Sequence record: PP759150
Reading direction: 5' to 3' (one strand)
Length of the DNA stretch: 44,661 nucleotides
DNA from: Escherichia phage HH3
Within the stretch, counting starts at the first letter, position 1. The number at the start of each line of letters is the position of its first letter. Below the pieces are notes generated by a model that saw only the letters and a list, made by a program, of their open reading frames with translations, was not told the DNA's origin and did no database searches. The translations under genes were made by a program, and so were the position numbers. Shown in pieces: positions 1 through 44,661 of the stretch.

Positions 1-59
1 AATCCGGGATTGCATAATACACGGCAGCGGGGTGCGGATTGCGGTCGTCGATGAACTAG

Positions 60-190
60 GCAACCAATGCGAGTTGCAGAATGGTGGGTGAGAAATGCAG
101 TTTGCGGACACAGCAGATAGCGATCGACTTTTTCATGCGCGTGATTAATATTGGTTGCATTCGTGCCCGCACCCTGCTAGATTGGTTGCA
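60..190. promoter_or_regulatory. Cluster of three copies of the 9-mer TGCAACCAA / TTGGTTGCA upstream of the first plus-strand ORF
   Basis: gcaaccaa at 60-67, ttggttgca at 151-159 and 182-190; the last is followed by caccaacacgagg and the ATG at 212. Confidence 0.5.
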
Positions 191-211
191 CACCAACACG
201 AGGACTGAGCG

Positions 212-502
212 ATGAGAAAATTAATCTGGAATTACACAATGGCCCTGGCGAAGCCGGTCGAAGTGAAACACACAAACGGCAGCGCACCCGAGGCGTTCAT
301 GACCGCTCTGGCCTGGCAAGCGATCGTGAACGCGACCGCGGGCCTGAAAGACCCCGAACCACTGCGCATGGCAATCCAGGCCTACGCGCTGGCATTTGCC
401 CGTGAGCGCCTGGCGTATCGCTTCGGTGTCGGTGAGACGGCAGCGACAAACATCGCCCGGATTGCAGCCCAACGCGAGCTATTCGCCCAGCTTGCGAAAT
501 AA
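212..502 (+). CDS. hypothetical protein (96 aa)
   Basis: ORF with upstream acgaggac RBS-like sequence; no recognisable motif. Confidence 0.5.
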   Translation: MRKLIWNYTMALAKPVEVKHTNGSAPEAFMTALAWQAIVNATAGLKDPEPLRMAIQAYALAFARERLAYRFGVGETAATNIARIAAQRELFAQLAK

Positions 503-511
503 GGGGCCAAA

Positions 512-781
512 ATGGACCGTAGACGAGCTAAACAGCTTTCGTGGCATATTCCACTGCATTGCATACGAATATGGGCGCAGAATGCGGTTGAGGGCGATTC
601 TGTGTTCTGGTGCTATCGCGACGATGTGAAGCCATTAACGCAGACACGCTACTTGCACCAGTTCGCAGCAAAACACGATTTCAGGGTGCGGACTTCCTTG
701 CAACCAATGGGAATCCGTATTACATTACGCCGGAAGCCCGCCGTTGAGCGGGTAGGCAAACACTGGAGACTGAGCAAATGA
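512..781 (+). CDS. hypothetical protein (89 aa)
   Basis: ORF with RBS aagggg 7 nt upstream of ATG; contains one in-frame copy of the gcaaccaa motif at 700-707. Confidence 0.5.
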   Translation: MDRRRAKQLSWHIPLHCIRIWAQNAVEGDSVFWCYRDDVKPLTQTRYLHQFAAKHDFRVRTSLQPMGIRITLRRKPAVERVGKHWRLSK

Positions 782-921
782 CACCAGCACTAATGGCGGG
801 ATTCTCGCAGAAGTTTATTTCTGTTGATGCCTGCATAGCAGATTATGAGATAGACGGCATCGCTACTGTGTGCGATGGCGACACGAAAACTGCCGATGAG
901 ATTGAGGAGACAGAACAATGA
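778..921 (+). CDS. small hypothetical protein (47 aa)
   Basis: Hand-translated; ATGA overlaps with both neighbours (778 and 918) suggest translational coupling; not in ORF track because under 60 aa. Confidence 0.3.
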   Translation: MTPALMAGFSQKFISVDACIADYEIDGIATVCDGDTKTADEIEETEQ

Positions 922-1448
922 AATTACTATTCCGCCGCAAATCAGACGGTTATATCCTAAAGCCGATCCAGGCCCTGACTAAGCATGTGCGCCTGCAGCA
1001 TGTCGCAAGTGATCGGGTCTGGCGGGCGACAAAAGCAAGGATGCCGGAAGACTACGAGATTCTCACGCATGATATTGAGCGCGGCGATGTGCTGCGTGAT
1101 ATCCGCGACGGTAGTATGTGGATCGTGGAGTATGTCGGGCCGCACGCGTTGCGTATGCAAAACCGCAAGGATGGCGTAGCCGGTATGACTTACTTCGGCC
1201 TCGTAAATTACGAGCGAGTGGGTCGCAAATACAGCCTTCGGGGCCGCCAGCCGCATGAGCGAGCGAACACCTACGACGCCCACCAGGTGCAGGCGAAGAT
1301 GAAACGCGCCGCACACGAAATCATCAATCGCTTTGACGCCGTGACGAATGCACAGCGCCATGCGCAGGAATACGGCGTTGGATTCATCCGGGTAGAACGA
1401 GACGGCAGCATGAAAGCCATCGACCCGCGCTCGGTGATTCTGAAATGA
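918..1448 (+). CDS. hypothetical protein (176 aa)
   Basis: ORF, RBS gaggagacagaacaATG. Confidence 0.55.
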   Translation: MKLLFRRKSDGYILKPIQALTKHVRLQHVASDRVWRATKARMPEDYEILTHDIERGDVLRDIRDGSMWIVEYVGPHALRMQNRKDGVAGMTYFGLVNYERVGRKYSLRGRQPHERANTYDAHQVQAKMKRAAHEIINRFDAVTNAQRHAQEYGVGFIRVERDGSMKAIDPRSVILK

Positions 1449-1532
1449 ATAAATTCGATTTAGTGCGGGATAAATTAACCCGCGATTTGTATCTGGTTGT
1501 AGCCGTAACCCATTACCAGGTTAAACTACGTA

Positions 1533-1736
1533 ATGTGGCTACTAAGCAAGCGCACTGGGCACCACGCCATAACCCACATCTGGAGGTCGTATCCCGTGTC
1601 GGCTGTGATTCGTGATTTGTTGGTGTATAACCGCTTTGAGATAGGCGGTCGGGTATTTCGCAATTACTTCGTGGCGCGTGCATGGGCGCGCCATATTGGC
1701 AAACCGGAAGGGGCAATTAGATGTTACACGATGTGA
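1533..1736 (+). CDS. hypothetical protein (67 aa)
   Basis: ORF overlapping start of next gene by 16 nt; weak support. Confidence 0.3.
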   Translation: MWLLSKRTGHHAITHIWRSYPVSAVIRDLLVYNRFEIGGRVFRNYFVARAWARHIGKPEGAIRCYTM

Positions 1737-2008
1737 TTTATTGGTTTGGTTTGATCTGCGGGCTGTGCCTGCTTACAGCGGTGCTGTTGGGCGTCCTGAT
1801 GTTCGTAGTGTGGCCCGCCGTGGAAGCCGCCAGCATTACCCGCATGACGTTCGAGATATACAAGCGCCGTGGAATCACGGAGCACCCGCCCCGGCTTCGG
1901 ATGTGGTGGCTGTGGTATCGGGATATGATAGGCGGTCGAACATTCGAAGCCGTCCGATCATCCGGGTGGGAGTGGAAAGGCGTCGGCAAGTGGTCCATTT
2001 TCGATTAA
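1721..2008 (+). CDS. small membrane protein (95 aa, one N-terminal transmembrane segment)
   Basis: Hydrophobic stretch WFGLICGLCLLTAVLLGVLMFVVWPAV. Confidence 0.5.
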   Translation: MLHDVIYWFGLICGLCLLTAVLLGVLMFVVWPAVEAASITRMTFEIYKRRGITEHPPRLRMWWLWYRDMIGGRTFEAVRSSGWEWKGVGKWSIFD

Positions 2009-2060
2009 TTATGCAAGCGTGATATAGTCCCAGTGAGATAAAACTTACTGGGACTTTTTT

Positions 2061-2351
2061 ATGGATAAGCTAAACGAGTGGCTATTCGCCCTGGCATGTC
2101 TGGCGGGTGGCTTCGTAGGCGCACGCATTCATGGCGATGCTACGAAGGGGCCGCTAAACTTCGTTTTGTATGTCGTAGTTGGCTTCCTGTGTGCCATATT
2201 TGGCGCACCGGCTATTGCCGAGTGGGCTGGTTTGTCGGGGGAGCGCACTGTCGCCGGTTTGGGCTTCGTAACCGCAATCTTCTGGATGCCAATCGCCGAC
2301 CGGATCAGGGAGACTATTGCGTCGTTCCGACTTCCGGGAGGTGCAAAATGA
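2061..2351 (+). CDS. holin-like membrane protein (96 aa)
   Basis: Two to three hydrophobic segments; immediately upstream of the endolysin; ATGA overlap with next gene. Confidence 0.6.
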   Translation: MDKLNEWLFALACLAGGFVGARIHGDATKGPLNFVLYVVVGFLCAIFGAPAIAEWAGLSGERTVAGLGFVTAIFWMPIADRIRETIASFRLPGGAK

Positions 2352-2593
2352 TTATCTCCGTCCTGTTGTTTGTTATCATCGGGGCTTCGTCCCTGTTTAA
2401 CGTGTATGCGCCGTCCGTCCAGGATGGCATTTTCGGTCGGGTGCTGTATCTGCTAACGGCAATGGTCTGTATTATCGGATTGTTGCAAACAGGAGACGTA
2501 TCTGATACCACCTGGACCGCGTTAATCTGGCTGTTTGCATTGCGCACCCTGCGTAATGCTGTTTTGAATGAGGTAAAACATGCGATTCAGTGA
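2348..2593 (+). CDS. small membrane protein, holin or antiholin partner (81 aa)
   Basis: Strong RBS gggagg; two hydrophobic segments; C-terminal part of track ORF 2078-2593, which I consider N-terminally over-extended. Confidence 0.5.
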   Translation: MIISVLLFVIIGASSLFNVYAPSVQDGIFGRVLYLLTAMVCIIGLLQTGDVSDTTWTALIWLFALRTLRNAVLNEVKHAIQ

Positions 2594-3071
2594 CAACGGT
2601 CTAAGATTCACGGCAGCATGGGAGGCTTTCAGCCCGGTGCCGTATTTCGCGACCAAGAAAGAGCAGGCCCGCGGCCTGTACACCTGGGGTTATGGTCATA
2701 CAGGCACTAATCCGCCTCGAAGCATTACCCGCGAGGAAGCGCTGGCACTGCTCAAGCGCGATGTGGCGTATGCCGAGGCTTGGGTGAACAAATACGCGCA
2801 TAAGAGCATTAACCAGGCGCAATTCGACGCGCTGGTGGACCTGGTAATCAACGCCGGTCCTGGCCCGATCGTACCGGATGACGTCGCCGGTGACTTCGAC
2901 GATGCTGTCCGCCTGGGTGACTGGGCAAAAGTCCGGGCTACACTGCCACAATTCCGCAAGCAAGGCGGGGAAGTGCTTAAGGGTCTGGTACGCCGTGCAA
3001 TCGGCAGACAGGCGTTATTTGATGGTAAGCAGTGGGACGTTGCCGAGCGAATCGGTCGTAACGCTGCATAA
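2580..3071 (+). CDS. endolysin, glycoside hydrolase family 24 (T4-lysozyme-like)
   Basis: Motif region ...KKEQARGLYTWGYGHTG... matches the GH24 lysozyme catalytic-region pattern; follows holin-like genes. Confidence 0.8.
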   Translation: MRFSDNGLRFTAAWEAFSPVPYFATKKEQARGLYTWGYGHTGTNPPRSITREEALALLKRDVAYAEAWVNKYAHKSINQAQFDALVDLVINAGPGPIVPDDVAGDFDDAVRLGDWAKVRATLPQFRKQGGEVLKGLVRRAIGRQALFDGKQWDVAERIGRNAA

Positions 3072-3087
3072 TACGAGGTGACACGAT

Positions 3088-3255
3088 ATGTTAAAAAGTA
3101 TTCTTGATCATAATGCGGACGCGCTTGCCGCACTGGCTAAAACCGAAGACCCAGGCGCACGCGCTATCATCGCGGACACTATCAACCACGCTGGGGTCTT
3201 TGATGCGAAGCTGCCAAGCCCACCACCGCCGGAAGAACCCGGCCCCGAAGCGTAA
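3088..3255 (+). CDS. small hypothetical protein (55 aa, Pro-rich C-terminus)
   Basis: Hand-translated ORF with RBS gaggtg; below ORF-track size cutoff. Confidence 0.3.
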   Translation: MLKSILDHNADALAALAKTEDPGARAIIADTINHAGVFDAKLPSPPPPEEPGPEA

Positions 3256-3262
3256 ACAATCA

Positions 3263-3286
3263 AGCCCGGTTAATTCCGGGCTTTTT
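3263..3286 (+). terminator. rho-independent terminator
   Basis: agcccgg-ttaatt-ccgggct followed by TTTTT. Confidence 0.7.
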
Positions 3287-3327
3287 ATTGCTTGACTTGC
3301 AACCAACCAACAAGAGGAGTAATCAAG

Positions 3328-3486
3328 ATGGCACGTAAAGATGTTTGGGTATTGGCAATCTGGACCACCGCGGCTTTTATCGGCATGGTTATTTGCGAAT
3401 TGATATTGCCCGCCGCCATATGGACCGTGGTATATTGTCCACGGTCCACTAATCAGGAATTAATTAAATATGCACCCGCAAACTAA
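3328..3486 (+). CDS. small membrane protein (52 aa)
   Basis: RBS agaggag 8 nt upstream of ATG at 3328; hydrophobic core VWVLAIWTTAAFIGMVICELILPAAIWTVVY; 9-mer motif at 3299-3306 just upstream. Confidence 0.45.
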   Translation: MARKDVWVLAIWTTAAFIGMVICELILPAAIWTVVYCPRSTNQELIKYAPAN

Positions 3487-4612
3487 AATTACCGATGAGC
3501 AATTGATCGCAGAAATTCAGGCAGGGACTACGGTTAAAGAGATTGCGAAGAAATACGGCATTGCACTTCGAAATGTCTATATGCGCAAAGCCCGCCTATC
3601 GAAAAAGGGAATTGGTCACGGTAATGATGCCGTGATCCGTAAGCGAGTTGCAGATGGCTTCGGGGTTAAACGCGTGTCTGCCCTGGTGCGCGGTAATGGC
3701 GAAGAGGTCATGTCGTGGGTCATCACTGAGCAGGATAAGGAGCGCCAACTCGAAGCCATGCGCGCTGTGGTCGAGGGTATGAACAGCGAAATCACACCGG
3801 CAGCGCCCGTAAACGCCCCATGCCAGTATACCCAGGCGCTCGACTTGCTCAACCTGTACACTGTGTCCGACTTCCACCTGGGTATGCTGGCATGGGGCGA
3901 GGAGACTGGAGAAGATTGGGATATGGCGATCGCCGAAGACCTGTTCTACCGCTGGTTTGTCGAAGCCTTCGCACGCGCACCAGACGCAGGCACTGCCGTG
4001 ATCAACATCCTCGGGGATATGGCCCACTTTGATAGTCTCGATGCCGTCACCCCTGCCAGCGGGCACGTATTGGACGCCGACACCCGGTACCAGAAGTTGG
4101 TCCGCTACATGATTCGCATGGTGCGCAACGTCGTAGAACTTGCGCTGCAAAAACACTACAAAGTCAAACTGCTAATCGTCCAGGGTAATCATGACGAATC
4201 CGGTATGATTTGGCTTGCTGAGATGTTCAATACCTTGTATGAGAACGAGCCGCGCGTCGATGTGGACACGTCCCCGGACGTCTACAAAATGGTGCAGCAC
4301 GGTAAGACTACGCTATTTTTCCACCACGGGCACAAAGCGCGATTCGATGTTATCGAGCAGGTTATGATCGCTAAATTCAGACAGGCGTTCGGGGCGAGCG
4401 AATACAGCTACGCGCACGTAGGCCATTTGCACCACCAGAAGATTGTTGAATCCCGCAACATGATTGTTGAACAGCACCGGACGCTCGCAGCGAAAGACGC
4501 CTACGCCAGTCGTGGCGGTTGGATGTCCGGTCGCAGCGCAAACGTCATCACCTATAGCGCCAACTACGGAGAAGTAGCGCGCTTAACCATTAGCCCGGAA
4601 ATGTTGAAATGA
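3470..4612 (+). CDS. HTH domain fused to calcineurin-like metallophosphoesterase (Mre11/SbcD-like motif set), 380 aa
   Basis: N-terminal HTH-like TTVKEIAKKYGIALRNVY; phosphoesterase motifs SDFHLG, GDMAHFD, GNHDE, GHLHH in canonical order. Confidence 0.6.
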   Translation: MHPQTKITDEQLIAEIQAGTTVKEIAKKYGIALRNVYMRKARLSKKGIGHGNDAVIRKRVADGFGVKRVSALVRGNGEEVMSWVITEQDKERQLEAMRAVVEGMNSEITPAAPVNAPCQYTQALDLLNLYTVSDFHLGMLAWGEETGEDWDMAIAEDLFYRWFVEAFARAPDAGTAVINILGDMAHFDSLDAVTPASGHVLDADTRYQKLVRYMIRMVRNVVELALQKHYKVKLLIVQGNHDESGMIWLAEMFNTLYENEPRVDVDTSPDVYKMVQHGKTTLFFHHGHKARFDVIEQVMIAKFRQAFGASEYSYAHVGHLHHQKIVESRNMIVEQHRTLAAKDAYASRGGWMSGRSANVITYSANYGEVARLTISPEMLK

Positions 4613-4821
4613 TCAGACAAGTATTCATGAGCACGCAGGCCACCCGCCTGAAAGAACTACGCAAACAACTCGAAGGCTTGCGCCGATTCGAACAAACGGC
4701 AGCGGCGGTAGGCATGTCTATCAGCGAACGGATCGAGATACTATCGCAAATACGCTACACAGAGGGCGCGATAAGCGAAGTACAAAGCATGTTAACCCGA
4801 TACTACGGGCGCGACGTTTAA
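4609..4821 (+). CDS. hypothetical coiled-coil protein (70 aa)
   Basis: ATGA coupling with upstream gene. Confidence 0.4.
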   Translation: MIRQVFMSTQATRLKELRKQLEGLRRFEQTAAAVGMSISERIEILSQIRYTEGAISEVQSMLTRYYGRDV

Positions 4822-4938
4822 ACCGCATAGCCTGCCGATTTGGTGGGCTTTTTTGTGCCTGTTATAATCCCCCTTAGATGGCAGGGCCGTCTCCTATGTT
4901 GCCGATGGTCGGCGCATATGAACAAAAGGGCTTATATC

Positions 4939-5490
4939 ATGGCAGAAATCAAAGTTAAGGGCCGACGCGCCAAACTGGACGGACGAGTAGCAGTAACCCC
5001 GCGCCGTAAACCAGGCGAGCAAACCGAGCATACCAATCTCGGACCTGAAATCGAGTACGGAAAGCGCCGTAAAGGCGGCAAATGTGGACGCCCTACTGAC
5101 TACCGATCCGTTTACTGCGACCAGCTTCGCCGCTATTTTGCCGACGCCGACGCCTGGCAGGTAAACTACTCCGATAAAGGCGCTGCGCAAGTAATCCCCC
5201 GCAACAAAATGCCAACCTTCGGTCGATTTGCCGCGGAAATCGGTGTGGGCGTAGCTTGCCTGTATCGCTGGGCGCGTGCGCATGAGGAGTTCGCCGAGGC
5301 GATGGCTGACGCTATGGAGTTGCAGAAAACCTTCCTGATGGAAGCTGGCGGCGTGACCATCGCGGCGGGCTTCGCTACATTCCTGCTTAAAGCAAACCAC
5401 GGCGTCCGCGACGACGTACCGCTGGATGACGACGAAGATGATAACGGCGACGTCGTTGTGGAACCTACCGGCAAAGGTCAGGGTGATTAA
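4939..5490 (+). CDS. terminase small subunit (start uncertain, 4918 or 4939)
   Basis: Position directly upstream of TerL; TerS-like segment FGRFAAEIGVGVACLYRWARAHEEFAEAM; acidic C-terminus. Confidence 0.6.
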   Translation: MAEIKVKGRRAKLDGRVAVTPRRKPGEQTEHTNLGPEIEYGKRRKGGKCGRPTDYRSVYCDQLRRYFADADAWQVNYSDKGAAQVIPRNKMPTFGRFAAEIGVGVACLYRWARAHEEFAEAMADAMELQKTFLMEAGGVTIAAGFATFLLKANHGVRDDVPLDDDEDDNGDVVVEPTGKGQGD

Positions 5491-6875
5491 TGCGTAACTA
5501 TGCGGCAGAACATCGCGCACTGGAACGCGCGATCGCAAAGCGCAACCGACCGCCACGCCCTACACGCGTTGCGCAGGCCGTCCGCCTTTACCAACCTGAT
5601 TGCCTTCCGCACCAGGTCGAACTATTGCGCGACACGAAGACTAAAATCCTCGGCCTGTGTTCCGGCTTCGGTGGTGGAAAGTCGTGGGTCGCTGCGCGTA
5701 AGGTCATCCAGCTTTTAACCCTGAACCCAGGCCATGACGGCATCGTGACCGAACCGACTATTCCACTCCTGGTTAAAATCATGTATCCGGAACTGGAGAA
5801 GGCATTCGACGAGGCTGGCTTCCGGTGGAAGTTCAATAAGCAGGACAAGATCTACAACGTGCTGGTGAAAGGCAAATGGACCCGCGTTATATGTGAATCA
5901 ATGGAGAATTATACCCGCCTGATCGGGGTCAACGCCGCGTGGATTGTTGCCGATGAATTCGACACCACTAAGCAAGACGTTGCTATGGCGGCATATCACA
6001 AATTGCTCGGTCGTCTGCGTGCTGGCTTCGTCCGCCAGTTCGTCATCGTGTCAACGCCTGAAGGCTACCGGGCGATGTACCAAATTTTCGAGGTGGAGAA
6101 AGACAACCAGAAACGCTTGATCCGGGCGAAGACCACGGACAACCACCATTTACCGGCAGACTTTATCGACACGCTGCGCAGTCAGTACCCGGCTAACCTG
6201 ATCGACGCGTACCTGAACGGCCTGTTTGTTAACCTTACGTCGGGCGCGGTGTACAAGATGTTCAACCGCGAGGAGAACGCCAGCACCGAAGAAGTGAAGC
6301 CGGACGACACGCTGATTATCGGTATGGACTTTAACGTCACGAAGATGGCGGCGGTTGTGTACGTCAGACGGCAGCGAGTCACCGAGAACAAGGAGTTCCG
6401 TGACGAGATTCACGCGGTGGATGAATTTGTGGACCTGTTTGACACCCCGGCTATGATTGAGGCGATCGAAGAGCGCTACCCGGAACATTGTGCCGCCGGT
6501 AGGGTCGTCGTTTACCCGGATAGCAGTGGCAAGTCCCGCAAAACGGTTAACGCGTCGTCGTCCGATATCGCACAACTGGAAGACGCTGGCTTTGATGTGG
6601 AATATGACAGCGTTAACCCGCCAGTGAAAGACCGATTGATCGCGATGAATACGATGATGTGCAACTCGAAGGGGGTGCGCCAGTATTTTGTCAACCTGGA
6701 TAAATGCCCTACACTAGCGAAATGTCTGGAACAGCAGGTGTATGACCTGAAGAAAGGCGAACCGGATAAGACCGCCGGTGTGGACCACATGAATGACGCG
6801 GCTGGCTACCCTATTGCGCACTTGTTCCCTGTGATTCGTCCGATCGCCGTTGTTCCAACCGTAGACTTCTACTAA
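5490..6875 (+). CDS. terminase large subunit (461 aa)
   Basis: Walker A-like LCSGFGGGKSW near N-terminus; size and position before portal. Confidence 0.85.
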   Translation: MRNYAAEHRALERAIAKRNRPPRPTRVAQAVRLYQPDCLPHQVELLRDTKTKILGLCSGFGGGKSWVAARKVIQLLTLNPGHDGIVTEPTIPLLVKIMYPELEKAFDEAGFRWKFNKQDKIYNVLVKGKWTRVICESMENYTRLIGVNAAWIVADEFDTTKQDVAMAAYHKLLGRLRAGFVRQFVIVSTPEGYRAMYQIFEVEKDNQKRLIRAKTTDNHHLPADFIDTLRSQYPANLIDAYLNGLFVNLTSGAVYKMFNREENASTEEVKPDDTLIIGMDFNVTKMAAVVYVRRQRVTENKEFRDEIHAVDEFVDLFDTPAMIEAIEERYPEHCAAGRVVVYPDSSGKSRKTVNASSSDIAQLEDAGFDVEYDSVNPPVKDRLIAMNTMMCNSKGVRQYFVNLDKCPTLAKCLEQQVYDLKKGEPDKTAGVDHMNDAAGYPIAHLFPVIRPIAVVPTVDFY

Positions 6876-6886
6876 GGAAACCGACC

Positions 6887-8407
6887 ATGACCGTTAACGT
6901 TGACAACCAGCACCCGCTCTATGCGCGCATCGCGCCAGAGTGGAAAATGATCCGTGACTGCGTAGCAGGGGAGCGCGCCGTGAAGGCGTGCGGCCCATTA
7001 TACCTGCCACACCCCGCAAGCGGCGACACCACCGACCCTAAATCGCGTGCGCGTTATAAGGCGTATAAGCAGCGCGCCGTCTTCCTGAACGCCACCGCCC
7101 GAACCCTTAACGCACTGTTAGGTGTCGCCTTCGCCAAACCGGTGAGTCTCGACCTTTCCGGGGCAATGGCTGACCTGATTGATGACGTCGACGGCAGTGG
7201 TATGCCGCTGCCGCAACTCCTGCGCGGTGCTATGTCGGAAGTGCTGCAATCAGGCCGTGCGGGCTTTATGGTGGACTACGATCGCCAGGCGCATTTTGAT
7301 GAACTTGGTAACGTAGTGCCGCAGACAGCCGCTGAGATGGCGTCACACCGCCCGCTTATCCGCCTGTACACGGCTGAACAGATCATCAACTGGCGGCAGA
7401 CACACGGTGTCGACACGCTAATCGTGCTGAAGGAAACGGACGAAATCAGCACCGAAGACCCGGACGACTTCGCAAACCACGAGGTAACCATCTGGACCGA
7501 GCTTCGCATGATTGACGGCAAGGCACATGCCCGCCGCTGGTTTTACAACGCGGACACGTCCGAGGTGCAAATGGACTTGCCGCGGGGATTCACCCGCACC
7601 GACCTTGTACCACTGGTGGATGCCGCTGGTAACGCGCTTACGCAACTGCCTTTCTGTTGGTGTGGCGCGGTGGATAACAATGCAACACCAGATGCAGCAC
7701 CGCTGGCGGATATAGCGTCCATCAACATTAAGCACTACAACGCCGAAGCAGACGTCGCCGAGATTGCGCACATCGTGGGTCAACCTACACTCATTGCGAC
7801 GGGTCTGACCCAATCATGGGCGGATAAAAACCTGAAGGGCGGGATCGCACTCGGGGCAACTAAGGGCGTTATCCTGGGCCAGAACATGGACGCTAAACTG
7901 CTTCAGGCGGAGGAGAGAAACCTGTCAGTTGCGCTGTGTGAGCGACGCGAGTTGCAAATGGCTAAACTGGGAGCGGCCCTGGTCGAGAAGGGGACCGCAC
8001 CTAAGACGGCAACTGAAGCAGCCTACGATGCGCAGACTGATAACAGTATCCTGTCACTGATTGCCGGTAACGTTGAGAAGGCTTTCAACCGTGCGCTGCA
8101 AATCGTCAAGCTGTTCACTGGCGACACCGCAGATCAACGCGTAACGCTGAATAAGTTCTACACCGAGATCACGGTTGATGCACAGCTTATGACCGCGATG
8201 ATGGCGGGTGTGCAGACCGGTACGGTCCGTCTGGCGGACTTTATCAAGTGGATGATGGCCCAGGGCGTTATCGATGACTCGCAAACCGTTGAGCAGGTGG
8301 AAGACGAATTGCGAAATCAGAATCCATTGCCTCAAATGTCACCGGATGCGGTAGAATCTACCGAAGAAGACCCGGACAAGGTAGCGGACAATGGCGAAGA
8401 CAATTAA
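6887..8407 (+). CDS. portal protein (506 aa)
   Basis: Size and position immediately after TerL; acidic C-terminal tail. Confidence 0.75.
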   Translation: MTVNVDNQHPLYARIAPEWKMIRDCVAGERAVKACGPLYLPHPASGDTTDPKSRARYKAYKQRAVFLNATARTLNALLGVAFAKPVSLDLSGAMADLIDDVDGSGMPLPQLLRGAMSEVLQSGRAGFMVDYDRQAHFDELGNVVPQTAAEMASHRPLIRLYTAEQIINWRQTHGVDTLIVLKETDEISTEDPDDFANHEVTIWTELRMIDGKAHARRWFYNADTSEVQMDLPRGFTRTDLVPLVDAAGNALTQLPFCWCGAVDNNATPDAAPLADIASINIKHYNAEADVAEIAHIVGQPTLIATGLTQSWADKNLKGGIALGATKGVILGQNMDAKLLQAEERNLSVALCERRELQMAKLGAALVEKGTAPKTATEAAYDAQTDNSILSLIAGNVEKAFNRALQIVKLFTGDTADQRVTLNKFYTEITVDAQLMTAMMAGVQTGTVRLADFIKWMMAQGVIDDSQTVEQVEDELRNQNPLPQMSPDAVESTEEDPDKVADNGEDN

Positions 8408-9494
8408 TCAATATATGGCGGATCGAATGATTCGCCGACACATCTTCACCCAGCGCCTGAGTAATGACCAGGCGCGAAGGGTGCTGTCCATGTGGGGGAA
8501 GTTCCGGCCTACATTACTGGGAAAGCTGACTGAGTTACTTGATGGCAAATCGTCAATGAATAACAAGGCACTTTCCACTCTGTTAACGCAAATCGACAAG
8601 ACTGTTAAAGCAGAATTGCGCACCGAGTTTAAGGCGTTGGCTGAAAGCCTTCAGGAGTTTGCCGACACCGAGGCCGATTATCTCGCCGACACATTAACGG
8701 CAGCGATCCAGCCGGTGGTCGCCGTACCTGCGGTCGAGGTGGTTGGCGTAGTGACCGGTGCGCAGATCGCAGCGACTGCGATGAAGAACCCGTTCCAGGG
8801 TAATACTATGATGCAATGGCCTGACTCACTTTCTGAGTGGACCAGGACGCAGATCGGTAATCAGGTGCGGGCGGGATTCATCCAGGGCAAGCCAACGATG
8901 GAAATTATAGCGGACGTGAGGCGCGCACTCGGCGGTCGTAGTGCGCAAGCTATCTCAAGCGTTGTTAAGTCCGCAGTCAACCACTATGCGGCGACAGCCC
9001 GCGAATTAATGGTGAAAGCTAATGACGATATTCTCGAAGGTCGCCAATGGTTATCTACATTGGACACGCATACTTCTCCCATGTGCCAGCTACGCGATCG
9101 CCTGTTTTATCCGGTTGATGTTACTCCCGACACCAAAGGAAAGCGCGGCGGGAAAATGGTGGCTGGGTCACAATATGGCGCTGGGCCGGGCAAGTTGCAT
9201 TATTGTTGCCGGTCTACGGAGACGTGGAAGGTTAAAGGCATGGAAGATTGGCCCAGTGGTAAGCGTCCGGCACTAAAGGCTGACGCGGGCAGATTGCTGA
9301 GTGAGCAGGTTGACGCGCAGACTGATTTCTTCTCATGGGTGCAGCGCCAGCCGCGCCATATCCTGGAAGAGTTATACGGAGTGCAACGCGCCGACCAGAT
9401 TATGCGCGGCGTGAAAGTGCCGAAGATGTTCACCGATTCCGGCGAACTAATGACTATCGCACAGCTTAAAAACCGGGGGTTATGGCGTGATTAA
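8391..9494 (+). CDS. head morphogenesis protein (Mu gpF / SPP1 gp7-like minor head protein)
   Basis: Follows portal; contains the GKLHYCCRS Cys motif typical of the Mu F-like domain. Confidence 0.65.
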   Translation: MAKTINQYMADRMIRRHIFTQRLSNDQARRVLSMWGKFRPTLLGKLTELLDGKSSMNNKALSTLLTQIDKTVKAELRTEFKALAESLQEFADTEADYLADTLTAAIQPVVAVPAVEVVGVVTGAQIAATAMKNPFQGNTMMQWPDSLSEWTRTQIGNQVRAGFIQGKPTMEIIADVRRALGGRSAQAISSVVKSAVNHYAATARELMVKANDDILEGRQWLSTLDTHTSPMCQLRDRLFYPVDVTPDTKGKRGGKMVAGSQYGAGPGKLHYCCRSTETWKVKGMEDWPSGKRPALKADAGRLLSEQVDAQTDFFSWVQRQPRHILEELYGVQRADQIMRGVKVPKMFTDSGELMTIAQLKNRGLWRD

Positions 9495-9816
9495 GTATGC
9501 GGCTATTGGGCTGGTTATAGGTCTGGCGGTAGGATTCTGGCTAGGTGACTCCTATCGCGCTGGCGTAGTGGCGGAGGCGGCGCAAGAAGCGCAAGCCGAA
9601 GCACAACGGCAGCAAACTAAAGTTGTTGAGCGCTCCGTGCAGGCAGAACAAGCCCGCGACGTGGAATACCGGACTATCACGAAAGAGGTTGTAAAATATG
9701 TTACGCGCCCTAACCGCCCTGATTGTAGTTTTGATGCTGAGCGCGTGCGGATCAAGCAACGTGCCGTTGATGCCGCTAACGGAGTCGGCACTGCGACCGC
9801 CGTGCAAGTTCGATAG
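9487..9816 (+). CDS. Rz-like i-spanin (109 aa)
   Basis: N-terminal transmembrane anchor IGLVIGLAVGFWLG followed by charged coiled-coil region. Confidence 0.6.
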   Translation: MIKYAAIGLVIGLAVGFWLGDSYRAGVVAEAAQEAQAEAQRQQTKVVERSVQAEQARDVEYRTITKEVVKYVTRPNRPDCSFDAERVRIKQRAVDAANGVGTATAVQVR

Positions 9817-9928
9817 CCCGTCCGCAGACCCCGACGAGGATTTGATGATTGACGTGAAAAATATGGAATGCGGGGCGAAGCTAAGGGCGCAGGTGCTGGA
9901 GTTGCAGCAAATAATTAAGGGGCCGTAA
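9698..9928 (+). CDS. Rz1-like o-spanin lipoprotein (76 aa), overlapping Rz in another frame
   Basis: Signal peptide with lipobox LSAC, Pro-rich mature part; out-of-frame overlap with Rz-like gene is the classic spanin arrangement. Confidence 0.6.
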   Translation: MLRALTALIVVLMLSACGSSNVPLMPLTESALRPPCKFDSPSADPDEDLMIDVKNMECGAKLRAQVLELQQIIKGP

Positions 9929-9941
9929 TGGCCCCTTTTTC
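9917..9941. terminator. bidirectional rho-independent terminator
   Basis: ggggcc-gtaat-ggcccc followed by TTTTT; lies between convergent genes. Confidence 0.7.
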
Positions 9942-9942
9942 G

Positions 9943-10707
9943 TTAGCGCGGAATGCCACAAATCTCGTTGAGTGTTTTCACGTCCAGCGCCACCGCCGTG
10001 GTTTTTGGCTTGTCCGGGTATGGGATGAATTGCTCAACTTCAGGCCATGCCTTAATCAGCTTCTTGTCAGTATTGTGCAGGTCCAGCACACCGGTAACGG
10101 TGAGTTTGAACGCATCAAACTTCGCGCGCAACTCGCGACGGGCATTGTCGTTTCGGTCCAAGCGCTTACAGAAGTCATGGCCCGCCGGGTAGTCTACGCG
10201 ACCGCGAGGAAGATATATCGGCAGCGCTTTCCCGTCCTCGTCAACTTCGCACACTGACGCGAGCATAACTGTCTCGAACCCCGGAACGATATCGCCGAGA
10301 TCAGGCGCGAGCTTATTCATATATTTCTCTTCCCAGTATCCTCGATGTACGCGGTATTGGCGACCGTCACCGCTCAAGGACAAGGTGCGAACATTTCCGC
10401 CTGCGTTGATTTCGAAAGTGGCGTCGTAAACGCTGCCGATACCTTTCGGGCGGTCGGTGTTATAACTATACGTCGCCTTGTTGGTGTATACGCTGACGCC
10501 GTACATCTGCGACTGGTCATCGCGGATTGACAGGATATGCTCGCGTAGCGCGGCGAATGTGCGAATGCCGTCCGGCATACAGTCCAGCGTGATTGCGTAC
10601 GCCAGGTCGCGAGAGTCCATCATGATTGTTTTGGCTTCGGTAGCGATTTCGTGGTCGCGCAGGATGTTAGCCAGGATCTGATTTTTAATGTCTTTCGTCA
10701 GTCTCAT
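9943..10707 (-). CDS. hypothetical protein (254 aa), second gene of antisense cassette
   Basis: Minus-strand ORF inside plus-strand morphogenesis block; no motif recognised. Confidence 0.6.
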   Translation of the reverse strand: MRLTKDIKNQILANILRDHEIATEAKTIMMDSRDLAYAITLDCMPDGIRTFAALREHILSIRDDQSQMYGVSVYTNKATYSYNTDRPKGIGSVYDATFEINAGGNVRTLSLSGDGRQYRVHRGYWEEKYMNKLAPDLGDIVPGFETVMLASVCEVDEDGKALPIYLPRGRVDYPAGHDFCKRLDRNDNARRELRAKFDAFKLTVTGVLDLHNTDKKLIKAWPEVEQFIPYPDKPKTTAVALDVKTLNEICGIPR

Positions 10708-10746
10708 TTTTATGTCCTCATTTTAGGGGCTTTCGCCCCGATTGGT

Positions 10747-11061
10747 TTAGTTGAATTTGATGTTGCCACCGGTGGAAGTTAAGCGAGCACATACAGCTTC
10801 AACGGCATCGACGCACATGAAATCGTTAAAGGCTTCGACCAGGGCGTTTATGAAAGATGCCGGAACCAGGCAGCAAGCCGGATTATCGAATGTAGCGGAG
10901 TTGATCGCCGCTTTTGCCGCTTCAGAAGCATTCATGCTCTGGCACAGATTCAGCGCTTCCGCGTTACGCATTGCGTGAAAGGTAAAGGTATTCGCTACGG
11001 TAGCTTTATTGAAACGGGCCATTGCGGCGTCTACTGGAGTTGCTACGGTCATGTTAGTCAT
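10747..11061 (-). CDS. hypothetical protein (104 aa), first gene of antisense cassette
   Basis: Start chosen at ATG 11061 with strong RBS aaggaag; track ORF is extended to 11121. Confidence 0.5.
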   Translation of the reverse strand: MTNMTVATPVDAAMARFNKATVANTFTFHAMRNAEALNLCQSMNASEAAKAAINSATFDNPACCLVPASFINALVEAFNDFMCVDAVEAVCARLTSTGGNIKFN

Positions 11062-11085
11062 TTTGTCTTCCTTCATATCTCTGTT

Positions 11086-11115
11086 GGTGTGCAACCAATA
11101 TAAAGCAACCAACAT
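11086..11115. promoter_or_regulatory. Divergent control region with two TTGGTTGC copies (minus-sense reading TTGGTTGCTTTATATTGGTTGCACACCAACAGAG)
   Basis: Motif copies at 11089-11100 and 11106-11113 between minus gene 10747-11061 and plus scaffold gene. Confidence 0.45.
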
Positions 11116-11215
11116 CCGCAATGCAAGCGAATTTTGCGATTATTTTTATCGCTGATAATATTAAGGCGTGAAGTCAAGCGGGTGGCCCGCTTTGCCACAA
11201 TCCCAGGGGGATAGC

Positions 11216-11920
11216 ATGAAACTTACTAAAGCAGAATATGACGCGTTGCCGGAAGGTATGAAGGCGCTTTTTGTCGCCGATGGCGACGGGTACAAATCAA
11301 CGTTCATGACCGCCGAAGAAGTACAGGCGGAGATCAAGGGTCTGAAAGACAACAACGCGAAGCTGGTTAGCGAGAAGAAAGCAGAAGCCGAACGTCGCGC
11401 CGAAGCCGAGCGCATCGCGAAAGAGAAAGAGGAAGCCGCCGCGCGCAAAAATGGCGACCTCGAAGCGATCGATAAGTCCTGGAAAGATAAGTTCGCGAAA
11501 CACGAAGCAGACACATCAGGGAAAATCGAAGCCTATCGCAAGCAGATCCACGACCTAACCATCGGCAGCGCTGCCAAAGATTTGGCCTCGAAGCTGTTCG
11601 GTAAGAATGCCGGCATCATGCAACGCCACGTTATGGACCGCCTCACGCTGGAAGACGGAGAAGACGGCAGCCTGAAGGTGCGGGTATTGAAGGATGGCAA
11701 ACCGTCCGCGCTGACTATGGACGAACTGGAGAAAGAATTCCGTAGTAACGCCGATTTTGCATCCGTCCTGGCGGGCACGCCAGCCGGTGGTGCGCCGAGC
11801 AAACCGACGCAGGTCGTAGAAGATGTGAAGTCGAAAATCACTATGGGCCACAGCTTCGGTATCACTGACTTGACGAAACAGGCCGGGGATATCATCGCTA
11901 AAATGGGCGACGACGAGTAA
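11216..11920 (+). CDS. scaffolding protein (start at ATG 11216; track ORF begins at GTG 11168)
   Basis: RBS aggggg; Ala/Glu/Lys-rich coiled-coil sequence; directly upstream of major capsid gene. Confidence 0.6.
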   Translation: MKLTKAEYDALPEGMKALFVADGDGYKSTFMTAEEVQAEIKGLKDNNAKLVSEKKAEAERRAEAERIAKEKEEAAARKNGDLEAIDKSWKDKFAKHEADTSGKIEAYRKQIHDLTIGSAAKDLASKLFGKNAGIMQRHVMDRLTLEDGEDGSLKVRVLKDGKPSALTMDELEKEFRSNADFASVLAGTPAGGAPSKPTQVVEDVKSKITMGHSFGITDLTKQAGDIIAKMGDDE

Positions 11921-12017
11921 GCAGATCGCCCGCGAAAGCGGGCGATTTTGCGAGCGCGTAATTCTAAGGTAACATTAACGGTACTGGGCGAATGCTCACA
12001 ACTCAAAGGATTTCGAT

Positions 12018-13118
12018 ATGTCTTTAACAGTGTTCCAGCGTAAACTCGTCACCGCGGTTACGCAAATGATCCCTGATAACCTGAACGTGTTCAACGCTGC
12101 CGCTAACGGTGCTGTTGTTCTCGGCACGGGTGAAGTGCTGAAGGACGTTGTAGAAAAAATGTCCGTAGGCTTGATCGCCAACCTCGTTACCGACCGTAAC
12201 GCCTATGCCCCTGTTGGTACACCGGCAACCGCAAAAGTGCTGGCGCGTATGCTGACCAACTCGGTTAACCTTTCCGCGAAAGTGGGTCCGGTTGCGATCA
12301 CGAAGGCCATGATGGCTAAGATCGAAACCAACGTTAACAGCGTTGCGGCTGAGATTGCGGCACAGGCTACTCAAGCGATTATGCTGCATTACCTCAAAGC
12401 TGGTATCGGTGCGGGCAAAGCCGCTATTGAAAGCAACTCAGCGGCAAACTACACCCAACCTGCTCGCGTCGATGGCGTTGGTGGTCGTACCTTCCCGACC
12501 CTGGCAGACTTCCCGCTGGCGGCTTCTAAGTTTGGCGATCAGGCGTCTTTAATTAAATCCTGGTTTATGGACGGCGTTACCTGGGCTAACTTCATTGCTT
12601 ACCAGGCGCTTCCTTCCGCCGAGCAGGTATTCGCGATCGGCGATCTGCAGGTAATGGGCGATGGCCTGGGCCGCCGTTTCATTATCTCCGATGCCGCTGC
12701 CGATGCAATGGGTGCTGGTAAAATGCTGGGTCTGGTCCCTGGCGCGGTTGCAGTTACCACCAATGGCCTTGATATGCTGGCGCAAGAAAAAGGCGGTAAC
12801 GAGAACATTGAGCGCTGGTGGCAGGGCGAGTTCGACTTCAACGTGGCTGTTAAAGGCTATCGTCTGAAGGCGTCCGCTCGTACTCCGATCGAAGGTGTTC
12901 GCTCGTTCAAACTGGACGATATTACCACTTCCGCTAACTGGGAACTGGACCAGGGCCAGGTAGACAACGCACCGGCAACCGTGCAGGACGTGGGCACTGT
13001 TGGTGATGGCGATACCAAAGGCCGTCGTAAGACCCAGGCCGCACAGGCAGTGCCTACCCGTCACATCAAGGAAACGGCGGGCGTACTGGTTACTCTGACG
13101 GCGACCACAGCGTCCTAA
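12018..13118 (+). CDS. major capsid protein (366 aa)
   Basis: Position after scaffold, size, followed by a strong terminator. Confidence 0.7.
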   Translation: MSLTVFQRKLVTAVTQMIPDNLNVFNAAANGAVVLGTGEVLKDVVEKMSVGLIANLVTDRNAYAPVGTPATAKVLARMLTNSVNLSAKVGPVAITKAMMAKIETNVNSVAAEIAAQATQAIMLHYLKAGIGAGKAAIESNSAANYTQPARVDGVGGRTFPTLADFPLAASKFGDQASLIKSWFMDGVTWANFIAYQALPSAEQVFAIGDLQVMGDGLGRRFIISDAAADAMGAGKMLGLVPGAVAVTTNGLDMLAQEKGGNENIERWWQGEFDFNVAVKGYRLKASARTPIEGVRSFKLDDITTSANWELDQGQVDNAPATVQDVGTVGDGDTKGRRKTQAAQAVPTRHIKETAGVLVTLTATTAS

Positions 13119-13135
13119 CAGGCGCACATCCCAAA

Positions 13136-13161
13136 GGGGCGGGCTTATGCCCGCCTTTTTT
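13136..13161 (+). terminator. rho-independent terminator after capsid gene
   Basis: ggcgggc-ttat-gcccgcc followed by TTTTTT. Confidence 0.75.
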
Positions 13162-13176
13162 ATAGGAGTGAATGAA

Positions 13177-13677
13177 ATGTATGGCGACCCACAAACCTTT
13201 ATTGATTATGCCGCCGCGCGAGGCGTTGAAGTCACGCTGAGCGATGCAACGCGACACCTTACCATCGTTAATGACTTCCTTAACGGCATCAACTGGATCG
13301 GAGAACCAGCGGACCAGACAGGCATCGACGCATGGCCCCGCATCAATTACCCATCTGACGGTAAGCCGGTGCGCGACACGCTCACTGAAGTTTTGGCAGT
13401 AGTGCCTGCGGGGCAAATCGTAGACTTCGCATCAATCCCAGTTGCCGTTGAGCAAGCCGTTTACAGGTTGGCGATGTTGGTGGCGGACGAGGTCGATATT
13501 TCTCCTGTGGGCAGCGGTAAGGAGACTATCCGCGAAACTGTTGGCCCGATCACGATGGAATATGACCCTGCGACGATTGGTAGCGGTGTCTCGTTCCCGT
13601 GGTGGGATGGCTTGCTGGGCCACTGGATTAACTCAGACGGCAACGCAGCGGGTAATTTTGACGTATTCCGGGGGTGA
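13177..13677 (+). CDS. head-tail connector / adaptor protein (putative)
   Basis: RBS aggag; position after capsid; start trimmed from track ORF 13147 because 13147 lies in the terminator stem. Confidence 0.45.
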   Translation: MYGDPQTFIDYAAARGVEVTLSDATRHLTIVNDFLNGINWIGEPADQTGIDAWPRINYPSDGKPVRDTLTEVLAVVPAGQIVDFASIPVAVEQAVYRLAMLVADEVDISPVGSGKETIRETVGPITMEYDPATIGSGVSFPWWDGLLGHWINSDGNAAGNFDVFRG

Positions 13678-13678
13678 T

Positions 13679-13795
13679 ATGAATCCTGCATTACTGGCGG
13701 CTATTATCGCCGCAAATACTAAACGCCAACCAGAACAGGAACCAGCGCCAGAACCGGAACCACCGGTGCAGGAGGATGAAAATGGCGGGCTTTAA
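13679..13795 (+). CDS. small hypothetical protein (38 aa)
   Basis: Hand-translated; start overlaps upstream stop; low support. Confidence 0.25.
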   Translation: MNPALLAAIIAANTKRQPEQEPAPEPEPPVQEDENGGL

Positions 13796-14135
13796 TTACG
13801 CGGGATTAAAGCGGAAAGTCAATCCGCTGATTAAAAAGTACGGCATGACGGCTACGGTGACGCGTCCTGGTACAGTCGACCGCGTAGAAGGCGACGAAGT
13901 GGTCATCCCTCCGACCTCGTTTGATGTTATCGGACTTCGCGAGGAGTACAAGCCTAGCGAGATCGACGGGACGCGTATCGTTGCTGGGGATGTGAAGTTT
14001 TTGTGCCAGGCCGTCCAGCAGGTGAGGGTAGGGGATTTGGTTAGCCTGAACAATACAGACTACAGGGTTATCAATCCAAACCCACTGCAACCGGCGGGCA
14101 CTACCATGCTGTTTCAACTACAGCTAAGGGGCTAA
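13776..14135 (+). CDS. neck / head-tail joining protein (putative, 119 aa)
   Basis: Position in morphogenesis cluster. Confidence 0.45.
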   Translation: MKMAGFNYAGLKRKVNPLIKKYGMTATVTRPGTVDRVEGDEVVIPPTSFDVIGLREEYKPSEIDGTRIVAGDVKFLCQAVQQVRVGDLVSLNNTDYRVINPNPLQPAGTTMLFQLQLRG

Positions 14136-14136
14136 T

Positions 14137-14730
14137 GTGGCTGAAGTCTATTCATTCGCCGCCACTATCGCTACATGGGTGGATAAGACGAAGGAGAACA
14201 ACGATAAGGCGGTGCGGGCGTACGGGATGCAAATACTCGGACGCCTTATTGAGATCTCCCCGGTGGGCGACCCTCGCCGGTGGAAGATTAACAAGGCTTA
14301 TGCAATGGCCCGCCAGCACGCGAACAAGGTAAACGCCGCACAGCGCCGCAAGAATGGCGGCAAACTGAAGCGCGGTCAGAAGAAGCACGCCAGTGTGCTG
14401 GTATCATTCAAAACTAAAAACGGCAACGTCACGTTCCGCCAGCGTGGCTGGGCTGCGAAGAATTACACCGGCGGACGCTTCCGGGGAAACTGGCAGGTTA
14501 CGTTCGACCGCCCGGCTGTTGGCGCTATTGACCGCGTGGATAAGGCAGGAACGGCAACATTAGCCGCTGGGCGTGAAGTGCTGGCGCACTACGATTCGAG
14601 TGAATACGGGTCGATCTGGTTTACTAACAACGTGCCATACGCGCAGCGCCTAGAGTATGGCTGGAGTAAACAAGCGCCCGCGGGAATTGTTCGCGTTGTA
14701 GCGGCAGAAATTAATTCGAAGGTGAAATAA
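14137..14730 (+). CDS. head closure / tail completion protein (HK97 gp10-like, putative)
   Basis: GTG start; position; basic central region. Confidence 0.45.
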   Translation: MAEVYSFAATIATWVDKTKENNDKAVRAYGMQILGRLIEISPVGDPRRWKINKAYAMARQHANKVNAAQRRKNGGKLKRGQKKHASVLVSFKTKNGNVTFRQRGWAAKNYTGGRFRGNWQVTFDRPAVGAIDRVDKAGTATLAAGREVLAHYDSSEYGSIWFTNNVPYAQRLEYGWSKQAPAGIVRVVAAEINSKVK

Positions 14731-15152
14731 TGAGCAATACTGAAATCCGCAAGGCGCTTAACCGCGTAATAGAAGAATTATCGGTAAGCCTCAGCACCAG
14801 CCAGCGTCCGATCCAGGTTAACTGGGAGAACGTTAGCGGCGACCACGCAAACGGCAGCGGTGTCTACCTGGAGCCGTACCTGCTACCGGCCCCGACCCAG
14901 TTTGTGGGCTTCCAGCAGAAGGGCCGGATCTATGCTGGCGTATATCAGGTTGCCGTGGTGTTTCCAGCGGGCACGGGCACACAGTACGCGAGCGAACTGG
15001 CTGACGCCATCGCGACGTCGGATAAGTGGCTGGCGGTGAAGATTTCGGGAGCGGCCTTCCAGCTTCAGGACTCGCCTTATACCAGTTCGGTGGTCGAGGA
15101 CGTTGATCGCGCCCGCATCGTGGTTACAGTCCCCTACACCTGTTGCGCCTGA
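14730..15152 (+). CDS. tail terminator / tail completion protein (putative, 140 aa)
   Basis: Position immediately before major tail gene; ATGA coupling. Confidence 0.45.
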   Translation: MSNTEIRKALNRVIEELSVSLSTSQRPIQVNWENVSGDHANGSGVYLEPYLLPAPTQFVGFQQKGRIYAGVYQVAVVFPAGTGTQYASELADAIATSDKWLAVKISGAAFQLQDSPYTSSVVEDVDRARIVVTVPYTCCA

Positions 15153-15213
15153 TTTGGCGCAATTCTGCGCGTGCTGTATCATTAAACCGTATATCTAAAC
15201 AGGAGCGTTCATT

Positions 15214-15936
15214 ATGGGTTATCAACTTCCTAACGGGTCCAGCGTCCAGATCGGGTCCGTACTAGGCAATGGTATCGCGGTTACGGCAGCTACCAACGCC
15301 GCTGCGTCGATCTCCGACCTTACGCAAGGTTGCGTAATTACCTGCGCGGAGTCTCACGGTCTGGTTGTTGGCGACGTTGTTATGTTCACTAAAACCCCGT
15401 GGGTCCGTGCGCTGAACCGCGCGTTCATCGTGGGTAAAGTGTCCGGGAACGACGTGACGCTGGCGCGCTTCGATACTCAAGACGCCACCAAATACCCGAC
15501 CGGTGCTTTCGGCGTAGGCACACCGGGTGAGGTCGTGAAGGTGTCGAGCTTTATCGACTTCCCGTTTATCACTAACGTTGCCGTGTCGGGTGGCGACCAG
15601 CAGACCACCACCTTCCAGCCGTTGCAGGTGAATACCGCGATCAGTCTGAACACCACGAAAAACCCGTTGGTCCAGACCTACACTTTCACCCACGACGAAG
15701 AAGACCCGATCCGCCCGATTCTGGAAGACCTGGACGACACACAGAAAACCACTGTGATTAAGTTCACTAACCCGGCAGCGGCAAGCGGCAAAGGTGAAAT
15801 CCGTATTTACCCGGCTAAGGTGTCTTTCCGCAAGATTCCGTCGGCTGAAGTAAACAACGTGGAGACGGTGGAGTCCACCCTCACTATGCAGTCCGATATG
15901 GTTATTTACCGTAAGGACTTGGTCGAGGCGCTGTAA
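15214..15936 (+). CDS. major tail (tube) protein (240 aa)
   Basis: Strong RBS aggag; position before chaperone G/GT; followed by terminator. Confidence 0.6.
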   Translation: MGYQLPNGSSVQIGSVLGNGIAVTAATNAAASISDLTQGCVITCAESHGLVVGDVVMFTKTPWVRALNRAFIVGKVSGNDVTLARFDTQDATKYPTGAFGVGTPGEVVKVSSFIDFPFITNVAVSGGDQQTTTFQPLQVNTAISLNTTKNPLVQTYTFTHDEEDPIRPILEDLDDTQKTTVIKFTNPAAASGKGEIRIYPAKVSFRKIPSAEVNNVETVESTLTMQSDMVIYRKDLVEAL

Positions 15937-15966
15937 TTTGGTCGCTTAAATAGCGGGTGTTAATAT

Positions 15967-15989
15967 GGGGCCAGTACGGCCCCTTTTTT
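15967..15989 (+). terminator. rho-independent terminator after major tail gene
   Basis: ggggcc-agtac-ggcccc followed by TTTTTT. Confidence 0.75.
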
Positions 15990-16005
15990 ATTGGAGAATT
16001 ACATA

Positions 16006-16368
16006 ATGGCTAAATCACCACTCTTCACACTTGACCCTAAACCGACCTTTAAGCTGCCGATTGAGATCCCGCGCCCTGGTGAGAACGAACCGGGCAAAAT
16101 GACGTTTACCGTGCGCCACCGCCCTATCGACGAATTTTCGCAGACCATGCAGGACACTGAGCGCAAATTGTCGGAGTATGACGACAATGACCCGGAAGGA
16201 TTTAACGTTATGGTCGAGGCCATCATGCACGTCGCTGAAGGCTGGAATTTACCGGACGAATTTAATGCGGAGAACGTCCGCCGCCTGGTGGTCAACTACC
16301 CGCGCGCGTTCGGCGTGTTCCATACTTCGTACTATCTCGAACTGATGGGATTGCGTGAAAAAAACTAA
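16006..16368 (+). CDS. tail assembly chaperone G
   Basis: Position between major tail and tape measure genes; ends 3 nt after the slippery heptamer. Confidence 0.65.
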   Translation: MAKSPLFTLDPKPTFKLPIEIPRPGENEPGKMTFTVRHRPIDEFSQTMQDTERKLSEYDDNDPEGFNVMVEAIMHVAEGWNLPDEFNAENVRRLVVNYPRAFGVFHTSYYLELMGLREKN

Positions 16369-16682
16369 TTGAGGCGGCGCGACGATTTTATGGCCCGCCG
16401 CCACCCTCAGAAGATTTAGCCGCGAGTTTATGGGGCGCGACACCGGAAGACGTGTGTCCGCCTGTTGCGCTATGGCCCGACAACGCGAAGGTAGTCGCCG
16501 TATTCACAGATTGCTCCACGCAATGGCGCACCGGATTCGGTGGCGCATACGGCATCGACTACGGCGTTTTAGAATGGCTGTTTAAGATGCACGGTATCGA
16601 AAACGCGCAACGTGCGTTTAAAGATATTAAGCTAATGGAGCGCGTTGCGCTGGATGAAATGGCACGGCAGAACCCTGCATAA
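16359..16682 (+). CDS. T extension of tail assembly chaperone GT, reached by programmed -1 frameshift
   Basis: Slippery heptamer A_AAA_AAC at 16359-16365 in G frame; the -1 frame is open from 16359 to the stop at 16682 (checked codon by codon). Confidence 0.6.
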   Translation, partial: KKLIEAARRFYGPPPPSEDLAASLWGATPEDVCPPVALWPDNAKVVAVFTDCSTQWRTGFGGAYGIDYGVLEWLFKMHGIENAQRAFKDIKLMERVALDEMARQNPA

Positions 16683-17013
16683 TGGAGCGGGACAGGCGGG
16701 ACGTCCCGCTTTGTCCCGATCTGTCCCGCCCTCTAAAAACTGCATACCTATTCAGTTTTACTGCATAACCTGAAAGCGGGACGGCGGGACGTCCCGATCT
16801 GCCCCACCCCCCCAAAATGTGAATGGTTATGCAGTTTTCGTGCATAAAACAAACGGGACAAAAAGCGGGACAGAATGGGGCGGGACAAAGCGGGACGTCC
16901 CGCCGTCCCGCTCAGTGCTGCCGCGGGTTTCAGCCGATCGGGACAGGCGGGACAAAGCCCAGTCTTTCAGACTAGACGGGGGTCATTGGCCCCCCTCGTC
17001 TGAGACTGCATAA
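16683..17013. repeat. Repeat-dense non-coding element, copy A: about 17 CGGGAC(A) units in both orientations, three GCGGGACGTCCCGC palindromes, CTGCATAA repeats, terminal long hairpin (16960-17008)
   Basis: Read directly; last 187 bp (16827-17013) are a diverged copy of 44475-44661. Confidence 0.85.
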
Positions 17014-17077
17014 GATTTGTTTTAAATTCGCTGATACAATAACCCACGGCAACTGCATAAAAAGGGGGGACTGCATA

Positions 17078-19717
17078 ATGGCAGATCAGGCAGCGGGCAT
17101 TACGCTCAAGGCGGACGTCGCGCAAATTAAAACGGCGAATACTGTGCTGGACACATTTGCGCAGAAATCCGAGAACACAGAACAGAAAGTAAAGAAATTA
17201 AACGACACCCTCGGCAACACGAAAAAGGTCACTGGTGACGCCGCGGGTGGAATGGGGAAGTTAGCGACTGAATCGCAGCGCGCCGCCGACGGCATGACGA
17301 AACAGGAGCGACTCGCCAGCCGATTAGGCATGTCGACCAAAAACCTGGGATTCGCATCGCGAAACGCCGCATTTCAGTTACAGGATATCGCGGTAACGCT
17401 TGAAATGGGTATGCCGGTGCATCGAGTCATGCTTCAGCAGCTACCACAGCTTACTGGGGCGTTTGGCGGGTTGGGTAACACACTGCGTTATTTCGTCGGC
17501 ACCCTCGGCCCGTTAGGGGTTGGCCTCGCGGCATTAACGGCAACGCTAGGCGTAGGGGTGGCAATTACGTCCCGCGCAGAAAACCAGGTAGCGGCGCTCA
17601 ACAAGACGCTGGCGCTTTCCGGTAATATTTCTGGCCTCACCGCTAACCAGATCCTGGTGCTATCCGAGAACGCCGAGCGGATGGGCGGGTCATTCCGCAA
17701 GACGCGAGACACAATTCAGTCACTGGCGGCGGCGGGTGTGAAAGCGGGTGCGGACTTCGGCGGGTTAGCTAAGGTGGTTAATGACTTTGCAAAGACGTCG
17801 GGCCAGCCTATTGAGGACGTGGTATCGTCGGTGGCGAAATTGTCAAACGACCCAGTAGGCGGTTTGCGCGCACTGGCAGATAAGTATCACGTCGTAACCG
17901 AAGCGCAGATCCAGCAGGTGCAGTCATTGGTGAACGTGGGCCGCGAGACAGATGCGGTTGCGCTGGCGAACAAAACCGCCGCGGCGTCGTTTACCACTAT
18001 GACAAACGATATCAAGGCGAACATGGGTACGCTTGAGCGGTCGATGAACGTCGTCACATCGGCAGCTAAATCCATGTGGGACGCCATCCTGGATGTGGGC
18101 CGCGCTCAGTCCTCCAATGAGTCAGAGATGAAAGCGCGTGAATCCTTGCAGCGCATGACCACGGCTTACTATGCCGAGATGAAAGCGGTACACGCTGCCG
18201 GTGGGGTAATGACTGAAGCGCAGAAAGCACGTATTAACATGCTTTACAGCGAAATGGTCGCCCAGGAAAAAGTAGTGGCGTCGCTCACCCTGCGCAACCG
18301 CGCCGAGCGAGACAACGCCCGCGCCTCGGACGAATCAGCGAAGGAGAACGAGGAGGCCAACCGCGCTGCCCGCGACCGCGCCGCATTTGAGAAGGAATTC
18401 GCCACCAACGCGAAGAGGCGCTCCGACGAGATCGCCCGCCTCAATTTGCTGAATAAGCGCGGCGTGATTAGCGAGAAAGAGCTTGCCGAGGCGGTGAAGC
18501 AGGTAAACGAGCGCTACAAAGACCCCGCCCCGAAGAAGGCCGCCTCTGTACGGGTCGATGCCGGTACGAAAATGCTGGAAGTCGCACGGAGCGAACTGGC
18601 CCAGCTTCGAGAATCCGGCAAGCAGATCGAAGCCAACGCATCTGCGCAGACCCGCACGCAACGCGCTCAAGCGGCCTTAAACAAGCTGATCGCCGACCAT
18701 GAGCAGTTAATCGCTGCGAGCAAAGAAAGAGCGCTAACGGCAGCAGAGAAGCAGCAGATGGTGGAATTTGGACGCGTGAAGGAAGTCCGCGAGCAGATCG
18801 TCGAAGAAGCCAAATTGCTGGATGCGAAAGAGAAGCAGATCAAAGCCCACGCGCAGGTAGACGCTTTCCTCAAGAATCAGAACGCCGAAATAAAGGCCAC
18901 CGCTGCGGGCTACGCACTGTCTACGCGCGAAGCGGCTAACCTGCGCGAAGAATTGCAGCTAATCGACCGTCTGAAGAGGGTTGGCGCTAACGATACCGAT
19001 ATAGACAAGGCGGTGTCTAAGCTGCGGGAAGTGCAGGAGGCGCAGACCGGTGCTAACGCCTCGCTATGGGATGGCTTCAGCCACGGGCTTAAGGATAGCG
19101 TGGATGAAATGGGTAACGGATATACGCAGATGGCGTTGCTTACGAAATTCACGTTCAGCGCTATGCAAGACACGATGAACGAGTTTTTCGAGACCGGCAA
19201 GCTGAACGCAAAGGATATGGTTAAGTCCATCCTGAGCGAATTAATCAAGCTGGCTACCTCGCAAGCGTTCAAGTCCATCGTTGGCGCTTTCGGTGGCGGC
19301 GGCAAAAACGGATTGTTCGGCGCTATCTTCTCGGGCCTCACTAAGAATGCGGACGGCGGAGCGTACGCAGGAGGCAATCTCGCGGCCTATTCGGGGAAAG
19401 TGGTAAGCCAGCCCACCTTTTTCAGTTATGGCGTCCAGGCGTTCGCTAAGGGCGCAGGATTGATGGGTGAGGCTGGCCCCGAGGCCATCATGCCACTGAA
19501 GCGCGGGCCGGACGGGAGACTGGGCGTTGCCGCTTCTGGCGCAGGCGGAGGTATGGTCGTGACGACTAACGTTTACACGGGGGCCGGTAAAACAGACACC
19601 AGTGTGAGCGGCCCAGACCCCCGCACAGCGCAGGCGTTCGGCAAGCAAATCACCGAGGCGGTGAAGGCCGAGATCGTGAAAGCGACGAAACCGGGTGGAG
19701 TACTTTACAAACGATGA
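17078..19717 (+). CDS. tail tape measure protein (879 aa)
   Basis: Size, Ala/Gly-rich helical composition, position after G/GT and before tail-tip genes. Confidence 0.85.
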   Translation: MADQAAGITLKADVAQIKTANTVLDTFAQKSENTEQKVKKLNDTLGNTKKVTGDAAGGMGKLATESQRAADGMTKQERLASRLGMSTKNLGFASRNAAFQLQDIAVTLEMGMPVHRVMLQQLPQLTGAFGGLGNTLRYFVGTLGPLGVGLAALTATLGVGVAITSRAENQVAALNKTLALSGNISGLTANQILVLSENAERMGGSFRKTRDTIQSLAAAGVKAGADFGGLAKVVNDFAKTSGQPIEDVVSSVAKLSNDPVGGLRALADKYHVVTEAQIQQVQSLVNVGRETDAVALANKTAAASFTTMTNDIKANMGTLERSMNVVTSAAKSMWDAILDVGRAQSSNESEMKARESLQRMTTAYYAEMKAVHAAGGVMTEAQKARINMLYSEMVAQEKVVASLTLRNRAERDNARASDESAKENEEANRAARDRAAFEKEFATNAKRRSDEIARLNLLNKRGVISEKELAEAVKQVNERYKDPAPKKAASVRVDAGTKMLEVARSELAQLRESGKQIEANASAQTRTQRAQAALNKLIADHEQLIAASKERALTAAEKQQMVEFGRVKEVREQIVEEAKLLDAKEKQIKAHAQVDAFLKNQNAEIKATAAGYALSTREAANLREELQLIDRLKRVGANDTDIDKAVSKLREVQEAQTGANASLWDGFSHGLKDSVDEMGNGYTQMALLTKFTFSAMQDTMNEFFETGKLNAKDMVKSILSELIKLATSQAFKSIVGAFGGGGKNGLFGAIFSGLTKNADGGAYAGGNLAAYSGKVVSQPTFFSYGVQAFAKGAGLMGEAGPEAIMPLKRGPDGRLGVAASGAGGGMVVTTNVYTGAGKTDTSVSGPDPRTAQAFGKQITEAVKAEIVKATKPGGVLYKR

Positions 19718-19724
19718 TAAAATG

Positions 19725-19753
19725 GCCCCCACAACCATCGTGGGGGCTTTTCT
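19725..19753 (+). terminator. rho-independent terminator / attenuator after tape measure gene
   Basis: gcccccac-aaccatc-gtgggggc followed by TTTTCT. Confidence 0.6.
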
Positions 19754-20353
19754 ATGGCACAAGGTACAATCACACTAACGAACGGAAGTAAGACCGTTAC
19801 GGGCGCAGGGACGGCGTTCTTGAGCGAGATCGGGAAGGTCCGCGTATTCGCCCGCATCGACGGCAACGACTACACCGGCAAAATAGCCGCATTCAACTCG
19901 GATACAGAAATCACCCTGGCGGATAACTGGGCCGGTCCAACGAAATCCGGTGCGGTATATGAGCTAATCGAAGCGCACGACCCGCGGTCAAACGAATGGC
20001 CCTATTACTGGCACATGCAATTGCAAGGCGGCGGGGACGTGCAGTTGGCTTTCCGGTCCGAGGAATTGCAATTTGGTAACGGTTACGGTCAGAACATCGC
20101 GGACGGCCCGAACGCCGAAACTAAACAATTCCCCGTGCAATTCGTCGGACTGACTACCGACAAGTGGTGTAACCCTAAGCTGGTTTACAACTTCCTTCGC
20201 GGGCACTTCGTCAAGCCGTTTGTCGTCACAGCACCGGATGGCGAAACAGGTTTATTCGTGGTCGAGCGTTCGAGCTTGTCGTACACTGACAACGGGCACT
20301 ACACGGCAACGGTGTCCGCCACCCTTAAGACAGCTATTGGATTCGTAAGATGA
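19754..20353 (+). CDS. minor tail protein (lambda M position), 199 aa
   Basis: Position; N-terminus GTITLTNGSKTVTGAGTAF resembles the tail fiber N-terminus at 26659. Confidence 0.55.
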   Translation: MAQGTITLTNGSKTVTGAGTAFLSEIGKVRVFARIDGNDYTGKIAAFNSDTEITLADNWAGPTKSGAVYELIEAHDPRSNEWPYYWHMQLQGGGDVQLAFRSEELQFGNGYGQNIADGPNAETKQFPVQFVGLTTDKWCNPKLVYNFLRGHFVKPFVVTAPDGETGLFVVERSSLSYTDNGHYTATVSATLKTAIGFVR

Positions 20354-21138
20354 ATAAACTATATCGCGAGGCAACGCGCTTTGACCCATCGGGCCGCGTT
20401 CGCCTGATTCACATTGACGCACAGGACGTGGAGCCAGGCGACGGCGCGATCGGCGCAGGCCACCACTATTTTCACTATTGCTTTATTCCGCACACTGCCG
20501 ATGATATTGCCGCCGCCGGGGGAGACGAAGACAAGCTGAAGCCGAAATCCATCTTCTTCGGTGGGCAGGAGTTTGAATTTTGGCCCTTCGATTTATCCGG
20601 CCTTAACTTCTCCACATCAACGGCAGCAGAACCGCAGCTAACCATCGTCGATATTGGCGGGGTTATCACCAGGCTATCCCTGAATCACGACCAGCTACTG
20701 GGCGCGAAGGTTGAAATCATCGACACGTTTGCGAAGTTTCTGGACAACGGACCTGATCCAGACCCAACGCAAAAACGTGTCCAGGAGTTTTACATCGACG
20801 CCCAGGTGGGCCGAAATCCAGGCAAGCAAATCACCTTCGCATTATCCTCCCCCGCGGATATGGAGGGGCAAGTAGTACCCCGCCGCCAGATCATGAACAT
20901 GTGCGAGTGGGCGCTCAATGGGAAGTACGCCAGCGGGGACGGGTGCACCTGGAACCTTGCGAAGCCCGGTATCAAGTATTACGACGAGCGAGGTAATGAA
21001 GTCATAGCGATGAACATGGACCGATGCGGTGGCTGTTTGTCCGACTGTTATCTTCGATTCGGTCAAGGGCTTGCAAACCCTAAAGCTGCGGTACTTGACT
21101 TCGGCGGCTTTCCGGGATCCAGATTAATTAAGGGGTAG
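20350..21138 (+). CDS. minor tail protein L-like (262 aa)
   Basis: Position; C-terminal Cys cluster CEW...GDGCTW...RCGGCLSDC as in lambda gpL-like proteins. Confidence 0.65.
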   Translation: MNKLYREATRFDPSGRVRLIHIDAQDVEPGDGAIGAGHHYFHYCFIPHTADDIAAAGGDEDKLKPKSIFFGGQEFEFWPFDLSGLNFSTSTAAEPQLTIVDIGGVITRLSLNHDQLLGAKVEIIDTFAKFLDNGPDPDPTQKRVQEFYIDAQVGRNPGKQITFALSSPADMEGQVVPRRQIMNMCEWALNGKYASGDGCTWNLAKPGIKYYDERGNEVIAMNMDRCGGCLSDCYLRFGQGLANPKAAVLDFGGFPGSRLIKG

Positions 21139-21140
21139 TC

Positions 21141-21881
21141 ATGTTAACGAAGAAGGTTAAAAGCGATATCGCCGCACACGTCGCGGCATGTCTGCCGGAG
21201 GAAGCCTGCGGCCTGGTTGTAATGGCGGGCCGTAAACAAGTTTTTGTCCCATGCCAGAACGTTTTCGAAGACCCGACCGGTGCGCGCTCACGTAGAGACG
21301 CGTTTACTATTAGTGATACGGCATGGATGGATGCGGAGGATATGGGCGACGTCGTTCGCGTAGTCCACTCCCATCCAGGCCAGCGCGAGCTAACCCCATC
21401 ATTGGGCGACGTTAACGGATGCAACGGCAGCGGCATAGTGTGGGCCATTACCAATGAGTATGGCGACTTTATCGAGATTGACCCGGAAGACCCGCCACTG
21501 GTAGGTCGACGATTTGTTCTCGGAATTACGGATTGCTATGGCCTCGTCATGGACTGGCACAAAAAGCAGGGCGTGATTCTGCCGGACTTCCGCGTGCCGT
21601 ACAACTGGTGGGAAATGGGGGAGAACCTGTACATGGATAACTGGTACGGAGCAGGCTTCAGGGAATGCGAGGAGAATACACCGGGGGCGATGGTCATCAT
21701 GCAGATTAGCGCGCCAGTGCCAAACCATGCTGGGATCTTCCTTCCGGGCAACCAACTCCTACACCATATCTACGGCAGCATGTCGAGCGTCGTTCCCTTC
21801 CGTGCAGGATTTTTCCGCGACAATGTGGTTAAATGGGTACGTCATAAAGACCTACCGGGGAATATCACAGAATGGCAATGA
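21141..21881 (+). CDS. tail assembly protein K-like (JAB/MPN plus NlpC/P60-type domain)
   Basis: JAMM-like motif VVHSHPG; position between L-like and I-like genes. Confidence 0.7.
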   Translation: MLTKKVKSDIAAHVAACLPEEACGLVVMAGRKQVFVPCQNVFEDPTGARSRRDAFTISDTAWMDAEDMGDVVRVVHSHPGQRELTPSLGDVNGCNGSGIVWAITNEYGDFIEIDPEDPPLVGRRFVLGITDCYGLVMDWHKKQGVILPDFRVPYNWWEMGENLYMDNWYGAGFRECEENTPGAMVIMQISAPVPNHAGIFLPGNQLLHHIYGSMSSVVPFRAGFFRDNVVKWVRHKDLPGNITEWQ

Positions 21882-22486
21882 CCACCTTTAAATTATACGG
21901 CGTCTTAGGGCGTCGTTTTGGTAAAGTGCACAAGCTGGACTGCTTCACACCAGGCGAAGGCATCACCGGCCTGTGCGTGAAGTTACCAGGCTTACAGGAC
22001 TTTCTAATGTCGGCTCACCTGGAAAACATGATGTTCAAGGTGCGCAAGGGCAATCACACAATGACCGGTTACGACGAGTTGGGCGAGTTCCACGGTAACC
22101 GCGTAGTGACCATCGCGCCGGTTATGACTGGCGCAAAAAGAGGGCTAGGACAATTACTGGCGGGCGTAGCCATCGTGGTGGCATCATTCTACACTGGCGG
22201 GCTTGCTACTGCCGCTTTTGGTGCTTCAGCCGCGACCGCGGCTGCTATTGGTACGGCTACGTTTTCGTTCGGGATGTCGATGGCGCTGGGTGGCGTTATG
22301 CAATTGCTATCCCCGCAACCGAAAGGATTGCAGACACGGCAGGACGTGGACAACAAGGCGTCTTATGCGTTCGGCGGACCGGTAAACACGACCGCGCAAG
22401 GTACGGCACTTGGTGTATTATGGGGCGAGCGTGAGATCGGCGGCGCTATTATTTCCGCCGGAATCGTAACAGAGGATTTGAACTAA
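21872..22486 (+). CDS. tail assembly protein I-like (204 aa)
   Basis: Position before J; hydrophobic Gly/Ala-rich C-terminal half. Confidence 0.6.
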   Translation: MAMTTFKLYGVLGRRFGKVHKLDCFTPGEGITGLCVKLPGLQDFLMSAHLENMMFKVRKGNHTMTGYDELGEFHGNRVVTIAPVMTGAKRGLGQLLAGVAIVVASFYTGGLATAAFGASAATAAAIGTATFSFGMSMALGGVMQLLSPQPKGLQTRQDVDNKASYAFGGPVNTTAQGTALGVLWGEREIGGAIISAGIVTEDLN

Positions 22487-25400
22487 TGACGATTATCTAC
22501 GACGTCACGGGCCATAAAGGCGGCGGTGGTAAACAGCACACCCCGCAGGAAACTCCCGACAGCCTGCACTCGCAGGCTAAAGCCCGCATCTTGCTTGCAC
22601 TGGGTGAAGGTGAGTTCGAGGGGATCCCGAGCACCCGCGAATTACGGCAGCGCGTATATTTGGACGGAACGCCGATCCAGAACGCCGACCGGTCCGAAAA
22701 CTTCCCCGGCGCGCGCGTGGAGTTCCGCCCAGGCACACAGCATCAGGACGTGATTCACGGATTTTCCGCGGTGGAAAGCGAGCAAACAGTTGGTGTGAAA
22801 CTGGAATACGGCACGCCGTGGGTGCGCCAGATTAATGACACCAGTCTTGACGCCGTGCGCATTCGAATCGGTATTCCGGCTTTGTACACCAACAAAGACA
22901 ATGGCGACCTGGTGGGTGGGCGCATCGACTACAAAATTGTTGTGTACACCGACAACGCAAGTCCGCGCGAGTTCCGTTTCTCTGCCGTCGGCAAAACAAT
23001 GTCGCTGTACGAGCGAGACCACCGCATCGAGCTGCCATCGAACGTGAATACCGGCTGGCTCGTGGAGGTGCACCGCTTAACGGCAGATTCCACCTCTGCA
23101 AAAGTGGTTAACGATATCCGGGTACAATCCATTACAGAGATTATCGATGCCCGCCTGCGATATCCGCTAACCGCACTGTTGTTCGTGGAGTTCGACGCAA
23201 AGGCGTTCCAGAACATCCCGCGCGTATCCATTAAGTGCAAAGGACGAAAAGTTCTAATCCCGAACAACTACGACCCGATTAATCATACTTATTCTGGCGA
23301 CTGGGACGGGACGTTTAAACGCGCATGGACGGATAACCCGGCGTGGCACTGGTATGATATCTGTATTACGGAGCGCTTCGGCCTCGGTCGCCGGATAAAG
23401 CCGCAAATGCTAAACCGTTACGCGCTCTACCAGATTGCGCAGCGCTGCGATCAGATGGTAAGCGACGGAAACGGCGGACGGGAAATCCGCTTTAAGAATG
23501 ATATGTACATCCAGTCGCAGACCGACGCATGGACCGTGCTTAAGGATTTAGCAGCCATCTTTGCTGGTATGACCTGGTGGGGAAACCAGATGTTGAATAT
23601 CGTCAGTGACCAGCCGGTCGCAGCGGTATCGCACACTATCACCAACGCCTCGGTAATTGATGGGCGATTCGACTATGCGTCTGGCAGCCAGAAAACCCGG
23701 TATTCCACGTTCGCGGTAGCATACGGCAACCCGAAGAACCACTACGAGGACGCCATCGCAACGGGCCAGCGCGTCGAACTGGTGCGTCGCCATAAGATTA
23801 ACCGCCTCGATATTACGGCGATCGGCTGTACGCGTGAGTCTGAAGCGCAACGCCGTGGGCACTGGGCGCTAATCTCCAACCAACTCGACCAGCAAGTTAG
23901 CTTTAAGGTTGGCATGGAGGGACTTTTCTTTATTCCGGGTAGCGTAGTCGCTATCGCGGATACTAACATTTCCGGCGGCTTCGAGACCCGCGGCGGACGC
24001 CTGTTGTCAGATCCGGGCACGCGTACTGTGCTGAACACGGACAGCGAAATCACGTTCCGCCCTGGTGACAAATTCCTGGTGCGCACCGATAGCGGTAATG
24101 TGGAGACTCGCGAGATTGCCAGCGTCAACGGCAACAAGGTTATGCTGAAAAACGCACTGGATGCCGACCCGATTCCCGATCAACCGTTTTGCGTTGATGG
24201 CGATGATATCCAGTTGCAGAAGTTCCGCATCACCGACCTGGAATATGACGACGCTACCAGCACTTTCTCGGTGCGCGGGATTGAATACCACGACAGCAAA
24301 TATGATGCCGTTGATAATGGCGCGCGCCTTGATCCGGGCATCTTTACGCAAGTTCCCGACGGCGTAATTAAGGGGCCGGAATCCGTGACCATCACCCCGT
24401 CGCAGATCTCATCACAAGGCCAGCTAATCACCAACGTGGATATTGTTTTCCCTCCGGTGAAAGATGCCGTTGTGTACGAAATCCAGTGGCGGCGCACCAG
24501 CTTGCAGAATATGGAAATCCAGTGGGGTAACGACTGGGTGAATATCCCCCGCACGGCATCGAACGGCGCGCACATCCCTAACGTGTTCTCCGGCAACTAC
24601 CAGGCCCGCGTCCGCGCGATCGGTATGGGCGAGATTTCATCCCCGTGGGTGGAGTCTGCCATCACGCCGGTAGAAGGTCGTCTCGGCGGGCTTAACGCGC
24701 CTATCATCACCAACGCGATTTCTGGCCTCCACCAGATTTTGTGGAAGTGGAACCATAACAACGCCGCGACGGATATCTCTTACACCGAGCTTGAAGTGCG
24801 TAAGACCGGAGAGACGGAATGGAAATTTCTTACAAACGTCCCATACCCGGGGGCGGAGTATGCCCAAACGTCGCTGGAGTTCGGGATCTATCAGCAGTTG
24901 CGCGCCCGTGTAGCTGATAAAATCGGCAACCTGTCGGACTGGTCGGACCCGTTTGAAGGGCAGGTGAGTGACAAAGTTGACGAGTACATGAAGGGGCTTG
25001 ATGACGAGTTCTTGACTTCCGAGGATGGTAGACGCTTCCAGGAAGCGATCGACACCATGCCGCAGGGCATTTACGAGGCGATTCTCACCGACGCGCAGCA
25101 ATTATTTAACGCCCGCGCCGAGTACAAGGGTATTTATGCGGAAATCTCGGTGGCATATAACGTGGCGGCGGACGCCCACAAGGCTGTCGCTCAACTGGAG
25201 ACGTTGATCGGCACGCGACTCGACGATGCTGAAGCGGCGATCCACACGTTGCAGACGGCACAGAGTACGCAAGAACAAGCCTTCGCCCAGTATCAGCAAA
25301 CTGTTGCCGCTAAGTTCGCGGATCAGGAAGCTGCCATCCAGCAGGTACAAACGGCAACGGCGGACGTAGCTGGCGCGCTGGCGGAGTACAAAACCCAGGT

Positions 25401-26304
25401 CGCGGCACAGTTCGGTCAGCAGTCCGCCGCTATTGAGCAGAAGATGACGTCCTCGTTTAACCATGCGGGTGGTAACGCCACGTACAGCCTTAAGGCGGGC
25501 GTGACGTATAACGGGACCTACTATGACGCCGGTATGCAGCTTTCCGTCGTGGCGGAGGGTGGCGCGGTTAAATCCCGCATCGCGTTCAAAGCGGACCAGT
25601 TCTACATCATGCACCCGTCTAATGGGACGCTTTCGTCCGCGTTTATCGTGGATGGCGGGCAGGTGTATATCGACACGGCGCGCATTAAAGACGCATCTAT
25701 CAACTTTGCGCAGATCACGGACACGCTGCGGTCTGATGGCTTCTTAACAGGGTCACGCGGCTGGAACCTGCCTAAATCGGGTAATGCGGAGTTTAACAAC
25801 GCGACAGTCCGCGGCACCGTTTACGCGAGTGATGGTGTGTTTAAGGGCACGGTTTATGCAAGGGATGGGGTATTTACCGGAACGGTCGAAGCCACCAGCT
25901 TTGTCGGTGACGTTGCAAATATGTGTGTTATTGGTGCGAAAGCAATCCCAAACACAGACAGGAATGGGTCAAGGTCATGGTCGGTGACTTTCAACGACTC
26001 GTCCAGGTCATCGAAACTCAAAGACTTTGTGTTGCTGTTAAGTTACTCACTGGTCGGGCACACCGCAAGCCAGTCAAGTCGCATTGCTGTTACCGCCAAT
26101 ATTGGCGGTAAAGTAGTATCAAGGACTATTGAGCGAGCGGCAAGCGGAAACGCAATCCATACAACGATTCCTTTAGCTGCGGAAGGTGTAGCGGCGGGAA
26201 GTGTAACAATTAAAGTGACGGAAGTGTATACAAACGTCTACGGCAGCACATTGCACCCATCTGTAATATTAATGACTCGTGGAACTGGTAGCTGGTCGCA
26301 ATAA
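22486..26304 (+). CDS. host specificity / central tail fiber protein, lambda J-like (1272 aa)
   Basis: N-terminal GHKGGGGKQHTP and internal YSGDWDGTFKRAWTDNPAWHWYD...RCDQMVSDGNGGRE segments closely resemble lambda gpJ as I recall it. Confidence 0.9.
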   Translation: MTIIYDVTGHKGGGGKQHTPQETPDSLHSQAKARILLALGEGEFEGIPSTRELRQRVYLDGTPIQNADRSENFPGARVEFRPGTQHQDVIHGFSAVESEQTVGVKLEYGTPWVRQINDTSLDAVRIRIGIPALYTNKDNGDLVGGRIDYKIVVYTDNASPREFRFSAVGKTMSLYERDHRIELPSNVNTGWLVEVHRLTADSTSAKVVNDIRVQSITEIIDARLRYPLTALLFVEFDAKAFQNIPRVSIKCKGRKVLIPNNYDPINHTYSGDWDGTFKRAWTDNPAWHWYDICITERFGLGRRIKPQMLNRYALYQIAQRCDQMVSDGNGGREIRFKNDMYIQSQTDAWTVLKDLAAIFAGMTWWGNQMLNIVSDQPVAAVSHTITNASVIDGRFDYASGSQKTRYSTFAVAYGNPKNHYEDAIATGQRVELVRRHKINRLDITAIGCTRESEAQRRGHWALISNQLDQQVSFKVGMEGLFFIPGSVVAIADTNISGGFETRGGRLLSDPGTRTVLNTDSEITFRPGDKFLVRTDSGNVETREIASVNGNKVMLKNALDADPIPDQPFCVDGDDIQLQKFRITDLEYDDATSTFSVRGIEYHDSKYDAVDNGARLDPGIFTQVPDGVIKGPESVTITPSQISSQGQLITNVDIVFPPVKDAVVYEIQWRRTSLQNMEIQWGNDWVNIPRTASNGAHIPNVFSGNYQARVRAIGMGEISSPWVESAITPVEGRLGGLNAPIITNAISGLHQILWKWNHNNAATDISYTELEVRKTGETEWKFLTNVPYPGAEYAQTSLEFGIYQQLRARVADKIGNLSDWSDPFEGQVSDKVDEYMKGLDDEFLTSEDGRRFQEAIDTMPQGIYEAILTDAQQLFNARAEYKGIYAEISVAYNVAADAHKAVAQLETLIGTRLDDAEAAIHTLQTAQSTQEQAFAQYQQTVAAKFADQEAAIQQVQTATADVAGALAEYKTQVAAQFGQQSAAIEQKMTSSFNHAGGNATYSLKAGVTYNGTYYDAGMQLSVVAEGGAVKSRIAFKADQFYIMHPSNGTLSSAFIVDGGQVYIDTARIKDASINFAQITDTLRSDGFLTGSRGWNLPKSGNAEFNNATVRGTVYASDGVFKGTVYARDGVFTGTVEATSFVGDVANMCVIGAKAIPNTDRNGSRSWSVTFNDSSRSSKLKDFVLLLSYSLVGHTASQSSRIAVTANIGGKVVSRTIERAASGNAIHTTIPLAAEGVAAGSVTIKVTEVYTNVYGSTLHPSVILMTRGTGSWSQ

Positions 26305-26310
26305 ACAATT

Positions 26311-26337
26311 AGCCCCTCATTCGAGGGGCTATCTTTT
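26311..26337. terminator. bidirectional rho-independent terminator
   Basis: agcccctc-attc-gaggggct followed by ATCTTTT. Confidence 0.65.
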
Positions 26338-26578
26338 AATAATCAATGACGCAGTTTGATGGGGAACCAATCCTGCGGTGTTCGTGGCTAATCTCCTGGC
26401 ACCACTGACCGGTATATGGTAGCTTTTCGGTATCGTAAACCAAAGACCCGTCTTCATGTCGCTCAATAGGATGAGGTATTACACCCGAATTTGGAACGCC
26501 TGTGTTTAAGCCATTGCCACATGCTGTCATTAGAAGGCACGCCGCGGGTATTATCAGATTTTTGATTAAAGTTTTCAT
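26336..26578 (-). CDS. small lipoprotein (80 aa), candidate receptor-blocking superinfection exclusion protein
   Basis: Strong RBS ggagatga; signal peptide MKTLIKNLIIPAACLLMTAC with lipobox Cys; encoded antisense between J-like gene and tail fiber gene. Confidence 0.55.
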   Translation of the reverse strand: MKTLIKNLIIPAACLLMTACGNGLNTGVPNSGVIPHPIERHEDGSLVYDTEKLPYTGQWCQEISHEHRRIGSPSNCVIDY

Positions 26579-26658
26579 GGTATCATCTCCTGTATTGGGT
26601 TGAGTTTTAGTATTACACCGCTCAACCAAGAATGCAACCAATTTAAGAGGATTCAGCT

Positions 26659-28980
26659 ATGGCAGCGGGTACGCTCTCCGTAACGAACAATAGCAAGGCG
26701 GTAGTAGGGGTTGGCACAACGTTTACCGCGTTCAAGGCTGGCGACTTTCTGTCGCTGGTAGTGGGGCAAGCCCCTTACACAATCGCAATTTCATCCATTG
26801 AAAGCGACACTGCGCTAACGCTGGTGCTGCCGTTCGACGGCCCAACGGCAACGGGACTCGCCTGGGACGGCATCAAACGTGACACCATGTCACTGGCAAC
26901 GATGGGCGTAACCGTACAGGCACAGAAAGCATTGCGCTTGATGATTGCAGATGAAAACAACTGGCGTGCAATCTTCGGCGACGCTGAAGAAATCACAGTC
27001 ACACTCCCGAACGGGCAGGTTATGCAGGGCATGTCATGGGGCTATCTGTCGCAGTTGATGAAGGAAATCGACCCCGTTGAGATGCGCAACCTGCAACAAC
27101 AAGCCGCTGCGGCGGAGGCTGCCGCGCAGGGGTTTTGCAATGAGGCCGAAGGCTTCAAAAACGACACCAATACCATCAAGACGCAGACCGACCAGATTAA
27201 GACTGATACGCAGGCCATCAAAGACCAGACGAACCAGATTAAGACTGACACCGGCGTTATGAGGGACGAGGCCAACACCGCGAAGACGGACGCGCAAGCT
27301 GCCAGCGCCGCCGCGCAGGGCTTCCGCGATCAGGCCGAAGAATTGGCGCAAAGCATAAACCCAGATAACCTGCTAACCAAATCCGGCAACCTGGCAGGAC
27401 TCACCGACAAACCGCAAACCTGGCTTAACGTTCGCCCGGACGGGGCGACGCCACTGGCGGGCGACCCAGTAGGTGACTACGACGCCGCGACAAAGCGTTG
27501 GGTAGAGAACCTGATTAACACAGGTACTGTCGGGCCTACTATGAACGGCGTGATGAACTACGGTGTAGGTCAGGTTACGCTGTGGCATTCTCGCGCGTTC
27601 ATTCCGTCTTACGCAGTTGTTGCAGACGGCCAGTTGTTGTCACGTACAGCTTACCCTGAACTGTGGGCACATGCTCAGATGCACAACCCTATCAACGACA
27701 GCGTATGGTTAACGGGTAGCGGCAATCGCGCTAAATTCTCAACAGGTGACGGTAGTACCACGTTCCGTGTACCGGACCTCAACGGTGTTCAAGCTGGGTC
27801 GCCGGCGAATCTTTTCGGGCGCGGGTCCAACGGGTCCAGTAATTTGCTACCCGGTACAACCTTGGAAAGTGCGTTACCTGATATCGCAGGTGAAAGCCCT
27901 TCGACTCTGATTCGTTACGTCGACGCAGCTTCTGCGGCGTTTCGGACTACGGAGGTAAGTACTTACGGTTACGGCTCGGATACAAACAACGCGCCTATCA
28001 AGTGGAAGCAGCTGAGCTTCCGGGCCTCACGGTCATCTCCTGTTTACGGTCGCTACAATACGACCGAGGTTGTACCGAACTCTTTCGTCGGCGTATGGAT
28101 TATCCGCGCATCTGGCGGCTTCGTGGCGGCAAATACGTCGTGGTCGGTAATTAACGGTGACGCGTCTCGTCCGGCAGACGGGACGACAGCTGATGGCGGT
28201 CGCGTAATTTCGAAGTACCAGGTTAACGGAGTTGATGAAGCTATCACATCTCTTCAAGTGATGGCCCAAATTGGCGGTAAATATTATACCAGGTTGGCCG
28301 TTGAAAATGCCACGTCAAGTAATGTTGCTTGGTATGATTTTAATGAGGATGGCGGATTTTCGGCTGGCTCAATAAACTCTGCTGATAAAGTAACAGCAAA
28401 TGGACCGTTTTACTCAAGGGGTAATGGATACCCAAGCATTTGCTTTTTGTCTGATAGATACAACAATCCAAACACAAACATAGGCGCGATCACAGTCTTG
28501 GAATGCACAGGCACTGATGGAAACGTATCAACCGTCAACTTAATCAGAAGGCGGGGGGATGGAAGTCATACAGGGCAGGTGACTGTGAAATTCCCGACTA
28601 CAACAGGAACATTAGCACTGCAAGGAACATCGGGCCGCGAGTATAAGAAAGACATTGCCGATGCGGACGCAAGCGAAGCTATGGACCGCATTAACAGCCA
28701 GCGCCTTGTTAACTTCGTGTATAAGGATGATGCGCAAGCCCGCCAGCGCTTCGGTATTATCGCCGAGGAAGCGGAGTTAATTGCGCCGCAGTACGTTAAG
28801 CACCACGAGTTCCCGATCGAGGATATTCTCGACGAAGACGGCAACAAGATCGGGGAGAAAATGACGGACCGCCCATCCATCGACGTTAACCCTATCGTCA
28901 TGGATTTGATGGGATGTGTTCAATATCTCAATAAGCAGGTGGAGGATTTGAAGGCCGAGATCGCGGCGTTGAAGAAATAA
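26659..28980 (+). CDS. tail fiber protein with C-terminal intramolecular chaperone (peptidase S74-like) domain, 773 aa
   Basis: RBS aagagg; C-terminal ~150 aa resemble self-cleaving chaperone domains of endosialidase / L-shaped tail fibers; Thr/Gln-rich repeats at 27140-27300. Confidence 0.7.
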   Translation: MAAGTLSVTNNSKAVVGVGTTFTAFKAGDFLSLVVGQAPYTIAISSIESDTALTLVLPFDGPTATGLAWDGIKRDTMSLATMGVTVQAQKALRLMIADENNWRAIFGDAEEITVTLPNGQVMQGMSWGYLSQLMKEIDPVEMRNLQQQAAAAEAAAQGFCNEAEGFKNDTNTIKTQTDQIKTDTQAIKDQTNQIKTDTGVMRDEANTAKTDAQAASAAAQGFRDQAEELAQSINPDNLLTKSGNLAGLTDKPQTWLNVRPDGATPLAGDPVGDYDAATKRWVENLINTGTVGPTMNGVMNYGVGQVTLWHSRAFIPSYAVVADGQLLSRTAYPELWAHAQMHNPINDSVWLTGSGNRAKFSTGDGSTTFRVPDLNGVQAGSPANLFGRGSNGSSNLLPGTTLESALPDIAGESPSTLIRYVDAASAAFRTTEVSTYGYGSDTNNAPIKWKQLSFRASRSSPVYGRYNTTEVVPNSFVGVWIIRASGGFVAANTSWSVINGDASRPADGTTADGGRVISKYQVNGVDEAITSLQVMAQIGGKYYTRLAVENATSSNVAWYDFNEDGGFSAGSINSADKVTANGPFYSRGNGYPSICFLSDRYNNPNTNIGAITVLECTGTDGNVSTVNLIRRRGDGSHTGQVTVKFPTTTGTLALQGTSGREYKKDIADADASEAMDRINSQRLVNFVYKDDAQARQRFGIIAEEAELIAPQYVKHHEFPIEDILDEDGNKIGEKMTDRPSIDVNPIVMDLMGCVQYLNKQVEDLKAEIAALKK

Positions 28981-28984
28981 ATAA

Positions 28985-29009
28985 AAGGGGCCATGCGGCC
29001 CCTTTTTTA
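28985..29009. terminator. bidirectional rho-independent terminator
   Basis: ggggcc-atgc-ggcccc followed by TTTTTT, A-run on the other side. Confidence 0.75.
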
Positions 29010-29582
29010 GTTTGAGTTTTCCCAGTCCATTTTGCGCCGCACCAGCGGGCTTTCGTAATATTCTTTACCCTCAACTTCCACTAAAGGCCAGTCATTAACA
29101 ATCACGTACGGCTCCGCGATATCTTCAATAACTCCGTGCGCGCTTTGCGGCCCTAACGACACACCAACCAGGATAACACCGGCAACGCGACGGGTCAGAT
29201 ATTCGCGAGCGCAACGAGCCTCTACCAGTCCGCGACGGATGCCGCTGGTGGCTTTAACCTCGTAGGTCCAGACGGCATCAATCATGTGCTCTTTGTAGTC
29301 GGGACCGGATTTTACCTTGCGCTTGCCGACCATGATAATATCGCCGCGGTCGATAGTGTTAGCGCTAAACAGGCCCGTACGCATGAGTAAGCCTTGCGGG
29401 ATACAACTTCGACCGCCTGCCTGCCCTTCGAGGTACATGCCTGCAAACATTTCGCCCAGCACACCGACAAGACGGCTTTGCTTGCACGCGTCAGACTTGT
29501 ATCGCCACTGGTCAAACTCGATGCTTGCTATCATTGCCGCCAGGTGGAATTGTTTACCAGATATTTCGTATTCGCCGTACAT
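29007..29582 (-). CDS. hypothetical protein (191 aa), possible PD-(D/E)xK-type nuclease
   Basis: RBS gaggga; weak GDII ... DAVWTYEVK motif pattern. Confidence 0.5.
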   Translation of the reverse strand: MYGEYEISGKQFHLAAMIASIEFDQWRYKSDACKQSRLVGVLGEMFAGMYLEGQAGGRSCIPQGLLMRTGLFSANTIDRGDIIMVGKRKVKSGPDYKEHMIDAVWTYEVKATSGIRRGLVEARCAREYLTRRVAGVILVGVSLGPQSAHGVIEDIAEPYVIVNDWPLVEVEGKEYYESPLVRRKMDWENSN

Positions 29583-29623
29583 TGTGGATCCCTCATTGAT
29601 GCGGGCCGAAGCCCGCGATTAAA

Positions 29624-30133
29624 TTATTTAAGTGCGCCAGTCACCAGTGTTTTTTCCATGTTACGGAAATCTTCCTGCGTCATGCAGATTTTCGATCCGT
29701 CTTCACCGGTTAGCACGACCATAGGCTGGACGTCCTGGGCTACAACTCCAAAATTGGCGGCTGTAACCGTTTTACCGGGGGTAAATGCGCCGCCTGTTTT
29801 GACGGGCCAACCTTTGAGGCTATCGAATTGTGCTGCCGTTGTATCGATCTGAATCTCGTCATGCACGGTCATGTAAGACTCGCCCAGCAGGGCGGCATAC
29901 GCCACCAGATCCACGATGTTATCTTCCTGGTGCTTACGGTGCTGGCGCACCAGCTTCAGGCAGATCAGGAAGGTCCAGGCTTCTTGCTCGGTAAGGTCGC
30001 GCCCGGTAAGCGCGTTAAACACGGCAGCGATTTGTTTAGCGCTGCGTTCTTCTTTCGCGTTGTCATAGCCGTTTTCTTTCCCGCGCTGTTCCATAGTGGT
30101 GGCGGCGTTTTTGCAGTATTCGTATGCTTTCAC
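29624..30133 (-). CDS. hypothetical protein (start uncertain, GTG 30133 or ATG 30094)
   Basis: Track ORF runs to 30214 but would read through the palindromic operator and hairpin; trimmed. Confidence 0.4.
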   Translation of the reverse strand: MKAYEYCKNAATTMEQRGKENGYDNAKEERSAKQIAAVFNALTGRDLTEQEAWTFLICLKLVRQHRKHQEDNIVDLVAYAALLGESYMTVHDEIQIDTTAAQFDSLKGWPVKTGGAFTPGKTVTAANFGVVAQDVQPMVVLTGEDGSKICMTQEDFRNMEKTLVTGALK

Positions 30134-30191
30134 AGTATTACCCTTTTTTTTTAGCGAGGGGGCGGTATTGCCCCCGACACGTTTACTATAG

Positions 30192-30213
30192 TGCAACCAA
30201 CCTATTGGTTGCA
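30192..30213. promoter_or_regulatory. Perfect palindrome TGCAACCAA-ccta-TTGGTTGCA (full dyad of the recurrent 9-mer)
   Basis: Read directly; overlaps the last codons of the HAD-like gene and precedes the next minus gene; followed by hairpin 30156-30178. Confidence 0.7.
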
Positions 30214-30672
30214 AGTGAATTTTGCAACGTTTATTGCGTAAATTTTCGGGACCAAATCACCACACGCCCGACGAATTGCCGCGATGTTCTTCTCGCAATC
30301 TTCAATGATGACCAGTTCAGACACGTCCGCGTAACATACCATTTTGAACACGGCGCACGCTTTAAACTCTGGCGGCGGGGTGTCGTCCAGCATGTGGCGC
30401 ATAAACAACCTGCCTACCGGGAAGACCTCCAATTGCTCGGCGGTGGTGTCCCAACATTCTCGCTGCCGGTTGGTCAGATACGCGATCTCGAAGCCTTGCT
30501 CTTTATACATGCGCAGTAGCGGCAGCATATCCATGTTAAGGTCTTCGCGGACGTGCGCTTTGTGCCACTTCGCCCAGAAGGTGGATTTAGTTTTTATGCC
30601 CGGCACCAGGTCGGCACGCGCATCGCTTGACCCATTAATAACGCCATCCAGATCACAAATCAGTAATTTCAT
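30202..30672 (-). CDS. HAD-superfamily hydrolase (phosphatase-like), 156 aa
   Basis: N-terminal motif LLICDLDGVI (HAD motif I DxDG). Confidence 0.65.
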   Translation of the reverse strand: MKLLICDLDGVINGSSDARADLVPGIKTKSTFWAKWHKAHVREDLNMDMLPLLRMYKEQGFEIAYLTNRQRECWDTTAEQLEVFPVGRLFMRHMLDDTPPPEFKACAVFKMVCYADVSELVIIEDCEKNIAAIRRACGDLVPKIYAINVAKFTCNQ

Positions 30673-30893
30673 TTCAATTCCTCAATAAGGGTGTATCGGG
30701 CGCTGCGCGCGGTTAAGGAGTTGCACACGAAATGGCAACGCCGAGTCATGACAAGCCAACCGGTGAGGTCAAGGCCCAGGATGTATTCGGGGCGAGACGC
30801 GCGCACCACACGATTGCGTCGCGGGTCGATGTTATAGTCTCTTAGCATTTGGTCTACGACCGCGGGGTCGCGGTCAACGATTAAGATATTCAT
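30669..30893 (-). CDS. hypothetical protein (74 aa)
   Basis: ORF, ATGA coupling with the HAD gene. Confidence 0.4.
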   Translation of the reverse strand: MNILIVDRDPAVVDQMLRDYNIDPRRNRVVRASRPEYILGLDLTGWLVMTRRCHFVCNSLTARSARYTLIEELK

Positions 30894-31359
30894 GTAACTC
30901 ACTCTCGCTCATTATTTCAATTTGTGCGCTGCCGATGGGCGGCGCTTCGTCAAATATTATTAATTGCTGGCACTTGTTATTGCTCGGACCGACTTCGCCG
31001 GTGGCGGCGTGAATGAATCTAATCCGCCAGTCCAGAAGAATTATCATATTGGCGGTATTCCGGGCCAGCTTCGCCCACTTAGTCGACGTGTCCTGATTCA
31101 GTAGCATGACGGTCCGGCGTCCGTGCGCTGCGCACTCGACCCACGGCAGCGGATCGGAATACGGCGGATTGCACCACTTCCACCCTTTCAACTCTGCCCA
31201 GTCCACATCAAGCGCGCTGTGCTCTGCCGTGAAGTAACGCGGTAGAAGGTGGTTGGCGTCGCTTGCCGCCATATCGTAACGGAATCGGTATTTCCGACGA
31301 AGCGGTTTAAATAACGCTGGCGGCGTGCGCCAGCTATCTTTTTGCTCATTCTTCGTCAT
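30874..31359 (-). CDS. DNA N6-adenine methyltransferase (phage Dam-type), 161 aa
   Basis: Catalytic motif NPPY in WKWCNPPYSDPLPW; N-terminal WRTPPALF pattern typical of small phage Dam enzymes. Confidence 0.8.
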   Translation of the reverse strand: MTKNEQKDSWRTPPALFKPLRRKYRFRYDMAASDANHLLPRYFTAEHSALDVDWAELKGWKWCNPPYSDPLPWVECAAHGRRTVMLLNQDTSTKWAKLARNTANMIILLDWRIRFIHAATGEVGPSNNKCQQLIIFDEAPPIGSAQIEIMSESELHEYLNR

Positions 31360-31804
31360 GGTCGGGGGCTATCGCGTACAGGGCGATATTGTTGCCTTTC
31401 TTCAGGACCCGCTGCACGCGCTTTGACTCCTCGGCGCTCATAGGGCGACCATGAAAATAGCCATTTGTGGGATTGCGCCACGCCACAAGCACCAGATCTT
31501 TACGGTCGATCTTAGACTGGCTACCCTTCGGACGCACGTACTCCTCGGCCCGTTTGCAATGCTCGCGCAGACCTTCGGCAGTGATGCGGTTTAGCGAGAC
31601 GGTGGTGGTGTATCCGGTGCGCTGCATAATACCCATCAATTTGAAAAGCAGTTCGAAGCGCTCCTCTAGCTCCTTGCGCATCTTTTCCTCGCCTTCATAG
31701 CTCGCCAGGTAGGTATCCGCCAACGCGTTCGCCCGTTCGGCTTGCTCGCGGGCTTCGAGGCATTGCGCGGCCCAGTAATCTTTTTCTTCTTGTAAAATTT
31801 TCAT
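31346..31804 (-). CDS. hypothetical protein (152 aa)
   Basis: ORF in replication block. Confidence 0.5.
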   Translation of the reverse strand: MKILQEEKDYWAAQCLEAREQAERANALADTYLASYEGEEKMRKELEERFELLFKLMGIMQRTGYTTTVSLNRITAEGLREHCKRAEEYVRPKGSQSKIDRKDLVLVAWRNPTNGYFHGRPMSAEESKRVQRVLKKGNNIALYAIAPDHDEE

Positions 31805-32047
31805 TTATTTAATCTCCGTAGTGCGAATCTCTTTGCGTGGGATAAATTTGCCGTCCATCTCCACCCAACAGACTCCGTATCGCCATTGGGTGTTACGACC
31901 TGTTTGCTCGGCGTACACGGTCTTGCATCCGTAGCGTTCCGTGTAGTAAATAGCTGCGGTAGGTACGCAAACACAAACGGCAATCATGAGGGTGAGTATC
32001 ACCCAAAATCTAAGGTCGCCGTCGTAGTCAAAAAATAATGATTTCAT
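31805..32047 (-). CDS. small membrane protein (80 aa)
   Basis: RBS ggagac; hydrophobic segment FWVILTLMIAVCVCVPTAAIYY. Confidence 0.5.
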   Translation of the reverse strand: MKSLFFDYDGDLRFWVILTLMIAVCVCVPTAAIYYTERYGCKTVYAEQTGRNTQWRYGVCWVEMDGKFIPRKEIRTTEIK

Positions 32048-32065
32048 CGTTATGTCTCCAGGTAT

Positions 32066-32091
32066 TAAAAAGGGCGTCCAACCGGACACCC
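32066..32091 (-). terminator. rho-independent terminator (minus strand)
   Basis: Minus-sense gggtgtcc-ggtt-ggacgccc followed by TTTTT; 9-mer motif at 32101-32109 immediately upstream. Confidence 0.6.
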
Positions 32092-32110
32092 TCAATATAA
32101 TGCAACCAAT

Positions 32111-32434
32111 TTACGCATAAAAGTTAGGGTCGCGCGCTACGTCTACCAGATACAGGTTACTAATGCGGTTGCCGTAGTGGCCTGGTGTGCGCTGACGGCA
32201 CACTACGGCATAGCCTGGAGGGATTGTATTGCCAGTCTCAATAATCCACGCCACGCGTGCGCCAGACAGCGTCTTACCGTTGTATTCGATACGTGTTCCG
32301 CCATCGGCAGTGTTAAGGTTGCCAATCTTGCAGCCTGTGGACTTCAGGCGAATGACGCCGGTCTTGCTGTCGTATGAAAAAAGCTGATTGGTCATTGCCA
32401 CTGAAAAGTCGATGGCGTCGAATGTAGTATTCAT
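32111..32434 (-). CDS. HNH_3-like small protein (107 aa), possibly degenerate homing-endonuclease-like
   Basis: Pattern YNGKTLSGARVAWIIETGNTIPPGYAV...PGHYGNRISNLYLV resembles HNH_3 endonucleases but the canonical DH-NG core is altered. Confidence 0.45.
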   Translation of the reverse strand: MNTTFDAIDFSVAMTNQLFSYDSKTGVIRLKSTGCKIGNLNTADGGTRIEYNGKTLSGARVAWIIETGNTIPPGYAVVCRQRTPGHYGNRISNLYLVDVARDPNFYA

Positions 32435-33141
32435 TTTAAATTTTCCTCGTTAACCGCTATCGCGAAGCCGCGCGGGGTGAGTGAGCGGATTAATTTTGTA
32501 CGAGCGGATTTACCACCGAGGCGACTATACTGTTTCGAGTACCCTTTTTCAACGAAAACAGGTTTCTTCTCTGGCATACGGAAGCCGTTGCCGGTCCATA
32601 AGCAGGTCAGCTTCGGATATGAATCGCGGGCGTTGATGTATTCAGGGAATAACGGGTGTACGTCATCCTCTGGCAAATAGCCGCCATACTCCCACGGGTC
32701 AAACGAGTGGTCCGGCTTACGCCATTGAGTGGAGAGCACGCTGCGCGGATTCTCAATCATATATGGCACTTCGAAGAAATCGCCCAGGTAAGCGGCGATC
32801 TTCGCGGTGCGCACCGCCTTAAGCTGGAAGGCAGGGTCGCGGGCGCGTTTGCGCGGGAAAGCTGGCGCGCCGCTCACCGCCAGATCAGTACACGGCGGGA
32901 ATGCATAGATAATATCCGGCGTGCCGAAGTCGCCATTCATCGCGCGGTCCACGAAGTCCAGGTCAATAAACTCATTGCGATATCGGATACCGCGACCATA
33001 GATACGGTAATCAAGGTAAGACCCGTGATCGGCTTCGGAGTAGTTGAAGCAATAACACTTATGCCCCATCTCGGCAGCACGCTCAATCATCAAGCCGCTG
33101 CCGTCAAACAATGACCAGATTGTCATTTTAGCAATAGTCAT
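32431..33141 (-). CDS. compact DNA C5-cytosine methyltransferase-like protein (236 aa) with variant motifs
   Basis: Motifs in C5-MTase order: I SLFDGSG, IV FPPCTD (PC-T instead of PC-Q), VI ENP (instead of ENV), VIII-like QWRKP; about 100 aa shorter than typical C5 MTases. Confidence 0.55.
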   Translation of the reverse strand: MTIAKMTIWSLFDGSGLMIERAAEMGHKCYCFNYSEADHGSYLDYRIYGRGIRYRNEFIDLDFVDRAMNGDFGTPDIIYAFPPCTDLAVSGAPAFPRKRARDPAFQLKAVRTAKIAAYLGDFFEVPYMIENPRSVLSTQWRKPDHSFDPWEYGGYLPEDDVHPLFPEYINARDSYPKLTCLWTGNGFRMPEKKPVFVEKGYSKQYSRLGGKSARTKLIRSLTPRGFAIAVNEENLK

Positions 33142-34562
33142 TTGCGCGCCTTTTTAGCTTTCATGTACTCCATCAAGTCGTCCTGTATATCTCGCTTACT
33201 GTCGCGACGCTCGGCGACCAGTTCGTCCAGTGTCCCGCGCGCCTGGATAATATAGACGAATACTGGACGGGGGTGTCCGGCTTGCATCTGGCGAACCGGC
33301 CCGATACGCTCCACGATCTGCGAAAAGTGCTCAAAGTTCCAGGTGTCTGAGAAGATAGCAAGGTGGTGTCCGCCGTCCTGCAGGTTGAGGCCGTGGCCCG
33401 CCGATGCCGGGTGCGCAAACATGATGGGGATCTCGCCCCTGTTCCACGCTTCCATATCCTTATTGCCCTGCTTGCCCTTGCCCAACGCAACGCCGTGCGG
33501 GAATTTCTTCTTGAGACGCGCCAGATCATGCTTGTACTGGTACGCGACGAGCAACGGTGCGCCGTTCAACTCCTCCACGATACTTTCCAGCGCGTCCAGT
33601 TTAGCGTCGTGAATTTTCACCCATTCGTCGGTCCGTTCGCCGTCTTCGTCGACCTTATACACGGCCCCGGAAGCAAGCTGAAGGCACTTAATGGTCTTCG
33701 AAGCAGCGTTCGCCGCCTCCACCGTTCCGCTTTCCAGTTCGGCAAATAGCTCCGCTTCGAACTGGTCATAAATCTTGCGGGCTTTCTTCGGCAGGTCCAC
33801 TACAACCGGCGTATAGATTGGCTTGTCACATCCGAAGTATTCAGCCGCATCAACGGTGAGCGACACGTCGGACAGGCGTTGTTGTATTTCTTTCTCGGAG
33901 TTCTTAAGCGGGGCGTGCTGCATAGAAAAGCTGCCAGGCTTAACAGGCTTGCTAATAAACCAGCGATCCGTGAATGCCTTATAACTACTGCCGAGACGTT
34001 CGCCGCCATCGACAAACCACGTCTGACCCCACAGGTCTTTCAGTCCGTTTGGTGCGGGTGTGCCGGTGAGGTTAATCCATCGCTTGACGTGCTTATGGGC
34101 AATCGCCGCCAGTGCGCGGGCGCGCTTACTCCCCTGCTTGCTTCTATAGCCTTTCAGCTTAGTGGATTCATCGGCAACAACGACCGTAAAGGGCCACGCA
34201 TCGCCGTAATAGTCAACCAGCCACTCAACTACATCATAGTTAACACAAACCACGTTAGCGTCGCTCTCGAGAGCAGCAATGCGGTCCTTCTCTGGTCCTG
34301 TGCCGTCTACTACCAGCAGGGCGGGGAAGCGCCATTTCTCCTGCTCCGGGGGCCATGTACCGGACGCAACGCGCAGCGGGGCCAGCACCAGTACGCGGTC
34401 CTCCTGGTTGGACAGGATACCAGTCTGGAACATTTTATTCAGTGCCCACATGGTCGCGCCAGTTTTACCCGACCCCATTGTCGCCCATATATTGCATCGC
34501 TTATGCTTGAGGATGAACGCGGTTATCAACTTCTGATATTCGCGACGTCGGAAACGTGCCAT
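33138..34562 (-). CDS. SNF2/DEAD-like superfamily 2 helicase (about 474 aa; start at ATG 34562)
   Basis: Walker A MGSGKTGAT, DExx-like VVADEST, C-terminal helicase domain; track ORF over-extended to 34652. Confidence 0.75.
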   Translation of the reverse strand: MARFRRREYQKLITAFILKHKRCNIWATMGSGKTGATMWALNKMFQTGILSNQEDRVLVLAPLRVASGTWPPEQEKWRFPALLVVDGTGPEKDRIAALESDANVVCVNYDVVEWLVDYYGDAWPFTVVVADESTKLKGYRSKQGSKRARALAAIAHKHVKRWINLTGTPAPNGLKDLWGQTWFVDGGERLGSSYKAFTDRWFISKPVKPGSFSMQHAPLKNSEKEIQQRLSDVSLTVDAAEYFGCDKPIYTPVVVDLPKKARKIYDQFEAELFAELESGTVEAANAASKTIKCLQLASGAVYKVDEDGERTDEWVKIHDAKLDALESIVEELNGAPLLVAYQYKHDLARLKKKFPHGVALGKGKQGNKDMEAWNRGEIPIMFAHPASAGHGLNLQDGGHHLAIFSDTWNFEHFSQIVERIGPVRQMQAGHPRPVFVYIIQARGTLDELVAERRDSKRDIQDDLMEYMKAKKARK

Positions 34563-34566
34563 ATCT

Positions 34567-34785
34567 TTATTCCGCCTTTTTCCAGACTTCTGTCTCACTG
34601 TTCCAGTTCCTTTTTGTGGCGTCGTAGTTGGTGCGGTGACCGATGTGCACACCCGTCGCCCGGAAGCTCTTAAATTTTTGCCAGCACACCGTTAACGGCA
34701 GCGGGTTATTCATGCCTGCGATAAACCATACGCGATCGCCTGGTTTGCATTCGCCCAGTGTGGTGAGTCGATAATGTTCTTTCAT
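34567..34785 (-). CDS. hypothetical protein (72 aa)
   Basis: RBS gggaga 9 nt upstream of ATG 34785. Confidence 0.4.
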   Translation of the reverse strand: MKEHYRLTTLGECKPGDRVWFIAGMNNPLPLTVCWQKFKSFRATGVHIGHRTNYDATKRNWNSETEVWKKAE

Positions 34786-34796
34786 CGTCATGTCTC

Positions 34797-34821
34797 CCAA
34801 AAATGGCGGGACAAGCCCGCC
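34797..34821 (-). terminator. hairpin GGCGGGACAAGCCCGCC with T-run on the minus strand
   Basis: Contains the same GCGGGACA unit as the iteron elements. Confidence 0.5.
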
Positions 34822-34828
34822 GTATTAA

Positions 34829-35002
34829 TTATTTTTGCTCTGCGCGGTAGCGGCGCTGCCGTTCGCGCTCTTTCTTATTGCGGCACGATTTGCACTCGGC
34901 CCGATACCCGTCTGGACTGCGCGCAGTCTTTCCGGTGTATTTGTGGAACTGGGAAAGCGGTTTAACGCAACCGCAATTACTGCAGCGTTTTTCTTCAATC
35001 AT
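34829..35002 (-). CDS. small zinc-ribbon protein (57 aa)
   Basis: CSNCGC ... CKSC four-Cys arrangement; RBS gagga. Confidence 0.5.
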   Translation of the reverse strand: MIEEKRCSNCGCVKPLSQFHKYTGKTARSPDGYRAECKSCRNKKERERQRRYRAEQK

Positions 35003-35042
35003 TTCTAAAATCCTCGATAGTGCTAACCTGCTCACTATACTG

Positions 35043-35321
35043 TTAAGCGACCAATTCAGCAACCAATAAATCACAGTCGGCTATGTTGTCTATGACGCGA
35101 ACGTCCGCACCGCGGCGGGCCATTCGCTCATGTTCTCGTACCTGGTGCGGCTTCGGTTTGCCACCGGGGCGCTTCACCTCGACGAACACTATTCTGCCGT
35201 TGATGATGATTATCAGGTCTGGCGCACCTGCTCGCCCCTCCCACGCCACTTTGCGGCAGAATCCGCCGACGGCTTTCACCCGTCTCATCAAGTGACTTTG
35301 AATCTTGCCTTCGGGTGTCAT
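35043..35321 (-). CDS. VRR-NUC domain nuclease (92 aa)
   Basis: GAPDLIII ... VFVEVKRPGGKPKPHQ motif; start overlaps the Pol I stop. Confidence 0.7.
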   Translation of the reverse strand: MTPEGKIQSHLMRRVKAVGGFCRKVAWEGRAGAPDLIIIINGRIVFVEVKRPGGKPKPHQVREHERMARRGADVRVIDNIADCDLLVAELVA

Positions 35322-37612
35322 TATTTTCTGTACCTGTACATAATGTCGCCTTCCGCGGCAAGCGGGAAGCCTTTCGCCCAAACCGGCAGGTCGCACATCA
35401 GCGCGCACAACTCCTCAGTTGTGTAGTCGTCGGTATCCGGCACTTCGGTTATCAGTTCATCGTGTACGGACAGTACGATCTCATATCCCGCAGCTTCAAC
35501 GCCAGGCATGGACCATGCGAGGATATCGCGACACAGCGCCTGCACGATGTTCTCTGTCAGTTTGCCGCCGTAGGTGTACTGGGATCCCCACTGGCGCGTC
35601 GTCTGATTCTCACCCTGGTATTTAATGCGGGTGCTGGTGCGTTTCTTGCCGGTGTCGTCGTCGATCTCGGTCGTCACTGACAGCGCAATGCCTGGATAAC
35701 TCATAATACGCCCAGACGGCAACTCAATTTTCAACCACCACCCCGCGGCGTTCGGGTCGTCGCGTTCCTCGTCGAAGGTTGGGTCATGCTTCGCCTTCGT
35801 GCGGACTATCTTGAGCGCTTTCTTTCCATCCGGGCGAACGTTCGCTCCAGCCCAGTACGCTTTGCCCGGATTGCGGATTGCACACAACACCGCGTCCTCA
35901 AGCTCGGCCCAAAAAGCTACCGTCTTCGGGTGAGCCTCGCGCCACATGCGTTTAATCGCATCACACGTAAGCCATACGTTTTTCGGCAGTATGTAAGTCG
36001 GACGCTCGTCCTTCTTGCCCGGCTTCGGCGGGCGCTTAGCTTCGTTAATGCGGGCATACTCATAACCACGTTTCGCCGCGGCCCAAATGTGATCGGGGAA
36101 TGTGCCCTTCATCACGTCAGCCATCGCATAAAGGTCGAGGCCCAGGTTTTTAGCGAACTGCAAGAACGCCGCCACGCCGCCGCCATAGCCTAGTCCCAAC
36201 TCACACGCCTTACCGATCTGGCGTAAGTCTTTGCGGTTGGCTTTAATGTATTCCGGATCGAGGCCGAACATCTTACCGGCAGTCTCACAATAAATATCGC
36301 GACCGGCCCTAAACACCATTAGCGCGGTTTTCTCTCCAGCGATCCAGGCGAGGCCACGCCCTTCCACGTTGGAGTAGTCCGCCACGACAAACTTCTTACC
36401 CTTCGCCGGAATAATGCACCCGCGAACAGTCGAGGCTGTTAGCTTCGATATGTCATACGCCCAGTGCGCTGTCCCGCGTAACAGGGAGTTGATGCCGTTG
36501 GTGAGCATGTGCGACCGGACCCAAAAAGAAACGTCGCTCTCGCCTTCACGGCGTTTAATCTTCCCTTCGTGGTCATCACTATACTCGCCGCGTGCCAGGT
36601 TTTGCGGCTGGAAGCCTTTACCAGCCCAGCGCAGCGTGCGCTTTGCCCCACCATACTGAAGACAACCACGGCGGCGACCATCGGAAGACAGGCCATTTAC
36701 GAGCGGATTGTACTTAGTCGATGCCGTTGATGATGCCCCGAGGCGCATCTCGATAAGCACTTTGCCTTCGTCTGGGAAGTCCGGGTCTTCCAGCAGGTCG
36801 TTAAGTGTGGACTTCTGCGCGTTGTGGATCGTGAACGCAGGCGCGAGGTCGCGCAGCGCGGGCAAGAAGTCATTGCCGGTCAGCTTACCGCCGAAGCGCT
36901 CCCAGGCTTCTTCCTTCAATTCTTCTTTATGCGCCTGTACCGCTTTGATCGCGGCGTTCGCCAGATCAACGTCCACGTAGAAGCCGCGGTCGTTGATCAA
37001 CTGGTCAATAAGCAGGATTTCGTCTTCCTTCGGCGTGTTGCCCCAGTCCGGTATGCGCCAATAGACTTCCCTCATAGCGATGATATCCAACGCGGCATAG
37101 CGAAGGAATTTAGCCCACTCCTCTGGGTGCGTCTCGCGCGTGTAGCGGCGGATTTTGTAGGTCTTAGGGGTAGGCTTACAGAATCGTTTGATCAGCGCCT
37201 TGCCCGCCTTATCCTTCGCGTGCTCTGCATCAACGCCCAACACCTGACACTGCATATCGAGGCCGCCCGGCAACGCGTGCCGAAAGGCCATAATCATGGT
37301 GTCTTCGATCTGGCACACGGGGAGGTCAATGCCCCACTTCTCGCGAATAACCAGGCGGTCAAACAGGAGGCCGTTAGCCATCACGATTTTTGCTTTCTTG
37401 CGGGATACCCGGCGGAGCGCCTTGCGCAGTTCACGCGGCATTGTGGGGGACTCGGTGCAATCCCACGTTTGCACGCGGCCCTCGTCGATGGCGTATGTGC
37501 AAATCATAATCTCAGTAGTTGGGTGTTCCGCGTAGGCGTATGCGCCCACTTTCTTCAGATCCACCCCGCTAAATGTCTCGGTATCGAGAAACAGGCGTTC
37601 AAAGTCTTTCAT
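35321..37612 (-). CDS. DNA polymerase I (family A) with 3'-5' exonuclease domain, 763 aa
   Basis: Exo I motif FLDTET near N-terminus; C-terminal motif C region SVHDELI; size. Confidence 0.9.
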   Translation of the reverse strand: MKDFERLFLDTETFSGVDLKKVGAYAYAEHPTTEIMICTYAIDEGRVQTWDCTESPTMPRELRKALRRVSRKKAKIVMANGLLFDRLVIREKWGIDLPVCQIEDTMIMAFRHALPGGLDMQCQVLGVDAEHAKDKAGKALIKRFCKPTPKTYKIRRYTRETHPEEWAKFLRYAALDIIAMREVYWRIPDWGNTPKEDEILLIDQLINDRGFYVDVDLANAAIKAVQAHKEELKEEAWERFGGKLTGNDFLPALRDLAPAFTIHNAQKSTLNDLLEDPDFPDEGKVLIEMRLGASSTASTKYNPLVNGLSSDGRRRGCLQYGGAKRTLRWAGKGFQPQNLARGEYSDDHEGKIKRREGESDVSFWVRSHMLTNGINSLLRGTAHWAYDISKLTASTVRGCIIPAKGKKFVVADYSNVEGRGLAWIAGEKTALMVFRAGRDIYCETAGKMFGLDPEYIKANRKDLRQIGKACELGLGYGGGVAAFLQFAKNLGLDLYAMADVMKGTFPDHIWAAAKRGYEYARINEAKRPPKPGKKDERPTYILPKNVWLTCDAIKRMWREAHPKTVAFWAELEDAVLCAIRNPGKAYWAGANVRPDGKKALKIVRTKAKHDPTFDEERDDPNAAGWWLKIELPSGRIMSYPGIALSVTTEIDDDTGKKRTSTRIKYQGENQTTRQWGSQYTYGGKLTENIVQALCRDILAWSMPGVEAAGYEIVLSVHDELITEVPDTDDYTTEELCALMCDLPVWAKGFPLAAEGDIMYRYRK

Positions 37613-37779
37613 TGCTTAATCCTCACCACGGCGTCAGCACTGCCGATCATGGAGAAGATACCGTCGGAAAGGGTAATCTCCTCGCCGTTGTTGCGAATCT
37701 CGGCAACTGTGAAATATTCGCCCAGCATTTTGGACCATACTCGCATTCCGACTTTTACTTCGCTGGCTTTAATGCGCAT
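37609..37779 (-). CDS. small hypothetical protein (56 aa) coupled to Pol I
   Basis: Hand-translated; stop overlaps Pol I start (ATGA); RBS agga. Confidence 0.4.
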   Translation of the reverse strand: MRIKASEVKVGMRVWSKMLGEYFTVAEIRNNGEEITLSDGIFSMIGSADAVVRIKQ

Positions 37780-37795
37780 TTTTCATTGTCCTATT

Positions 37796-37817
37796 AAAAA
37801 GCCCGCATTAAGCGGGC
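37796..37817 (-). terminator. rho-independent terminator (minus strand)
   Basis: gcccgc-attaa-gcgggc with TTTTT on the minus strand. Confidence 0.65.
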
Positions 37818-37837
37818 TTGAATAGTGGGCTTTGCCC

Positions 37838-38626
37838 TTAACGGCGACGTTTACGCGGTGCTTTGTCTTCGTCGTCGTCGTCGTCGTCGTCGTCGTCCTC
37901 ATCTTCGTCATCGCGTGGCTTACGACGTTTGCGAGGTGTTTCATCATCGTCGTCATCGCGGCGCTTGGACTTTTTGGACTTGCGCGGCTTGTCGTCTTCA
38001 TCATCGTCATCGCGACGTTTTGACTTTTTGGACTTGCGCGGGCTTTCATCTTCGTCATCGTCGCCCAGGTCCTCGTCCGAGCAAGAAGACCCGCCACCGC
38101 CGAAGGCTTCACCGTCATCACGGAAGCGTAACCCCAGCAAGCCCGCACCGAGTCCCTTGCCGTTGGTATTGTTCCACGCCCAAATATCCAGGGACACGTT
38201 GCAATAACAACCGGAGTAGATCTCCTGGCCTTCAATCTCGTCGCCTTCTACGGTCAGACCCTGTTCGGTCTGCTTCTCGCCGAGTGACGTTTGAATGATC
38301 GGCTGTTTGAACGATTTGGCGTTGATGTACAACATGCCTTCGAATTCTTCGGTTACTTCGTCGCGCTCGTCACCGTCGCGAACTGCGCATTCCTTAGAAT
38401 CCTGGGCGTAGTGGCGGTCCATCCACTTATCAGCATTCTTCTCGGATTTCAGCTTGTCGGTGAGCACTGCGCGCGCTGCCGCTTCCACTTTGTCCACCTG
38501 CGGATCTTCTTTATCAAGAAGAATCACTGCACGGTATGCCGGTTTTTGTCCATCCTGTTTAGGGGTATCGCGCTCCCAAATTTTAAGGAAACATACGCGC
38601 ACATTTTTCAGGTTGACTTTAGCCAT
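37838..38626 (-). CDS. putative ssDNA-binding protein (gp2.5-like / DUF2815-like) with C-terminal poly-Asp and Lys/Arg-rich tandem repeats
   Basis: N-terminus MAKVNLKNVRVCF; position between Cas4-like nuclease and Pol I (a module order I recall as common in phages); start at ATG 38626 with RBS gaggaa. Confidence 0.5.
   Translation of the reverse strand: MAKVNLKNVRVCFLKIWERDTPKQDGQKPAYRAVILLDKEDPQVDKVEAAARAVLTDKLKSEKNADKWMDRHYAQDSKECAVRDGDERDEVTEEFEGMLYINAKSFKQPIIQTSLGEKQTEQGLTVEGDEIEGQEIYSGCYCNVSLDIWAWNNTNGKGLGAGLLGLRFRDDGEAFGGGGSSCSDEDLGDDDEDESPRKSKKSKRRDDDDEDDKPRKSKKSKRRDDDDDETPRKRRKPRDDEDEDDDDDDDDDEDKAPRKRRR
37857..38070. repeat. In-frame tandem repeat (about 57-bp unit x2 plus GAC/GTC triplet run) inside the SSB-like gene
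   Basis: cgtcgtcgtcgtc run and duplicated ...gactttttggacttgcgcgg... unit. Confidence 0.7.
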
Positions 38627-38716
38627 TTTCCAATTCCTCATTCTCGCATGTATCGGGGTTATTATGAGCCACCCCGTTCGGCTTGGTTGCTAATCTACTT
38701 GGTTGCGCCTGGGTGG

Positions 38717-38959
38717 TCAAGCATTTTCATTAAAAAGATTTCGGGTCACGTAGTTGGTGGCGTTCTCGACCCAGCTTAGCGGCGGGCGTTCGATGTTCTT
38801 TTCCACCCAATAGACGGCAGCTTCGCTATAGCCGTCGTCCAGCCAGCGGGTCGGGTGGCGAATCATCCAGGCCACCATTAACACGCCTTGCACACAATGC
38901 AGGATAAAGCCCAGTGCGCCGAGCAAAAACATCAATAAGATTGCGAATACTTTATTCAT
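38717..38959 (-). CDS. small membrane protein (80 aa)
   Basis: Two hydrophobic segments FAILLMFLLGALGFIL and VLMVAWMI. Confidence 0.5.
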   Translation of the reverse strand: MNKVFAILLMFLLGALGFILHCVQGVLMVAWMIRHPTRWLDDGYSEAAVYWVEKNIERPPLSWVENATNYVTRNLFNENA

Positions 38960-40382
38960 TGCTTAAGTCCTCGTCTGTAGCTTCCGACCACGCAGGGCGC
39001 GGGTCGTCGATTGGTGCTAACACAGGTTTAGCGGGTGCGCGTGTGATTTTAGCACACAGCTTCGCCCACACTTTCGGTTTTTCGTCCTTCAGCACCTTCT
39101 CGGCATCTGTCGGGCTGAGCAATGTTTCTTTGTACATCACATCGCGCTTGATCCGGGCCTTCGTGAATATTTCAATCACTTCGCTCTCGTCCGCCCACTT
39201 ACGGATCCCTTCCTTACCGGCAACCATCTTAAGGCCCAACGATTCGCCATCGCCCGCCATGACCGCCTTGAATACCGCGGATTCGATAGCTTTGATGTGC
39301 TGGCGCATTGCGTCAAGTCCTTCATAAGCCTTGCGCAGTTCCGCCGCGCTCATAGCGCCTGGGGTGGATTCCTTCTTGCCCCGTTTAGCACGTCGGGCAG
39401 CCTTCCGGGCTTCGCGGGCCATATTGCGGTCGTGGTTGGCGCACTCTTCCTCGGTTGCCACGCTCACGTCGTCGCCCAGGTCTTCGTCGGTTGCCGTTGG
39501 TGGCGTCATCGTGTCGATTGCGGCCTTCGCCCGGATGCTGCACTGGTCCGCAAATCTGCACCACTGGCACGCATCGACGCTGGGCCGGAAGTCGGCGCGG
39601 GTTAGTCCCTTCTTGCCGCGGGCGTATGCATCGAGCGCGGCGATAGCACGCTTGGACGCAAACGTCGCGAATATCTCCAGCGCTTCCACTGAGATATCCC
39701 ACTCTGACGCCCCGCCGCAATACGGCTGGAAGATGACCAGGCGCACGGTCGTAATGTCATACATGGTTTGCAGCTTGCGCAGCAGTCCGAGCGCGTACAA
39801 CATAAGCTGTTTGTTTTCTTTCGCCTCGACCTTATGCCGCCCGGTCTTCAGGTCGCCAACAATCAGCATGTACGTGCCATCGGTCTTCTTCGTGACCATG
39901 ACCATATCGGCAGTGCCGAACGTCTTAACCTTGTTACCGTCGATCTCGACTCCTGGGTGGAGGACGCGGGTGAGATCGGCGCGCATCTCAAGCTGGACAA
40001 ACTCCGCCACTTCGAGGAGCGGTCGCCAGTGGTCGATGTACGCGTCGCACTGTTTCACCATATCGTCGTTGACCAGTACGCCGCCTTTCGGTGCTTTCGG
40101 GTGCGCCTTTACTGGCCCCTTGCCTTCATTCTCGACGTAACACCCTTTATACGTCTTTGCTGTTATCAGCTTTTCACCGGCGATAATGCGGTTTAGCACC
40201 ACTTCAGATACGGTGTGCATACTCGTACCATTAATCGCGGCCTGTCCTGATTCGTTCGGGATATCTTTTTCGACCACCAGGGCGGCGGGACACCCCATCC
40301 ATTTTTTAGCACCGGATGGGCCAAGTAATGAGTGTTCCGTATTGCTACCGGATTGCGTTTTACGTTTTGGTTTAATCGCCAT
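38952..40382 (-). CDS. PD-(D/E)xK exonuclease, Cas4/RecB-like (DUF2800-like), 476 aa
   Basis: N-terminal HSLLGPSGAKKWMGCP signature; C-terminal Cys cluster CQWCRFADQC. Confidence 0.65.
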   Translation of the reverse strand: MAIKPKRKTQSGSNTEHSLLGPSGAKKWMGCPAALVVEKDIPNESGQAAINGTSMHTVSEVVLNRIIAGEKLITAKTYKGCYVENEGKGPVKAHPKAPKGGVLVNDDMVKQCDAYIDHWRPLLEVAEFVQLEMRADLTRVLHPGVEIDGNKVKTFGTADMVMVTKKTDGTYMLIVGDLKTGRHKVEAKENKQLMLYALGLLRKLQTMYDITTVRLVIFQPYCGGASEWDISVEALEIFATFASKRAIAALDAYARGKKGLTRADFRPSVDACQWCRFADQCSIRAKAAIDTMTPPTATDEDLGDDVSVATEEECANHDRNMAREARKAARRAKRGKKESTPGAMSAAELRKAYEGLDAMRQHIKAIESAVFKAVMAGDGESLGLKMVAGKEGIRKWADESEVIEIFTKARIKRDVMYKETLLSPTDAEKVLKDEKPKVWAKLCAKITRAPAKPVLAPIDDPRPAWSEATDEDLSNE

Positions 40383-40570
40383 TATTCCACCCTTGAAAAC
40401 TGAGCAATGTAATAGTCATGTTTAACACCGGCCCGCTTCGCGGCTTCGTTCATGGTAGCCGCCAAACCTCTGGCTTGAGTCCAGCAGCAATTCCAGTTCT
40501 GATTCATAACGATTTCTGGTTGCGCATCGCCGGTAATACGGCAGCGAAATAAAACGAAAAATATAGCCAT
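40382..40570 (-). CDS. hypothetical protein (62 aa)
   Basis: RBS gggaga. Confidence 0.4.
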   Translation of the reverse strand: MAIFFVLFRCRITGDAQPEIVMNQNWNCCWTQARGLAATMNEAAKRAGVKHDYYIAQFSRVE

Positions 40571-40822
40571 TTATTTTGTCTCCCAGCGGTCAATTGTTTT
40601 TGCTTCGGATGCAACGGCGAAACGAACATATTCCGGATTTGAATCCGCCCAAATATAAAAGTCTGGATTGGTAAATGTGGTGCGCTTAATTTGCGCGGGG
40701 GTGTTACGGCGTTTATCTATTACGGCAACGCGTGACTGAAAGCTGCCGATACGTTCGAATAGCCAATAATATGGGCGCTGGTCGCGGGAATCCACCGCCT
40801 CGATTAGCGTGAAGCGTGCCAT
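40571..40822 (-). CDS. hypothetical protein (83 aa)
   Basis: RBS gaggacgag; follows terminator. Confidence 0.45.
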   Translation of the reverse strand: MARFTLIEAVDSRDQRPYYWLFERIGSFQSRVAVIDKRRNTPAQIKRTTFTNPDFYIWADSNPEYVRFAVASEAKTIDRWETK

Positions 40823-40833
40823 TGTCTCGTCCT

Positions 40834-40862
40834 CTAAAAAGAGGCCCGCAGATTAGCGGGCC
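40834..40862 (-). terminator. rho-independent terminator (minus strand) after the first early gene
   Basis: ggcccgc-taatct-gcgggcc followed by TCTTTTT on the minus strand. Confidence 0.65.
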
Positions 40863-40870
40863 GTATAATA

Positions 40871-41386
40871 TTAGTCTTCCAGTTCGAAATAGGTTTCTAC
40901 GATTTCTTTAAGTTCTGTGTGGAAGTCCGCCACGTCGTCGTCTTCCAGTTTAGCGATTGATTTGATCTCGAACGATTCCAGCAGGTCGTCGAATTCGTCG
41001 TTCGCATCGTCATCATCACCGCCTGCGATAATCGCGGCATACTGTTTGATCTCGTCGCGCATCTCCGCCAGCGGATCGGCATCTTTCTCACCTTTGCCTT
41101 TCGCTGGTGCTTTTTTACCCTTCGCCGGTTTTTCGTCTTCGGCGTCATCCTCGTCGTCATCATCCTCTACGACTTCTTTTTTGGCCTTACCTTTCGCCGG
41201 GGCTTTTTTGGTTTTCGCTGGTGCTTCGTCTTCAGCGTCGTCATCTTCTACGACTTCTTTTTTGGCCTTAGACGGCTTTTTATCTTCCTGCTTACCAACG
41301 GCAGCGCCAACGGTTTCATAATGTTTAGCGATGATTTCCAGTGCTACTACGCCGCGAGTGATCAGGTTTACGATTTGCTCAAACAT
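40871..41386 (-). CDS. highly acidic early protein with tandem mixed-charge repeats (171 aa), candidate DNA mimic
   Basis: Start ATG 41386 with RBS ggag; repeats EVVEDDDAEDE...PAKGKAKK; first gene downstream of the leftward early promoter. Confidence 0.55.
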   Translation of the reverse strand: MFEQIVNLITRGVVALEIIAKHYETVGAAVGKQEDKKPSKAKKEVVEDDDAEDEAPAKTKKAPAKGKAKKEVVEDDDDEDDAEDEKPAKGKKAPAKGKGEKDADPLAEMRDEIKQYAAIIAGGDDDDANDEFDDLLESFEIKSIAKLEDDDVADFHTELKEIVETYFELED

Positions 41387-41789
41387 GGTATATCTCCGAT
41401 TGGTTAAGTTTAGGTGTCGACAGTTAACTTCGTCGGTGGCCTTAACATAGTGCCTGGTTGCGCGTTCTCCCTTTCGGGTAGTGGACCAGGTTATATAATC
41501 ACGGTTGGGAATCCTGACACTTCGATCCGGCCCCTGCGTTGCCCCTCTCCAGTTTGCGTCCTGCATCCTGTCGACGGGGTGAATAATAGATTGGTTGCAG
41601 GATAGGTGTCAACAACTAATTTCAAAAAAAAAAGCGCCGAAGCAAAATGCGACGGCGCTAACCAATAAGAGACAATGAGACGGGAGTATTATTACACGCG
41701 TGCGCGCCCGTTTCAATATCCCAAAGGATTTGACACCTTGCGGTTTTAGGTGTAGTTTCGTTGGTCATTAACCAACTGGGGGCAGAGCA
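41387..41789. promoter_or_regulatory. Divergent early control region: leftward promoter (TTGACA at 41612-41607, TATTAT at 41589-41584, 9-mer in the spacer), rightward promoter (TTGACA 41730-41735, TAGTTT 41753-41758), GTCGAC-containing inverted repeats
   Basis: Hexamers read directly; region separates divergently transcribed replication genes. Confidence 0.5.
41623..41659 (-). terminator. rho-independent terminator on the minus strand inside the control region
   Basis: agcgccg-13 nt loop-cggcgct followed by ten T on the minus strand. Confidence 0.6.
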
Positions 41790-42119
41790 ATGAATGTAAA
41801 CGACGCAATCGAAATGTTAACGAAGACTGTTAGCAGTGAAACAAGCCGGTCCTGGGCTTATACCGATGCCGTTGGGGCGGTGTTATTTGAGGTCGAGCGC
41901 CTGCGCAGTGTAGAAAAAGAATTACGCGCCAGGCTGGAATTGCTCAACGGTACGGCGGCGAGCAAGCTACAAAAACACAATGAAGAAATGGAAGAATACA
42001 AAAAACAGGTTATCCGTTTACGTGATGAGGGGAAGTCATGGGCAATGATCGCGGAGTTGACAGGAATTAATCAGAGCACCGTGCGATCCTGGGTACGCAA
42101 TAACAAAACTTCTAAGTAA
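41790..42119 (+). CDS. HTH DNA-binding protein (109 aa), candidate transcription regulator
   Basis: C-terminal helix-turn-helix-like WAMIAELTGINQSTVRSW; first gene of the rightward early operon. Confidence 0.55.
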   Translation: MNVNDAIEMLTKTVSSETSRSWAYTDAVGAVLFEVERLRSVEKELRARLELLNGTAASKLQKHNEEMEEYKKQVIRLRDEGKSWAMIAELTGINQSTVRSWVRNNKTSK

Positions 42120-42129
42120 GGCCACGGCA

Positions 42130-44394
42130 ATGAGCTTAATTAAATTCGCTGTAACACGACCCGCTAAAAAAGGCGAAAAAGCCAGGGCGGAAAACTTCCA
42201 GATGACAACTGATGAATTTTTCGAATTTATCAATGACGCGAAAGAAATCTCATCGGTGCACATCAACAAGACCGAGGATAAAGCCGAGTATGCGCGCCGC
42301 AAGCGCAAGGCCGATGGCATCGTGGCATATACCAGTGACGGCCTACGCCGTAAGACCAGCGCGGTGGACCGCTCGATCCTGTTCTTTGATATTGACCGCA
42401 CCGACACTCGCACCTTGCGCCGCTGCCGTAAGGCTTTCATCGACGCGGGCCTGGAACACGTATTCCACACCACAACCGGCGACCGTCACCCACTGAAAGG
42501 CGGCACGCGTTGCGCCCGTTTCCTGGTGTTGACGGACAAGCCTGTCCCGGCGGAAGACCTGGGCCGTGTCCAGTATGCGCTATTACACCAACTTGGTCTG
42601 TCAGATGTGGACTTCGACGATTGCACGAAAGACACAAACCGCCTGATGTACCTGCCGCACCAGCAATCGGTTATTAAGTGCCACTACGGCAAACGTGCCA
42701 ATGTGCGGCGTCTGCTCCGCCTGGCGGACAAGCTGGGGGTGGAGAAAGAGGAAGTACGCCGCGAACTAACCCAGGGCGACGACGAAGTGGCTGACGGCAT
42801 TCTTGATTGGTGCTTTCAGGCTGGATTCGAGCCACTATCGTCCGGGCGTGGCTATGAAGTGCCGTGTCCGAACGAACATCTGCACAGCGGCGAAGGGTCG
42901 ACGGCTATCATGGTCAAGGATGGCGAGATCCGTTTCAAGTGTATGCACACCGGAAACGAGTGTTGCTCGGAACTGAACCGACACCAGCACCTGGCGCTAC
43001 GTCTTATCGGGATCCCGGACCACCTGAACGTCGAGCCACACAATATGTCCCGTAAGCAAATCGCCGCCATCCTGCCAGGTCTGGACGACGAGGAAGTCGA
43101 ATCCTTATATGATCACATTGTTGATGCGGTTGGCGACGGCGAAGAATATGGCGTGTGCACCGATGCGGATCTGGATAACGAGCCGGTTGCGCTGTTCAGT
43201 AAGCACGACCCGATCATCGAAGGTCTGATTAACTTCAAATCGACCTGGTATATGGCGGGCGAGTCGAACATCGGCAAGTCCTTCTATGTGCTGGGGCAGA
43301 TGGGCGCGGTTGCCGCGGGTATCCCGTTTGGCGGTGCGAAGGTCGTCCAGTCTCATTGCTTCTATTTCGACGCGGAAGGCGGCGAAGCCTCCAACCAGCG
43401 CAAAGAAGCATTGCAGATTAAATACGAGCACGACCTCGACAAGCTGCACATTATCGATCTGCAGTCACGCGGATGGGATATCACCAGCAAGTCCGGTTTG
43501 CGCGAAGTTATCAGCTATATCAACCGCACTGCTAACGGCGAGCCGGTCGGCCTGGTGGCGTTCGACTCACTCAACCAGACTGTTGCGCTGCGGTCCGCCG
43601 AGGCTAAACCGTTCGACGAGAACAACGCCAGCGATATGGGTGAAGTAGTCAAAGCGCTGAAAGCCATTGCGGAAAACACGGGCGGCAGTGCGGGCGTCAT
43701 CCACCACCCGGCGAAGGGTGCAAACGGCAGCAGATCCCCGCGTGGGTCCGGTGCGCTTCATGGCGCTGTCGATTCCGCTTTCTTCCTGGAACAGCCGGAC
43801 GACAACCAGCCGGGGCAATTGAACCTTTATCACGAAAAGTCACGTAACGGCATCAAGCAAGCGCCGCGTGGCTTCGTCCTGCTCAAGTGCAAGGTGGCGG
43901 TAGATCTCCGCAAGTCAGAAGCGTTCGCGTCGCACCAGTCCACCAGCACCGGGCCAGACTTCGGTGACGTAGTTGCTGGTTGGGACGTCAAACCAATTGC
44001 GTCCACCCCGCGCGACGAGACTTTATACCTCGTACCGGTCGCCCTGGCACCGTTCGCTATAGAACAGGCGAAGGCCGCAGGAAAAGCCGCAGTTAAGGAA
44101 GAGAACACCGCCGGACCGCGCACCGAAAAAGAGAAAGTGCTTTATGCGGCCCTGGAAAAACTGATGGAAGATAACCCGGACCATACTGGTTTCAGTAAAT
44201 CGGCAATCGTCCGCCAGGCGGGACTCGCAAAGGGTGGCACTTCGACGAAGGCAATAGACGATATGGTCGAGCGCGGCGTGATTGGTTTCTATACAGACCC
44301 GCACACCGGGGCCATATATGGGTCATCGAATTTAGTCATTAAATCGGATATCCCCATTACACTTTCTGCGACCGATGACGACCTGAAAGATTAA
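42130..44394 (+). CDS. primase-helicase (AEP-type primase-like N-terminus, zinc-binding region, P-loop ATPase C-terminus), 754 aa
   Basis: LFFDIDRTD acidic motif, Cys cluster CPNEHLHSGEGS...CMHTGNECC, Walker A GESNIGKS, Walker B LVAFDSLNQ. Confidence 0.7.
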   Translation: MSLIKFAVTRPAKKGEKARAENFQMTTDEFFEFINDAKEISSVHINKTEDKAEYARRKRKADGIVAYTSDGLRRKTSAVDRSILFFDIDRTDTRTLRRCRKAFIDAGLEHVFHTTTGDRHPLKGGTRCARFLVLTDKPVPAEDLGRVQYALLHQLGLSDVDFDDCTKDTNRLMYLPHQQSVIKCHYGKRANVRRLLRLADKLGVEKEEVRRELTQGDDEVADGILDWCFQAGFEPLSSGRGYEVPCPNEHLHSGEGSTAIMVKDGEIRFKCMHTGNECCSELNRHQHLALRLIGIPDHLNVEPHNMSRKQIAAILPGLDDEEVESLYDHIVDAVGDGEEYGVCTDADLDNEPVALFSKHDPIIEGLINFKSTWYMAGESNIGKSFYVLGQMGAVAAGIPFGGAKVVQSHCFYFDAEGGEASNQRKEALQIKYEHDLDKLHIIDLQSRGWDITSKSGLREVISYINRTANGEPVGLVAFDSLNQTVALRSAEAKPFDENNASDMGEVVKALKAIAENTGGSAGVIHHPAKGANGSRSPRGSGALHGAVDSAFFLEQPDDNQPGQLNLYHEKSRNGIKQAPRGFVLLKCKVAVDLRKSEAFASHQSTSTGPDFGDVVAGWDVKPIASTPRDETLYLVPVALAPFAIEQAKAAGKAAVKEENTAGPRTEKEKVLYAALEKLMEDNPDHTGFSKSAIVRQAGLAKGGTSTKAIDDMVERGVIGFYTDPHTGAIYGSSNLVIKSDIPITLSATDDDLKD

Positions 44395-44407
44395 ATTTTG
44401 CGCGCAT

Positions 44408-44468
44408 TGGTTGCCATTTTGAGTGTTTTTAGCCGGTCGCATTGGTTGCCGTGTAGTGTAAATATAAT
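44408..44468 (+). promoter_or_regulatory. Two direct CATTGGTTGCC copies followed by a consensus TATAAT hexamer
   Basis: ttggttgcc at 44408-44416 and 44442-44450, tataat at 44463-44468. Confidence 0.45.
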
Positions 44469-44474
44469 GCATAG

Positions 44475-44661
44475 TTATGCAATAAAACTGCATAAAGTAG
44501 GCGGGACAAAAAGCGGGACAGACCAGGGGCGGGACAAAGCGGGACAGCACCCCGTCCCGCCCCGGATGACGCGGCCTGGAGAGGAGCGGGACAGCGGGAC
44601 AGCACCCCAGTCTTTCAGACTAGACGGGGGTCAACGGCCCCCCTCGTCTGAGACTGCATAA
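44475..44661. repeat. Repeat element copy B: six or more CGGGACA units plus terminal hairpin (44608-44656) ending in CTGCATAA at the window edge
   Basis: Aligns with 16827-17013 over 187 bp; hairpin arms identical and only the loop differs by two bases. Confidence 0.85.

Follow-up and report, generated by a model that had tools for sequence, protein, structure and literature searches.

A small antisense lipoprotein gene next to the receptor-binding end of J in Escherichia phage HH3 as the probable exclusion half of a LamB-linked host-recognition cassette

The window analyzed here is a 44,661-nucleotide stretch of DNA from Escherichia phage HH3 (PP759150), a member of the genus Dhillonvirus. 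Between a J-like gene and the lateral tail fiber gene it carries a short ORF that converges with the former across a 31-bp gap and diverges from the latter (Table 1). A sequence-only reading of the window had described this ORF as antisense to both of its neighbors, preceded by a strong ribosome-binding site and bracketed by terminators. The orientation and the ribosome-binding site were borne out, whereas the bracket stood on one side only. On the 3′ side, a single bidirectional intrinsic terminator (9-bp stem with 6 GC pairs, 4-nt loop and T-rich tails on both strands; ΔG of -17.4 and -17.6 kcal/mol on the two strands) serves both converging genes, and ARNold terminators are annotated at the equivalent position between J and the lipoprotein gene in the mEp phages. 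On the 5′ side, a search of the 80-bp intergenic region (26579-26658) found no second terminator. This region contains a candidate sigma-70 promoter with a -35 hexamer TTGCAT (26637-26632), a 17-nt spacer, an extended -10 TG (26617-26616) and a -10 hexamer AATACT (26614-26609). The candidate agrees with the consensus at 7 of 12 positions plus the TG and was not listed by the consensus scanner because it falls below the 9/12 threshold. Both hexamers and the TG are kept in four Dhillonviruses, cor-type phages among them, and we regard the element as a putative promoter of the ORF. The same intergenic region holds an imperfect inverted repeat (GGTTGAG-N16-CTCAACC) overlapping the spacer and -10 of the candidate promoter; its significance is doubtful because the right arm is not kept in Envy. 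An upstream TTG start at 26641, which would extend the product to 101 aa, was dropped because alignments of the homologs begin at the ATG and the TTG is upstream of the conserved candidate promoter. The neighboring lateral tail fiber gene is a mosaic. In comparison with Dhillonviruses that are otherwise ~90% identical, two of its segments (27152-27306 and 27800-28590) lack nucleotide homology, and conservation is seen at the 5′ end and at the 3′ end, where the S74 chaperone domain lies. Elsewhere in the window, the lysis module is split, with an Rz-like spanin pair (9487-9925) among the head genes, ~6.4 kb from the holin/endolysin genes (2061-3068).

Table 1. Features at and around the lipoprotein locus of HH3 (positions in the 44,661-nt window)
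Feature	Position	Strand	Remarks
J-like central tail fiber / tail tip gene	22486..26304	+	1272 aa; Pfam domains
Exchangeable host-recognition cassette	25734..26564	.	bounded by nucleotide homology breaks
Bidirectional intrinsic terminator	26310..26331	.	common to the converging J and lipoprotein genes
Prolipoprotein CDS	26336..26578	-	ATG 26578 to TAA 26336; 243 nt; 80 aa
Stop codon of the lipoprotein gene	26338-26336	-	
Predicted mature protein, 61 aa	26521-26339	-	
Lipobox Cys20	26521-26519	-	PROSITE PS00013 pattern
Predicted signal peptide	26578-26522	-	aa 1-19 of the ORF
Shine-Dalgarno AGGAG	26587..26591	-	8 nt before the ATG; kept at the Maverick, Envy and Bas15 loci
Candidate sigma-70 promoter	26609..26637	-	read by eye from the alignment
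Lateral tail fiber gene	26659..28980	+	773 aa; Pfam Peptidase_S74 chaperone domain and Collar domain

The ORF has the features of a small prolipoprotein. Its translation begins MKTLIKNLIIPAACLLMTAC|GNG...; the full protein is MKTLIKNLIIPAACLLMTACGNGLNTGVPNSGVIPHPIERHEDGSLVYDTEKLPYTGQWCQEISHEHRRIGSPSNCVIDY. The signal peptide carries K2 and K6 in its n-region, then a hydrophobic core, then the lipobox IPAACLLMTAC. The earlier call of a lipoprotein-type signal peptide with a lipobox cysteine agrees with the pattern test, as PROSITE PS00013 is satisfied with the cysteine at position 20, a residue invariant in all 25 aligned sequences. The strict lipobox [LVI][ASTVI][GAS]C fails in HH3 (M at -3); the LTAC or LTGC of most homologs passes it. 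At position +2, HH3 has Gly and the homologs all have Gly, Ala or Ser, never Asp. Under the Lol-avoidance rule, a +2 residue other than Asp leads to outer-membrane sorting, which predicts that the HH3 protein, once lipidated as its signal peptide would have it, is localized to the outer membrane. The mature protein (~6.8 kDa, pI 5.3) starts with ~10 residues that form a flexible tether, continues as a conserved core, and has two further cysteines, C60 and C76, which are conserved and probably form a disulfide. AlphaFold modeled the protein with low confidence (pLDDT 62 for the full-length and 58 for the mature form), and a Foldseek comparison of these models with the PDB returned nothing below E=5.

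For the conserved core of the lipoprotein we obtained dN/dS values of 0.08 (versus Maverick) and 0.06 (versus Bas21). In the comparison with mEp010, synonymous sites are saturated, yet the mature core has stayed ~70% identical. The gene is therefore more than a chance ORF. Furthermore, residues 7-80 match PHROG 12984 (‘lipoprotein’) with E=3.5e-41. Lpp010 (mEp010 gp116) and the AS5 protein match this PHROG too, and by sequence the ORF belongs to this Lpp010 / PHROG 12984 / ‘type-C Lpp’ family. Homologs were found by tblastn in 43 phage records, and a search of 5.8 billion proteins yielded 17 homolog clusters at 90% identity, the best being a 100% match to the protein annotated in HH3. Across the 17 clusters, 25 columns are invariant (including the lipobox Cys, PNSGV, GQW and C76). 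Among 1.84 billion cluster representatives, profile searching recovered three real members and two spurious tandem-repeat proteins, and found no remote relatives. Searches of Pfam, NCBIfam and PADLOC gave no meaningful match, the sole NCBIfam line being a sub-threshold LptM match over the signal peptide. The gene is annotated as ‘hypothetical protein’ in HH3, Maverick, CS16 and most Queuovirinae records. In EP23 (NC_016566, 21711-21950) and PNS1 (MK138527, 9759-9998) it is present without annotation.

In every phage lineage examined, the lipoprotein gene lies directly after a J-like gene and converges on it. We found this layout in Dhillonvirus (Maverick), in Queuovirinae / Seuratvirus (GottfriedDienst), in the temperate mEpimmI phages mEp010, mEp013, mEp044 and mEp554, in a Drexlerviridae phage of Enterobacter, in a Salmonella prophage and in a lambdoid prophage of E. 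coli Nissle 1917. At 28 of 31 IMG/VR loci, a long ORF converges on the gene across 28-34 bp and ends, like HH3 J, in RG[ST]GS[FW]. Two near-identical IMG/VR contigs carry a copy away from any J gene (L043, 3020-3235; L044, 3607-3822), among small ORFs ~3 kb upstream of terminase genes in the manner of a free-standing moron. Some metagenomic or prophage copies have the appearance of decaying genes. Arg takes the place of the second conserved cysteine in two (L040 and L041) and of the first in another (P0016), and a frameshift truncates the C-terminal half of two more (L042 and P0018), which suggests occasional loss of function.

Nucleotide alignments within the genus show how the gene travels. 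Homology between HH3 and the FhuA-type Dhillonviruses Envy and PaulFeyerabend (= Bas15) runs at 89-91%, breaks off at 25729-25733 and is picked up again at 26565; these points therefore delimit an exchangeable unit (Table 1). In HH3, the unit contains the last ~190 codons of J (its receptor-binding end), the terminator and the lipoprotein gene minus its first ~5 codons. The corresponding interval of Envy and PaulFeyerabend contains the short end of a 1139-aa J, then two small receptor-binding protein genes on the plus strand, then an antisense 72-aa gene annotated cor. The 80-bp intergenic region, the candidate promoter, the ribosome-binding site and the first five codons (MKTLI) are common to HH3 and its cor-type sisters; past codon five, the lipoprotein and cor sequences diverge completely. 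Thus, the C-terminal receptor-binding domain of J and the lipoprotein are swapped as a cassette.

The identity of the receptor, left open in the sequence-only reading, can be approached through phages whose receptors are on record. Receptors of the Bas phages were taken from the BASEL supplementary table. The lipoprotein family is absent from phages with LptD (Bas14, Bas18, Bas19, Bas20 and Bas25) or FhuA (Bas15, Bas16 and Bas17) as receptor and present in those with LamB (Bas21, Bas22, Bas23 and Bas24). The mEp set gives the same distribution, with the family in the LamB-dependent mEp010, mEp013, mEp044 and mEp554 and not in the OmpA-dependent mEp021 and mEp515. Overall, it occurs in 8 of 8 LamB phages versus 0 of 10 LptD, FhuA or OmpA phages, the phages compared not being phylogenetically independent. 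Additional evidence comes from J itself. Over its C-terminal 133 aa, HH3 J shares 66-70% identity with J of the LamB-dependent Bas21, Bas23 and Bas24, and all 31 phage records with an HH3-type J C-terminus also carry the lipoprotein. We presume from these identities that residues ~1118-1272 of HH3 J, beyond the Pfam Phage_Tail_Tip domain, are a LamB-binding domain. Lambda J aligns with HH3 J only to ~residue 1015 of lambda, before lambda’s LamB-binding domain, and within the lambda receptor-binding domain we found no sequence match. A literature search found no measured receptor for HH3, EP23, PNS1 or 9g. On the co-occurrence in the BASEL and mEp sets and the identity of the J C-termini, LamB is most likely the receptor of HH3.

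One member of the family has been studied experimentally. Negrete-Mendez et al. (2025; PMC11893012) cloned mEp010 gp116 as Lpp010, a ‘type-C lipoprotein’. Our alignment recovers exactly the substitutions described in that paper (K2G in mEp013, A11S in mEp044, Q38H and V40I in mEp554); therefore, the protein tested is the homolog found here. The HH3 ORF is 54% identical to Lpp010 overall and ~70% in the mature core, and the two share the invariant core PNSGVIP...DTEKLP.TGQWC...GSPSNC. Both genes converge on J with a shared terminator, and Lpp010 is tied to LamB-dependent phages. They differ in that the carrier of Lpp010 is temperate and unrelated to Dhillonvirus, its N-terminal tether is 3 residues longer and of other sequence, and its J partner is much longer (1504-1828 aa in the Lpp010 phages versus 1272 in HH3). 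In spot assays, which score plaque formation only, plasmid-expressed Lpp010 excluded the LamB-dependent phages mEp010, mEp044 and mEp554 and, unexpectedly, lambda too; mEp010, mEp044 and mEp554 also fail on a lamB knockout (Negrete-Mendez et al., 2025; PMC11893012). Phage mEp013 is LamB-dependent yet escapes, and the authors left both a receptor block and a block of DNA ejection possible (PMC11893012).

Such a function is in keeping with published statements on loci of this kind, which generically encode receptor-binding proteins and cognate exclusion factors (Maffei et al., 2021; 2025 BASEL paper, PMC11990801). For Bas23, which targets LamB, Van den Berg et al. (2022; PMC9586334) considered a superinfection-exclusion lipoprotein ‘likely’; the homolog in this phage shares 73% identity with the HH3 ORF. 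The exclusion phenotype of Lpp010 against LamB phages and the presence of cor in the same slot of sister phages support the earlier proposal of a superinfection-exclusion lipoprotein encoded beside the receptor-binding genes. As to the structure or binding of a LamB-directed lipoprotein, the mEp paper (PMC11893012) was the only literature found. The exclusion family has been described recently, and the remaining novelty is the structural mechanism on LamB.

Two exclusion lipoproteins of solved mechanism provide a basis for comparison. The first is Llp of T5, with a mature part of ~60 aa and one disulfide, whose gene adjoins that of the receptor-binding protein and whose product disables the phage’s own receptor (PMC9586334). 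Llp has no sequence similarity to the HH3 lipoprotein in Pfam and PDB profile searches; by analogy, the Llp/FhuA pair is the best-understood model for the mechanism proposed below. The second is Rtp45 of phage Rtp, which together with SE(Oeko) of the Dhillonvirus Oekolampad represents the same type of locus, downstream of gpJ in small siphophages (PMC12685063). Rtp45 is a ~6 kDa periplasmic lipoprotein with a disulfide, and the cryo-EM structure of LptDE-Rtp45 (PDB 9RPS) shows a receptor that is not a TonB-dependent transporter being blocked from the periplasmic side through a shift of its extracellular loops (PMC12685063). It differs from the HH3 protein in sequence family, in its target (LptD) and in being encoded with a separate receptor-binding protein gene. 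A PDB sequence profile search with the HH3 ORF gave only noise at the level of the signal peptide; Rtp45 (9rps_D) was among the lines, with E=1.4 over profile positions 1-24.

Together, the evidence makes it probable that the HH3 lipoprotein is the exclusion half, and the J C-terminus the receptor-binding half, of a two-part host-recognition cassette, the lipoprotein rendering LamB unusable. The small prolipoprotein would be made in the infected cell from its own promoter. The J-like protein most likely attaches to the maltoporin LamB through its C-terminal domain. The lipoprotein, in turn, would bind LamB from the periplasm and change the surface loops that the receptor-binding domains need, making the porin unusable for HH3 and other LamB-dependent phages and blocking superinfection. 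For a virulent phage, the benefit may be that fewer progeny are lost on LamB-bearing debris. Both the direct targeting of LamB and the way in which it would be blocked are inferred. Lpp010 excludes phages with unrelated receptor-binding domains (lambda and the mEp phages), so its target should be the receptor or a shared entry step. Further, mEp013 depends on LamB and still escapes Lpp010, which implies that LamB stays in place and usable; this escape agrees less well with the porin being removed than with a local change in its conformation. After the examples of Llp on FhuA and Rtp45 on LptDE, we favor periplasmic binding with surface-loop displacement as the most likely mode of action.

The analogy has a structural difficulty. 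Llp acts via the allostery of the plug and loops of a TonB-dependent transporter. The trimeric porin LamB has no plug, and no allostery is known for it (PMC9586334). The Llp mechanism is, for this reason, not simply transferable, and Van den Berg et al. (2022; PMC9586334) have asked how a lipoprotein could block a porin without allostery. We entertain, more tentatively, the idea that the family disables LamB by a mechanism unlike those of Llp/FhuA and Rtp45/LptDE and effective across unrelated receptor-binding domains. Possibilities include insertion into or capping of the channel from the periplasm, or a state in which phage binding is allowed and DNA ejection is blocked.

The main rival explanation keeps the family and its exclusion function and leaves adsorption intact, placing the block at a later step such as irreversible binding, formation of a channel through outer membrane and periplasm, or DNA ejection. 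Besides the lack of a known allosteric route from the periplasmic face of LamB to the surface, it draws on the mEp study, whose plaque counts accommodate both options, and on E. coli Nissle 1917. Lambda is reported to bind Nissle LamB without infecting, and the authors inferred an unidentified factor blocking DNA entry (PMC5987069). The Nissle genome (NZ_CP148105.1, 2214452-2214685; L045, 5890-6123) encodes a 77-aa homolog, 74% identical to the HH3 ORF, that converges on the 1308-aa J-like gene of a lambdoid prophage. The lipoprotein is not mentioned in the Nissle lambda-resistance study (PMC5987069). If expressed, the Nissle copy would argue for a block after adsorption; the strain has other barriers, however, including a repressor and a capsule. 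Also against a late block, a virulent phage gains most if its progeny are kept off debris, which needs a true binding block (PMC11990801), and the solved analogs Llp and Rtp45 both abolish attachment of the receptor-binding protein (PMC9586334, PMC12685063). The escape of mEp013 is likewise easier to explain at the interface between receptor-binding domain and receptor. On balance we consider a post-adsorption block unlikely and retain interference with binding to LamB as the preferred reading.

Far less probable is that the HH3 protein is a divergent member of the Cor or Llp families that blocks FhuA or another TonB-dependent transporter. The sequence-only reading had likened it to Cor and Llp, and the likeness holds for the locus and the type of protein but not for sequence kinship. 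Cor (T1, phi80, N15 and HK022) is likewise a small outer-membrane lipoprotein and exclusion factor. In Envy and Bas15 it occupies exactly the HH3 slot, antisense after the receptor-binding genes and with the same MKTLI start; it shares the 5′ end and regulatory region with the HH3 gene and has, like the HH3 ORF, two cysteines in the mature part. Yet the mature parts have no detectable sequence relationship, as BLASTP against Envy Cor finds similarity only in the signal peptide and the first residues past the lipobox cysteine. NCBIfam NF047972 (57.4 bits for Envy Cor, cut-off 31) and PHROG 1119 both match Envy Cor, and neither matches the HH3 ORF. Similarly, the PDB search gave no sequence match to Llp, and the line for Rtp45 was confined to the signal peptide. 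The biological context also differs: Cor is associated with FhuA and accompanied by two separate small genes for receptor-binding proteins, whereas HH3 has its receptor-binding domain fused to J. Moreover, no tested FhuA phage has a member of the HH3 lipoprotein family, and every tested LamB phage has one. A Cor/Llp-family identity is already largely refuted. What the HH3 protein has in common with Cor, Llp and Rtp45 is its locus, size, lipoprotein nature, probable disulfide and, in a tested homolog, exclusion; by these comparisons it is an analog of all three that stands outside their sequence families.

Equally improbable is a role in lysis, as an Rz1-type o-spanin, or that of a Bor- or Lom-like envelope protein serving as a host-fitness moron, for a gene that came to lie after J by chance: o-spanins and Bor are small outer-membrane lipoproteins too, lambda carries the moron lom directly after J and the two IMG/VR contigs have stand-alone copies, but an o-spanin role is unlikely because HH3 has its Rz-like and holin/endolysin genes elsewhere, the ORF sits between J and the tail fiber gene rather than in or adjoining an i-spanin gene of a lysis module, Pfam finds no Bor or spanin match, the gene is swapped jointly with the receptor-binding end of J, its homolog Lpp010 has a demonstrated exclusion phenotype (PMC11893012), and serum-resistance morons make little sense in a virulent genus.

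The identification of an exclusion lipoprotein linked to LamB has several implications for the biology of these phages. It assigns a function to a gene that is ‘hypothetical’ or unannotated in several reference genomes, and leads to the testable prediction that HH3, EP23, PNS1 and Maverick-type Dhillonviruses use LamB as receptor. It also joins explicitly three literatures: the Lpp010 exclusion assay, the BASEL receptor map and the Llp and Rtp45 structures. At least four phage lineages share one LamB-linked lipoprotein family that moves between them as a cassette, and its ~6.8 kDa periplasmic lipoprotein acting against LamB would be a natural system in which to address the question raised by Van den Berg et al. 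(2022). The reach of the family extends to lysogens. A homolog is present in ~50 of 5,426 complete E. coli genomes (about 1%), Nissle 1917 included, and such prophage copies matter when LamB-dependent phages for cocktails or lambda-based tools are chosen for use on wild strains. If the family does act on LamB in a way unlike Llp and Rtp45, these copies could explain why lysogens resist lambda-like phages beyond mere immunity.

Follow-up and report, generated by a model that had tools for sequence, protein, structure and literature searches.

At positions 30192-30213 of the genome of Escherichia phage HH3 (PP759150), a perfect palindrome is found, TGCAACCAA-ccta-TTGGTTGCA. The preliminary description of this DNA took it for a full dyad operator, made of two copies of a word that recurs at gene and operon boundaries. 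The locus therefore raises the questions of what the word is for, what binds it, and whether the functional unit is the palindrome or the single copy.

Genome context

The window, i.e. the whole stretch of 44,661 nt that was analysed, is a Dhillonvirus genome of the HK578/SSL-2009a group. Megablast of positions 29000-33000 gave about 150 near-full-length matches, nearly all to E. coli siphophages of the genus Dhillonvirus; SSL-2009a (91%), HK578, JL1, EK99P-1 and SO-1 were among the named ones. The gene map was transferred by tblastn from phage Oekolampad, and the intergenic share of the window on this map is 7.96%. The genes fall into two parts:

41790 to the window end, then 212-28980, plus strand: a helix-turn-helix protein, the helicase-primase, small genes, and lysis, terminase, head and tail genes
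41566 down to 29007, minus strand: nuclease, ssDNA-binding protein, DNA polymerase I, SNF2 helicase, methylases and phosphatase

The phage group is virulent, and no integrase or repressor module was seen in its annotated records. In the HK578 record, three sigma70 promoters are annotated in the control region and the motif is not. The searchable literature (on the motif, Dhillonvirus promoters and the named relatives) held no description of the motif, and nothing on how Dhillonvirus phages time gene expression.

Counts and placement of the motif

The suspected enrichment of the word was borne out by counting. The 8-mer GCAACCAA occurs 18 times, compared with 1.91 copies expected and a maximum of 6 in shuffles, and the 9-mer TGCAACCAA has 10 exact copies, compared with 0.53 expected (0 of 100 shuffles reached 10). 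The core word can be written as (T)GCAACCAA(T), 9-10 bp long, with the extended consensus tGCAACCAAt. Copies of GCAACCAA begin at 60, 700, 3299, 11091, 11105, 21748, 26634, 30193, 32102 and 35059 on the plus strand, and at 151, 182, 30205, 38683, 38699, 41591, 44407 and 44442 on the minus strand. The positions listed earlier were correct within 1-2 nt, and one copy, at 21748, had been overlooked. The copies show a strand polarity, being plus from 60 to 35059 (with the minus copies 151, 182 and 30205 as exceptions) and minus from 38683 to 44442; this polarity is absent from Edwardsiella phage eiAU-183.

Placement between genes or at gene ends had also been claimed, and holds for all copies except the one at 21748. 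Fourteen of the 18 copies are intergenic, in about 8% of the genome, and GCAACCAA is the most frequent intergenic 8-mer of the window. Three more belong to gene ends: the copy at 30205 overlaps a stop codon, and those at 35059 and 700 fall in the last codons and the last 27 codons, respectively, of their genes. Enumeration of the 9-mer with at most one mismatch, the check that had been suggested, again gave intergenic enrichment (14/21, binomial P = 2.8e-11). The remaining exact copy is:

21748..21755, plus strand: mid-gene exact 8-mer inside the minor tail protein gene, with no promoter signal

This copy is conserved in relatives as coding sequence, and it is probably a coding coincidence and not a functional site.

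Conservation in Dhillonvirus and beyond

A search of related phages, which had likewise been proposed, found 18-23 copies of GCAACCAA in each of seven other Dhillonvirus genomes, at the same loci. In orthologous intergenic alignments of 7 genomes, the motif columns were 96% identical and the other columns 74% (Mann-Whitney P = 1.6e-14). The bases between the copies of a doublet vary freely; at 11091/11105, the 6 nt between the copies vary and both copies are invariant. Judged from these alignments, the motif columns are under purifying selection. Single copies make up most sites, together with direct repeats spaced 9 to 35 bp apart, and the direct doublets noted earlier are present at 11091/11105, 38683/38699 and 44407/44442. 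The window is short of two repeat units found in relatives, one of 17 bp at 32102 and one of 23 bp at 3299, the latter loss having removed a -10 hexamer. Both units were lost by deletion between motif copies.

The motif extends beyond the genus. Homologs of the 41790 protein led to two distant metagenomic relatives, L009 and L011, with 14 and 13 copies in 20 kb, in promoter layouts that match those of the window. Phage eiAU-183 (genus Eiauvirus) has the same genome plan and 21 copies in 37 kb; 15 of the 21 are in its 11% intergenic DNA, where the word is again the top 8-mer. Serratia phage Smarc3 has 13 copies, an enriched number, mostly inside genes. Salmonella phage Shemara, which has the replication module common to Dhillonvirus, contains one copy. 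Phage T1, with 8 copies almost all inside genes, was rejected as a case of the same phenomenon.

Motif copies within predicted promoters

For each copy, the best sigma70-type promoter overlapping it on either strand was scored and compared with 300 versions in which the flanks were shuffled around an unchanged motif; the promoters are consensus matches, i.e. predictions throughout. At P<=0.05, 9 of the 18 window sites were in register with a sigma70-like promoter, as were 15/23 in the Dhillonvirus genome LM40P1, 8/14 in L009 and 6/13 in L011, with about 5% of sites expected by chance. This agrees with the promoter association that had been suspected. The predicted strand points at the downstream gene in essentially every case with P<=0.05.

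The offsets of the motif from the start of the -35 hexamer are clustered. At -4 or +2, the motif contributes its own TTGCA as the -35 hexamer (TTGCAT, TTGCAA or TTGCTG); at +5 to +7, the motif directly follows a TTGAC(T/G) -35; at +13/14, it is at the end of the spacer and abuts the -10; and at +27 to +30, it overlaps the end of the -10 and the start site. Both orientations relative to transcription occur. The TATA-like hexamers noticed earlier adjoin the motif in the minus-strand reading, as TTGGTTGCAcTATAGT, TTGGTTGCAtTATATT and TTGGTTGCttTATATT. In total, copies are built into the core of at least 8 predicted sigma70-type promoters of the window. From the 40 best non-overlapping sigma70-like matches of the window, 12 intergenic promoter candidates directed at genes were hand-picked, and the core of 8 of them contains the motif. 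The window-wide count of promoter-like sites shows no excess over shuffles. The loci concerned, other than the palindrome, are as follows:

41583..41612, minus strand: leftward early promoter P_L, TTGACA-8 nt-GCAACCAA (41591-41598)-tc-TATTAT; the motif fills the spacer beside the -10
38692..38720, minus strand: predicted promoter of the ssDNA-binding protein gene, TTGACC-8 nt-GCAACCAA (38699-38706)-g-TAGATT-a-GCAACCAA (38683-38690)
35034..35066, minus strand: predicted promoter of a Lar-like gene, TTGCTG-N17-TATAGT; copy 35059-35066 plus a degenerate copy, TTGGTCGC
32094..32121, minus strand: locus of copy 32101-32109, minus-strand reading TTGGTTGCAtTATATT; P = 0.06 in the window
26621..26641, plus strand: tail fiber gap, copy 26633-26641 plus a degenerate copy CAACCAA at 26621; weak promoter, P = 0.25
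11091..11126, minus strand: doublet 11091-11098 and 11105-11112, TTGCAT-N18-TATATT; P = 0.04 and 0.09
3292..3306, plus strand: 3299 locus, TTGACT-t-GCAACCAA directly after a strong terminator at 3262-3283
698..726, plus strand: copy 699-707 in the 3' end of gene 512-781, TTGCAA-N17-TACATT; z = 2.9, P = 0.007
151..190, plus strand: predicted promoter of gene 212-502, TTGGTTGCAT (TTGCAT as -35)-N17-TAGATT; P = 0.02 and 0.05

The copy at 41591 was seen, as reported before, in the spacer of a TTGACA-N18-TATTAT promoter. P_L is the joint-best sigma70-like match in the window (11/12 hexamer positions, joint-highest score 15.2; flank-shuffle z = 4.0, P = 0.003). Its motif and both hexamers are kept in 8/8 genomes, and L009 and L011 have two motif copies in the spacer. 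The leader downstream of this promoter folds no better than shuffles. In the promoter of the ssDNA-binding protein gene (z = 3.2), one copy is in the spacer and the other at -10/+1. The -35, both copies and positions 1, 2 and 6 of the -10 are conserved and position 3 of the -10 varies; L009 has the same geometry.

Similar layouts are found elsewhere in the window. The Lar-like gene doublet lies inside the last codons of the VRR-NUC gene; it is kept in 8/8 genomes as well as in L009 and L011, and eiAU-183 has it at the corresponding boundary. The doublet at 11091..11126, in a divergent region with the scaffold and capsid genes downstream on the plus strand, has one copy in the spacer and one at -10/+1 (TATATTGGTTGCACACCAACA). 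At 151..190, the TAGATT is overlapped by a second copy (TAGATTGGTTGCACACCAACA), a layout that recurs in LM40P1 and in an eiAU-183 doublet. The promoter at 698..726 points at the next genes, and its site is conserved in 8/8 genomes.

Three loci are better preserved in relatives. At 3299, a spacer of 18 nt, CATACT and a second copy follow in relatives, which corresponds to the 23-bp unit that the window has lost; LM40P1 reads TTGACT-N18-CATACT (P = 0.02), and L009 and L011 read TTGACG-N17-AATACT with the motif in the spacer. The gap that holds the site at 26621..26641 is 60 bp long and separates a small leftward gene from the lateral tail fiber gene, whose ATG lies 17 nt downstream of the site. 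In LM40P1, the doublet at this site is perfect, with its copies 17 bp apart, and TATATT follows it toward the leftward gene (P = 0.007-0.013). The copy at 32101 is separated by 1 nt from the stop codon before it; a T-run hairpin comes next, then gene 31805-32047. In relatives, a second copy 17 bp upstream supplies a TTGCAT -35, and the LM40P1 doublet has P about 0.02. A predicted promoter leading straight into such a hairpin fits poorly with a model of only a promoter and its repressor.

The palindrome at 30192-30213

Nowhere else in the window do two exact copies stand inverted within about 20 bp of each other, and the palindrome can be read as part of a single promoter:

30185..30214, minus strand: TTGCAA (in copy 30205-30213)-N18-TATAGT; P about 0.02

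The second copy (30192-30200) is in the spacer beside the -10, and a conserved 5' hairpin and then gene 29624-30133 come next. The palindrome is perfect in 6/8 genomes; in Zar3M it is degenerate, and LM40P1 has in its place a direct doublet with a spacing of 17 bp, in which the upstream copy is flipped and TTGCAA is still at the -35. Such a flip with TTGCAA held in place fits a protein site overlapping the -35, not a bare -35 element. The full dyad operator proposed for this locus was not upheld, since the inverted pair is not conserved and the other copies are single or direct. On this comparison the palindrome is best described as two sites of one predicted promoter.

The same locus bears on whether the motif could act in RNA, as a 5'-UTR, processing or terminator element with the palindrome as a hairpin. 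The copies at 26634, 3299 and 182 are indeed 17-24 nt upstream of start codons, and the palindrome was listed as terminator-like on the plus strand. However, the plus strand is the antisense strand of the genes at this locus, the hairpin is not kept in LM40P1 or Zar3M, many copies are upstream of predicted start sites, and an Rfam search gave no match. Because the copies occur in both orientations relative to local transcription, the RNAs would also differ from copy to copy. An action in RNA is thus very improbable, and the earlier view of a protein-type site at the DNA level was supported.

Copies around the replication region

A second setting of the motif is the helicase-primase gene and the non-coding repeats that follow it:

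42130..44394, plus strand: helicase-primase, 754 aa, a candidate binder
44407..44449, minus strand: two GGCAACCAATGCG-subtype copies, 13 and 48 nt after the helicase-primase stop, at the left flank of repeat region B
60..67, plus strand: GGCAACCAATGCG-subtype copy flanking repeat region B on the right, in inverted orientation to 44407 and 44442

A TATAAT is found 13 nt downstream of the second of the 44407..44449 copies; flank-shuffle scoring gave no convincing sigma70 promoter for 44407, 44442 or 60. Around region B, about 480 bp of the window hold 5 copies and a short AT-rich patch, and the copies bracket region B as annotated in SO-1. Dhillonvirus genomes have 2-3 copies at or just past the helicase-primase stop, and L009 and L011 have 3-4. 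In eiAU-183, 9 copies lie in about 900 bp of AT-rich non-coding DNA after the helicase/primase gene, and 4 more in the gap before the tape-measure gene, the counterpart of region A of SO-1. In Smarc3, 4 copies are within the last 200 nt of the helicase-primase gene.

These placements suggest that the motif might be primarily a replication element, an iteron-like or DnaA-box-like site of a phage initiator (the helicase-primase or a partner). The promoter copies would then be secondary and would couple the initiator level to transcription, as DnaA boxes in E. coli promoters do. The clustering of copies where the helicase-primase gene ends, seen in all lineages with the motif, the region A counterpart in eiAU-183 and the mutual inversion of the copies flanking region B all agree with this. 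So does a possible winged-helix C-terminus of the helicase-primase (domain search: weak Ribosomal_S25 match, E = 0.05); judged from its sequence, the protein also has an AEP-like N-terminal part, and the two flank a RepA-type AAA_25 core. A scan of 2.9 million viral contigs for motif doublets was also made, in which most matches were collagen-like GGCAACCAAGG coding repeats and were rejected. It yielded three iteron-like GCAACC(AA) arrays in unrelated contigs, flanking AT-rich DNA near primase or primase-helicase-type genes (in L035 and L106 the array directly follows the gene, and in L105 it is upstream of a D5_N gene).

Several observations speak against a primary replication role. The dense arrays of regions A and B in Dhillonvirus consist of another word, GCGGGAC, and a pure origin role leaves the fixed registers inside promoters unexplained. 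The helicase-primase is present in all motif-bearing relatives and equally in Shemara, where it is 44% identical over its full length and the genome has a single motif copy; it is about as similar to the Shemara protein as to that of eiAU-183. Its C-terminal domain, in turn, differs between Dhillonvirus and eiAU-183, in which the motif is identical. Hence, in these two comparisons, the motif does not co-vary with the DNA-binding domain of the helicase-primase. The arrays in unrelated contigs may be coincidental, given the number of contigs scanned. Overall, a primary replication role is unlikely, though it deserves serious attention.

Candidate binding proteins

The preliminary description named two proteins as possible binders, the helix-turn-helix protein encoded at 41790 and the helix-turn-helix domain of the protein encoded at 3470. 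The first is the best candidate in the neighborhood:

41790..42119, plus strand: helix-turn-helix protein, 109 aa, encoded by the first gene of the rightward early operon

It has a C-terminal helix-turn-helix (HTH_23 / Sigma70_r4_2), its model consists of a long helix followed by the helix-turn-helix, and residues 47-106 are nearly invariant across homologs with differing N-termini. A fold search with the model returned only generic helix-turn-helix folds (DeoR, resolvase, TrpR, Mu Mor/C, sigma region 4), matches which are not diagnostic. The protein is restricted to Dhillonvirus, L009 and L011, and only in phages that have it does the motif occur inside the divergent early control region. No homolog was found in eiAU-183 or Smarc3, with their 21 and 13 motif copies, where a small XRE-type regulator is encoded at the corresponding position. 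The 41790 protein is thus the best local candidate and is unsupported as binder across genera. The 3470 protein fared no better: its N-terminal helix-turn-helix matches are sub-threshold, and it was not detected in the compared sequence of L009, L011, eiAU-183 and Smarc3, i.e. the motif-bearing relatives outside Dhillonvirus proper.

All window proteins were profiled phylogenetically against four genomes with the motif (eiAU-183, Smarc3, L009 and L011) and one that lacks it (Shemara). No non-structural protein tracked the motif cleanly in this comparison, from which terS and terL were left out for Shemara. The closest profile was that of Dam, which was undetected in the 20 kb of L011.

This lack of a tracking phage protein, together with an identical word in phages of E. 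coli, Sodalis, Edwardsiella and Serratia, raises the alternative that the binder is a conserved Enterobacterales host protein exploited by the phages. Parts of the word resemble the half-sites ACCAAT (PdhR/GntR type) and GTTGCATT (the CytR site, in a few copies). However, PdhR needs ATTGGT-N3-ACCAAT, and the inspected copies have N5 or the reversed arrangement instead of N3; conservation of the motif is lowest in its CytR-like part, from the ninth base onward; and the DnaA box matches at 4/9 positions only. The motif is also lacking in the related Salmonella phage Shemara, and we know of no host factor with this 9-mer as its site. A host binder is therefore quite improbable.

Proposed function of the motif

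With about 18 copies located in predicted promoters and beside a replication gene, and conserved across related genera, (T)GCAACCAA(T) is almost certainly, on sequence evidence, the docking site of a regulatory protein. It would be the double-stranded recognition site of a sequence-specific protein of Dhillonvirus and its sister genera. The site would be asymmetric and would work as a single copy, found alone, as direct doublets and occasionally inverted. As its copies bracket the non-coding repeat region beside the helicase-primase gene, the same protein probably acts there too.

Host RNA polymerase should recognise the motif-bearing sigma70-type promoters unaided, and a protein bound to a copy on the -35, in the spacer or at -10/+1 would compete with it. 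Since the copies occupy just these positions in seemingly competent promoters, negative control is the most likely mode. We therefore favor, tentatively and at not quite an even chance, that the binder occludes host RNA polymerase at the motif promoters, in a negative feedback or shut-off. An accumulating binder would then give a genome-wide feedback on, or shut-off of, early and DNA-metabolism promoters. Enrichment, conservation and hexamer register are observed, and it is inferred that the predicted promoters are real and that their occupancy is repressive, as is any choice of binder. The low promoter register in eiAU-183 (2/19 sites, most copies being in two non-coding clusters) weighs against occlusion, as does the lack of a good promoter at 44407, 44442 and 60.

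The sequence cannot tell repression from activation, and the motif might instead be a positive promoter element, bound by a phage activator or sigma-appropriation factor that would bring host RNA polymerase to middle promoters in the way MotA does in T4. Many of the promoters combine a weak, motif-supplied -35 (TTGCAA, TTGCAT, TTGCTG) with a good -10, the helix-turn-helix of the 41790 protein resembles sigma70 region 4, and the succession of promoter and terminator-like hairpin at 32102 would be sensible if the bound factor modified the polymerase. On the other hand, the strongest motif promoters are already near consensus (TTGACA/TATTAT, TTGACC/TAGATT) and have the motif in the spacer or at +1, positions typical of repressors, and neither position nor orientation is fixed as it is for MotA boxes. 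An activating role is accordingly considered improbable. A wider version, in which one protein, possibly the helicase-primase or a partner, uses the word both as an origin element and as an operator in nearly every early and DNA-metabolism promoter, is speculative and rather unlikely. If it were true, the build-up of replication proteins would shut down the regulon to which they belong, linking replication to transcription in the manner of DnaA. Such a link would be the main temporal switch of a virulent siphophage lineage, and it would be conserved over hosts of three or four genera at least (E. coli, Sodalis, Edwardsiella and, less clearly, Serratia).

Significance

Dhillonvirus phages are common E. 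coli isolates, and they are used in phage collections, in defence-system studies and as therapy candidates. For these phages, the motif gives a ready-made map of probable promoters, a handle on the regulator via a TGCAACCAAT probe, and a set of roughly 15 sites at which mutations should deregulate the phage. A further activity of the site at the replication region, if real, would make it a compact case of replication coupled to transcription in a virulent phage. Genome engineering has to reckon with recombination-prone repeats, two units having already been lost here by deletion between copies.

Comparison with known systems

Symmetric dyad operators of the lambda/Cro or LacI type do not describe 30192-30213, where the two copies act as separate sites in the proposed reading. 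Nor does a terminator or structured RNA, the hairpin being antisense and not conserved, and without an Rfam match.

The MotA boxes of phage T4 are like the motif in being a phage-specific word of 9-10 bp in many host-polymerase promoters of a virulent phage, which replaces or overlaps the -35. They differ in having one position (about -30) and one orientation, whereas the motif has several positions and both orientations, and is also found in promoters with a consensus -35 TTGACA. Fixed position, fixed orientation and replacement of the -35, the marks of the MotA type, were thus not found.

Iterons of primase-helicase replicons, such as the P4 alpha ori/crr and the SaPI Rep origins, likewise follow a multidomain primase-helicase gene directly, as short repeats in either orientation, and P4 ori and crr form two separated non-coding repeat regions, like regions A and B here. 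In contrast to these systems, the arrays of regions A and B are made of GCGGGAC, most motif copies are in predicted promoters far away, and Shemara has the same protein without the motif.

The DnaA box of E. coli is the 9-bp TTATCCACA, and DnaA acts as a transcription factor at boxes embedded in promoters. Like the motif, DnaA boxes are asymmetric 9-mers in both orientations, clustered beside a replication function and embedded in promoters. Their sequence is unrelated, and no DnaA-like protein is encoded by the phage, where the candidate is the AEP-like/RepA-type helicase-primase.

The last comparison is with dispersed repressor sites, which together with DnaA boxes come nearest to the motif, namely the stoperators of mycobacteriophages L5 and Bxb1 (bound by gp71), the P1 C1 operators, and the conserved inverted repeats of phiC31. 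These phages are temperate and the binder is the immunity repressor, whereas the Dhillonvirus group is virulent. The stoperators of L5 are oriented with transcription and the motif copies are mixed, and, unlike sites of the L5/P1 type, motif copies also bracket a putative replication region. A cognate repressor of the stoperator type was not found, the 41790 protein being absent from eiAU-183 and Smarc3. In all these systems, as in the window, a short site (9-17 bp) is present in one to three dozen copies, concentrated in short intergenic gaps; it overlaps promoters there and predicted promoters here, where a bound protein would block RNA polymerase. L5 and P1 share with the motif an asymmetric site that occurs as single copies and occasionally as paired or inverted ones, and the P1 operators contain a -35-like TTGC as well. 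An asymmetric, repeated and intergenic site, which characterizes the stoperator type, is what the window contains, with 18 copies, 14 of them intergenic, conserved across genomes.

Predicted promoters, repeat-unit losses and a putative early leader

A module roughly 21 bp long, TA(G/T)ATTGGTTGCACACCAACA, is common to two predicted promoters; within it, a partial inverted copy of the motif comes after the motif itself (TTGGT-N5-ACCAA). The module lies at the following positions:
178-198, first copy of the module
11083-11102, second copy of the module
The rightward early promoter has a similar sequence, TTGGTcattaACCAA, in its leader (position about 41762).

Compared with its relatives, the window lacks one repeat unit at 3299 (23 bp) and one at 32102 (17 bp). 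Both losses are deletions between two motif copies, and the 23-bp deletion removed the predicted -10 element (CATACT) of the 3299 promoter.

The true start of the gene at 40871-41566 is probably Met61. The protein counted from this residue is rich in lysine and in acidic residues, and it aligns with its counterpart in Edwardsiella phage eiAU-183. If the gene starts at Met61, the 180 nt upstream would be a leader:
41387-41566, minus strand, putative leader downstream of the promoter at 41583-41612
The DNA at 41425-41565 matches unannotated DNA of unrelated phages, namely Pseudomonas phage Motto (88%) and various other enterobacterial phages. In the leader region downstream of the promoter, a search for a stable fold found none (z = 0.18) and the Rfam search returned no match.

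Words within genes and the Nmad5 gene

Counted genome-wide, the window has 41 copies of the word CGGCAAC where 10.7 are expected, a fourfold excess, and most of these copies are located within genes. For Salmonella phage Shemara, 17 copies of CGGCAACA were counted against 1.35 expected, 15 of them on one strand irrespective of gene direction. This polar intragenic word is a phenomenon separate from the intergenic motif.

One leftward gene was observed within the rightward structural block:
9943-10707, minus strand, gene with an Nmad5 (nucleotide-modification-associated) domain (E = 1e-57)
From this domain match, the gene may have a function in DNA modification. The small gene upstream of it is predicted to be driven from the motif doublet at 11091/11105.

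Repeat arrays and candidate origins

In three viral contigs unrelated to the window, iteron-like GCAACC(AA) arrays adjoin primase/helicase genes of three different kinds:
L035, 7759-7986, array directly downstream of a Prim-Pol+DUF3987 gene
L106, 4539-4623, array directly downstream of a DnaG-like primase fusion, with an integrase beside the fusion
L105, 1730-2182, array upstream of a D5_N-domain gene
The arrays of L035 and L105 are interspersed with AT-rich DNA; L106 has instead four copies in an 11-bp tandem. These arrays may be a coincidence, or they may represent a widespread type of origin word.

The window itself contains dense GCGGGAC(A) arrays, in both orientations, in two regions:
16650-17077, region A
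44480-44661 plus 1-60, region B
They are accompanied by CTGCATAA words, and a 3' element is common to both regions (cagtctttcagactagacggggg...cccccctcgtctgagactgcataa). One possibility is that regions A and B are ori/crr-type origin iterons; another is that they form a non-coding RNA rich in repeats, which the TATAAT at about 44457 would drive. Both regions are kept in the metagenomic relative L009, and in Sodalis phage SO-1 they are annotated as repeat regions A and B.

Follow-up and report, generated by a model that had tools for sequence, protein, structure and literature searches.

Two putative orphan DNA methyltransferases, a compact Dcm-like cytosine enzyme and a phage Dam-family adenine enzyme, in the replication operon of Escherichia phage HH3

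The replication and DNA-metabolism operon of Escherichia phage HH3 (PP759150) very probably encodes two active orphan SAM-dependent methyltransferases, a C5-cytosine enzyme of 236 aa and an N6-adenine enzyme of 161 aa, as judged from their sequences and predicted structure. The window analyzed, 44,661 nucleotides in length, is a complete Dhillonvirus-type coliphage genome that shares 90-92% nucleotide identity with phages EC115, EK99P-1, SSL-2009a and Oekolampad/Bas18. The original prediction that the phage modifies its DNA at both adenine and cytosine is supported as very probable by the protein families, by their motifs and by the 5-methylcytosine (5mC) produced by the relative of the cytosine enzyme in phage K42. 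This case is built on what was observed of protein families and fold, on the conservation of catalytic residues and on purifying selection, and we infer the target sequences of both enzymes and their benefit to the phage. The two genes and a neighboring gene for a 107-aa HNH-like protein are already annotated in public records, many of them from Dhillonvirus, and one experimental study of the cytosine enzyme family exists. The finding is thus of little importance as a discovery and points instead to an annotation gap in a large phage family, whose members are often labeled "hypothetical protein" (Kenya-K19, EC115) because the family is invisible to Pfam and NCBIfam.

The region comprises the following genes, listed in the direction of transcription:

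33138..34652, minus strand: SNF2-family DNA helicase gene (Pfam SNF2-rel_dom, 6.5e-11; PHROG 62, 2e-157)
32431..33141, minus strand: putative compact Dcm-like C5-cytosine DNA methyltransferase, 236 aa (PHROG 757, 7.3e-84)
32111..32434, minus strand: HNH_3-like protein with a degenerate HNH, 107 aa (PHROG 99, 1.4e-16)
31805..32095, minus strand: small ORF between the HNH-like gene and the 152-aa gene (PHROG 18961, 4.6e-53, residues 17-96)
31346..31804, minus strand: gene for a 152-aa protein (PHROG 10530, 1.1e-90)
30874..31359, minus strand: predicted phage Dam-family N6-adenine DNA methyltransferase, 161 aa (Pfam PF05869, 1.4e-36, 126.2 bits)

The coordinates originally given for the 161-, 236- and 107-aa genes proved exact, with all three on the minus strand. 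The helicase gene lies immediately upstream of the 236-aa gene in one operon, its stop codon overlapping the start of the 236-aa gene as ATGA, and this order is common to all Dhillonvirus loci compared. The 107-aa HNH-like gene is translationally coupled to the 236-aa gene, its start codon sharing an ATGA with the 236-aa stop; it had been placed immediately upstream of the methyltransferase gene, which is wrong, as it lies downstream in the direction of transcription. The start of the small ORF is uncertain (about 243 bp are annotated in relatives, following the Oekolampad annotation). The 152-aa gene ends 14 nt within the Dam gene and has a dN/dS of 0.09-0.31; its product matched no Pfam domain, and its PHROG label of "DNA ligase" is not credible. 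Both methyltransferase genes are within the replication operon, flanked by helicase and phosphatase and adjoining polymerase I, and their orthologues in Bas18 are found in the same order. There the 161-aa gene is labeled Dam-like N6-adenine methyltransferase, the 236-aa gene Dcm-like C5 cytosine methyltransferase, and the 107-aa gene putative homing endonuclease.

A Dam-type gene with an NPPY motif had been predicted, and both the type and the motif were confirmed: the 161-aa protein contains W-C-N-P-P-Y-S, with NPPY at N64-Y67, and by sequence plainly belongs to the phage Dam family PF05869 (cut-off 28.1 bits). It also matches PHROG 111 (1.9e-54) and the PADLOC orphan methyltransferase model (2.8e-11), and it scores 86.3 bits against the NCBIfam equivalog TIGR01712, under the cut-off of 97.05. 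Its orthologue in Oekolampad, bas18_0032 ("Dam-like N6-adenine methyltransferase"), shares 95% protein identity, the Dam of Edwardsiella phage eiAU-183 shares 40%, and the Dam of phage KarlJaspers shares 30% with the NPPY motifs aligned. The gene has a dN/dS of 0.06-0.145. The enzyme would methylate adenine at N6 through its NPPY motif, and its target, judged by family only, is most likely GATC.

The 236-aa protein carries, in this order, F12-D-G-S-G16, F-P-P-C84-T85-D-L and I-E130-N-P132, in which P83-C84 is the catalytic Pro-Cys (PC-T) and E130-N-P is motif VI, followed in the C-terminal part by Y175-x-K177 and the helix region R219-S-L-T-P-R-G-F-A. In hhalign comparisons all three motifs pair with their counterparts I, IV and VI in E. 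coli Dcm, and the first two also pair with those of human DNMT3A (I and IV; E 1.9e-4). Of the C5-methyltransferase motifs first read in this protein, I, IV and VI are thereby aligned and in the right order, while motif VIII was confirmed by no alignment and stays conjectural. Global hhalign against DNMT3A, tried for placing motifs VIII-X, returned a meaningless alignment; a weak pairwise global alignment sets "RLGGKS...IRSL" of the 236-aa protein opposite "RLLGRS...IRHL" of DNMT3A. The predicted fold is that of a class I methyltransferase and is most like the solved C5-cytosine methyltransferases. In the AlphaFold model about 28 residues (185-212) lie between the strand at 179-184 and the C-terminal helices, which fits the earlier description of almost no target-recognition region. 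Together, motifs and fold support the reading of this protein as a C5-cytosine methyltransferase of compact build whose target-recognition region is very small.

The 236-aa protein did not hit Pfam PF00145 (DNA_methylase), even with E values as high as 0.1 allowed, or any model in NCBIfam or PADLOC, and phmmer and profile searches of PDB sequences gave only M.HaeIII (E ~0.6). Structure and PHROGs alone were informative for detecting it as a methyltransferase. A PF00145 match was found in 2 of 60 diverse relatives (E ~0.004). The family is large: 2873 homologues were found at E <= 0.001, and at 50% identity it falls into 817 clusters. C84, G91, E130, P132, Y175, K177 and W182 are invariant in all 60 relatives, and T85 and N131 are almost so (N131 in 57/60), which shows that the motifs did not arise by chance; the acidic position of motif II is D in 56/60 and N33 in HH3. 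The gene has a dN/dS of 0.00-0.05, as low as that of the DNA polymerase (polymerase I) gene. The original prediction had raised altered chemistry or an inactive paralogue as explanations of the PC-T and ENP variants, and neither is supported, since these hallmarks are invariant across a large phage family and a 54%-identical relative raises 5mC in vivo (bioRxiv 10.1101/2023.08.16.553469).

That relative links the HH3 protein to experiment. The orthologue in Oekolampad, bas18_0036 ("Dcm-like C5 cytosine methyltransferase"), shares 99% protein identity with the HH3 protein, and bas06_0055 of KarlJaspers (Bas06), labeled "Dcm-like", shares 54% identity over 234/236 residues (E 2e-86) and also matches PHROG 757 (6.2e-86). 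Phage K42, whose genome is reported to be 95.4% identical to that of KarlJaspers and whose enzyme is nearly identical to bas06_0055, carries a 711-bp dcm that raises 5mC on the msDNA of retron Ec86, as detected by LC-MS, and triggers the retron; the enzyme acts when expressed alone, and a C82A/E128A/K175A/K176A mutant served as the low-5mC control (bioRxiv 10.1101/2023.08.16.553469). The K42/KarlJaspers enzyme is also 236 aa long, and three of the four mutated residues are kept in HH3 as C84, E130 and K177, the fourth (K176) being L178 in HH3 and K in 24/60 relatives. The phages themselves differ, K42 and KarlJaspers belonging to Drexlerviridae/Hanrivervirus and HH3 to Dhillonvirus, with different gene neighbors. 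By homology, retron Ec86 (Eco1) should detect HH3 by way of the phage's Dcm-like enzyme, which matters for host-range prediction; by this analogy the cytosine enzyme would be a liability against that retron.

In the proposed mechanism, the 236-aa enzyme would combine a DNMT3-like catalytic core with a target-recognition domain reduced to almost nothing. Cys84 would attack C6 of a flipped-out cytosine while Glu130 protonates N3, and the methyl group of SAM would pass to C5 to give 5-methylcytosine, most likely within CCWGG, as assumed for the K42 relative. Both methyltransferases would act on phage DNA after replication, so that progeny genomes would bear Dam and Dcm marks like those of a host, regardless of how the host itself is methylated. 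The benefit may be protection from methylation-sensitive nucleases (EcoRII-type, MboI-type) or from MutH.

The anti-restriction purpose originally proposed is plausible, in a form narrowed by the restriction phenotypes of the BASEL collection, in which Dhillonvirus phages are comparatively sensitive to type I and type II systems and methyltransferase genes have no simple link to restriction resistance in related Drexlerviridae (PMC8594841). These phenotypes favor a different main role for the two enzymes, active as they would be: avoidance of MutH (that is, of nicks at hemimethylated GATC in rapid replication), timing of replication or packaging, or regulation of phage genes. The position of both genes inside the replication operon points the same way, as does the lack of avoidance of GATC and CCWGG in the HH3 genome. 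EcoRII-like and MboI-like enzymes, however, were outside the BASEL test set, which leaves room for a narrow anti-restriction role, and a main role other than anti-restriction is a real but somewhat unlikely alternative.

The HH3 genome has 161 GATC and 151 CCWGG sites, both near Markov expectation, and site avoidance therefore says nothing about function. For a deamination test, 19 Dhillonvirus genomes or loci were mapped onto HH3 and C-to-T changes were scored at CCWGG and in 3- to 5-mer contexts, both uncorrected and corrected for codon position. No excess of C-to-T polymorphism was seen at the inner C of CCWGG among these 19 relatives (CCTGG z 0.57, CCAGG z -2.5), a test of low power in which host Vsr repair could mask a signal. 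The highest-ranking C-to-T contexts traced back to codon effects (CTN leucine codons, for example), and the de novo 3- to 5-mer scan of the same relatives turned up no other palindromic motif in which C-to-T was in excess. A literature search yielded no methylomes of Dhillonvirus or Drexlerviridae phages.

An active C5 methyltransferase with a target other than CCWGG, either a shorter or different motif or a more promiscuous specificity, would agree with this missing 5mC footprint, with a recognition region of only ~28 residues and with closest folds that are short-motif DNMT3 enzymes. A copy of the Dcm specificity would, moreover, be largely redundant in dcm+ hosts such as K-12, on which isolation of these phages is routine. 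The CCWGG specificity of the K42 enzyme was itself assumed from the host Dcm motif and msDNA mutagenesis, the methylated positions being unmapped (bioRxiv 10.1101/2023.08.16.553469). Against a different target, mutation of CCTGG in the msDNA abolished Ec86 defense against K42 (bioRxiv 10.1101/2023.08.16.553469), the context scan offered no palindromic motif in its place, and the protein as a whole is very highly conserved, which points to a single, fixed specificity. We consider a target other than CCWGG unlikely, and CCWGG stays the preferred assignment.

A broader departure from the CCWGG-specific enzyme, in which the 236-aa protein recognizes a different or shorter motif, or, in Dhillonvirus, uses the coupled degenerate HNH-like protein as a DNA-recognition partner, or, less likely, transfers a group other than methyl, is doubtful. 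The HNH_3 likeness originally noted for the 107-aa protein stands in its match to PHROG 99, while its Pfam HNH_3 score of 13.7 bits is under the cut-off of 24.8. By inspection, C79-R80 follows "PPGYAVV" where Asp-His is usual; its homologue in an Edwardsiella phage has C-I at that position and shares the pattern C...GHY...NL. From its sequence the 107-aa protein thus appears to have no catalytic histidine. Its AF2 model, with a pLDDT of 47, is too poor to use.

The 107-aa gene is a conserved core gene. Of the 161 phage records that contain its product, 157 do so at >= 80% identity; 163 records match the DNA of the locus, and the gene has a dN/dS of 0.02-0.085. A large protein search returned only 5 close clusters. 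The sporadic, mobile distribution typical of homing endonucleases was not seen in these records, the gene being always in one position. A homologous HNH-like gene adjoins a C5 methyltransferase gene in Edwardsiella phage eiAU-183, and no such gene is found beside the members of the 236-aa family in KarlJaspers and 17 other loci outside Dhillonvirus. An obligate partnership with the methyltransferase was rejected on the strength of these loci and of the activity of the K42 Dcm expressed alone (bioRxiv 10.1101/2023.08.16.553469). Nothing links the 107-aa protein to the modification reaction; it is a conserved, probably non-catalytic neighbor and is not required for methylation.

Transfer of a non-methyl group to C5, such as a carboxymethyl group from Cx-SAM made by E. 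coli CmoA, is very improbable. The model for such chemistry is CmoX, a phage DNA cytosine C5-carboxymethyltransferase (PDB 8yf3) that has SPPC and Arg350 and is usually found beside cmoA and a ligase gene (PMC12783734). CmoX selects Cx-SAM by an Arg that occupies the place of M.HhaI Asn304, and M.MpeI N374K accepts Cx-SAM as well (PMC12783734). Points in favor of such chemistry in HH3 are a weak pairwise alignment that sets K211 of "LGGKS" opposite "GRS" of DNMT3A in motif X, and the unusual variants of motifs IV and VI. K211 is, however, kept in only 27/60 relatives, and the DNMT3A residue opposite it is already Arg, yet DNMT3A is an ordinary methyltransferase. The HH3 family has FPPC rather than the SPPC that defines CmoX candidates, neither cmoA nor a ligase gene was seen in the neighborhood of the 236-aa gene, none of the CmoX features (SPPC, Arg350, adjoining cmoA or ligase) was seen in HH3, and 5mC itself was detected by LC-MS for the K42 relative. 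A catalytically dead paralogue that binds only DNA or another protein, as the missing Pfam match, the replacement of Q by T in motif IV and of V by P in motif VI, and N33 where motif II normally has an acidic residue might suggest, is extremely unlikely given the catalytic Cys and Glu in 60/60 relatives, the loss of 5mC stimulation in the K42 quadruple mutant that includes these two residues, and a dN/dS of 0.00-0.05, purifying selection equal to that on the DNA polymerase gene.

Compared with known systems, the putative HH3 cytosine methyltransferase shares its fold and the order of motifs I, IV and VI with E. coli Dcm, M.HhaI and M.HaeIII (PF00145). Its product is presumed to equal that of Dcm and the classical C5 enzymes, and its site may be the same CCWGG, whereas E. 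coli Dcm has 472 aa with PC-Q and ENV and the HH3 protein has 236 aa with PC-T, ENP and a minimal recognition region. The closest solved structures are the catalytic domains of DNMT3A and DNMT3B (13-17% identity), whose motif IV, PC-N-D-L-S, resembles the PC-T of HH3; the HH3 protein differs from them in having no regulatory domains, an even shorter recognition region, and ENP in place of ENV. The predicted adenine methyltransferase has the NPPY motif, the small size and the lack of a separate recognition domain that mark the phage Dam family PF05869. The Dam enzymes of T1, VT2/933W and HP1 belong to this family, and all are GATC-specific.

A nucleotide search with window positions 30000-34700 matches 163 phage records, 152 of them at 80% or higher query coverage; with few exceptions these are Dhillonvirus phages of Escherichia or Shigella, with Kenya-K19, EC115, EK99P-1, SSL-2009a, welsh and Oekolampad/Bas18 as the top matches (90-92% identity). 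The window (44.7 kb, G+C content about 54%, no tRNA genes) is a complete Dhillonvirus-type genome. The open reading frames of the original prediction are all present on the minus strand at the same coordinates, and in transcription order the region reads:

34652 to 33138, minus strand, SNF2 helicase
33141 to 32431, minus strand, 236-aa Dcm-like protein
32434 to 32111, minus strand, 107-aa HNH-like protein
between the 107-aa and 152-aa genes, minus strand, small open reading frame
31804 to 31346, minus strand, 152-aa protein
31359 to 30874, minus strand, 161-aa Dam
next in order, 77-aa protein, then HAD-type phosphatase

ATGA overlaps are found at both the helicase/236-aa and 236-aa/107-aa junctions, and the Dam gene contains the 152-aa stop codon, 14 nt inside. 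The HNH-like gene had been placed upstream of the methyltransferase gene; transcription order and the ATGA junctions put it downstream.

The 236-aa protein has no match in Pfam, NCBIfam or PADLOC, and the PDB, searched both by sequence and by profile, yields just M.HaeIII (E about 0.6). It strongly matches PHROG 757 'DNA methyltransferase' (7.3e-84), a family type with 2873 homologues among 90%-identity clusters (817 clusters at 50% identity), spread across Dhillonvirus, Drexlerviridae, large Salmonella and Escherichia myoviruses, and others. Because Pfam and NCBIfam have no model for this family, the orthologue is labelled 'hypothetical protein' in OQ291023.1 (Kenya-K19), ON210136.1 (EC115) and several other records. 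The FDGSG, PPCT and ENP motifs reported earlier are all present. Alignment of 60 diverse family members (34-54% identity to the window protein) shows C84, G91, E130, P132, P149, Y175, K177, W182 and P190 to be invariant and T85 and N131 near-invariant; since they are kept so widely, PC-T and ENP are a family signature, not peculiar to HH3. Alignment to E. coli Dcm (hhalign) places FDGSG, FPPCT and IENP at motifs I, IV and VI, and alignment to human DNMT3A (E 1.9e-4; sequence identical to PDB 2qrv_A) pairs SLFD with SLFD and FPPCTDLAVSG with GGSPCNDLSIVN. As in PC-T of the window protein, the residue after Pro-Cys in DNMT3 is not Gln, and thus Gln is not obligatory there.

An AlphaFold2 model of the 236-aa protein (25-sequence alignment) is confident, with pLDDT 89.1 and pTM 0.88. 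The best 50 PDB matches listed by Foldseek are all DNMT3A/B/C (E down to 8.5e-8), and the neighbours found among viral structures are named as cytosine methylases. About 28 residues lie between strand 179-184 and the C-terminal helices, and the target-recognition region, described earlier as almost lacking, is minimal in this model. Two very large BFVD proteins of uncultured phages, A0A6J5SE15 (1397 aa) and A0A6J5NPY6 (1126 aa), include the compact methyltransferase fold at 22-25% identity, and one of them bears the name Helicase/UvrB N-terminal. Helicase and methyltransferase are, by contrast, separate, translationally coupled genes in the window.

One relative has been characterized, in work referred to later as the Ec86 study (e.g. 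PMC12916289). Escape mutants were isolated of phage K42, whose genome is reportedly 95.4% identical to KarlJaspers/Bas06; every escape mutation maps to a 711-bp dcm gene, either disrupting it or lying immediately before it, and expression of this gene is toxic only with retron Ec86 present (bioRxiv 10.1101/2023.08.16.553469). LC-MS of msDNA found high 5mC with wild-type K42 Dcm and low 5mC with the C82A/E128A/K175A/K176A enzyme, its sites chosen from an AlphaFold model aligned with DNMT3A, or with empty vector (bioRxiv 10.1101/2023.08.16.553469). The KarlJaspers protein (MZ501090, bas06_0055, 'Dcm-like C5 cytosine methyltransferase', 236 aa) shares 54% identity with the window protein along its full length (E 2e-86), the counterparts of its C82, E128 and K175 being C84, E130 and K177, and both fall in one PHROG. 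The window protein thus belongs to a family with demonstrated 5mC-forming activity.

The original prediction had also allowed for altered chemistry. E. coli makes Cx-SAM, and K211 could, on a weak alignment, sit at the M.HhaI Asn304 position. The phage enzyme CmoX, which forms 5-carboxymethylcytosine from Cx-SAM, has Arg there (PMC12783734). However, K211 is kept in just 27 of 60 relatives, DNMT3A, an ordinary methyltransferase, itself has Arg at the aligned position, no SPPC motif is present in the 236-aa family, and the product of K42 Dcm is 5mC, making a CmoX-like activity very improbable. An inactive, decaying paralogue, also proposed, is excluded by a dN/dS of 0.00-0.05 (Nei-Gojobori, 9-11 relatives) and 97-100% protein identity across Dhillonvirus loci, against a genome-wide nucleotide identity of about 90%. 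The same method gives 0.015-0.037 for DNA polymerase I, 0.02-0.08 for the SNF2 helicase, 0.02-0.085 for the HNH-like gene and 0.06-0.145 for Dam. In four related loci (L005, L008, L009 and L010) the Dcm-like protein is 100% identical to that of the window, with genomes at just 91-92% nucleotide identity or so, which points to strong constraint or recent gene exchange among Dhillonviruses.

CCWGG as the K42 Dcm site was borrowed from host Dcm and is backed only by an msDNA CCTGG mutation, not mapped (bioRxiv 10.1101/2023.08.16.553469). Neither GATC (161 sites) nor CCWGG (151 sites) is avoided in the window. With 19 related genomes or loci mapped onto the window and codon position corrected, no C-to-T excess is seen at the inner C of CCWGG (CCTGG z 0.57, CCAGG z -2.5) or in any 3- to 5-mer context, the top-ranked contexts being codon effects. 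This is a weak test, and host Vsr repairs exactly the mismatch from 5mC deamination at CCWGG.

The 161-aa protein carries the expected NPPY motif, which lines up with that of KarlJaspers Dam, and matches Pfam PF05869 (126 bits, E 1.4e-36; threshold 28.1 bits), PHROG 111 'DNA methyltransferase' (1.9e-54) and PADLOC orphan methyltransferase models. It scores 86.3 bits against the TIGR01712 equivalog, under the 97.05 cut-off, and so is a somewhat divergent Dam member. GATC is the family specificity of the T1, VT2 and HP1 Dam enzymes and by analogy would be its target. T1 and TLS DNA are adenine-methylated at GATC sites (PMC11447400).

The 107-aa protein matches PHROG 99 'HNH endonuclease' (1.4e-16), with no accepted match to Pfam HNH_3. 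Its gene is present in 161 phage records (157 with at least 80% identity, four Edwardsiella phages with about 40%) at a constant position across the compared loci, and behaves like part of the core genome rather than like a mobile homing endonuclease. Where HNH_3 proteins have Asp-His, inspection by eye shows Cys-Arg here and Cys-Ile in the homologue of Edwardsiella phage eiAU-183, both sharing a C...GHY...NL pattern, and the altered catalytic core suggested earlier is plausible. In eiAU-183 (L004 852-4382) the order is helicase, HNH-like gene, canonical C5 methyltransferase (330 aa, PF00145, PHROG 363) and PF05869 Dam, the cytosine enzyme following the HNH-like gene rather than preceding it as in the window. 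This looks like non-orthologous replacement within a conserved module, and the helicase/HNH/methyltransferase neighbourhood is older than the compact enzyme, because eiAU-183 keeps it with a canonical one. In the loci examined outside Dhillonvirus, no HNH-like gene lies beside PHROG 757 genes; with this absence, and K42 Dcm acting alone (bioRxiv 10.1101/2023.08.16.553469), the 107-aa protein is rejected as a required methyltransferase partner.

Several neighbouring labels are doubtful. The 152-aa protein (31346-31804, minus strand) matches PHROG 10530 'DNA ligase' (1.1e-90), and a related record remarks 'Possible DNA ligase but no evidence'; much shorter than any ligase should be, without a Pfam domain, and evolving faster than its neighbours (dN/dS 0.09-0.31), it probably carries a propagated misannotation. 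'Phosphofructokinase', on PHROGs matched by a 196-aa DUF6378 protein (29624-30214, minus strand), and 'polynucleotide kinase', on those of the HAD-family phosphatase (30202-30672, minus strand), both look unreliable. A 121-aa open reading frame (35043-35408, minus strand), located between the genes for the helicase and DNA polymerase I, is by eye a putative VRR-NUC-type nuclease (…GAPDLIIIINGRIVFVEVKRPGGKP…).

Any benefit from the anti-restriction role originally proposed for the pair would be limited to nucleases that Dam or Dcm methylation blocks, because Dhillonvirus phages proved comparatively sensitive to type I and II restriction systems in the BASEL study and methyltransferase genes of related Drexlerviridae have no simple link to restriction phenotype (PMC8594841). 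The enzymes may equally well have another role, for example in escaping nicking by mismatch repair or in replication control, and the Dcm-like enzyme would also make the phage vulnerable to retron Ec86. The observation was real and its basic assignment right: the two are known, already annotated phage orphan methyltransferases, with the corresponding genes labelled Dcm-like and Dam-like in the Oekolampad/Bas18 record, and what looked unusual in the motifs is standard for a large, DNMT3-like family of compact phage enzymes with one characterized member.

Follow-up and report, generated by a model that had tools for sequence, protein, structure and literature searches.

A known replication and recombination gene module in the Dhillonvirus Escherichia phage HH3

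Escherichia phage HH3 carries an already known and annotated replication/recombination gene set, which the initial annotation described correctly and which holds no real surprise. We analyzed a window of 44,661 nucleotides (sequence record PP759150), in which that annotation had placed, at 35043-40382, a module of Cas4-like nuclease, SSB-like protein, Pol I and VRR-NUC, accompanied by a helicase at 33138-34562 and a separate, divergently transcribed primase-helicase. The open reading frames (ORFs) lie at these coordinates, their family matches are far above chance, and the labels of gp2.5/Enc34-type SSB, family A polymerase, VRR-NUC, SNF2-like helicase and divergent helicase-primase are all borne out; the helicase coordinates also agree with the start annotated in relatives. 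All seven proteins that were looked up are identical to GenBank entries for HH3, whose deposited genome the window equals. Nucleotide comparison assigns HH3 to the genus Dhillonvirus: over the regions used as queries (1-25000 and 33000-44661) it is ∼92-95% identical to many genomes of that genus, with 98-100% covered. The taxonomic hint drawn from the replication apparatus combined with the tail module was a sound one: HH3 belongs to Dhillonvirus, and its tail-tip module is of lambda type. HH3 is very probably a virulent E. coli siphophage, and this gene set its early replication-recombination module. The predicted features are as follows.

33138-34562, minus strand: SNF2-type (SF2) helicase/DNA translocase, 474 aa
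35043-35321, minus strand: VRR-NUC nuclease, 92 aa
35321-37612, minus strand: family A DNA polymerase, 763 aa
37609-37779, minus strand: small conserved ORF of unknown function, 56 aa (PHROG 10102, E 2e-42)
37797-37826, minus strand: intrinsic-terminator-like hairpin with U run, directly 3' of the SSB gene
37838-38626, minus strand: T7 gp2.5/Enc34-type SSB (formerly DUF2815), 262 aa
38717-38959, minus strand: small conserved ORF of unknown function, 80 aa, hydrophobic N-terminus (PHROG 11211, E 5e-52)
38952-40382, minus strand: DUF2800 nuclease of Cas4/RecB type, 476 aa
40382-40570, minus strand: leader gene ORF, 62 aa
40571-40822, minus strand: leader gene ORF, 83 aa
40843-40862: terminator-like hairpin in the leader region (-17.2 kcal/mol, z -5.7)
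40871-41386, minus strand: leader gene, acidic/Lys-Ala-Pro repeat protein, 171 aa
41387-41789, no strand: divergent control region between the leftward and rightward operons
41790-42119, plus strand: helix-turn-helix (HTH) DNA-binding protein, 109 aa, first in the rightward operon (Pfam HTH_23, E 4e-7; Sigma70_r4_2)
42130-44394, plus strand: helicase-primase, 754 aa

The genes form two divergent operons that share one conserved control region as their starting point. This region is 97% identical in phages SSL-2009a and PS2, compared to a genome average of ∼92-95%, and contains leftward promoter-like sites at 41612-41583 (TTGACA-18-TATTAT) and 41716-41688 and a rightward TTGACA at 41729-41734. 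Phage HK578 escapes P2 OLD when the corresponding promoter region is deleted (bioRxiv 10.64898/2026.07.10.737580). Genes of the leftward operon are closely packed, and their stop and start codons overlap: between DUF2800 and the 80-aa ORF, the overlap of stop and start is 8 nt, and the stop of the 56-aa ORF overlaps the polymerase start (ATGA). Flanking the SSB gene are a promoter-like site and the terminator-like hairpin (AAGCCCGC-UUAAU-GCGGGCUU-UUU; -24.6 kcal/mol for a 51-nt stretch, z -4.5). The three leader genes match PHROGs 3127, 4965, and 9934, none of which has an assigned function; in Guernseyvirinae, the equivalent position is occupied by homologues (30-33%) of the 171-aa and 83-aa proteins. 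For the 80-aa ORF, the Guernseyvirinae and Casjensviridae loci compared yielded no homologue. Two DNA methyltransferase genes also lie downstream within the leftward operon.

The 476-aa nuclease matches Pfam DUF2800 (PF10926) over the whole profile (1-368 of 368) with 220.7 bits (cut-off 21, E 4e-65), and PDDEXK_1 with 34 bits compared to a cut-off of 22 (E 4e-8). It combines an N-terminal PD-(D/E)xK domain of the Cas4/RecB family with a DUF2800-specific helical C-terminal half terminating in a short acidic tail. The nuclease motifs D159, D177-L-K179, and Q192xxxY196 are present and do not vary in homologues with as little as 26% identity. Also invariant are C31, C272, C275, and C281 (C...CxxCx5C, 4Fe-4S type), putative cluster ligands whose segments have low pLDDT in the structure model. 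The term “Cas4-like” is apt, but this is not a Cas protein: a CRISPR-associated Cas4 proper was considered and rejected, there being no cas genes among the neighbours.

The product of 37838-38626 is identified by profile matches as a T7 gp2.5/Enc34-type ssDNA-binding protein: its ORF (37838-38641, minus strand) scores 108.3 bits against Pfam Enc34_ssDNA-bd (PF10991; cut-off 26, E 4e-31, profile 2-172 of 176) and matches PHROG 112 (E 5e-52). Translation probably starts at the ATG at 38626, for a length of 262 aa; the protein is identical to XAM99535.1. By analogy, it probably anneals ssDNA as well, since binding and annealing have both been demonstrated for Enc34 ORF6 (PMC5686142). The OB-fold core is followed by a ∼75-aa mixed-charge tail with an 18-aa tandem repeat (a 54-nt repeat at 37929-38062) and PRKRRR at its end; the last 60 residues include 29 D/E and 23 K/R, and the terminus reads ...KAPRKRRR. 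A canonical acidic C-terminal tail with a hydrophobic or aromatic end residue is not present in the HH3 SSB. Such tails are found in the SSBs of KPN U2874, SAP11, and RcPescado and in 34 of 74 IMG/VR homologues, while the repeat-expanded tail ending in PRKRRR was found, among the relatives compared, only in the clade of HH3. It is through an acidic, hydrophobic-ended tail that T7 gp2.5 makes contact with its polymerase and helicase; lacking one, the HH3 protein may couple to the replisome differently.

We assign 35321-37612 by its motifs to the family A polymerases, with an N-terminal 3'-5' proofreading exonuclease domain. The protein, identical to XAM99533.1 (“DNA polymerase I”), scores 60.3 bits against Pfam DNA_pol_A (cut-off 34.3), matches PHROG 17 (E 6e-131), and contains motif A (D412YSNVE), motif B (R464xxxK468...Y476G), and motif C (H717DE), as well as Exo I (D10xE12), Exo II (N80xxxFD85), and Exo III (Y172xxxD176). 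It is divergent: only the motif A-B region (∼90-110 residues) aligns by sequence to Taq/Klenow, and ∼240 residues separate motifs B and C. A full-length bacterial Pol I was rejected, since Exo I is already at residue 10, there is no Pfam match to a 5'-3' exonuclease (FEN) domain, and the protein reaches only 53-57 bits against the Pol I equivalog models of NCBIfam (cut-offs 600-720). One might suppose instead that the enzyme belongs to a special-purpose clade, for instance the aminoadenine-incorporating DpoZ, and that the module serves modified DNA. DpoZ enzymes are likewise family A polymerases from siphovirus phages, the NCBIfam DpoZ model weakly matches the exonuclease domain (E 1e-4), and the polymerase shares its operon with the two downstream methyltransferase genes. 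Yet the score against that model (NF038380) is 20.9 bits compared to a cut-off of 500, Pfam and PHROG scans of part of the ORFs in the window revealed no purZ-like gene, and the close relatives of HH3 are ordinary E. coli phages that many laboratories use. We conclude that the polymerase is not DpoZ, and give a special-purpose clade practically no credence.

The VRR-NUC ORF (35043-35408, minus strand) passes the Pfam VRR_NUC threshold (PF08774) only marginally, at 25.8 bits compared to 23.8, and matches PHROG 93 (E 7e-32) and PHROG 5702 (“Holliday junction resolvase”). The catalytic motif PD34...E48VK50 is present. The protein is a putative branched-DNA resolvase, and the most likely start is the ATG at 35321, which gives 92 aa as in relatives and a TAATG overlap with the polymerase stop; the GTG at 35408 is probably not used. 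The helicase ORF (33138-34652, minus strand) scores 42.3 bits against Pfam SNF2-rel_dom (cut-off 24.9) and matches PHROG 62 (“DNA helicase”, E 2e-157); its 474-aa form has Walker A GSGKT at 30-34 and a DEST box at 131, while the Helicase_C C-lobe reaches 17 bits compared to a cut-off of 23.5. The two proteins are identical to XAM99532.1 and XAM99529.1, respectively. The catalytic motifs of the module are all intact in HH3 and invariant across distant homologues.

The helicase-primase of the rightward operon matches PHROG 3228 (“replicative helicase-primase”) over its full length. An N-terminal primase domain (∼1-350) with a Cys/His zinc-type motif is followed by a P-loop helicase domain (∼357-580) and a C-terminal domain. 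The P-loop domain (Pfam AAA_25, 71 bits compared to a cut-off of 27; Walker A GESNIGKS at 377-384) is placed by sequence in the RepA/DnaB-like (SF4-type) class of replicative helicases. That the whole might be a T7 gp4-like fusion of a DnaG/TOPRIM primase to a DnaB-type helicase is suggested by the T7-like logic of the replisome (gp2.5-type SSB, family A polymerase, fused primase-helicase) and by weak matches to PHROG families described as “DnaB-like replicative helicase” and “DNA primase/helicase”. We consider this highly improbable: the fold of the primase domain is that of archaeo-eukaryotic primases (AEP) and differs from the TOPRIM fold of T7 gp4. D87xD89 and D163 of this domain, a candidate acidic catalytic triad, are invariant in 13-18 family members.

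A division of labour can be proposed from known families (T7 gp4/gp5/gp2.5/gp6/gp3, RSF1010 RepA/RepB', and Cas4/AddB). The helicase-primase would open the fork and make primers, which the polymerase would elongate with proofreading while the SSB covers the single-stranded template. The DUF2800 nuclease may resect DNA ends that the SSB, as annealing protein, would then pair, leading to recombination-dependent replication and concatemers; VRR-NUC would cleave branched intermediates ahead of packaging, and the SNF2 motor may remodel forks or branches. The split of roles among nuclease, VRR-NUC, and SNF2 helicase is drawn by analogy only. The initial annotation had called this apparatus largely autonomous. 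This calls for a qualification: host functions are still needed, since no primer-removal enzyme, credible ligase, clamp, clamp loader, or topoisomerase was found among the ORFs scanned; primer removal, ligation, and supercoiling control would presumably be left to the host.

A different reading takes the DUF2800 nuclease and the gp2.5-type protein to be mainly a two-component recombinase, an exonuclease working with an annealing protein (compare lambda Exo/Beta and T7 gp6/gp2.5), with no part in the replisome, the “module” being two systems that are adjacent by chance. We find this possible but somewhat doubtful. PHROG 112 carries the description “ssDNA binding protein and ssDNA annealing protein”, and DUF2815 has been classed with the single-strand annealing proteins, with no separate ssb gene nearby (PMC8093625). 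The nuclease fold, moreover, resembles the solved end-resection nucleases AdnAB, AddAB, Dna2, RecE, and lambda Exo, and within the module linkage is tightest between nuclease and SSB, the SSB directly following DUF2800 in 72 of 73 IMG/VR loci. Yet in 54 of 61 loci this pair is followed by the polymerase in the same orientation, which argues for a single functional unit. No second SSB gene was found among the ORFs scanned, so the gp2.5-type protein must serve replication too, unless host SSB is used; T7 gp2.5, which binds ssDNA and promotes annealing, performs both jobs. The recombinase and replisome readings mostly overlap and are not mutually exclusive.

Such a module is, as claimed, common among phages: 1407 of 50,697 phage records contain a DUF2800 homologue, and the order DUF2800, SSB, polymerase, VRR-NUC, SNF2 helicase is kept in 44 of the 49 IMG/VR loci that have a DUF2800 homologue and at least 7 kb downstream. 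The five genes are co-linear in Guernseyvirinae (39-68% protein identity) and Casjensviridae, and the three-gene core is present in Staphylococcus Triavirus. A duf2800-gp2.5-polA module has been named in the literature (PMC8093625), and both the replication module of Enc34 and the structure of its DUF2815 protein, a proven gp2.5-type SSB, have been published (PMC5686142). Homologues in SECphi4/18 and HK578 are known sensitivity determinants for Retron-Eco8, Borvo, and P2 OLD. In SECphi4/18, close relatives of HH3, the SSB triggers Retron-Eco8, and changes at T13, E91, R171, and D176 of the polymerase exonuclease domain, all residues that HH3 shares, lead to escape from Borvo (bioRxiv 10.1101/2022.08.27.505566); helicase-primase mutants of HK578 escape P2 OLD (bioRxiv 10.64898/2026.07.10.737580).

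Among known systems, phage T7 (gp4, gp5, gp2.5, gp6, and gp3) follows the same logic of a primase-helicase fusion, a proofreading family A polymerase, a gp2.5-fold protein for ssDNA binding and annealing, an exonuclease, and an endonuclease that cuts junctions. The parts differ: the T7 primase is of the TOPRIM type whereas that of HH3 has the AEP fold; T7 gp6 is a FEN-type 5'-3' exonuclease whereas the HH3 nuclease is of Cas4/RecB type; T7 uses endonuclease I where the resolvase candidate of HH3 is VRR-NUC; and the HH3 SSB tail is of mixed charge with a basic end, unlike that of gp2.5. No thioredoxin-binding loop was identified in HH3, and the SNF2 helicase is additional relative to T7. The IncQ plasmid RSF1010 has a separate RepB' primase and RepA helicase, whereas HH3 fuses both functions in one 754-aa protein that also carries a Cys/His motif and a C-terminal domain. 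At the sequence level, its similarity to RepA and RepB' does not reach significance.

Closer in layout are the Enc34/Chi-like Casjensviridae (e.g. Klebsiella phage KPN U2874), in which primase and HTH genes diverge from exonuclease (DUF2800), DUF2815, polymerase, endonuclease, and helicase. The five proteins of KPN U2874 are homologous to those of HH3 at 25-34% identity, although its SSB, unlike that of HH3, has a canonical acidic tail (...DEDDDV), and tblastn detected no similarity between its primase and the HH3 helicase-primase. An equivalent HTH gene adjoins the primase both there and in Rhodobacter phage RcPescado. In other Dhillonvirus phages (HK578, SSL-2009a, JL1, EK99P-1, SECphi18, and PS2), genes, order, and orientation are all the same as in HH3, and the modules differ at the allele level only, with 91-99% identity between the module proteins of SSL-2009a and HH3. 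The SSB tail repeat varies in length within the genus, SSL-2009a has an extra 192-bp ORF between polymerase and VRR-NUC that is absent in HH3, and PS2, unlike HH3, has an intein-like insert of 299 aa in motif B of its polymerase.

The HH3 window carries a replication module that is known and is annotated in this genome's public record. Its coordinates, order, and labels, as given in the initial annotation, were right by Pfam and PHROG scans; both the observation and its interpretation are correct, with the order and coordinates standing and two gene starts, those of VRR-NUC and the SSB, adjusted.

Assignments in the replication region of HH3 (bit scores against the Pfam cut-off)
33138-34652, minus strand: SNF2-related domain protein (Pfam, 42 bits against 25; PHROG 62, E 2e-157)
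35043-35408, minus strand: VRR_NUC nuclease (Pfam, 25.8 bits against 23.8; PHROG 93, E 7e-32)
35321-37612, minus strand: polymerase, DNA_pol_A (Pfam, 60 bits against 34; PHROG 17, E 6e-131)
37838-38641, minus strand: SSB, Enc34_ssDNA-bd, formerly DUF2815 (Pfam, E 4e-31; PHROG "Gp2.5-like ssDNA binding and annealing protein")
38952-40382, minus strand: nuclease, DUF2800 (E 4e-65) and PDDEXK_1 (Pfam)
41790-42119, plus strand: small HTH protein, 109 aa (Pfam HTH_23 and Sigma70_r4_2)
42130-44394, plus strand: AAA_25 protein, 754 aa (PHROG 3228 "replicative helicase-primase" across the full length)

The VRR-NUC gene most likely starts at ATG 35321 (92 aa), as in SSL-2009a and the HH3 deposit, and this start overlaps the polymerase stop as TAATG; the SSB gene probably starts at 38626 (262 aa). 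Overlapping stop and start codons at four junctions of the leftward gene row (orf62/DUF2800, DUF2800/orf80, orf56/polymerase, and polymerase/VRR-NUC) are consistent with a single translationally coupled operon. All the catalytic motifs expected of the module proteins are present on inspection of their sequences.

The window is a deposited, annotated Dhillonvirus genome. Megablast of positions 33000-44661 matched 189 phage records, the best being Dhillonvirus sp. EcoIv6a_Kente (94.7% identity over 100% of the query), followed by SSL-2009a, JL1, EK99P-1, and others at ∼92-93%; the first 25 kb of the window matches the same kind of genomes at ∼92% identity over 98-99%. Seven module proteins submitted to exact look-up all returned HH3 GenBank entries within XAM99529-XAM99542, and a homologue search with the nuclease gave a 100% identical HH3 protein named "exonuclease". 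In the structural half of the window we found the lambda-type tail module that the initial annotation had supposed, with a tape measure gene bearing Tape_meas_lam_C and genes for gpM-, gpL-, and gpK-like proteins and a gpJ-like tip protein. The host labels of two records, MG065648.1 and OQ221563.1 ("Campylobacter phage A144" and "Acinetobacter phage NJ01"), look questionable: over this 11.7-kb stretch (33000-44661) both share >92% identity with E. coli Dhillonviruses.

With the module published, the genome deposited and annotated, and close relatives in use as standard laboratory phages, the discovery value here is small; the practical worth lies in annotation, namely of the SSB, the HTH gene, and the fusion of an AEP-fold primase to a RepA-like helicase. 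The HH3 record labels the SSB "hypothetical protein", and names the 41790-42119 product "transposase"; relatives call this 109-aa protein "resolvase", "DNA recombination nuclease inhibitor gamma", or "HTH protein". A C-terminal helix-turn-helix is the only feature supported by Pfam, and the other names look like propagated mis-annotations.

Residues 1-350 of the helicase-primase match no Pfam family, and a profile of this N-domain gave zero matches against PDB sequences; its relationship was recovered by fold comparison alone. Asp residues D87xD89 and D163 are invariant in the family, as expected of the AEP acidic triad, and a conserved CPNxxxH...FxCxHxxC motif lies after them. The primase thus belongs to the AEP type and not, like that of T7 gp4, to the TOPRIM type; it forms one protein with a RepA-like helicase. 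With the N-domain as query, a word-indexed search was uninformative, returning a single match, and an exhaustive single-sequence search yielded no more than 25 clusters, which at first pointed to a very narrow primase family; a profile built from these clusters retrieved homologues (E 1e-15 to 1e-22) in the majority of distant module-bearing loci, and we dropped that idea on this ground.

Exo I-III are present in the polymerase, as are motifs A, B, and C; there is no 5'-3' exonuclease domain. Against Taq or Klenow no more than ∼90-110 residues around motifs A-B align, and against the DpoZ model it clearly fails (20.9 bits versus a cut-off of 500). The polymerase of Escherichia phage vB_EcoS_PS2 (locus L002, 6328-9516) is 1062 aa long, with a 299-aa insert that interrupts motif B precisely after K468-A469 and before C470; the Cys470 codon is at 36203-36205 of the window, whose polymerase is the insert-free allele. 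The first residue of the insert is Cys and its last two are His-Asn, with Cys coming next, an intein junction signature; the Pfam scan found no intein model in it, and it is intein-like in these junction residues only.

The DUF2800 nuclease has no sequence relative in the PDB, and its structure model, from a shallower alignment, is of only moderate quality. It ends in a short acidic tail, ...TDEDLSNE (38952-38975, minus strand), in which D472 is invariant; the ends of distant homologues (...DDFDDLD, ...EDDFDKL, and ...DEDDDDEV) are akin to SSB tails, and the acidic nuclease tail may serve to bind a partner. The leftward operon opens with a gene (40871-41386, minus strand) for a 171-aa protein in which duplicated acidic blocks alternate with Lys-Ala-Pro-rich stretches (KKEVVEDDD...PAKGKKAPAKGK); Guernseyvirinae keep a homologue in this position (30-33% identity); a 231-aa ORF call is an upstream extension of this gene. 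Further downstream, the leftward gene row includes two DNA methyltransferase genes (30874-31359 and 32431-33141, minus strand), one Dam-type (Pfam Dam, E 1e-36) and the other PHROG 757 without a Pfam match, accompanied by an HNH endonuclease gene and a polynucleotide kinase/phosphatase-like gene. Far from the module, shortly upstream of the terminase genes, a calcineurin-like phosphoesterase (3470-4612, plus strand) may provide a further DNA-processing function; its SSL-2009a counterpart is named "DNA repair exonuclease", and it may be Mre11/SbcD-like.

By analogy with T7 gp4/gp5/gp2.5/gp6/gp3, RSF1010 RepA/RepB', and Cas4/AddB, the helicase-primase would open the fork and prime, and the polymerase would extend the primers and proofread. 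The SSB would cover single strands and anneal ends resected by the nuclease, leading to recombination-dependent replication and concatemers; VRR-NUC would trim branches ahead of packaging, and the SNF2 motor would remodel forks or junctions. The initial annotation had called this apparatus largely autonomous, which should be toned down: a primer-removal nuclease, a clamp, and a topoisomerase were not found among the ORFs scanned. The product of 31346-31804 (minus strand, 152 aa) is called "DNA ligase" by PHROG 10530 and several GenBank records; this label is doubtful, since Pfam gives no match for the protein and known ligases are far longer.

The genetics of close relatives are consistent with a central role in DNA replication. 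In SECphi4, SECphi6, and SECphi18, escape from Retron-Eco8 maps to the SSB or its promoter, while the changes that allow escape from Borvo are in the polymerase, at T13, E91, R171, and D176 (bioRxiv 10.1101/2022.08.27.505566); all four residues are the same in HH3. Escape of HK578 from P2 OLD involves changes in the helicase-primase, the operon promoter, and a gene beside the exonuclease and SSB genes (bioRxiv 10.64898/2026.07.10.737580). Module proteins of relatives are sensed by several bacterial defence systems (Retron-Eco8, Borvo, Hachiman, and P2 OLD), so that correct annotation helps predict the sensitivity of HH3 to them.

The leftward and rightward operons diverge from a control region (41387-41789) that is 97% identical to those of SSL-2009a and PS2. 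Promoter-like sites directed leftward are found in it at 41612-41583 and at 41716-41688, and a TTGACA directed rightward at 41729. Another promoter-like site precedes the SSB gene (38720-38692), and a strong terminator-like hairpin follows it (-24.6 kcal/mol, z -4.5). Between the two leftward sites lies a GC-rich hairpin followed by U10 (41625-41660, minus strand), kept in SSL-2009a and PS2 and without an Rfam match; paired with the site at 41716-41688, it might delimit a ∼55-nt transcript. Searching the entire window for Rfam families and tRNAs gave no match. The 194-nt leader of the leftward operon folds no better than shuffled sequence (z -0.27), and we set aside the idea of a structured leader despite one possible compensatory change between relatives.

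The sole departure from the textbook picture is the tail of the SSB, a modest variation and not a new system. T7-type SSBs are defined by a canonical acidic, hydrophobic-ended tail, through which they contact polymerase and helicase. Such ends are seen in Klebsiella phage KPN U2874 (...DEDDDV), SAP11 (...DDEDFL), and RcPescado (...ESLLDF), whereas the C-terminal ∼75 aa in HH3 (37838-38062, minus strand) form a tail of mixed charge that derives from a 54-nt (18-aa) tandem repeat; of its last 60 residues, 29 are acidic and 23 basic, arranged in alternating blocks, and the protein ends in KAPRKRRR. Tail length differs between strains. Among 74 complete SSBs from IMG/VR loci, 34 have the canonical acidic end and 18, all from Dhillonvirus or Guernseyvirinae, a basic end (PRKRRRR, PRRERRRR, or PRRRRR). 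A third class, neither acidic nor basic, is Gln/Pro/Ala-rich and ends in ...(I/V)(N/D)P(I/L)TG(L/M/Q)P(M/L/Y), e.g. ...NPITGLPM; it occurs in IMG/VR loci L042, L045, L047-L051, L053, L055, L059, L062, L068, and L086. We know of no study of this tail feature. Acidic tails of T7-type SSBs contact replisome partners (PMC5686142), and replacement by a polyampholyte ending in PRK(R/K)RR might mean that the SSB couples otherwise to the replisome or DNA in this clade, possibly with the conserved acidic DUF2800 C-terminus in a partner role, a reading that we think rather unlikely.

As the initial annotation had stated, the module is common in phages. The nuclease matched 1407 of 50,697 phage records by tblastn, spanning Salmonella, Escherichia, Streptococcus, Staphylococcus, Bacteroides, Rhodobacter, and other hosts. 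We collected 80 IMG/VR loci with a DUF2800 homologue (25-98% identity) using the DUF2800 alignment, the distant-SSB alignment being too divergent for a locus scan, and scanned their ORFs with HMMs built from module proteins. The SSB lies directly downstream of DUF2800 in 72 of the 73 loci with room for it, the polymerase was found in 54 of 61, and the full order DUF2800, SSB, PolA, VRR-NUC, SNF2 on a single strand is kept in 44 of the 49 with at least 7 kb downstream. In a subgroup of loci (L036-L041, L046, L054, L061, and L065) the scan detected no family A polymerase in the ∼1.8-kb gap from SSB to VRR-NUC; a polymerase or primase of another kind, or a highly divergent one, may lie there. An AEP-helicase homologue is nearby in 53 of the 80 loci. 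Distant relatives (many of L042-L087) have this gene on the same strand, flanked by those for the polymerase and VRR-NUC; in Kagunavirus it is upstream on the same strand, and in Dhillonvirus upstream and divergent. The primase gene has thus moved in an otherwise fixed gene order.

This arrangement corresponds to published systems, the Enc34 replication module (PMC5686142) and the named "duf2800-gp2.5-polA module" in phages of Gram-positive and Gram-negative hosts (PMC8093625). The same layout is found at 39-68% identity in Guernseyvirinae phages and, including the divergent regulator and primase, in KPN U2874 (Casjensviridae), where the five proteins share 25-34% identity with those of HH3; the nuclease-SSB-polymerase core is also present in a temperate Staphylococcus Triavirus.

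Follow-up and report, generated by a model that had tools for sequence, protein, structure and literature searches.

The SSB encoded in the window, the whole 44,661-nucleotide stretch of DNA analysed here, ends in a tail of three layers: a conserved acidic-hydrophobic segment, a variable charge-balanced array and a conserved Arg-rich tip. We infer that this tail of a gp2.5-like SSB is probably a charge-balanced disordered linker, resized by slippage or recombination, that doubles as a module for electrostatic interactions. The source genome is that of a Dhillonvirus, an HK578-like E. coli siphophage. The gene and the parts of its product are as follows:

37838..38626, minus strand: SSB gene of the Enc34/T7 gp2.5 type, 262 aa plus stop (open reading frame, PF10991, phrog_112)
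38099..38626, minus strand: predicted OB-fold ssDNA-binding domain, aa 1-176 (AlphaFold2 and Foldseek)
38042..38098, minus strand: Gly/Ser hinge and conserved acidic-hydrophobic motif GGGSSCSDEDLGDDDEDES, aa 177-195 (alignment, conservation)
37988..38041, minus strand: mixed-charge unit 1, PRKSKKSKRRDDDDEDDK (PRKSKKSKRR DDDDEDDK), aa 196-213, 18 aa (Tandem Repeats Finder period of 54, repeat comparison)
37937..37987, minus strand: mixed-charge unit 2, PRKSKKSKRRDDDDDET (PRKSKKSKRR DDDDDET), aa 214-230, 17 aa (peptide identity to unit 1)
37859..37936, minus strand: mixed-charge unit 3, diverged, PRKRRKPR followed by DDEDEDDDDDDDDDEDKA, aa 231-256, 26 aa (protein layout)
37841..37858, minus strand: Arg-rich C-terminal tip PRKRRR, aa 257-262 (conservation among Dhillonvirus genes)

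Judged by its sequence and predicted fold, the protein is an SSB of the PF10991/T7 gp2.5 type. It matched the PF10991 (Enc34_ssDNA-bd) profile over aa 3-193 (E = 4.2e-31; 108.4 bits against a cut-off of 26) and the phrog_112 'Gp2.5-like' family (E = 6.5e-51), and a sequence search of the PDB returned 4klk, 4jg2, 5odj and 1je5 as relatives, all of which agrees with the SSB-type replication protein of the initial annotation. The AlphaFold2 model had a pLDDT above 90 over aa 1-170, and its top Foldseek matches were 4klk, 5odl, 5odj, 4jg2 and 1je5 (E = 8e-12 to 5e-6); T7 gp2.5 was recovered as a structural homologue with E = 3e-6 at an identity of just 11-13%. The aromatic residue that stacks against bases where strand beta4 begins (Trp150 in Enc34, Tyr158 in T7) appears to have a counterpart in the window SSB: in a comparison based only on alignment, W149 and W151 lay at most one position from Enc34 Trp150 and fell onto two Tyr residues of the DUF2815 protein 4klk. 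The bacterial SSB class (PF00436) was rejected, since no PF00436 match was obtained at E <= 0.01 and the tip is basic, not acidic-hydrophobic; E. coli SSB structures gave E > 1 in Foldseek with the window model. The start codon at 38626 has GAGGA just before it, and an alternative ATG at 38641 would add 5 aa.

The tail takes up the last 83 of 262 residues (32%), the C-terminal third in which the repeat had been placed. It runs from the acidic motif SDEDLGDDDEDE through three units that each join a PRK-rich basic block to an Asp/Glu block (18, 17 and 26 aa, with net charges of +1, +1 and -9) to the basic tip, and thus holds four basic blocks and three full units. Units 1 and 2 are identical over their first 14 residues, with codons that differ at four sites, all synonymous; this near-identical pair is what had been reported as two in-frame copies, and the diverged third unit had been missed. 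Unit 3 contains exactly nine consecutive Asp (aa 244-252), encoded by a pure (GAC)9 at 37871-37897. The repeat had been described as ending in this Asp run, which is indeed present, but the basic end of the protein had gone unnoticed. The encoding tandem repeat is plain at the DNA level: Tandem Repeats Finder placed 2.2 copies of a 54-nt period at 37944-38062, with 87% matches and a score of 180, and also listed a (GTC)n/(GAC)n run at 37865-37913, and a DNA repeat comparison placed 37941-37994 against 37995-38048 with 83% identity. The DNA at the unit 3 boundary was 61-73% similar to the other unit boundaries, and unit-boundary DNA resembles the DNA of the terminal module.

This arrangement is more than an expanded acidic tail. 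An acidic segment does follow the OB fold directly: in the alignment with Enc34 ORF6, which extends to query aa 194, SDEDLGDDDEDE (aa 185-196) is matched to the acidic C-terminus, and on this alignment the hinge and motif (aa 177-195) are the counterpart of the canonical acidic SSB tail. The array, however, extends beyond that segment and leads to an Arg-rich tip instead of the acidic-hydrophobic one of T7 gp2.5 and most family members.

The tail repeat is far above chance expectation. The longest exactly repeated tail peptide was 14 aa, against a maximum of 10 (mode 4) in 5000 composition-preserving shuffles, and the charge segregation delta of 0.444 was greater than in all 5000 shuffles (mean 0.095, sd 0.034). 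With 78% charged residues (FCR 0.78), an NCPR of -0.13 and a kappa-like value of 0.62, the tail fits the descriptive class of blocky polyampholytes, or mixed-charge disordered regions, by its charge segregation and predicted disorder. The whole tail, acidic segment included, is predicted to be disordered: AlphaFold2 gave a pLDDT of 45-52 and no secondary structure over aa 175-262, and there was no confident contact between tail and OB fold in the model. An ER/K single alpha-helix was rejected, as the model has no helix in this region, a Pro opens each unit and the acidic blocks are Asp-rich.

Homologue tails were compared from GenBank phage records, which was more useful than an IMG/VR locus search, in which at least seven loci were confirmed and two of the six patterns were low-complexity tail peptides. 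The suggestion that copy number could vary between isolates was borne out. Among 17 Dhillonvirus SSB genes with intact frames, the number of internal units ranged from 0 (phage welsh) through 1 (EP23) and 2 (HK578, JL1, Envy and CHD5UKE2) to 3, the number in the window and in most of the other genes compared, and these differing SSBs come from phages that are otherwise about 90-95% identical. Several length classes were present in 40 sampled Dhillonvirus records, and in all 40 the offset in length from the query was a multiple of 3, in frame. At least five types of unit junction were found among the compared Dhillonviruses, and resizing events have therefore been recurrent; MZ234008 and MZ234014 carry an independent exact duplication, APRKAKKSKRRDDDDEDE twice over. 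The nine-Asp run is specific to the window isolate, the longest such run in the other 16 intact genes being 6. Both flanks of the array are conserved: an SD[ED]DL core with an acidic run after it was kept in 17/17 genes, and the terminal 12 aa, DEDEAPRKRRRR, were invariant in 16/17 despite synonymous differences, the window having DEDKAPRKRRR.

For the wider family, a full-protein word-indexed homologue search was biased towards similar tails because its index used tail words, and it was therefore replaced by an exhaustive HMMER search with the OB domain only. A basic block was missing from 121 of about 140 classifiable top representatives, most of which ended in an acidic stretch plus F, L, I or V; a short acidic tail capped by a hydrophobic tip is all that most members of the family have. 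On these comparisons the mixed-charge array is a derived, minority elaboration. Arrays nevertheless recur, with 1 to about 12 units, where the OB folds are 30-60% identical, and a DDF.DL-type motif related to the acidic motif of the window occurs family-wide. Net tail charge stays roughly constant, near -8 to -10, as the tail lengthens (medians of -6 to -14, while median tail length rises from 30 to 157 aa). In its own branch, Dhillonvirus and the Guernseyvirinae-related phages, the basic/acidic design is the rule, and a minimal form, the acidic motif and Arg tip with no internal units, is found in Jerseyvirus and Kagunavirus, which have related tips (APRRERRRR). The array had been called unusual, and this holds against the family at large but not within that branch. 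The acidic-hydrophobic C-terminal tip is absent from the window SSB, which ends in ...APRKRRR; since such a tip is typical of the family rather than defining, PF10991 membership stands. Tip-mediated partner binding of the window SSB cannot be assumed.

Enc34 ORF6 (Enterobacter/Hafnia phage; PF10991/DUF2815; PDB 5ODJ, 5ODK and 5ODL) belongs to the same Pfam family and has the same OB-fold variant as the window SSB, and in both an unstructured acidic segment comes directly after the fold. The Enc34 tail, which has 16 acidic residues among its last 29 and ends in ...WDEDEV (translated from the cloning primer), sits in the groove of an adjacent molecule, and once this tail is removed dsDNA can be bound (PMC5686142). 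The window SSB, in contrast, runs about 67 residues past this type of acidic tail, through the basic/acidic units to PRKRRR. T7 gp2.5 is both an SSB and an annealing protein, with an acidic tail that both competes with ssDNA and brings in polymerase and helicase (PMC10359462); the tails of gp2.5 and Enc34 ORF6 are both described as occupying the DNA-binding groove, excluding dsDNA and recruiting polymerase and helicase (PMC5686142, PMC10359462). That the tails of gp2.5 and gp4 share a binding site goes back to Hamdan et al. 2005, a reference given in PMC10359462. The gp2.5 tail is purely acidic, whereas that of the window SSB is interspersed with basic blocks and is basic at its terminus. In T7 the tail ends in an essential Phe.

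E. coli SSB has an OB fold, a disordered linker of variable length and a conserved terminal peptide, as does the window SSB. Its linker, rich in Gly, Gln and Pro, carries almost no charge, and it has an acidic-hydrophobic tip (DDDIPF), while the window SSB is of a different fold family, with a highly charged linker and a basic tip. The E. coli linker tunes cooperativity and condensation (PMC7584906, PMC12143593). Mixed-charge tails of phage SSBs were not described in the literature searched. Disordered regions built of K/R and D/E blocks are known elsewhere, in eukaryotic Arg-rich mixed-charge domains, nucleolar acidic/basic repeat proteins and the C-terminal domain of alpha-proteobacterial RNase E, where they promote multivalent electrostatic self-association. 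The window tail has no homology to the eukaryotic and RNase E regions, and the likeness is one of composition and pattern only.

The SSBs of the Dhillonvirus phages SECphi4, SECphi6 and SECphi18 are orthologues of the window SSB, and the gene of SECphi18 encodes the three-unit tail as well. The SECphi SSB activates Retron-Eco8, the SECphi4 orthologue behaves as an SSB-type retron trigger, and the modelling in that work covered residues 1-186, leaving out the flexible tail (bioRxiv 10.1101/2022.08.27.505566). Two candidate expression signals flank the gene in the window:

37796..37819, minus strand: intrinsic terminator-like hairpin just after the SSB stop, AAGCCCGC-UUAAU-GCGGGCUU plus a U run
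38692..38720, minus strand: sigma-70 promoter-like site upstream of the SSB gene, TTGACC-17-TAGATT (consensus match only, 9/12)

When folded directly, the hairpin had an energy of -18.5 kcal/mol (z = -6.6), and phages PTXU06 and WFI carry a 'terminator' annotation at the corresponding position; a consensus terminator scan did not list it. An RpoD promoter is annotated at the place equivalent to the upstream site in Jerseyvirus AG11, and the 'promoter' of the SSB gene in SECphi phages is a reported site of Retron-Eco8 escaper mutations (bioRxiv 10.1101/2022.08.27.505566).

We propose that replication slippage or unequal recombination between units of about 54 nt gave rise to the array and continues to change its size. 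By their appearance, the units may be duplicates of a terminal module consisting of an acidic stretch and a PRK-rich tip, and the (GAC)9 run may be a recent triplet expansion in the window isolate. The array would then act as a length-adjustable, self-neutralising linker. In the free protein, basic blocks would pair with the adjacent acidic blocks and so would not drive indiscriminate DNA binding. Once the SSB is on ssDNA the tail would be released, and the freed basic blocks and tip could make contact with DNA, or with acidic segments on adjacent SSBs and on partner proteins. Such contacts would tune cooperativity, annealing and partner recruitment, and the exact number of units would not be critical. 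Viable phages with zero units exist (welsh, and the genera Jerseyvirus and Kagunavirus), so basic SSB function does not require the array.

The array could also be close to neutral: a slippage-prone, low-complexity insertion that is tolerated as long as it is in frame and charge-balanced, with no role other than tethering the Arg-rich tip. This is possible, if on the whole rather unlikely. Such filler would sit well with the variation from 0 to 3 units among closely similar viable phages, with whole genera that have zero units, with the restriction of the (GAC)9 run to the window isolate and with the lack of any array in most of the family. It accounts less well for arrays that persist or recur across lineages with only about 30% OB-fold identity and different unit sequences, for the roughly constant net tail charge and for the in-frame lengths of all 40 sampled variants. 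Synonymous change also exceeds nonsynonymous change in the basic blocks, with 0.20 against 0.075 differences per codon in basic block 1, although these are crude counts, not site-normalised, in low-complexity sequence.

More elaborate roles were considered. The acidic 'DEDL' peptide, the array and the Arg-rich tip might constitute a hitherto undescribed electrostatic interaction code of the replisome, by which the SSB, a DUF2800 nuclease and a phrog_3127 protein co-assemble, for example in a cooperative SSB-ssDNA coat or condensate, with unit number tuning the strength. The adjacent DUF2800 nuclease, encoded at 38952-40382, bears acidic-hydrophobic peptides that match the SSB motif and has the C-terminal peptide TDEDLSNE, and the phrog_3127 protein of the same operon is a second copy-variable mixed-charge repeat protein; the DNA polymerase is encoded at 35321-37612. 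We regard this scheme as a speculative and unlikely one. If true, it would make this SSB a hub of reversed polarity, with a basic tip, compared with all studied SSBs. Somewhat more doubtful still is that a multivalent SSB array drives the coalescence of SSB-coated ssDNA and acidic or mixed-charge replication proteins into a compartment or filament. The high charge blockiness of the tail and the related segments in those two neighbouring replication-module proteins would suit such a driver, but gp2.5-type SSBs are monomers or dimers, not tetramers, which lowers the valency, and phages with zero units replicate.

Two further explanations are very improbable. In the first, the 54-nt direct repeats would be iterons or an origin within a replication gene, as with the lambda ori in gene O, and the peptide a by-product. 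The repeats are indeed tandem and lie in a replication-module gene; an iteron-type origin was rejected because copies vary from 0 to 3 with differing junctions between isolates, and diverge synonymously with the peptide kept. Distant relatives preserve the charge pattern with unrelated DNA, and the turning points of the cumulative GC skew, at about 29 kb and about 41 kb, do not coincide with 38 kb. In the second, the repeats would be mis-assembled, or the true product would lie in another frame, through an overlapping gene or programmed frameshift. The three-unit layout also occurs in UHP65, PS2, SECphi18, CHD2B1, SO-1 and IMG/VR contigs, and since these many genomes were assembled independently the layout is most unlikely to stem from misassembly. 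Across the repeat several further frames are open, and the OB fold is fused to a shifted frame in MZ234008, MZ234014 and the metagenome protein P0007. MZ234008 and MZ234014, however, keep an intact normal-frame tail downstream, including PRKRRRR and the stop, which points to sequencing or assembly errors rather than programmed frameshifting. Alternative frames and the antisense strand were rejected as composition artefacts, as their ORFs had no PHROG family match, and synonymous variation is not lowered in the tail (0.20 per codon against 0.16 in the OB fold), as dual coding would lead one to expect.

SSB tails are organising hubs of replication and repair, and in every well-studied case (E. 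coli SSB, T4 gp32, T7 gp2.5 and Enc34 ORF6) the tail is acidic, usually with an acidic-hydrophobic tip. Here, an Arg-rich SSB end is found in a large group of cultured enterobacterial phages, comprising about 154 Dhillonvirus records and, in minimal form, Jerseyvirus and Kagunavirus, and many phages of this group insert a variable number of basic/acidic units ahead of the tip. Should the array modulate cooperativity, annealing or partner recruitment, these phages would provide a natural allelic series of 0, 1, 2 and 3 units for the effects of tail length and charge on a replisome. If it is neutral, they would provide a clean case of low-complexity growth driven by slippage and checked by frame and charge balance. 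As the SSB is the trigger of Retron-Eco8 in SECphi4 and SECphi18, variation in the tail could also matter for defence sensing.

The initial annotation had called the product of the gene at 37838-38626 (-) an SSB-like replication protein, and this was correct. The 262-aa product scored 108 bits against PF10991 (Enc34 ssDNA-binding protein, formerly DUF2815; cut-off 26) and also matched phrog_112, 'Gp2.5-like ssDNA binding and annealing protein'. PDB sequence matches, to the DUF2815 proteins 4klk and 4jg2 and to Enc34 ORF6 (5odj, 5odk), were confined to residues ~3-194. In an AlphaFold2 model using 63 homologues, residues 1-170 had pLDDT >90, and Foldseek with this model again returned the solved DUF2815/Enc34 structures, together with T7 gp2.5 (1je5). 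In the alignment, W149 and W151 fall where Enc34 and its relatives are described as having a base-stacking aromatic residue. On the strength of the family, PHROG and structure matches and these aromatic residues, the protein is placed with the PF10991/gp2.5-type SSBs.

The OB fold is followed by an 83-aa tail (32% of the protein), which is 78% charged, with a net charge of -11 and a kappa-like charge-segregation measure of 0.62. At the DNA level, Tandem Repeats Finder placed a repeat with a period of 54 nt in 37944-38062, with 2.2 copies and 87% matches, and a run of triplets in 37865-37913; another repeat search of the window paired two 54-nt copies that are 83% identical. Translation of the tail gives GGGGSSCSDEDLGDDDEDES / PRKSKKSKRRDDDDEDDK / PRKSKKSKRRDDDDDET / PRKRRKPRDDEDEDDDDDDDDDEDKA / PRKRRR (stop), that is, three units of a PRK-rich basic block and an Asp/Glu block (U1, U2 and U3; 18, 17 and 26 aa) and a terminal basic block, with nine consecutive Asp encoded by a pure (GAC)9. 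The earlier description, two ~19-aa copies and then nine Asp, captured U1, U2 and the acidic half of U3, and missed the third unit as such and the basic end. With these corrections the repeat was borne out by Tandem Repeats Finder, by translation and by 5000 composition-preserving shuffles, whose longest exact repeated peptide was at most 10 aa, against 14 aa in the tail, and all of which had less segregation of positive and negative charge. U1 and U2 differ at four of their first fourteen codons, all synonymously. DNA at the unit boundaries in the window is 61-73% similar to the terminal 'acidic end + PRK' junction, which is consistent with an origin of the array by duplication of that terminal module. 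AlphaFold2 gave residues 175-262 a pLDDT of 45-52 and no secondary structure, and the tail is predicted to be a disordered blocky polyampholyte. A single helix of the ER/K type is argued against by the Pro that opens each unit and the Asp-rich acidic halves, as well as by the absence of predicted secondary structure.

Next to the SSB gene of the window we set those of 16 related genomes (17 genes). The predicted variation in copy number between isolates was found: phage welsh (202 aa) has no internal unit, its acidic motif being fused directly to PRKRRRR; EP23 has one; HK578, JL1, Envy, CHD5UKE2 and one IMG/VR contig have two; and all remaining genes have three. The three-unit layout recurs in UHP65, PS2, SECphi18, CHD2B1, SO-1, LM40P1 and four IMG/VR contigs, and since these phages were sequenced independently the architecture is real. 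Tail length thus changes by whole or partial units. The junctions vary among two-unit forms (U1+U3, U1+U2/3 fusions) and MZ234008 and MZ234014 carry an independent exact duplication of U1, so gains and losses of units are recurrent. Over 40 Dhillonvirus matches, taken as a spread sample, a 381-nt query spanned 201-382 nt, and all length differences were multiples of three.

The tail has a conserved element at each end, an acidic-hydrophobic motif on the OB-fold side and an Arg-rich tip. All 17 genes keep the SD[ED]DL core and acidic run that adjoin the OB fold, and 16 of them end in the same twelve residues, DEDEAPRKRRRR, although their codons differ synonymously. The exception is the window itself (37841-37876, -), where DEDKAPRKRRR has one Arg fewer and a Glu to Lys change. 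Its (GAC)9 is also the longest Asp run (<=6 in the other 16 genes), and within the three-unit architecture only this exact length is unique to the isolate. By crude counts across genomes, basic block 1 has 0.20 synonymous vs 0.075 nonsynonymous differences per codon, and the OB fold 0.16 vs 0.029. Copy-number variation is therefore constrained, with frame and both end motifs preserved. Phages with no unit occur naturally, so unit number is not critical; they also leave some room for a near-neutral array, a reading that we consider unlikely. A role of the repeats as iterons or an origin at the DNA level fails, given that copy number varies between isolates, that the copies diverge synonymously and that the turning points of GC skew lie near 29 and 41 kb.

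Alternative frames across the repeat are open solely because GAY, GAR, AAR and CGN codons rarely yield stops, and these ORFs had no PHROG family match. MZ234008 (2-nt insertion) and MZ234014 (another indel) have a shifted tail frame, annotated as an MTKMK...-type tail, as does one metagenome protein. Downstream of the indel, the two phage records keep the normal-frame tail whole, and the shift in the low-complexity repeat is thus probably an error of sequencing or assembly.

When the whole protein was searched through a word index, 120 homologues were found, with mixed-charge tails (1 to 12 basic blocks) in 104 of 116 classifiable. Such a search is biased by tail words, and frequencies were taken from an exhaustive HMMER search limited to the OB domain, which gave 2198 relatives among 1.84 billion representatives. 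No basic block was present in 121 of about 140 classifiable top matches; their tails are short and acidic, contain a DDF.DL-type motif and in most cases end in a hydrophobic residue. On this proportion the array is a derived, minority elaboration. 'Unusual', as the tail had been called, holds among OB-domain relatives, but the tail is typical of its own clade. Cultured phages display a plausible series from plain acidic tail to Arg tip to units.

Tail types among relatives
Xylella Xfas53, a Vibrio phage: plain acidic tail
Jerseyvirus, Kagunavirus: acidic motif and Arg-rich tip (DDLEDDEDEAPRRERRRR), no internal unit
Hafnia TS33, Salmonella sp9, Dhillonviruses: one to three internal units
Metagenomic relatives: up to about 12 units, in some cases with a DDDDVV-type tip retained

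With approximate tail boundaries, median net tail charge remained within the range -6 to -14 as median tail length grew from 30 to 157 aa; being this steady, it indicates that added units are roughly charge-balanced.

The window is an essentially complete genome (44.7 kb) of a Dhillonvirus, an HK578-like E. coli siphophage. A 1.5-kb query around the repeat matched 154 phage records with identities of 80-95%; almost all are Escherichia/Shigella Dhillonviruses. OQ221563.1 (Acinetobacter phage NJ01), MG065648.1 (Campylobacter phage A144) and OQ291023.1 (Salmonella phage Kenya-K19) are ~85-93% identical to this E. coli Dhillonvirus in the tested regions, which may reflect mistaken host labels or contaminant records. 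Tandem Repeats Finder also reported GC-rich 8-10-nt units containing GCGGGAC/GTCCCGC at 16703-16911 and again at 44585-44603, and a 33-nt repeat (2.3 copies, 25812-25886) inside a 1272-aa ORF (22486-26304). The SSB gene sits within a leftward replication operon.

Replication operon and predicted signals
40871-41386 (-): phrog_3127 protein
38952-40382 (-): DUF2800/PD-(D/E)XK nuclease, adjoining the SSB gene
Between nuclease and SSB gene: 80-aa protein
38692-38720 (-): sigma-70-like site upstream of the SSB gene
37838-38626 (-): SSB gene, Enc34/gp2.5-type
37796-37819 (-): hairpin and U run 3' of the SSB gene (-18.5 kcal/mol, z -6.6)
Between SSB gene and DNA polymerase: 56-aa protein
35321-37612: family A DNA polymerase
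Beyond the DNA polymerase: SNF2-type helicase

The strong hairpin falls just ahead of the small gene and DNA polymerase, and the SSB gene, flanked by it and the sigma-70-like site, appears to be its own transcription unit.

The nuclease carries acidic-hydrophobic peptides, ATDEDLGDD in an internal linker (aa ~298-306) and EATDEDLSNE at its C-terminus, both similar to SDEDLGDD, the SSB motif that follows the OB fold. The nuclease C-terminus, which comes after a conserved DDKRP.W/Y, is similar to the SSB motif of its own phage in nine phage pairs (for example DFQDLS vs DFEDLS in Xfas53). This suggests a docking peptide shared by nuclease and SSB, and recalls T7, where one loop of the polymerase is bound by the tails of both helicase and SSB (Hamdan 2005, as cited in PMC10359462). 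The phrog_3127 protein, starting at M61 of ORF 40871-41566, has a second mixed-charge tandem repeat (two units, KKEVVEDDD..EDE.PAK.KKAPAKGK) and then an acidic C-terminal part with DEFDDLLESF. Its gene varies by about one unit between Dhillonviruses (454-457 vs 541 nt), and in phage welsh a repeat_region is annotated there. These resemblances hint at an electrostatic interaction scheme shared across the replication module, an idea to which we give little credence.

T7 gp2.5 and Enc34 ORF6 both have an acidic tail that lies in the groove for DNA (PMC5686142, PMC10359462); removal of the tail permits dsDNA binding in Enc34 (PMC5686142), and in T7 it recruits polymerase and helicase (PMC10359462). 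Cooperativity and condensation of E. coli SSB are tuned by its variable disordered linker (PMC7584906, PMC12143593). Enc34 ORF6 has a short acidic tail only, according to its paper (PMC5686142), whereas the SSB of the window adds the array and basic tip. SSBs of SECphi4/6/18, orthologues of this protein, were identified as the Retron-Eco8 trigger in a study that depicted residues 1-186 without the flexible tail (bioRxiv 10.1101/2022.08.27.505566). A full-text search of the DUF2815 literature returned no title or abstract about mixed-charge repeat tails, and a literature search for such tails in phage SSBs found nothing. The array and basic tip form a variation on SSB tails that is new and, in the literature searched, undescribed. 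The earlier interpretation, an SSB with variable copy number, was largely right, but the feature is clade-typical and no lone oddity.

We propose that SDEDLGDDDEDE would perform the classical acidic-tail role, while the array would be a length-adjustable, self-neutralising linker. In the free protein, basic blocks would be masked in cis by the adjoining acidic blocks. On ssDNA, the freed basic blocks could contact DNA, or acidic segments of neighbouring SSBs or partners, and these contacts may tune cooperativity, annealing and recruitment, with the Arg-rich tip a putative distinct, conserved contact element.

Follow-up and report, generated by a model that had tools for sequence, protein, structure and literature searches.

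The divergent early control region of Escherichia phage HH3 holds a well-supported candidate small-RNA gene, predicted to be read on the minus strand from a promoter of its own, here called Ps, into a strong intrinsic terminator. We put at about one half (0.5) the probability that its product is functional, that is, that the locus is a ~56-nt small non-coding RNA gene specific to Dhillonvirus; that the unit is transcribed as predicted seems probable. The argument for an independent short minus-strand unit is drawn from a conserved promoter, a freely varying discriminator, a near-invariant 5' segment and compensatory changes in the terminator stem. The window analyzed, 44,661 nt of record PP759150, covers all or nearly all of the genome of a Dhillonvirus, a virulent E. 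coli siphophage of the HK578-like type, and the 1-kb region round the locus is 93–95% identical to those of SM_S22, PC2, PaulFeyerabend, Sodalis SO-1, and EP23. The unit lies inside a ~400-bp control region (41387–41789) between two early operons, from which a 12-kb replication/recombination operon runs leftward (~41386 to 29007); the genes for a small HTH protein (41790) and for the primase-helicase (42130) run rightward, as do the structural and lysis genes. Our search of the literature found no transcriptome or small-RNA report for Dhillonvirus. Earlier annotation is piecemeal, the promoters being marked in one record (HK578) and the terminator in two others (WF5505 and CS16), and in no prior record or paper that we found are promoter and terminator joined into an RNA gene.

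Coordinates of the features of the control region of phage HH3 (PP759150), listed from right to left
Feature	Position	Strand	Remarks
Candidate target 2, UAACCAACUGGGGGCAG	41769–41785	+	Ribosome-binding site (RBS) of first rightward gene (ATG 41790)
PR, rightward early promoter, TTGACA-17-TAGTTT	41730–41758	+	Read from sequence
Ps -35 hexamer, TTGAAA	41711–41716	-	Invariant in 23 of 24 distinct relatives; TTGAAC in one
Ps spacer, CGGGCGCGCACGCGTGT	41694–41710	-	17 nt, G+C-rich; ends in TGn (extended -10)
Ps -10 hexamer, AATAAT	41688–41693	-	Invariant in all relatives
Discriminator, -10 to predicted start	41682–41687	-	5 of 6 columns vary, plus a 1-nt indel
Predicted RNA, GUCUCAUUGUCUCUUAUUGGUUAGCGCCGUCGCAUUUUGCUUCGGCGCUUUUUUUU	41626–41681	-	~56 nt; start placed from promoter geometry and conservation boundary
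Single-stranded pyrimidine-rich 5' segment	41660–41681	-	Two GUCUC repeats and UUGGUU segment; candidate pairing region
Terminator hairpin	41633–41659	-	7-bp outer stem, 2x2 internal loop, 3-bp inner stem, UUU loop
T10 tract, terminator U-tail	41624–41633	-	First T closes hairpin stem
PL, leftward early promoter, TTGACA-18-TATTAT	41583–41612	-	11/12 consensus; directly 3' of terminator
Candidate target 1, UAACCAAUCGGAGAUA	41391–41406	-	RBS of first leftward gene (ATG 41386)

A first, sequence-only reading of this DNA had proposed a promoter with TTGAAA at 41716–41711 and a -10 element, and such a promoter is indeed present: TTGAAA-17-AATAAT matches the sigma-70 consensus at 10 of 12 positions and carries an extended -10 TG in addition. 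Sites reaching at least 10/12 number three in the 44.7 kb, both strands counted, namely Ps, PL (at 41612), and one at 32552, and Ps alone among them has the extended -10 TG. By rough arithmetic, the chance that one of three such promoters would fall 28 nt 5' of such a terminator is ~0.002; the promoter-terminator arrangement is far from chance. Variation in Ps is confined to 5 of its 29 columns, all at low frequency among the 24 distinct relatives. The conservation of its spacer is unusually high for a promoter spacer, and CGGGCGCGCACGCGTGT holds the palindrome CACGCGTG; the spacer is a possible regulator site. PR lies back to back with Ps, with 13 bp between their -35 hexamers, and the HK578 record annotates both PL and the PR homolog as promoters.

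The hairpin that follows, AGCGCCG-UC-GCA-UUU-UGC-UU-CGGCGCU, starts 28 nt past the Ps -10 and is G+C-rich, with a U-tract after it on the transcribed strand, as in an intrinsic terminator; its predicted fold energy is -16.2 kcal/mol (z = -3.8), which none of 200 shuffled sequences equals. A strong terminator had been claimed here, and both its make-up (7-bp GC stem and T10, 41659–41624) and its position upstream of the leftward early promoter, which comes directly after it, were confirmed. Among the terminator-like hairpins that our genome scan found on either strand, this is the only one with a perfect, uninterrupted T10 tail. The standard terminator scan, which allows loops of 3–8 nt, missed it for that reason, and it was found by a separate scan. 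On the plus strand, A10 precedes the hairpin and no T-run follows, so that the terminator is one-directional. With a predicted start at G41681 and release ~7–9 U into the tract, near 41626, the RNA would measure ~55–57 nt, a correction to the 60–65 nt estimated previously.

Across relatives the T-run measures 8–12 T, and the 10 nt between it and the PL -35 are invariant in the 24 distinct sequences. By comparison with the published consensus, T10 together with GAAATTAGTTG (41623–41613) may form a UP-element-like sequence for PL, 11 nt upstream of its -35. The upstream element and the -35 of PL make up an 18-nt sequence, AAATTAGTTGTTGACACC (41605–41622, minus strand), that recurs exactly in six unrelated IMG/VR contigs (eight loci, L052–L059, three of them of the same sequence), and in at least five of the six contigs a -10-like hexamer lies 16–17 nt downstream. 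In a contig of 163 kb the shared stretch extends to 30 nt, T-run included, and AACCAATC lies just upstream. This recurrence suggests that AAATTAGTTGTTGACACC may be a widely shared or convergent strong promoter module.

By using a comparative set of 24 distinct sequences of the region, taken from IMG/VR and from GenBank relatives, we found that the conservation profile shifts exactly at the predicted functional boundaries, the share of variable columns being 17% in Ps, 83% in the discriminator, 5% in the 5' segment, 30% in the hairpin, and ~40% in the flanking genes. The discriminator is the sharpest conservation drop of the region, and the 22-nt 5' segment, in which a single column varies, is the most conserved stretch in ~900 bp. 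Two variants of this segment were seen, and no others: the LM40P1 clade lacks 1 nt, and Opt212 (locus L043) has gained 5 nt by duplication of TTGTC at the homolog of 41670–41676, which yields a third GUCU repeat. In the LM40P1 clade the outer stem is changed from GCGCCG/CGGCGC to UCCCCG/CGGGGA, with two compensatory pairs (GC to UA and GC to CG), and an inner A-U pair becomes G-U, which is tolerated in the minus-strand RNA only. All cells of the hairpin stem (100%) are paired, and the remaining variation falls within the 2x2 internal loop. This level of paired change was reached by 12 of 500 shuffles, and all double stem changes, coming as they do from one clade, may represent one evolutionary event. 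The earlier claim that no protein gene lies between promoter and terminator agrees with the relatives, across which no conserved ORF is present; a predicted promoter and a predicted terminator thus delimit a unit that is independent and non-coding. The claim of a short non-coding transcription unit has strong comparative support, with the qualification that its UUGGUU segment is also a genome-wide DNA motif, to which we return below.

The region was found in 154 phage records, 152 of which cover at least 80% of the query with 84–98% identity, and ~156 records carry a primase at least 80% identical; the unit is present in essentially all of the ~154 Dhillonvirus records. With a covariance model of the unit, each genome gave a single match of ~89 bits (89.4 for the true copy), and no match was found elsewhere. 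In PaulFeyerabend, a phage of the BASEL collection, the predicted RNA lies at 36670–36725 (minus strand). Searches of Rfam with the whole 44,661-nt window gave no family at gathering thresholds, and round the locus, at E-values up to 10, they returned terminator-driven sub-threshold matches only, the best scoring 20.7 bits against a threshold of 72. No homolog of the unit was found in 5,426 E. coli genomes, nor in 185,579 species genomes (596 Gb), in which the 28 exact 17-mer matches, all outside Enterobacteriaceae and of at most 28.6 bits, are fewer than our own estimate of the number expected by chance. In IMG/VR, the exact 17-mer and the Ps pattern each matched Dhillonvirus contigs only, apart from chance matches in coding sequences or unrelated contigs. 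The metagenome scan gave only four loci, one of them (L060, OQVL01056812.1) an assembly chimera with the Illumina adapter ACACTCTTTCCCTACACGACGCTCTTCCGATCT inside the terminator hairpin.

The nearest outgroup that we compared comprises four Guernseyvirinae control regions (Tsm2, VSiP, TS33, and phiEap-2; primase 43–46% identical), which share the gene order, with a nuclease operon leftward and a small DNA-binding protein and helicase-primase rightward. In these phages, the leftward and rightward promoters stand directly back to back, without a terminator or short unit between them, whereas Dhillonvirus has ~118 bp extra between the PL and PR -35 hexamers, holding the terminator, the RNA body, and Ps. 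Because the outgroup control regions lack the unit, it is a Dhillonvirus-specific addition. Ps sits where the ancestral leftward promoter stood.

Our preferred reading is that host RNA polymerase (sigma-70) would fire Ps leftward from G41681, back to back with PR, and that transcription would stop at the strong intrinsic terminator abutting PL. The RNA would be built, like enterobacterial Hfq-binding sRNAs, of an unstructured 5' segment (22–23 nt, pyrimidine-rich, GUCUCAUUGUCUCUUAUUGGUUA), one hairpin, and a long U-tail. The Hfq-binding module is composed of a U-rich stretch before the hairpin and a tail of 8 or more U; in the predicted RNA, the U-rich UUAUUGGUUA adjoins the 5' side of the hairpin and a tail of U8 to U12 is present in all relatives, so that the predicted transcript would match that module. 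It would act in trans early in infection, UCUC/UUGGUUA pairing with ribosome-binding regions and lowering translation, and its best in-phage targets would be the first genes of both divergent early operons, host mRNAs being equally possible. The sequence features, their pattern of conservation, and the compensatory changes of the stem are shown, whereas the transcription start, the 3' end, Hfq binding, action in trans, and the targets are points that we infer. Hfq-dependent sRNAs (e.g., DicF; a lambda-encoded sRNA, bioRxiv 10.1101/2024.10.31.621285) have in common with it a stand-alone sigma-70 promoter, a length of 50–100 nt, a short unstructured 5' pairing segment, a single terminator hairpin, a U-rich flank, and 8 or more U. 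Unlike them, the Dhillonvirus unit lies in a virulent siphophage, between its two early promoters, and its predicted RNA has no sequence or covariance-model relation to any Rfam family.

The unit had also been likened to lambda oop, and in its layout the comparison stands, because both are short promoter-to-terminator transcripts (77 nt in the case of oop) of a phage control region, relying on host polymerase. It does not extend to sequence, in which there is no similarity, or to antisense action: oop acts antisense to the cII 3' end, whereas the strand opposite the Dhillonvirus unit carries neither a gene nor a predicted transcript. We thus rejected a cis-antisense role of the oop type, as there is no conserved plus-strand ORF and no plus-strand promoter-like site upstream, PR starting to the right of the RNA gene.

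Target 1 and the RNA gene are inverted repeats of each other over 14 nt (86% complementary; UCUCUUAUUGGUUA of the RNA against UAACCAAUCGGAGA), and the duplex predicted for target 1 (-17.2 kcal/mol) is equaled by 0.05% of shuffled RNAs and ranks 20th among 96 start regions. Target 2 would pair with the same UCUCUUAUUGGUUA, G-U pairs included, at -18.3 kcal/mol (equaled by 1.2% of shuffled RNAs; 7th of 96). None of 2000 shuffled RNAs reached both energies. The ranks are only 20th and 7th because an RNA resembling an anti-Shine-Dalgarno sequence suits many start regions, and in the genome-wide duplex scan G+C-rich chance partners dominate. In the LM40P1 clade, where both the RNA and the leftward site are changed, the cognate duplex (-12.7 kcal/mol) is no better than the cross pairings (-13.1 and -14.8 kcal/mol), which therefore give no signal of co-evolution; in HK578-type phages, the target 2 site is missing, a different gene being present there, yet the RNA is unchanged. 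Given these ranks, the absence of co-evolution, the loss of the HK578-type site, and the existence of AACCAAT as a DNA motif, we do not consider pairing established: the predicted pairing with the two flanking early-gene RBSs is suggestive but statistically weak, and the specific phage targets named here are doubtful. A shared feedback brake, in which UCUCUUAUUGGUUA would pair with UAACCAA(U/C) plus Shine-Dalgarno ahead of the first genes of both early operons, is a speculative proposal to which we give little credence. The P1 c4 and P4 CI immunity RNAs offer a parallel, as sRNAs located upstream of an operon and complementary to the RBS or leader of its first gene. These are processed from the operon transcript, belong to temperate elements, and have proven pairing, whereas the Dhillonvirus RNA would have its own promoter and terminator and a pairing that is predicted, without co-variation support.

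AACCAAT, the complement of AUUGGUU in the RNA, occurs at 19 sites in the genome against 5.7 expected, a number reached by none of 100 shuffles. The over-represented motif, (T)GCAACCAAT/C, is found mostly in intergenic positions and in both orientations, examples being 60–69 (+), 149–158 (-), 180–189 (-), 700–709 (+), 3299–3308 (+), 11091–11114 (+), 26634–26643 (+), 30193–30212 (a palindrome), 32102–32111 (+), 35059–35068 (+), 41589–41598 (-), 44405–44414 (-), and 44440–44449 (-). Some copies are TTGGT-N5-ACCAA palindromes, including one over the PR start (41761–41775). A phage regulator or a replication protein probably binds this motif. As AACCAAT is over-represented genome-wide and has an invariant copy in the PL spacer, which is not transcribed, some of the conservation could reflect constraint on the DNA, and the "ttggtt" of the predicted RNA may be as much a half-site for a protein on the DNA as a pairing segment of the RNA. 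Repeats of another kind occur in two paralogous non-coding blocks (16687–17012 and 44501–44661), one before the tape-measure gene and the other after the primase-helicase gene. Each holds clusters of GCGGGACA repeats in both orientations, then the same ~55-nt sequence, CAGTCTTTCAGACTAGACGGGGGTCA..GGCCCCCCTCGTCTGAGACTGCATAA, with a hairpin; these blocks could be iterons or late control sites.

The arrangement may also be read as a device acting at the level of transcription, with a functionless RNA, in which the terminator would shield the newer, stronger PL from transcripts of Ps, the old leftward promoter; the T-run would double as the PL UP element, and terminating polymerases could occlude PL or recycle onto it. 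This is close to the insulation that the sequence-only reading had offered as an alternative, and the UP-element-like T-run, the fit of T10 and GAAATTAGTTG to the consensus ahead of the PL -35 being a comparison of ours, speaks for it, as do the invariant 10 nt that follow the T-run, the outgroup promoters standing back to back exactly at the Ps and PR positions without a terminator, and the presence of AAATTAGTTGTTGACACC at the head of promoter-like sites in unrelated viral contigs. However, such a device needs only a promoter and a terminator, which leaves the near-invariant 22-nt transcribed segment beside 6 freely varying nt unexplained, and a redundant ancestral promoter should decay, but Ps is nearly invariant; we regard this explanation as a minor, though real, possibility. 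Ps and the terminator could instead belong to an antitermination leader like lambda PR'-6S RNA-tR', a factor being loaded at Ps to permit read-through into the 12-kb leftward operon. The resemblance includes a strong, constitutive-looking promoter, a short terminated transcript upstream of a long operon, and an unusually conserved spacer, the position at which Q binds in lambda. A further terminator-like site lies beyond the first leftward gene (40862–40843), and CUCUUA in the predicted RNA resembles the boxA core (6/8). On the other hand, PL, a strong promoter belonging to the operon itself, stands between the terminator and the operon, so that read-through is unnecessary for expression; the RNA is 56 nt long, that of lambda 194 nt; the hairpin has the form of a canonical terminator, not of a boxB-like loop; and no Pfam family of the Q or N type was found in the 20 hypothetical proteins of PaulFeyerabend that we scanned, nor is one annotated in that phage. 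A novel antitermination factor is possible, but an antitermination leader is decidedly unlikely.

Alternatively, the conserved positions may form a cluster of protein-binding DNA sites, for a phage regulator or for a replication origin by the primase-helicase gene, any RNA being incidental; its members would be the AACCAAT half-site at 41660–41666, the CACGCGTG palindrome of the Ps spacer, and the GAGAC repeats. The excess of AACCAAT described above agrees with this, most copies reading TGCAACCAAT/C and lying in intergenic DNA, in both orientations and with some palindromes, as do TAACCAA, which occurs five times in the genome, three of them within this 420-bp region, and the invariance of the copy in the untranscribed PL spacer, where the spacer bases 5' of the copy vary. 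The copy in the RNA gene, however, reads CTAACCAAT, unlike the dispersed copies (TGCAACCAAT), and lacks a partner with which to form a palindrome; the LM40P1 clade drops a base in it while keeping the PL and PR copies intact; and the swap of the rightward HTH gene in HK578-type phages leaves the region unchanged. As DNA sites would also leave the compensatory changes, the strand-specific G-U of the hairpin, and the T-run unexplained, we find this explanation rather improbable. A small protein is the least credible product, with hardly any probability in our estimate, whether encoded by the 36-aa ORF at 41658–41768 (minus strand) or by a 24-codon plus-strand ORF from ATG 41676. Some GenBank records do annotate a hypothetical protein here, for example PaulFeyerabend gp49 (the 36-aa ORF), but this ORF is frame-shifted internally across relatives (…WDIETGAHACNNTP… vs …WILKRARTRVIIIP…), shortened in some genomes (7, 15, or 24 codons) and lengthened in others (48–51), has no start in HK578-type and LM40P1 genomes, and would begin upstream of Ps, overlapping PR; the 24-codon ORF is broken by the same indels. 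Both ORFs being disrupted by indels or stops in relatives, the protein-coding reading was rejected.

In HK578-type phages (HK578 and CHD5UKE2; loci L015, L018, and L028), the 109-aa HTH gene and its leader are swapped for a different gene of 142–149 aa, the region exchanged being the homolog of 41753–42116, which includes the TTGGT-N5-ACCAA palindrome, and the mosaic joint is the -10 of PR. Many Dhillonvirus records carry the label "DNA recombination nuclease inhibitor gamma" in the neighborhood of 40874–41386 (-) and 41790–42116 (+), and in every record in which we read coordinates it stands on the 109-aa HTH gene; because the Pfam matches of this protein are to HTH families only, the Gam label appears to be an error passed on from record to record. 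The first leftward gene encodes a very acidic protein of 171 aa, annotated as hypothetical, that belongs to phrog_3127 (function unknown) and matches no Pfam family. The leader of the leftward operon contains a ~155-nt segment (41408–41565, minus strand) that is present in about two thirds of Dhillonviruses, almost invariant wherever it is carried, and cleanly missing from L001, L007, L009, L012, WF5505, CHD5UKE2, and LM40P1. A second copy of the PL core bounds it. Its predicted fold is long, with one covarying pair (AU in 7, UA in 2, and CG in 1) in the stem CCNGG...CCN'GG, and the segment could be either a small insertion or a leader RNA with a structure of its own.

These data indicate that the control region has changed relative to that of Guernseyvirinae, in that a terminator, an RNA body, and a UP-element promoter now lie between promoters that stood back to back. 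If the feedback brake were true, translation of the acidic and HTH proteins would be tied to a third, back-to-back promoter. If the candidate RNA is real, current annotations need correcting, both for the spurious 36-aa protein and for the promoter and terminator annotated separately. Regulatory RNAs have hardly been explored in virulent coliphages; the phage sRNAs characterized so far are mostly those of lambda or of prophages. Dhillonviruses, which are common in sewage and the gut, are used in therapy studies and are represented in the BASEL collection, so that the predicted RNA would be testable in E. coli K-12.
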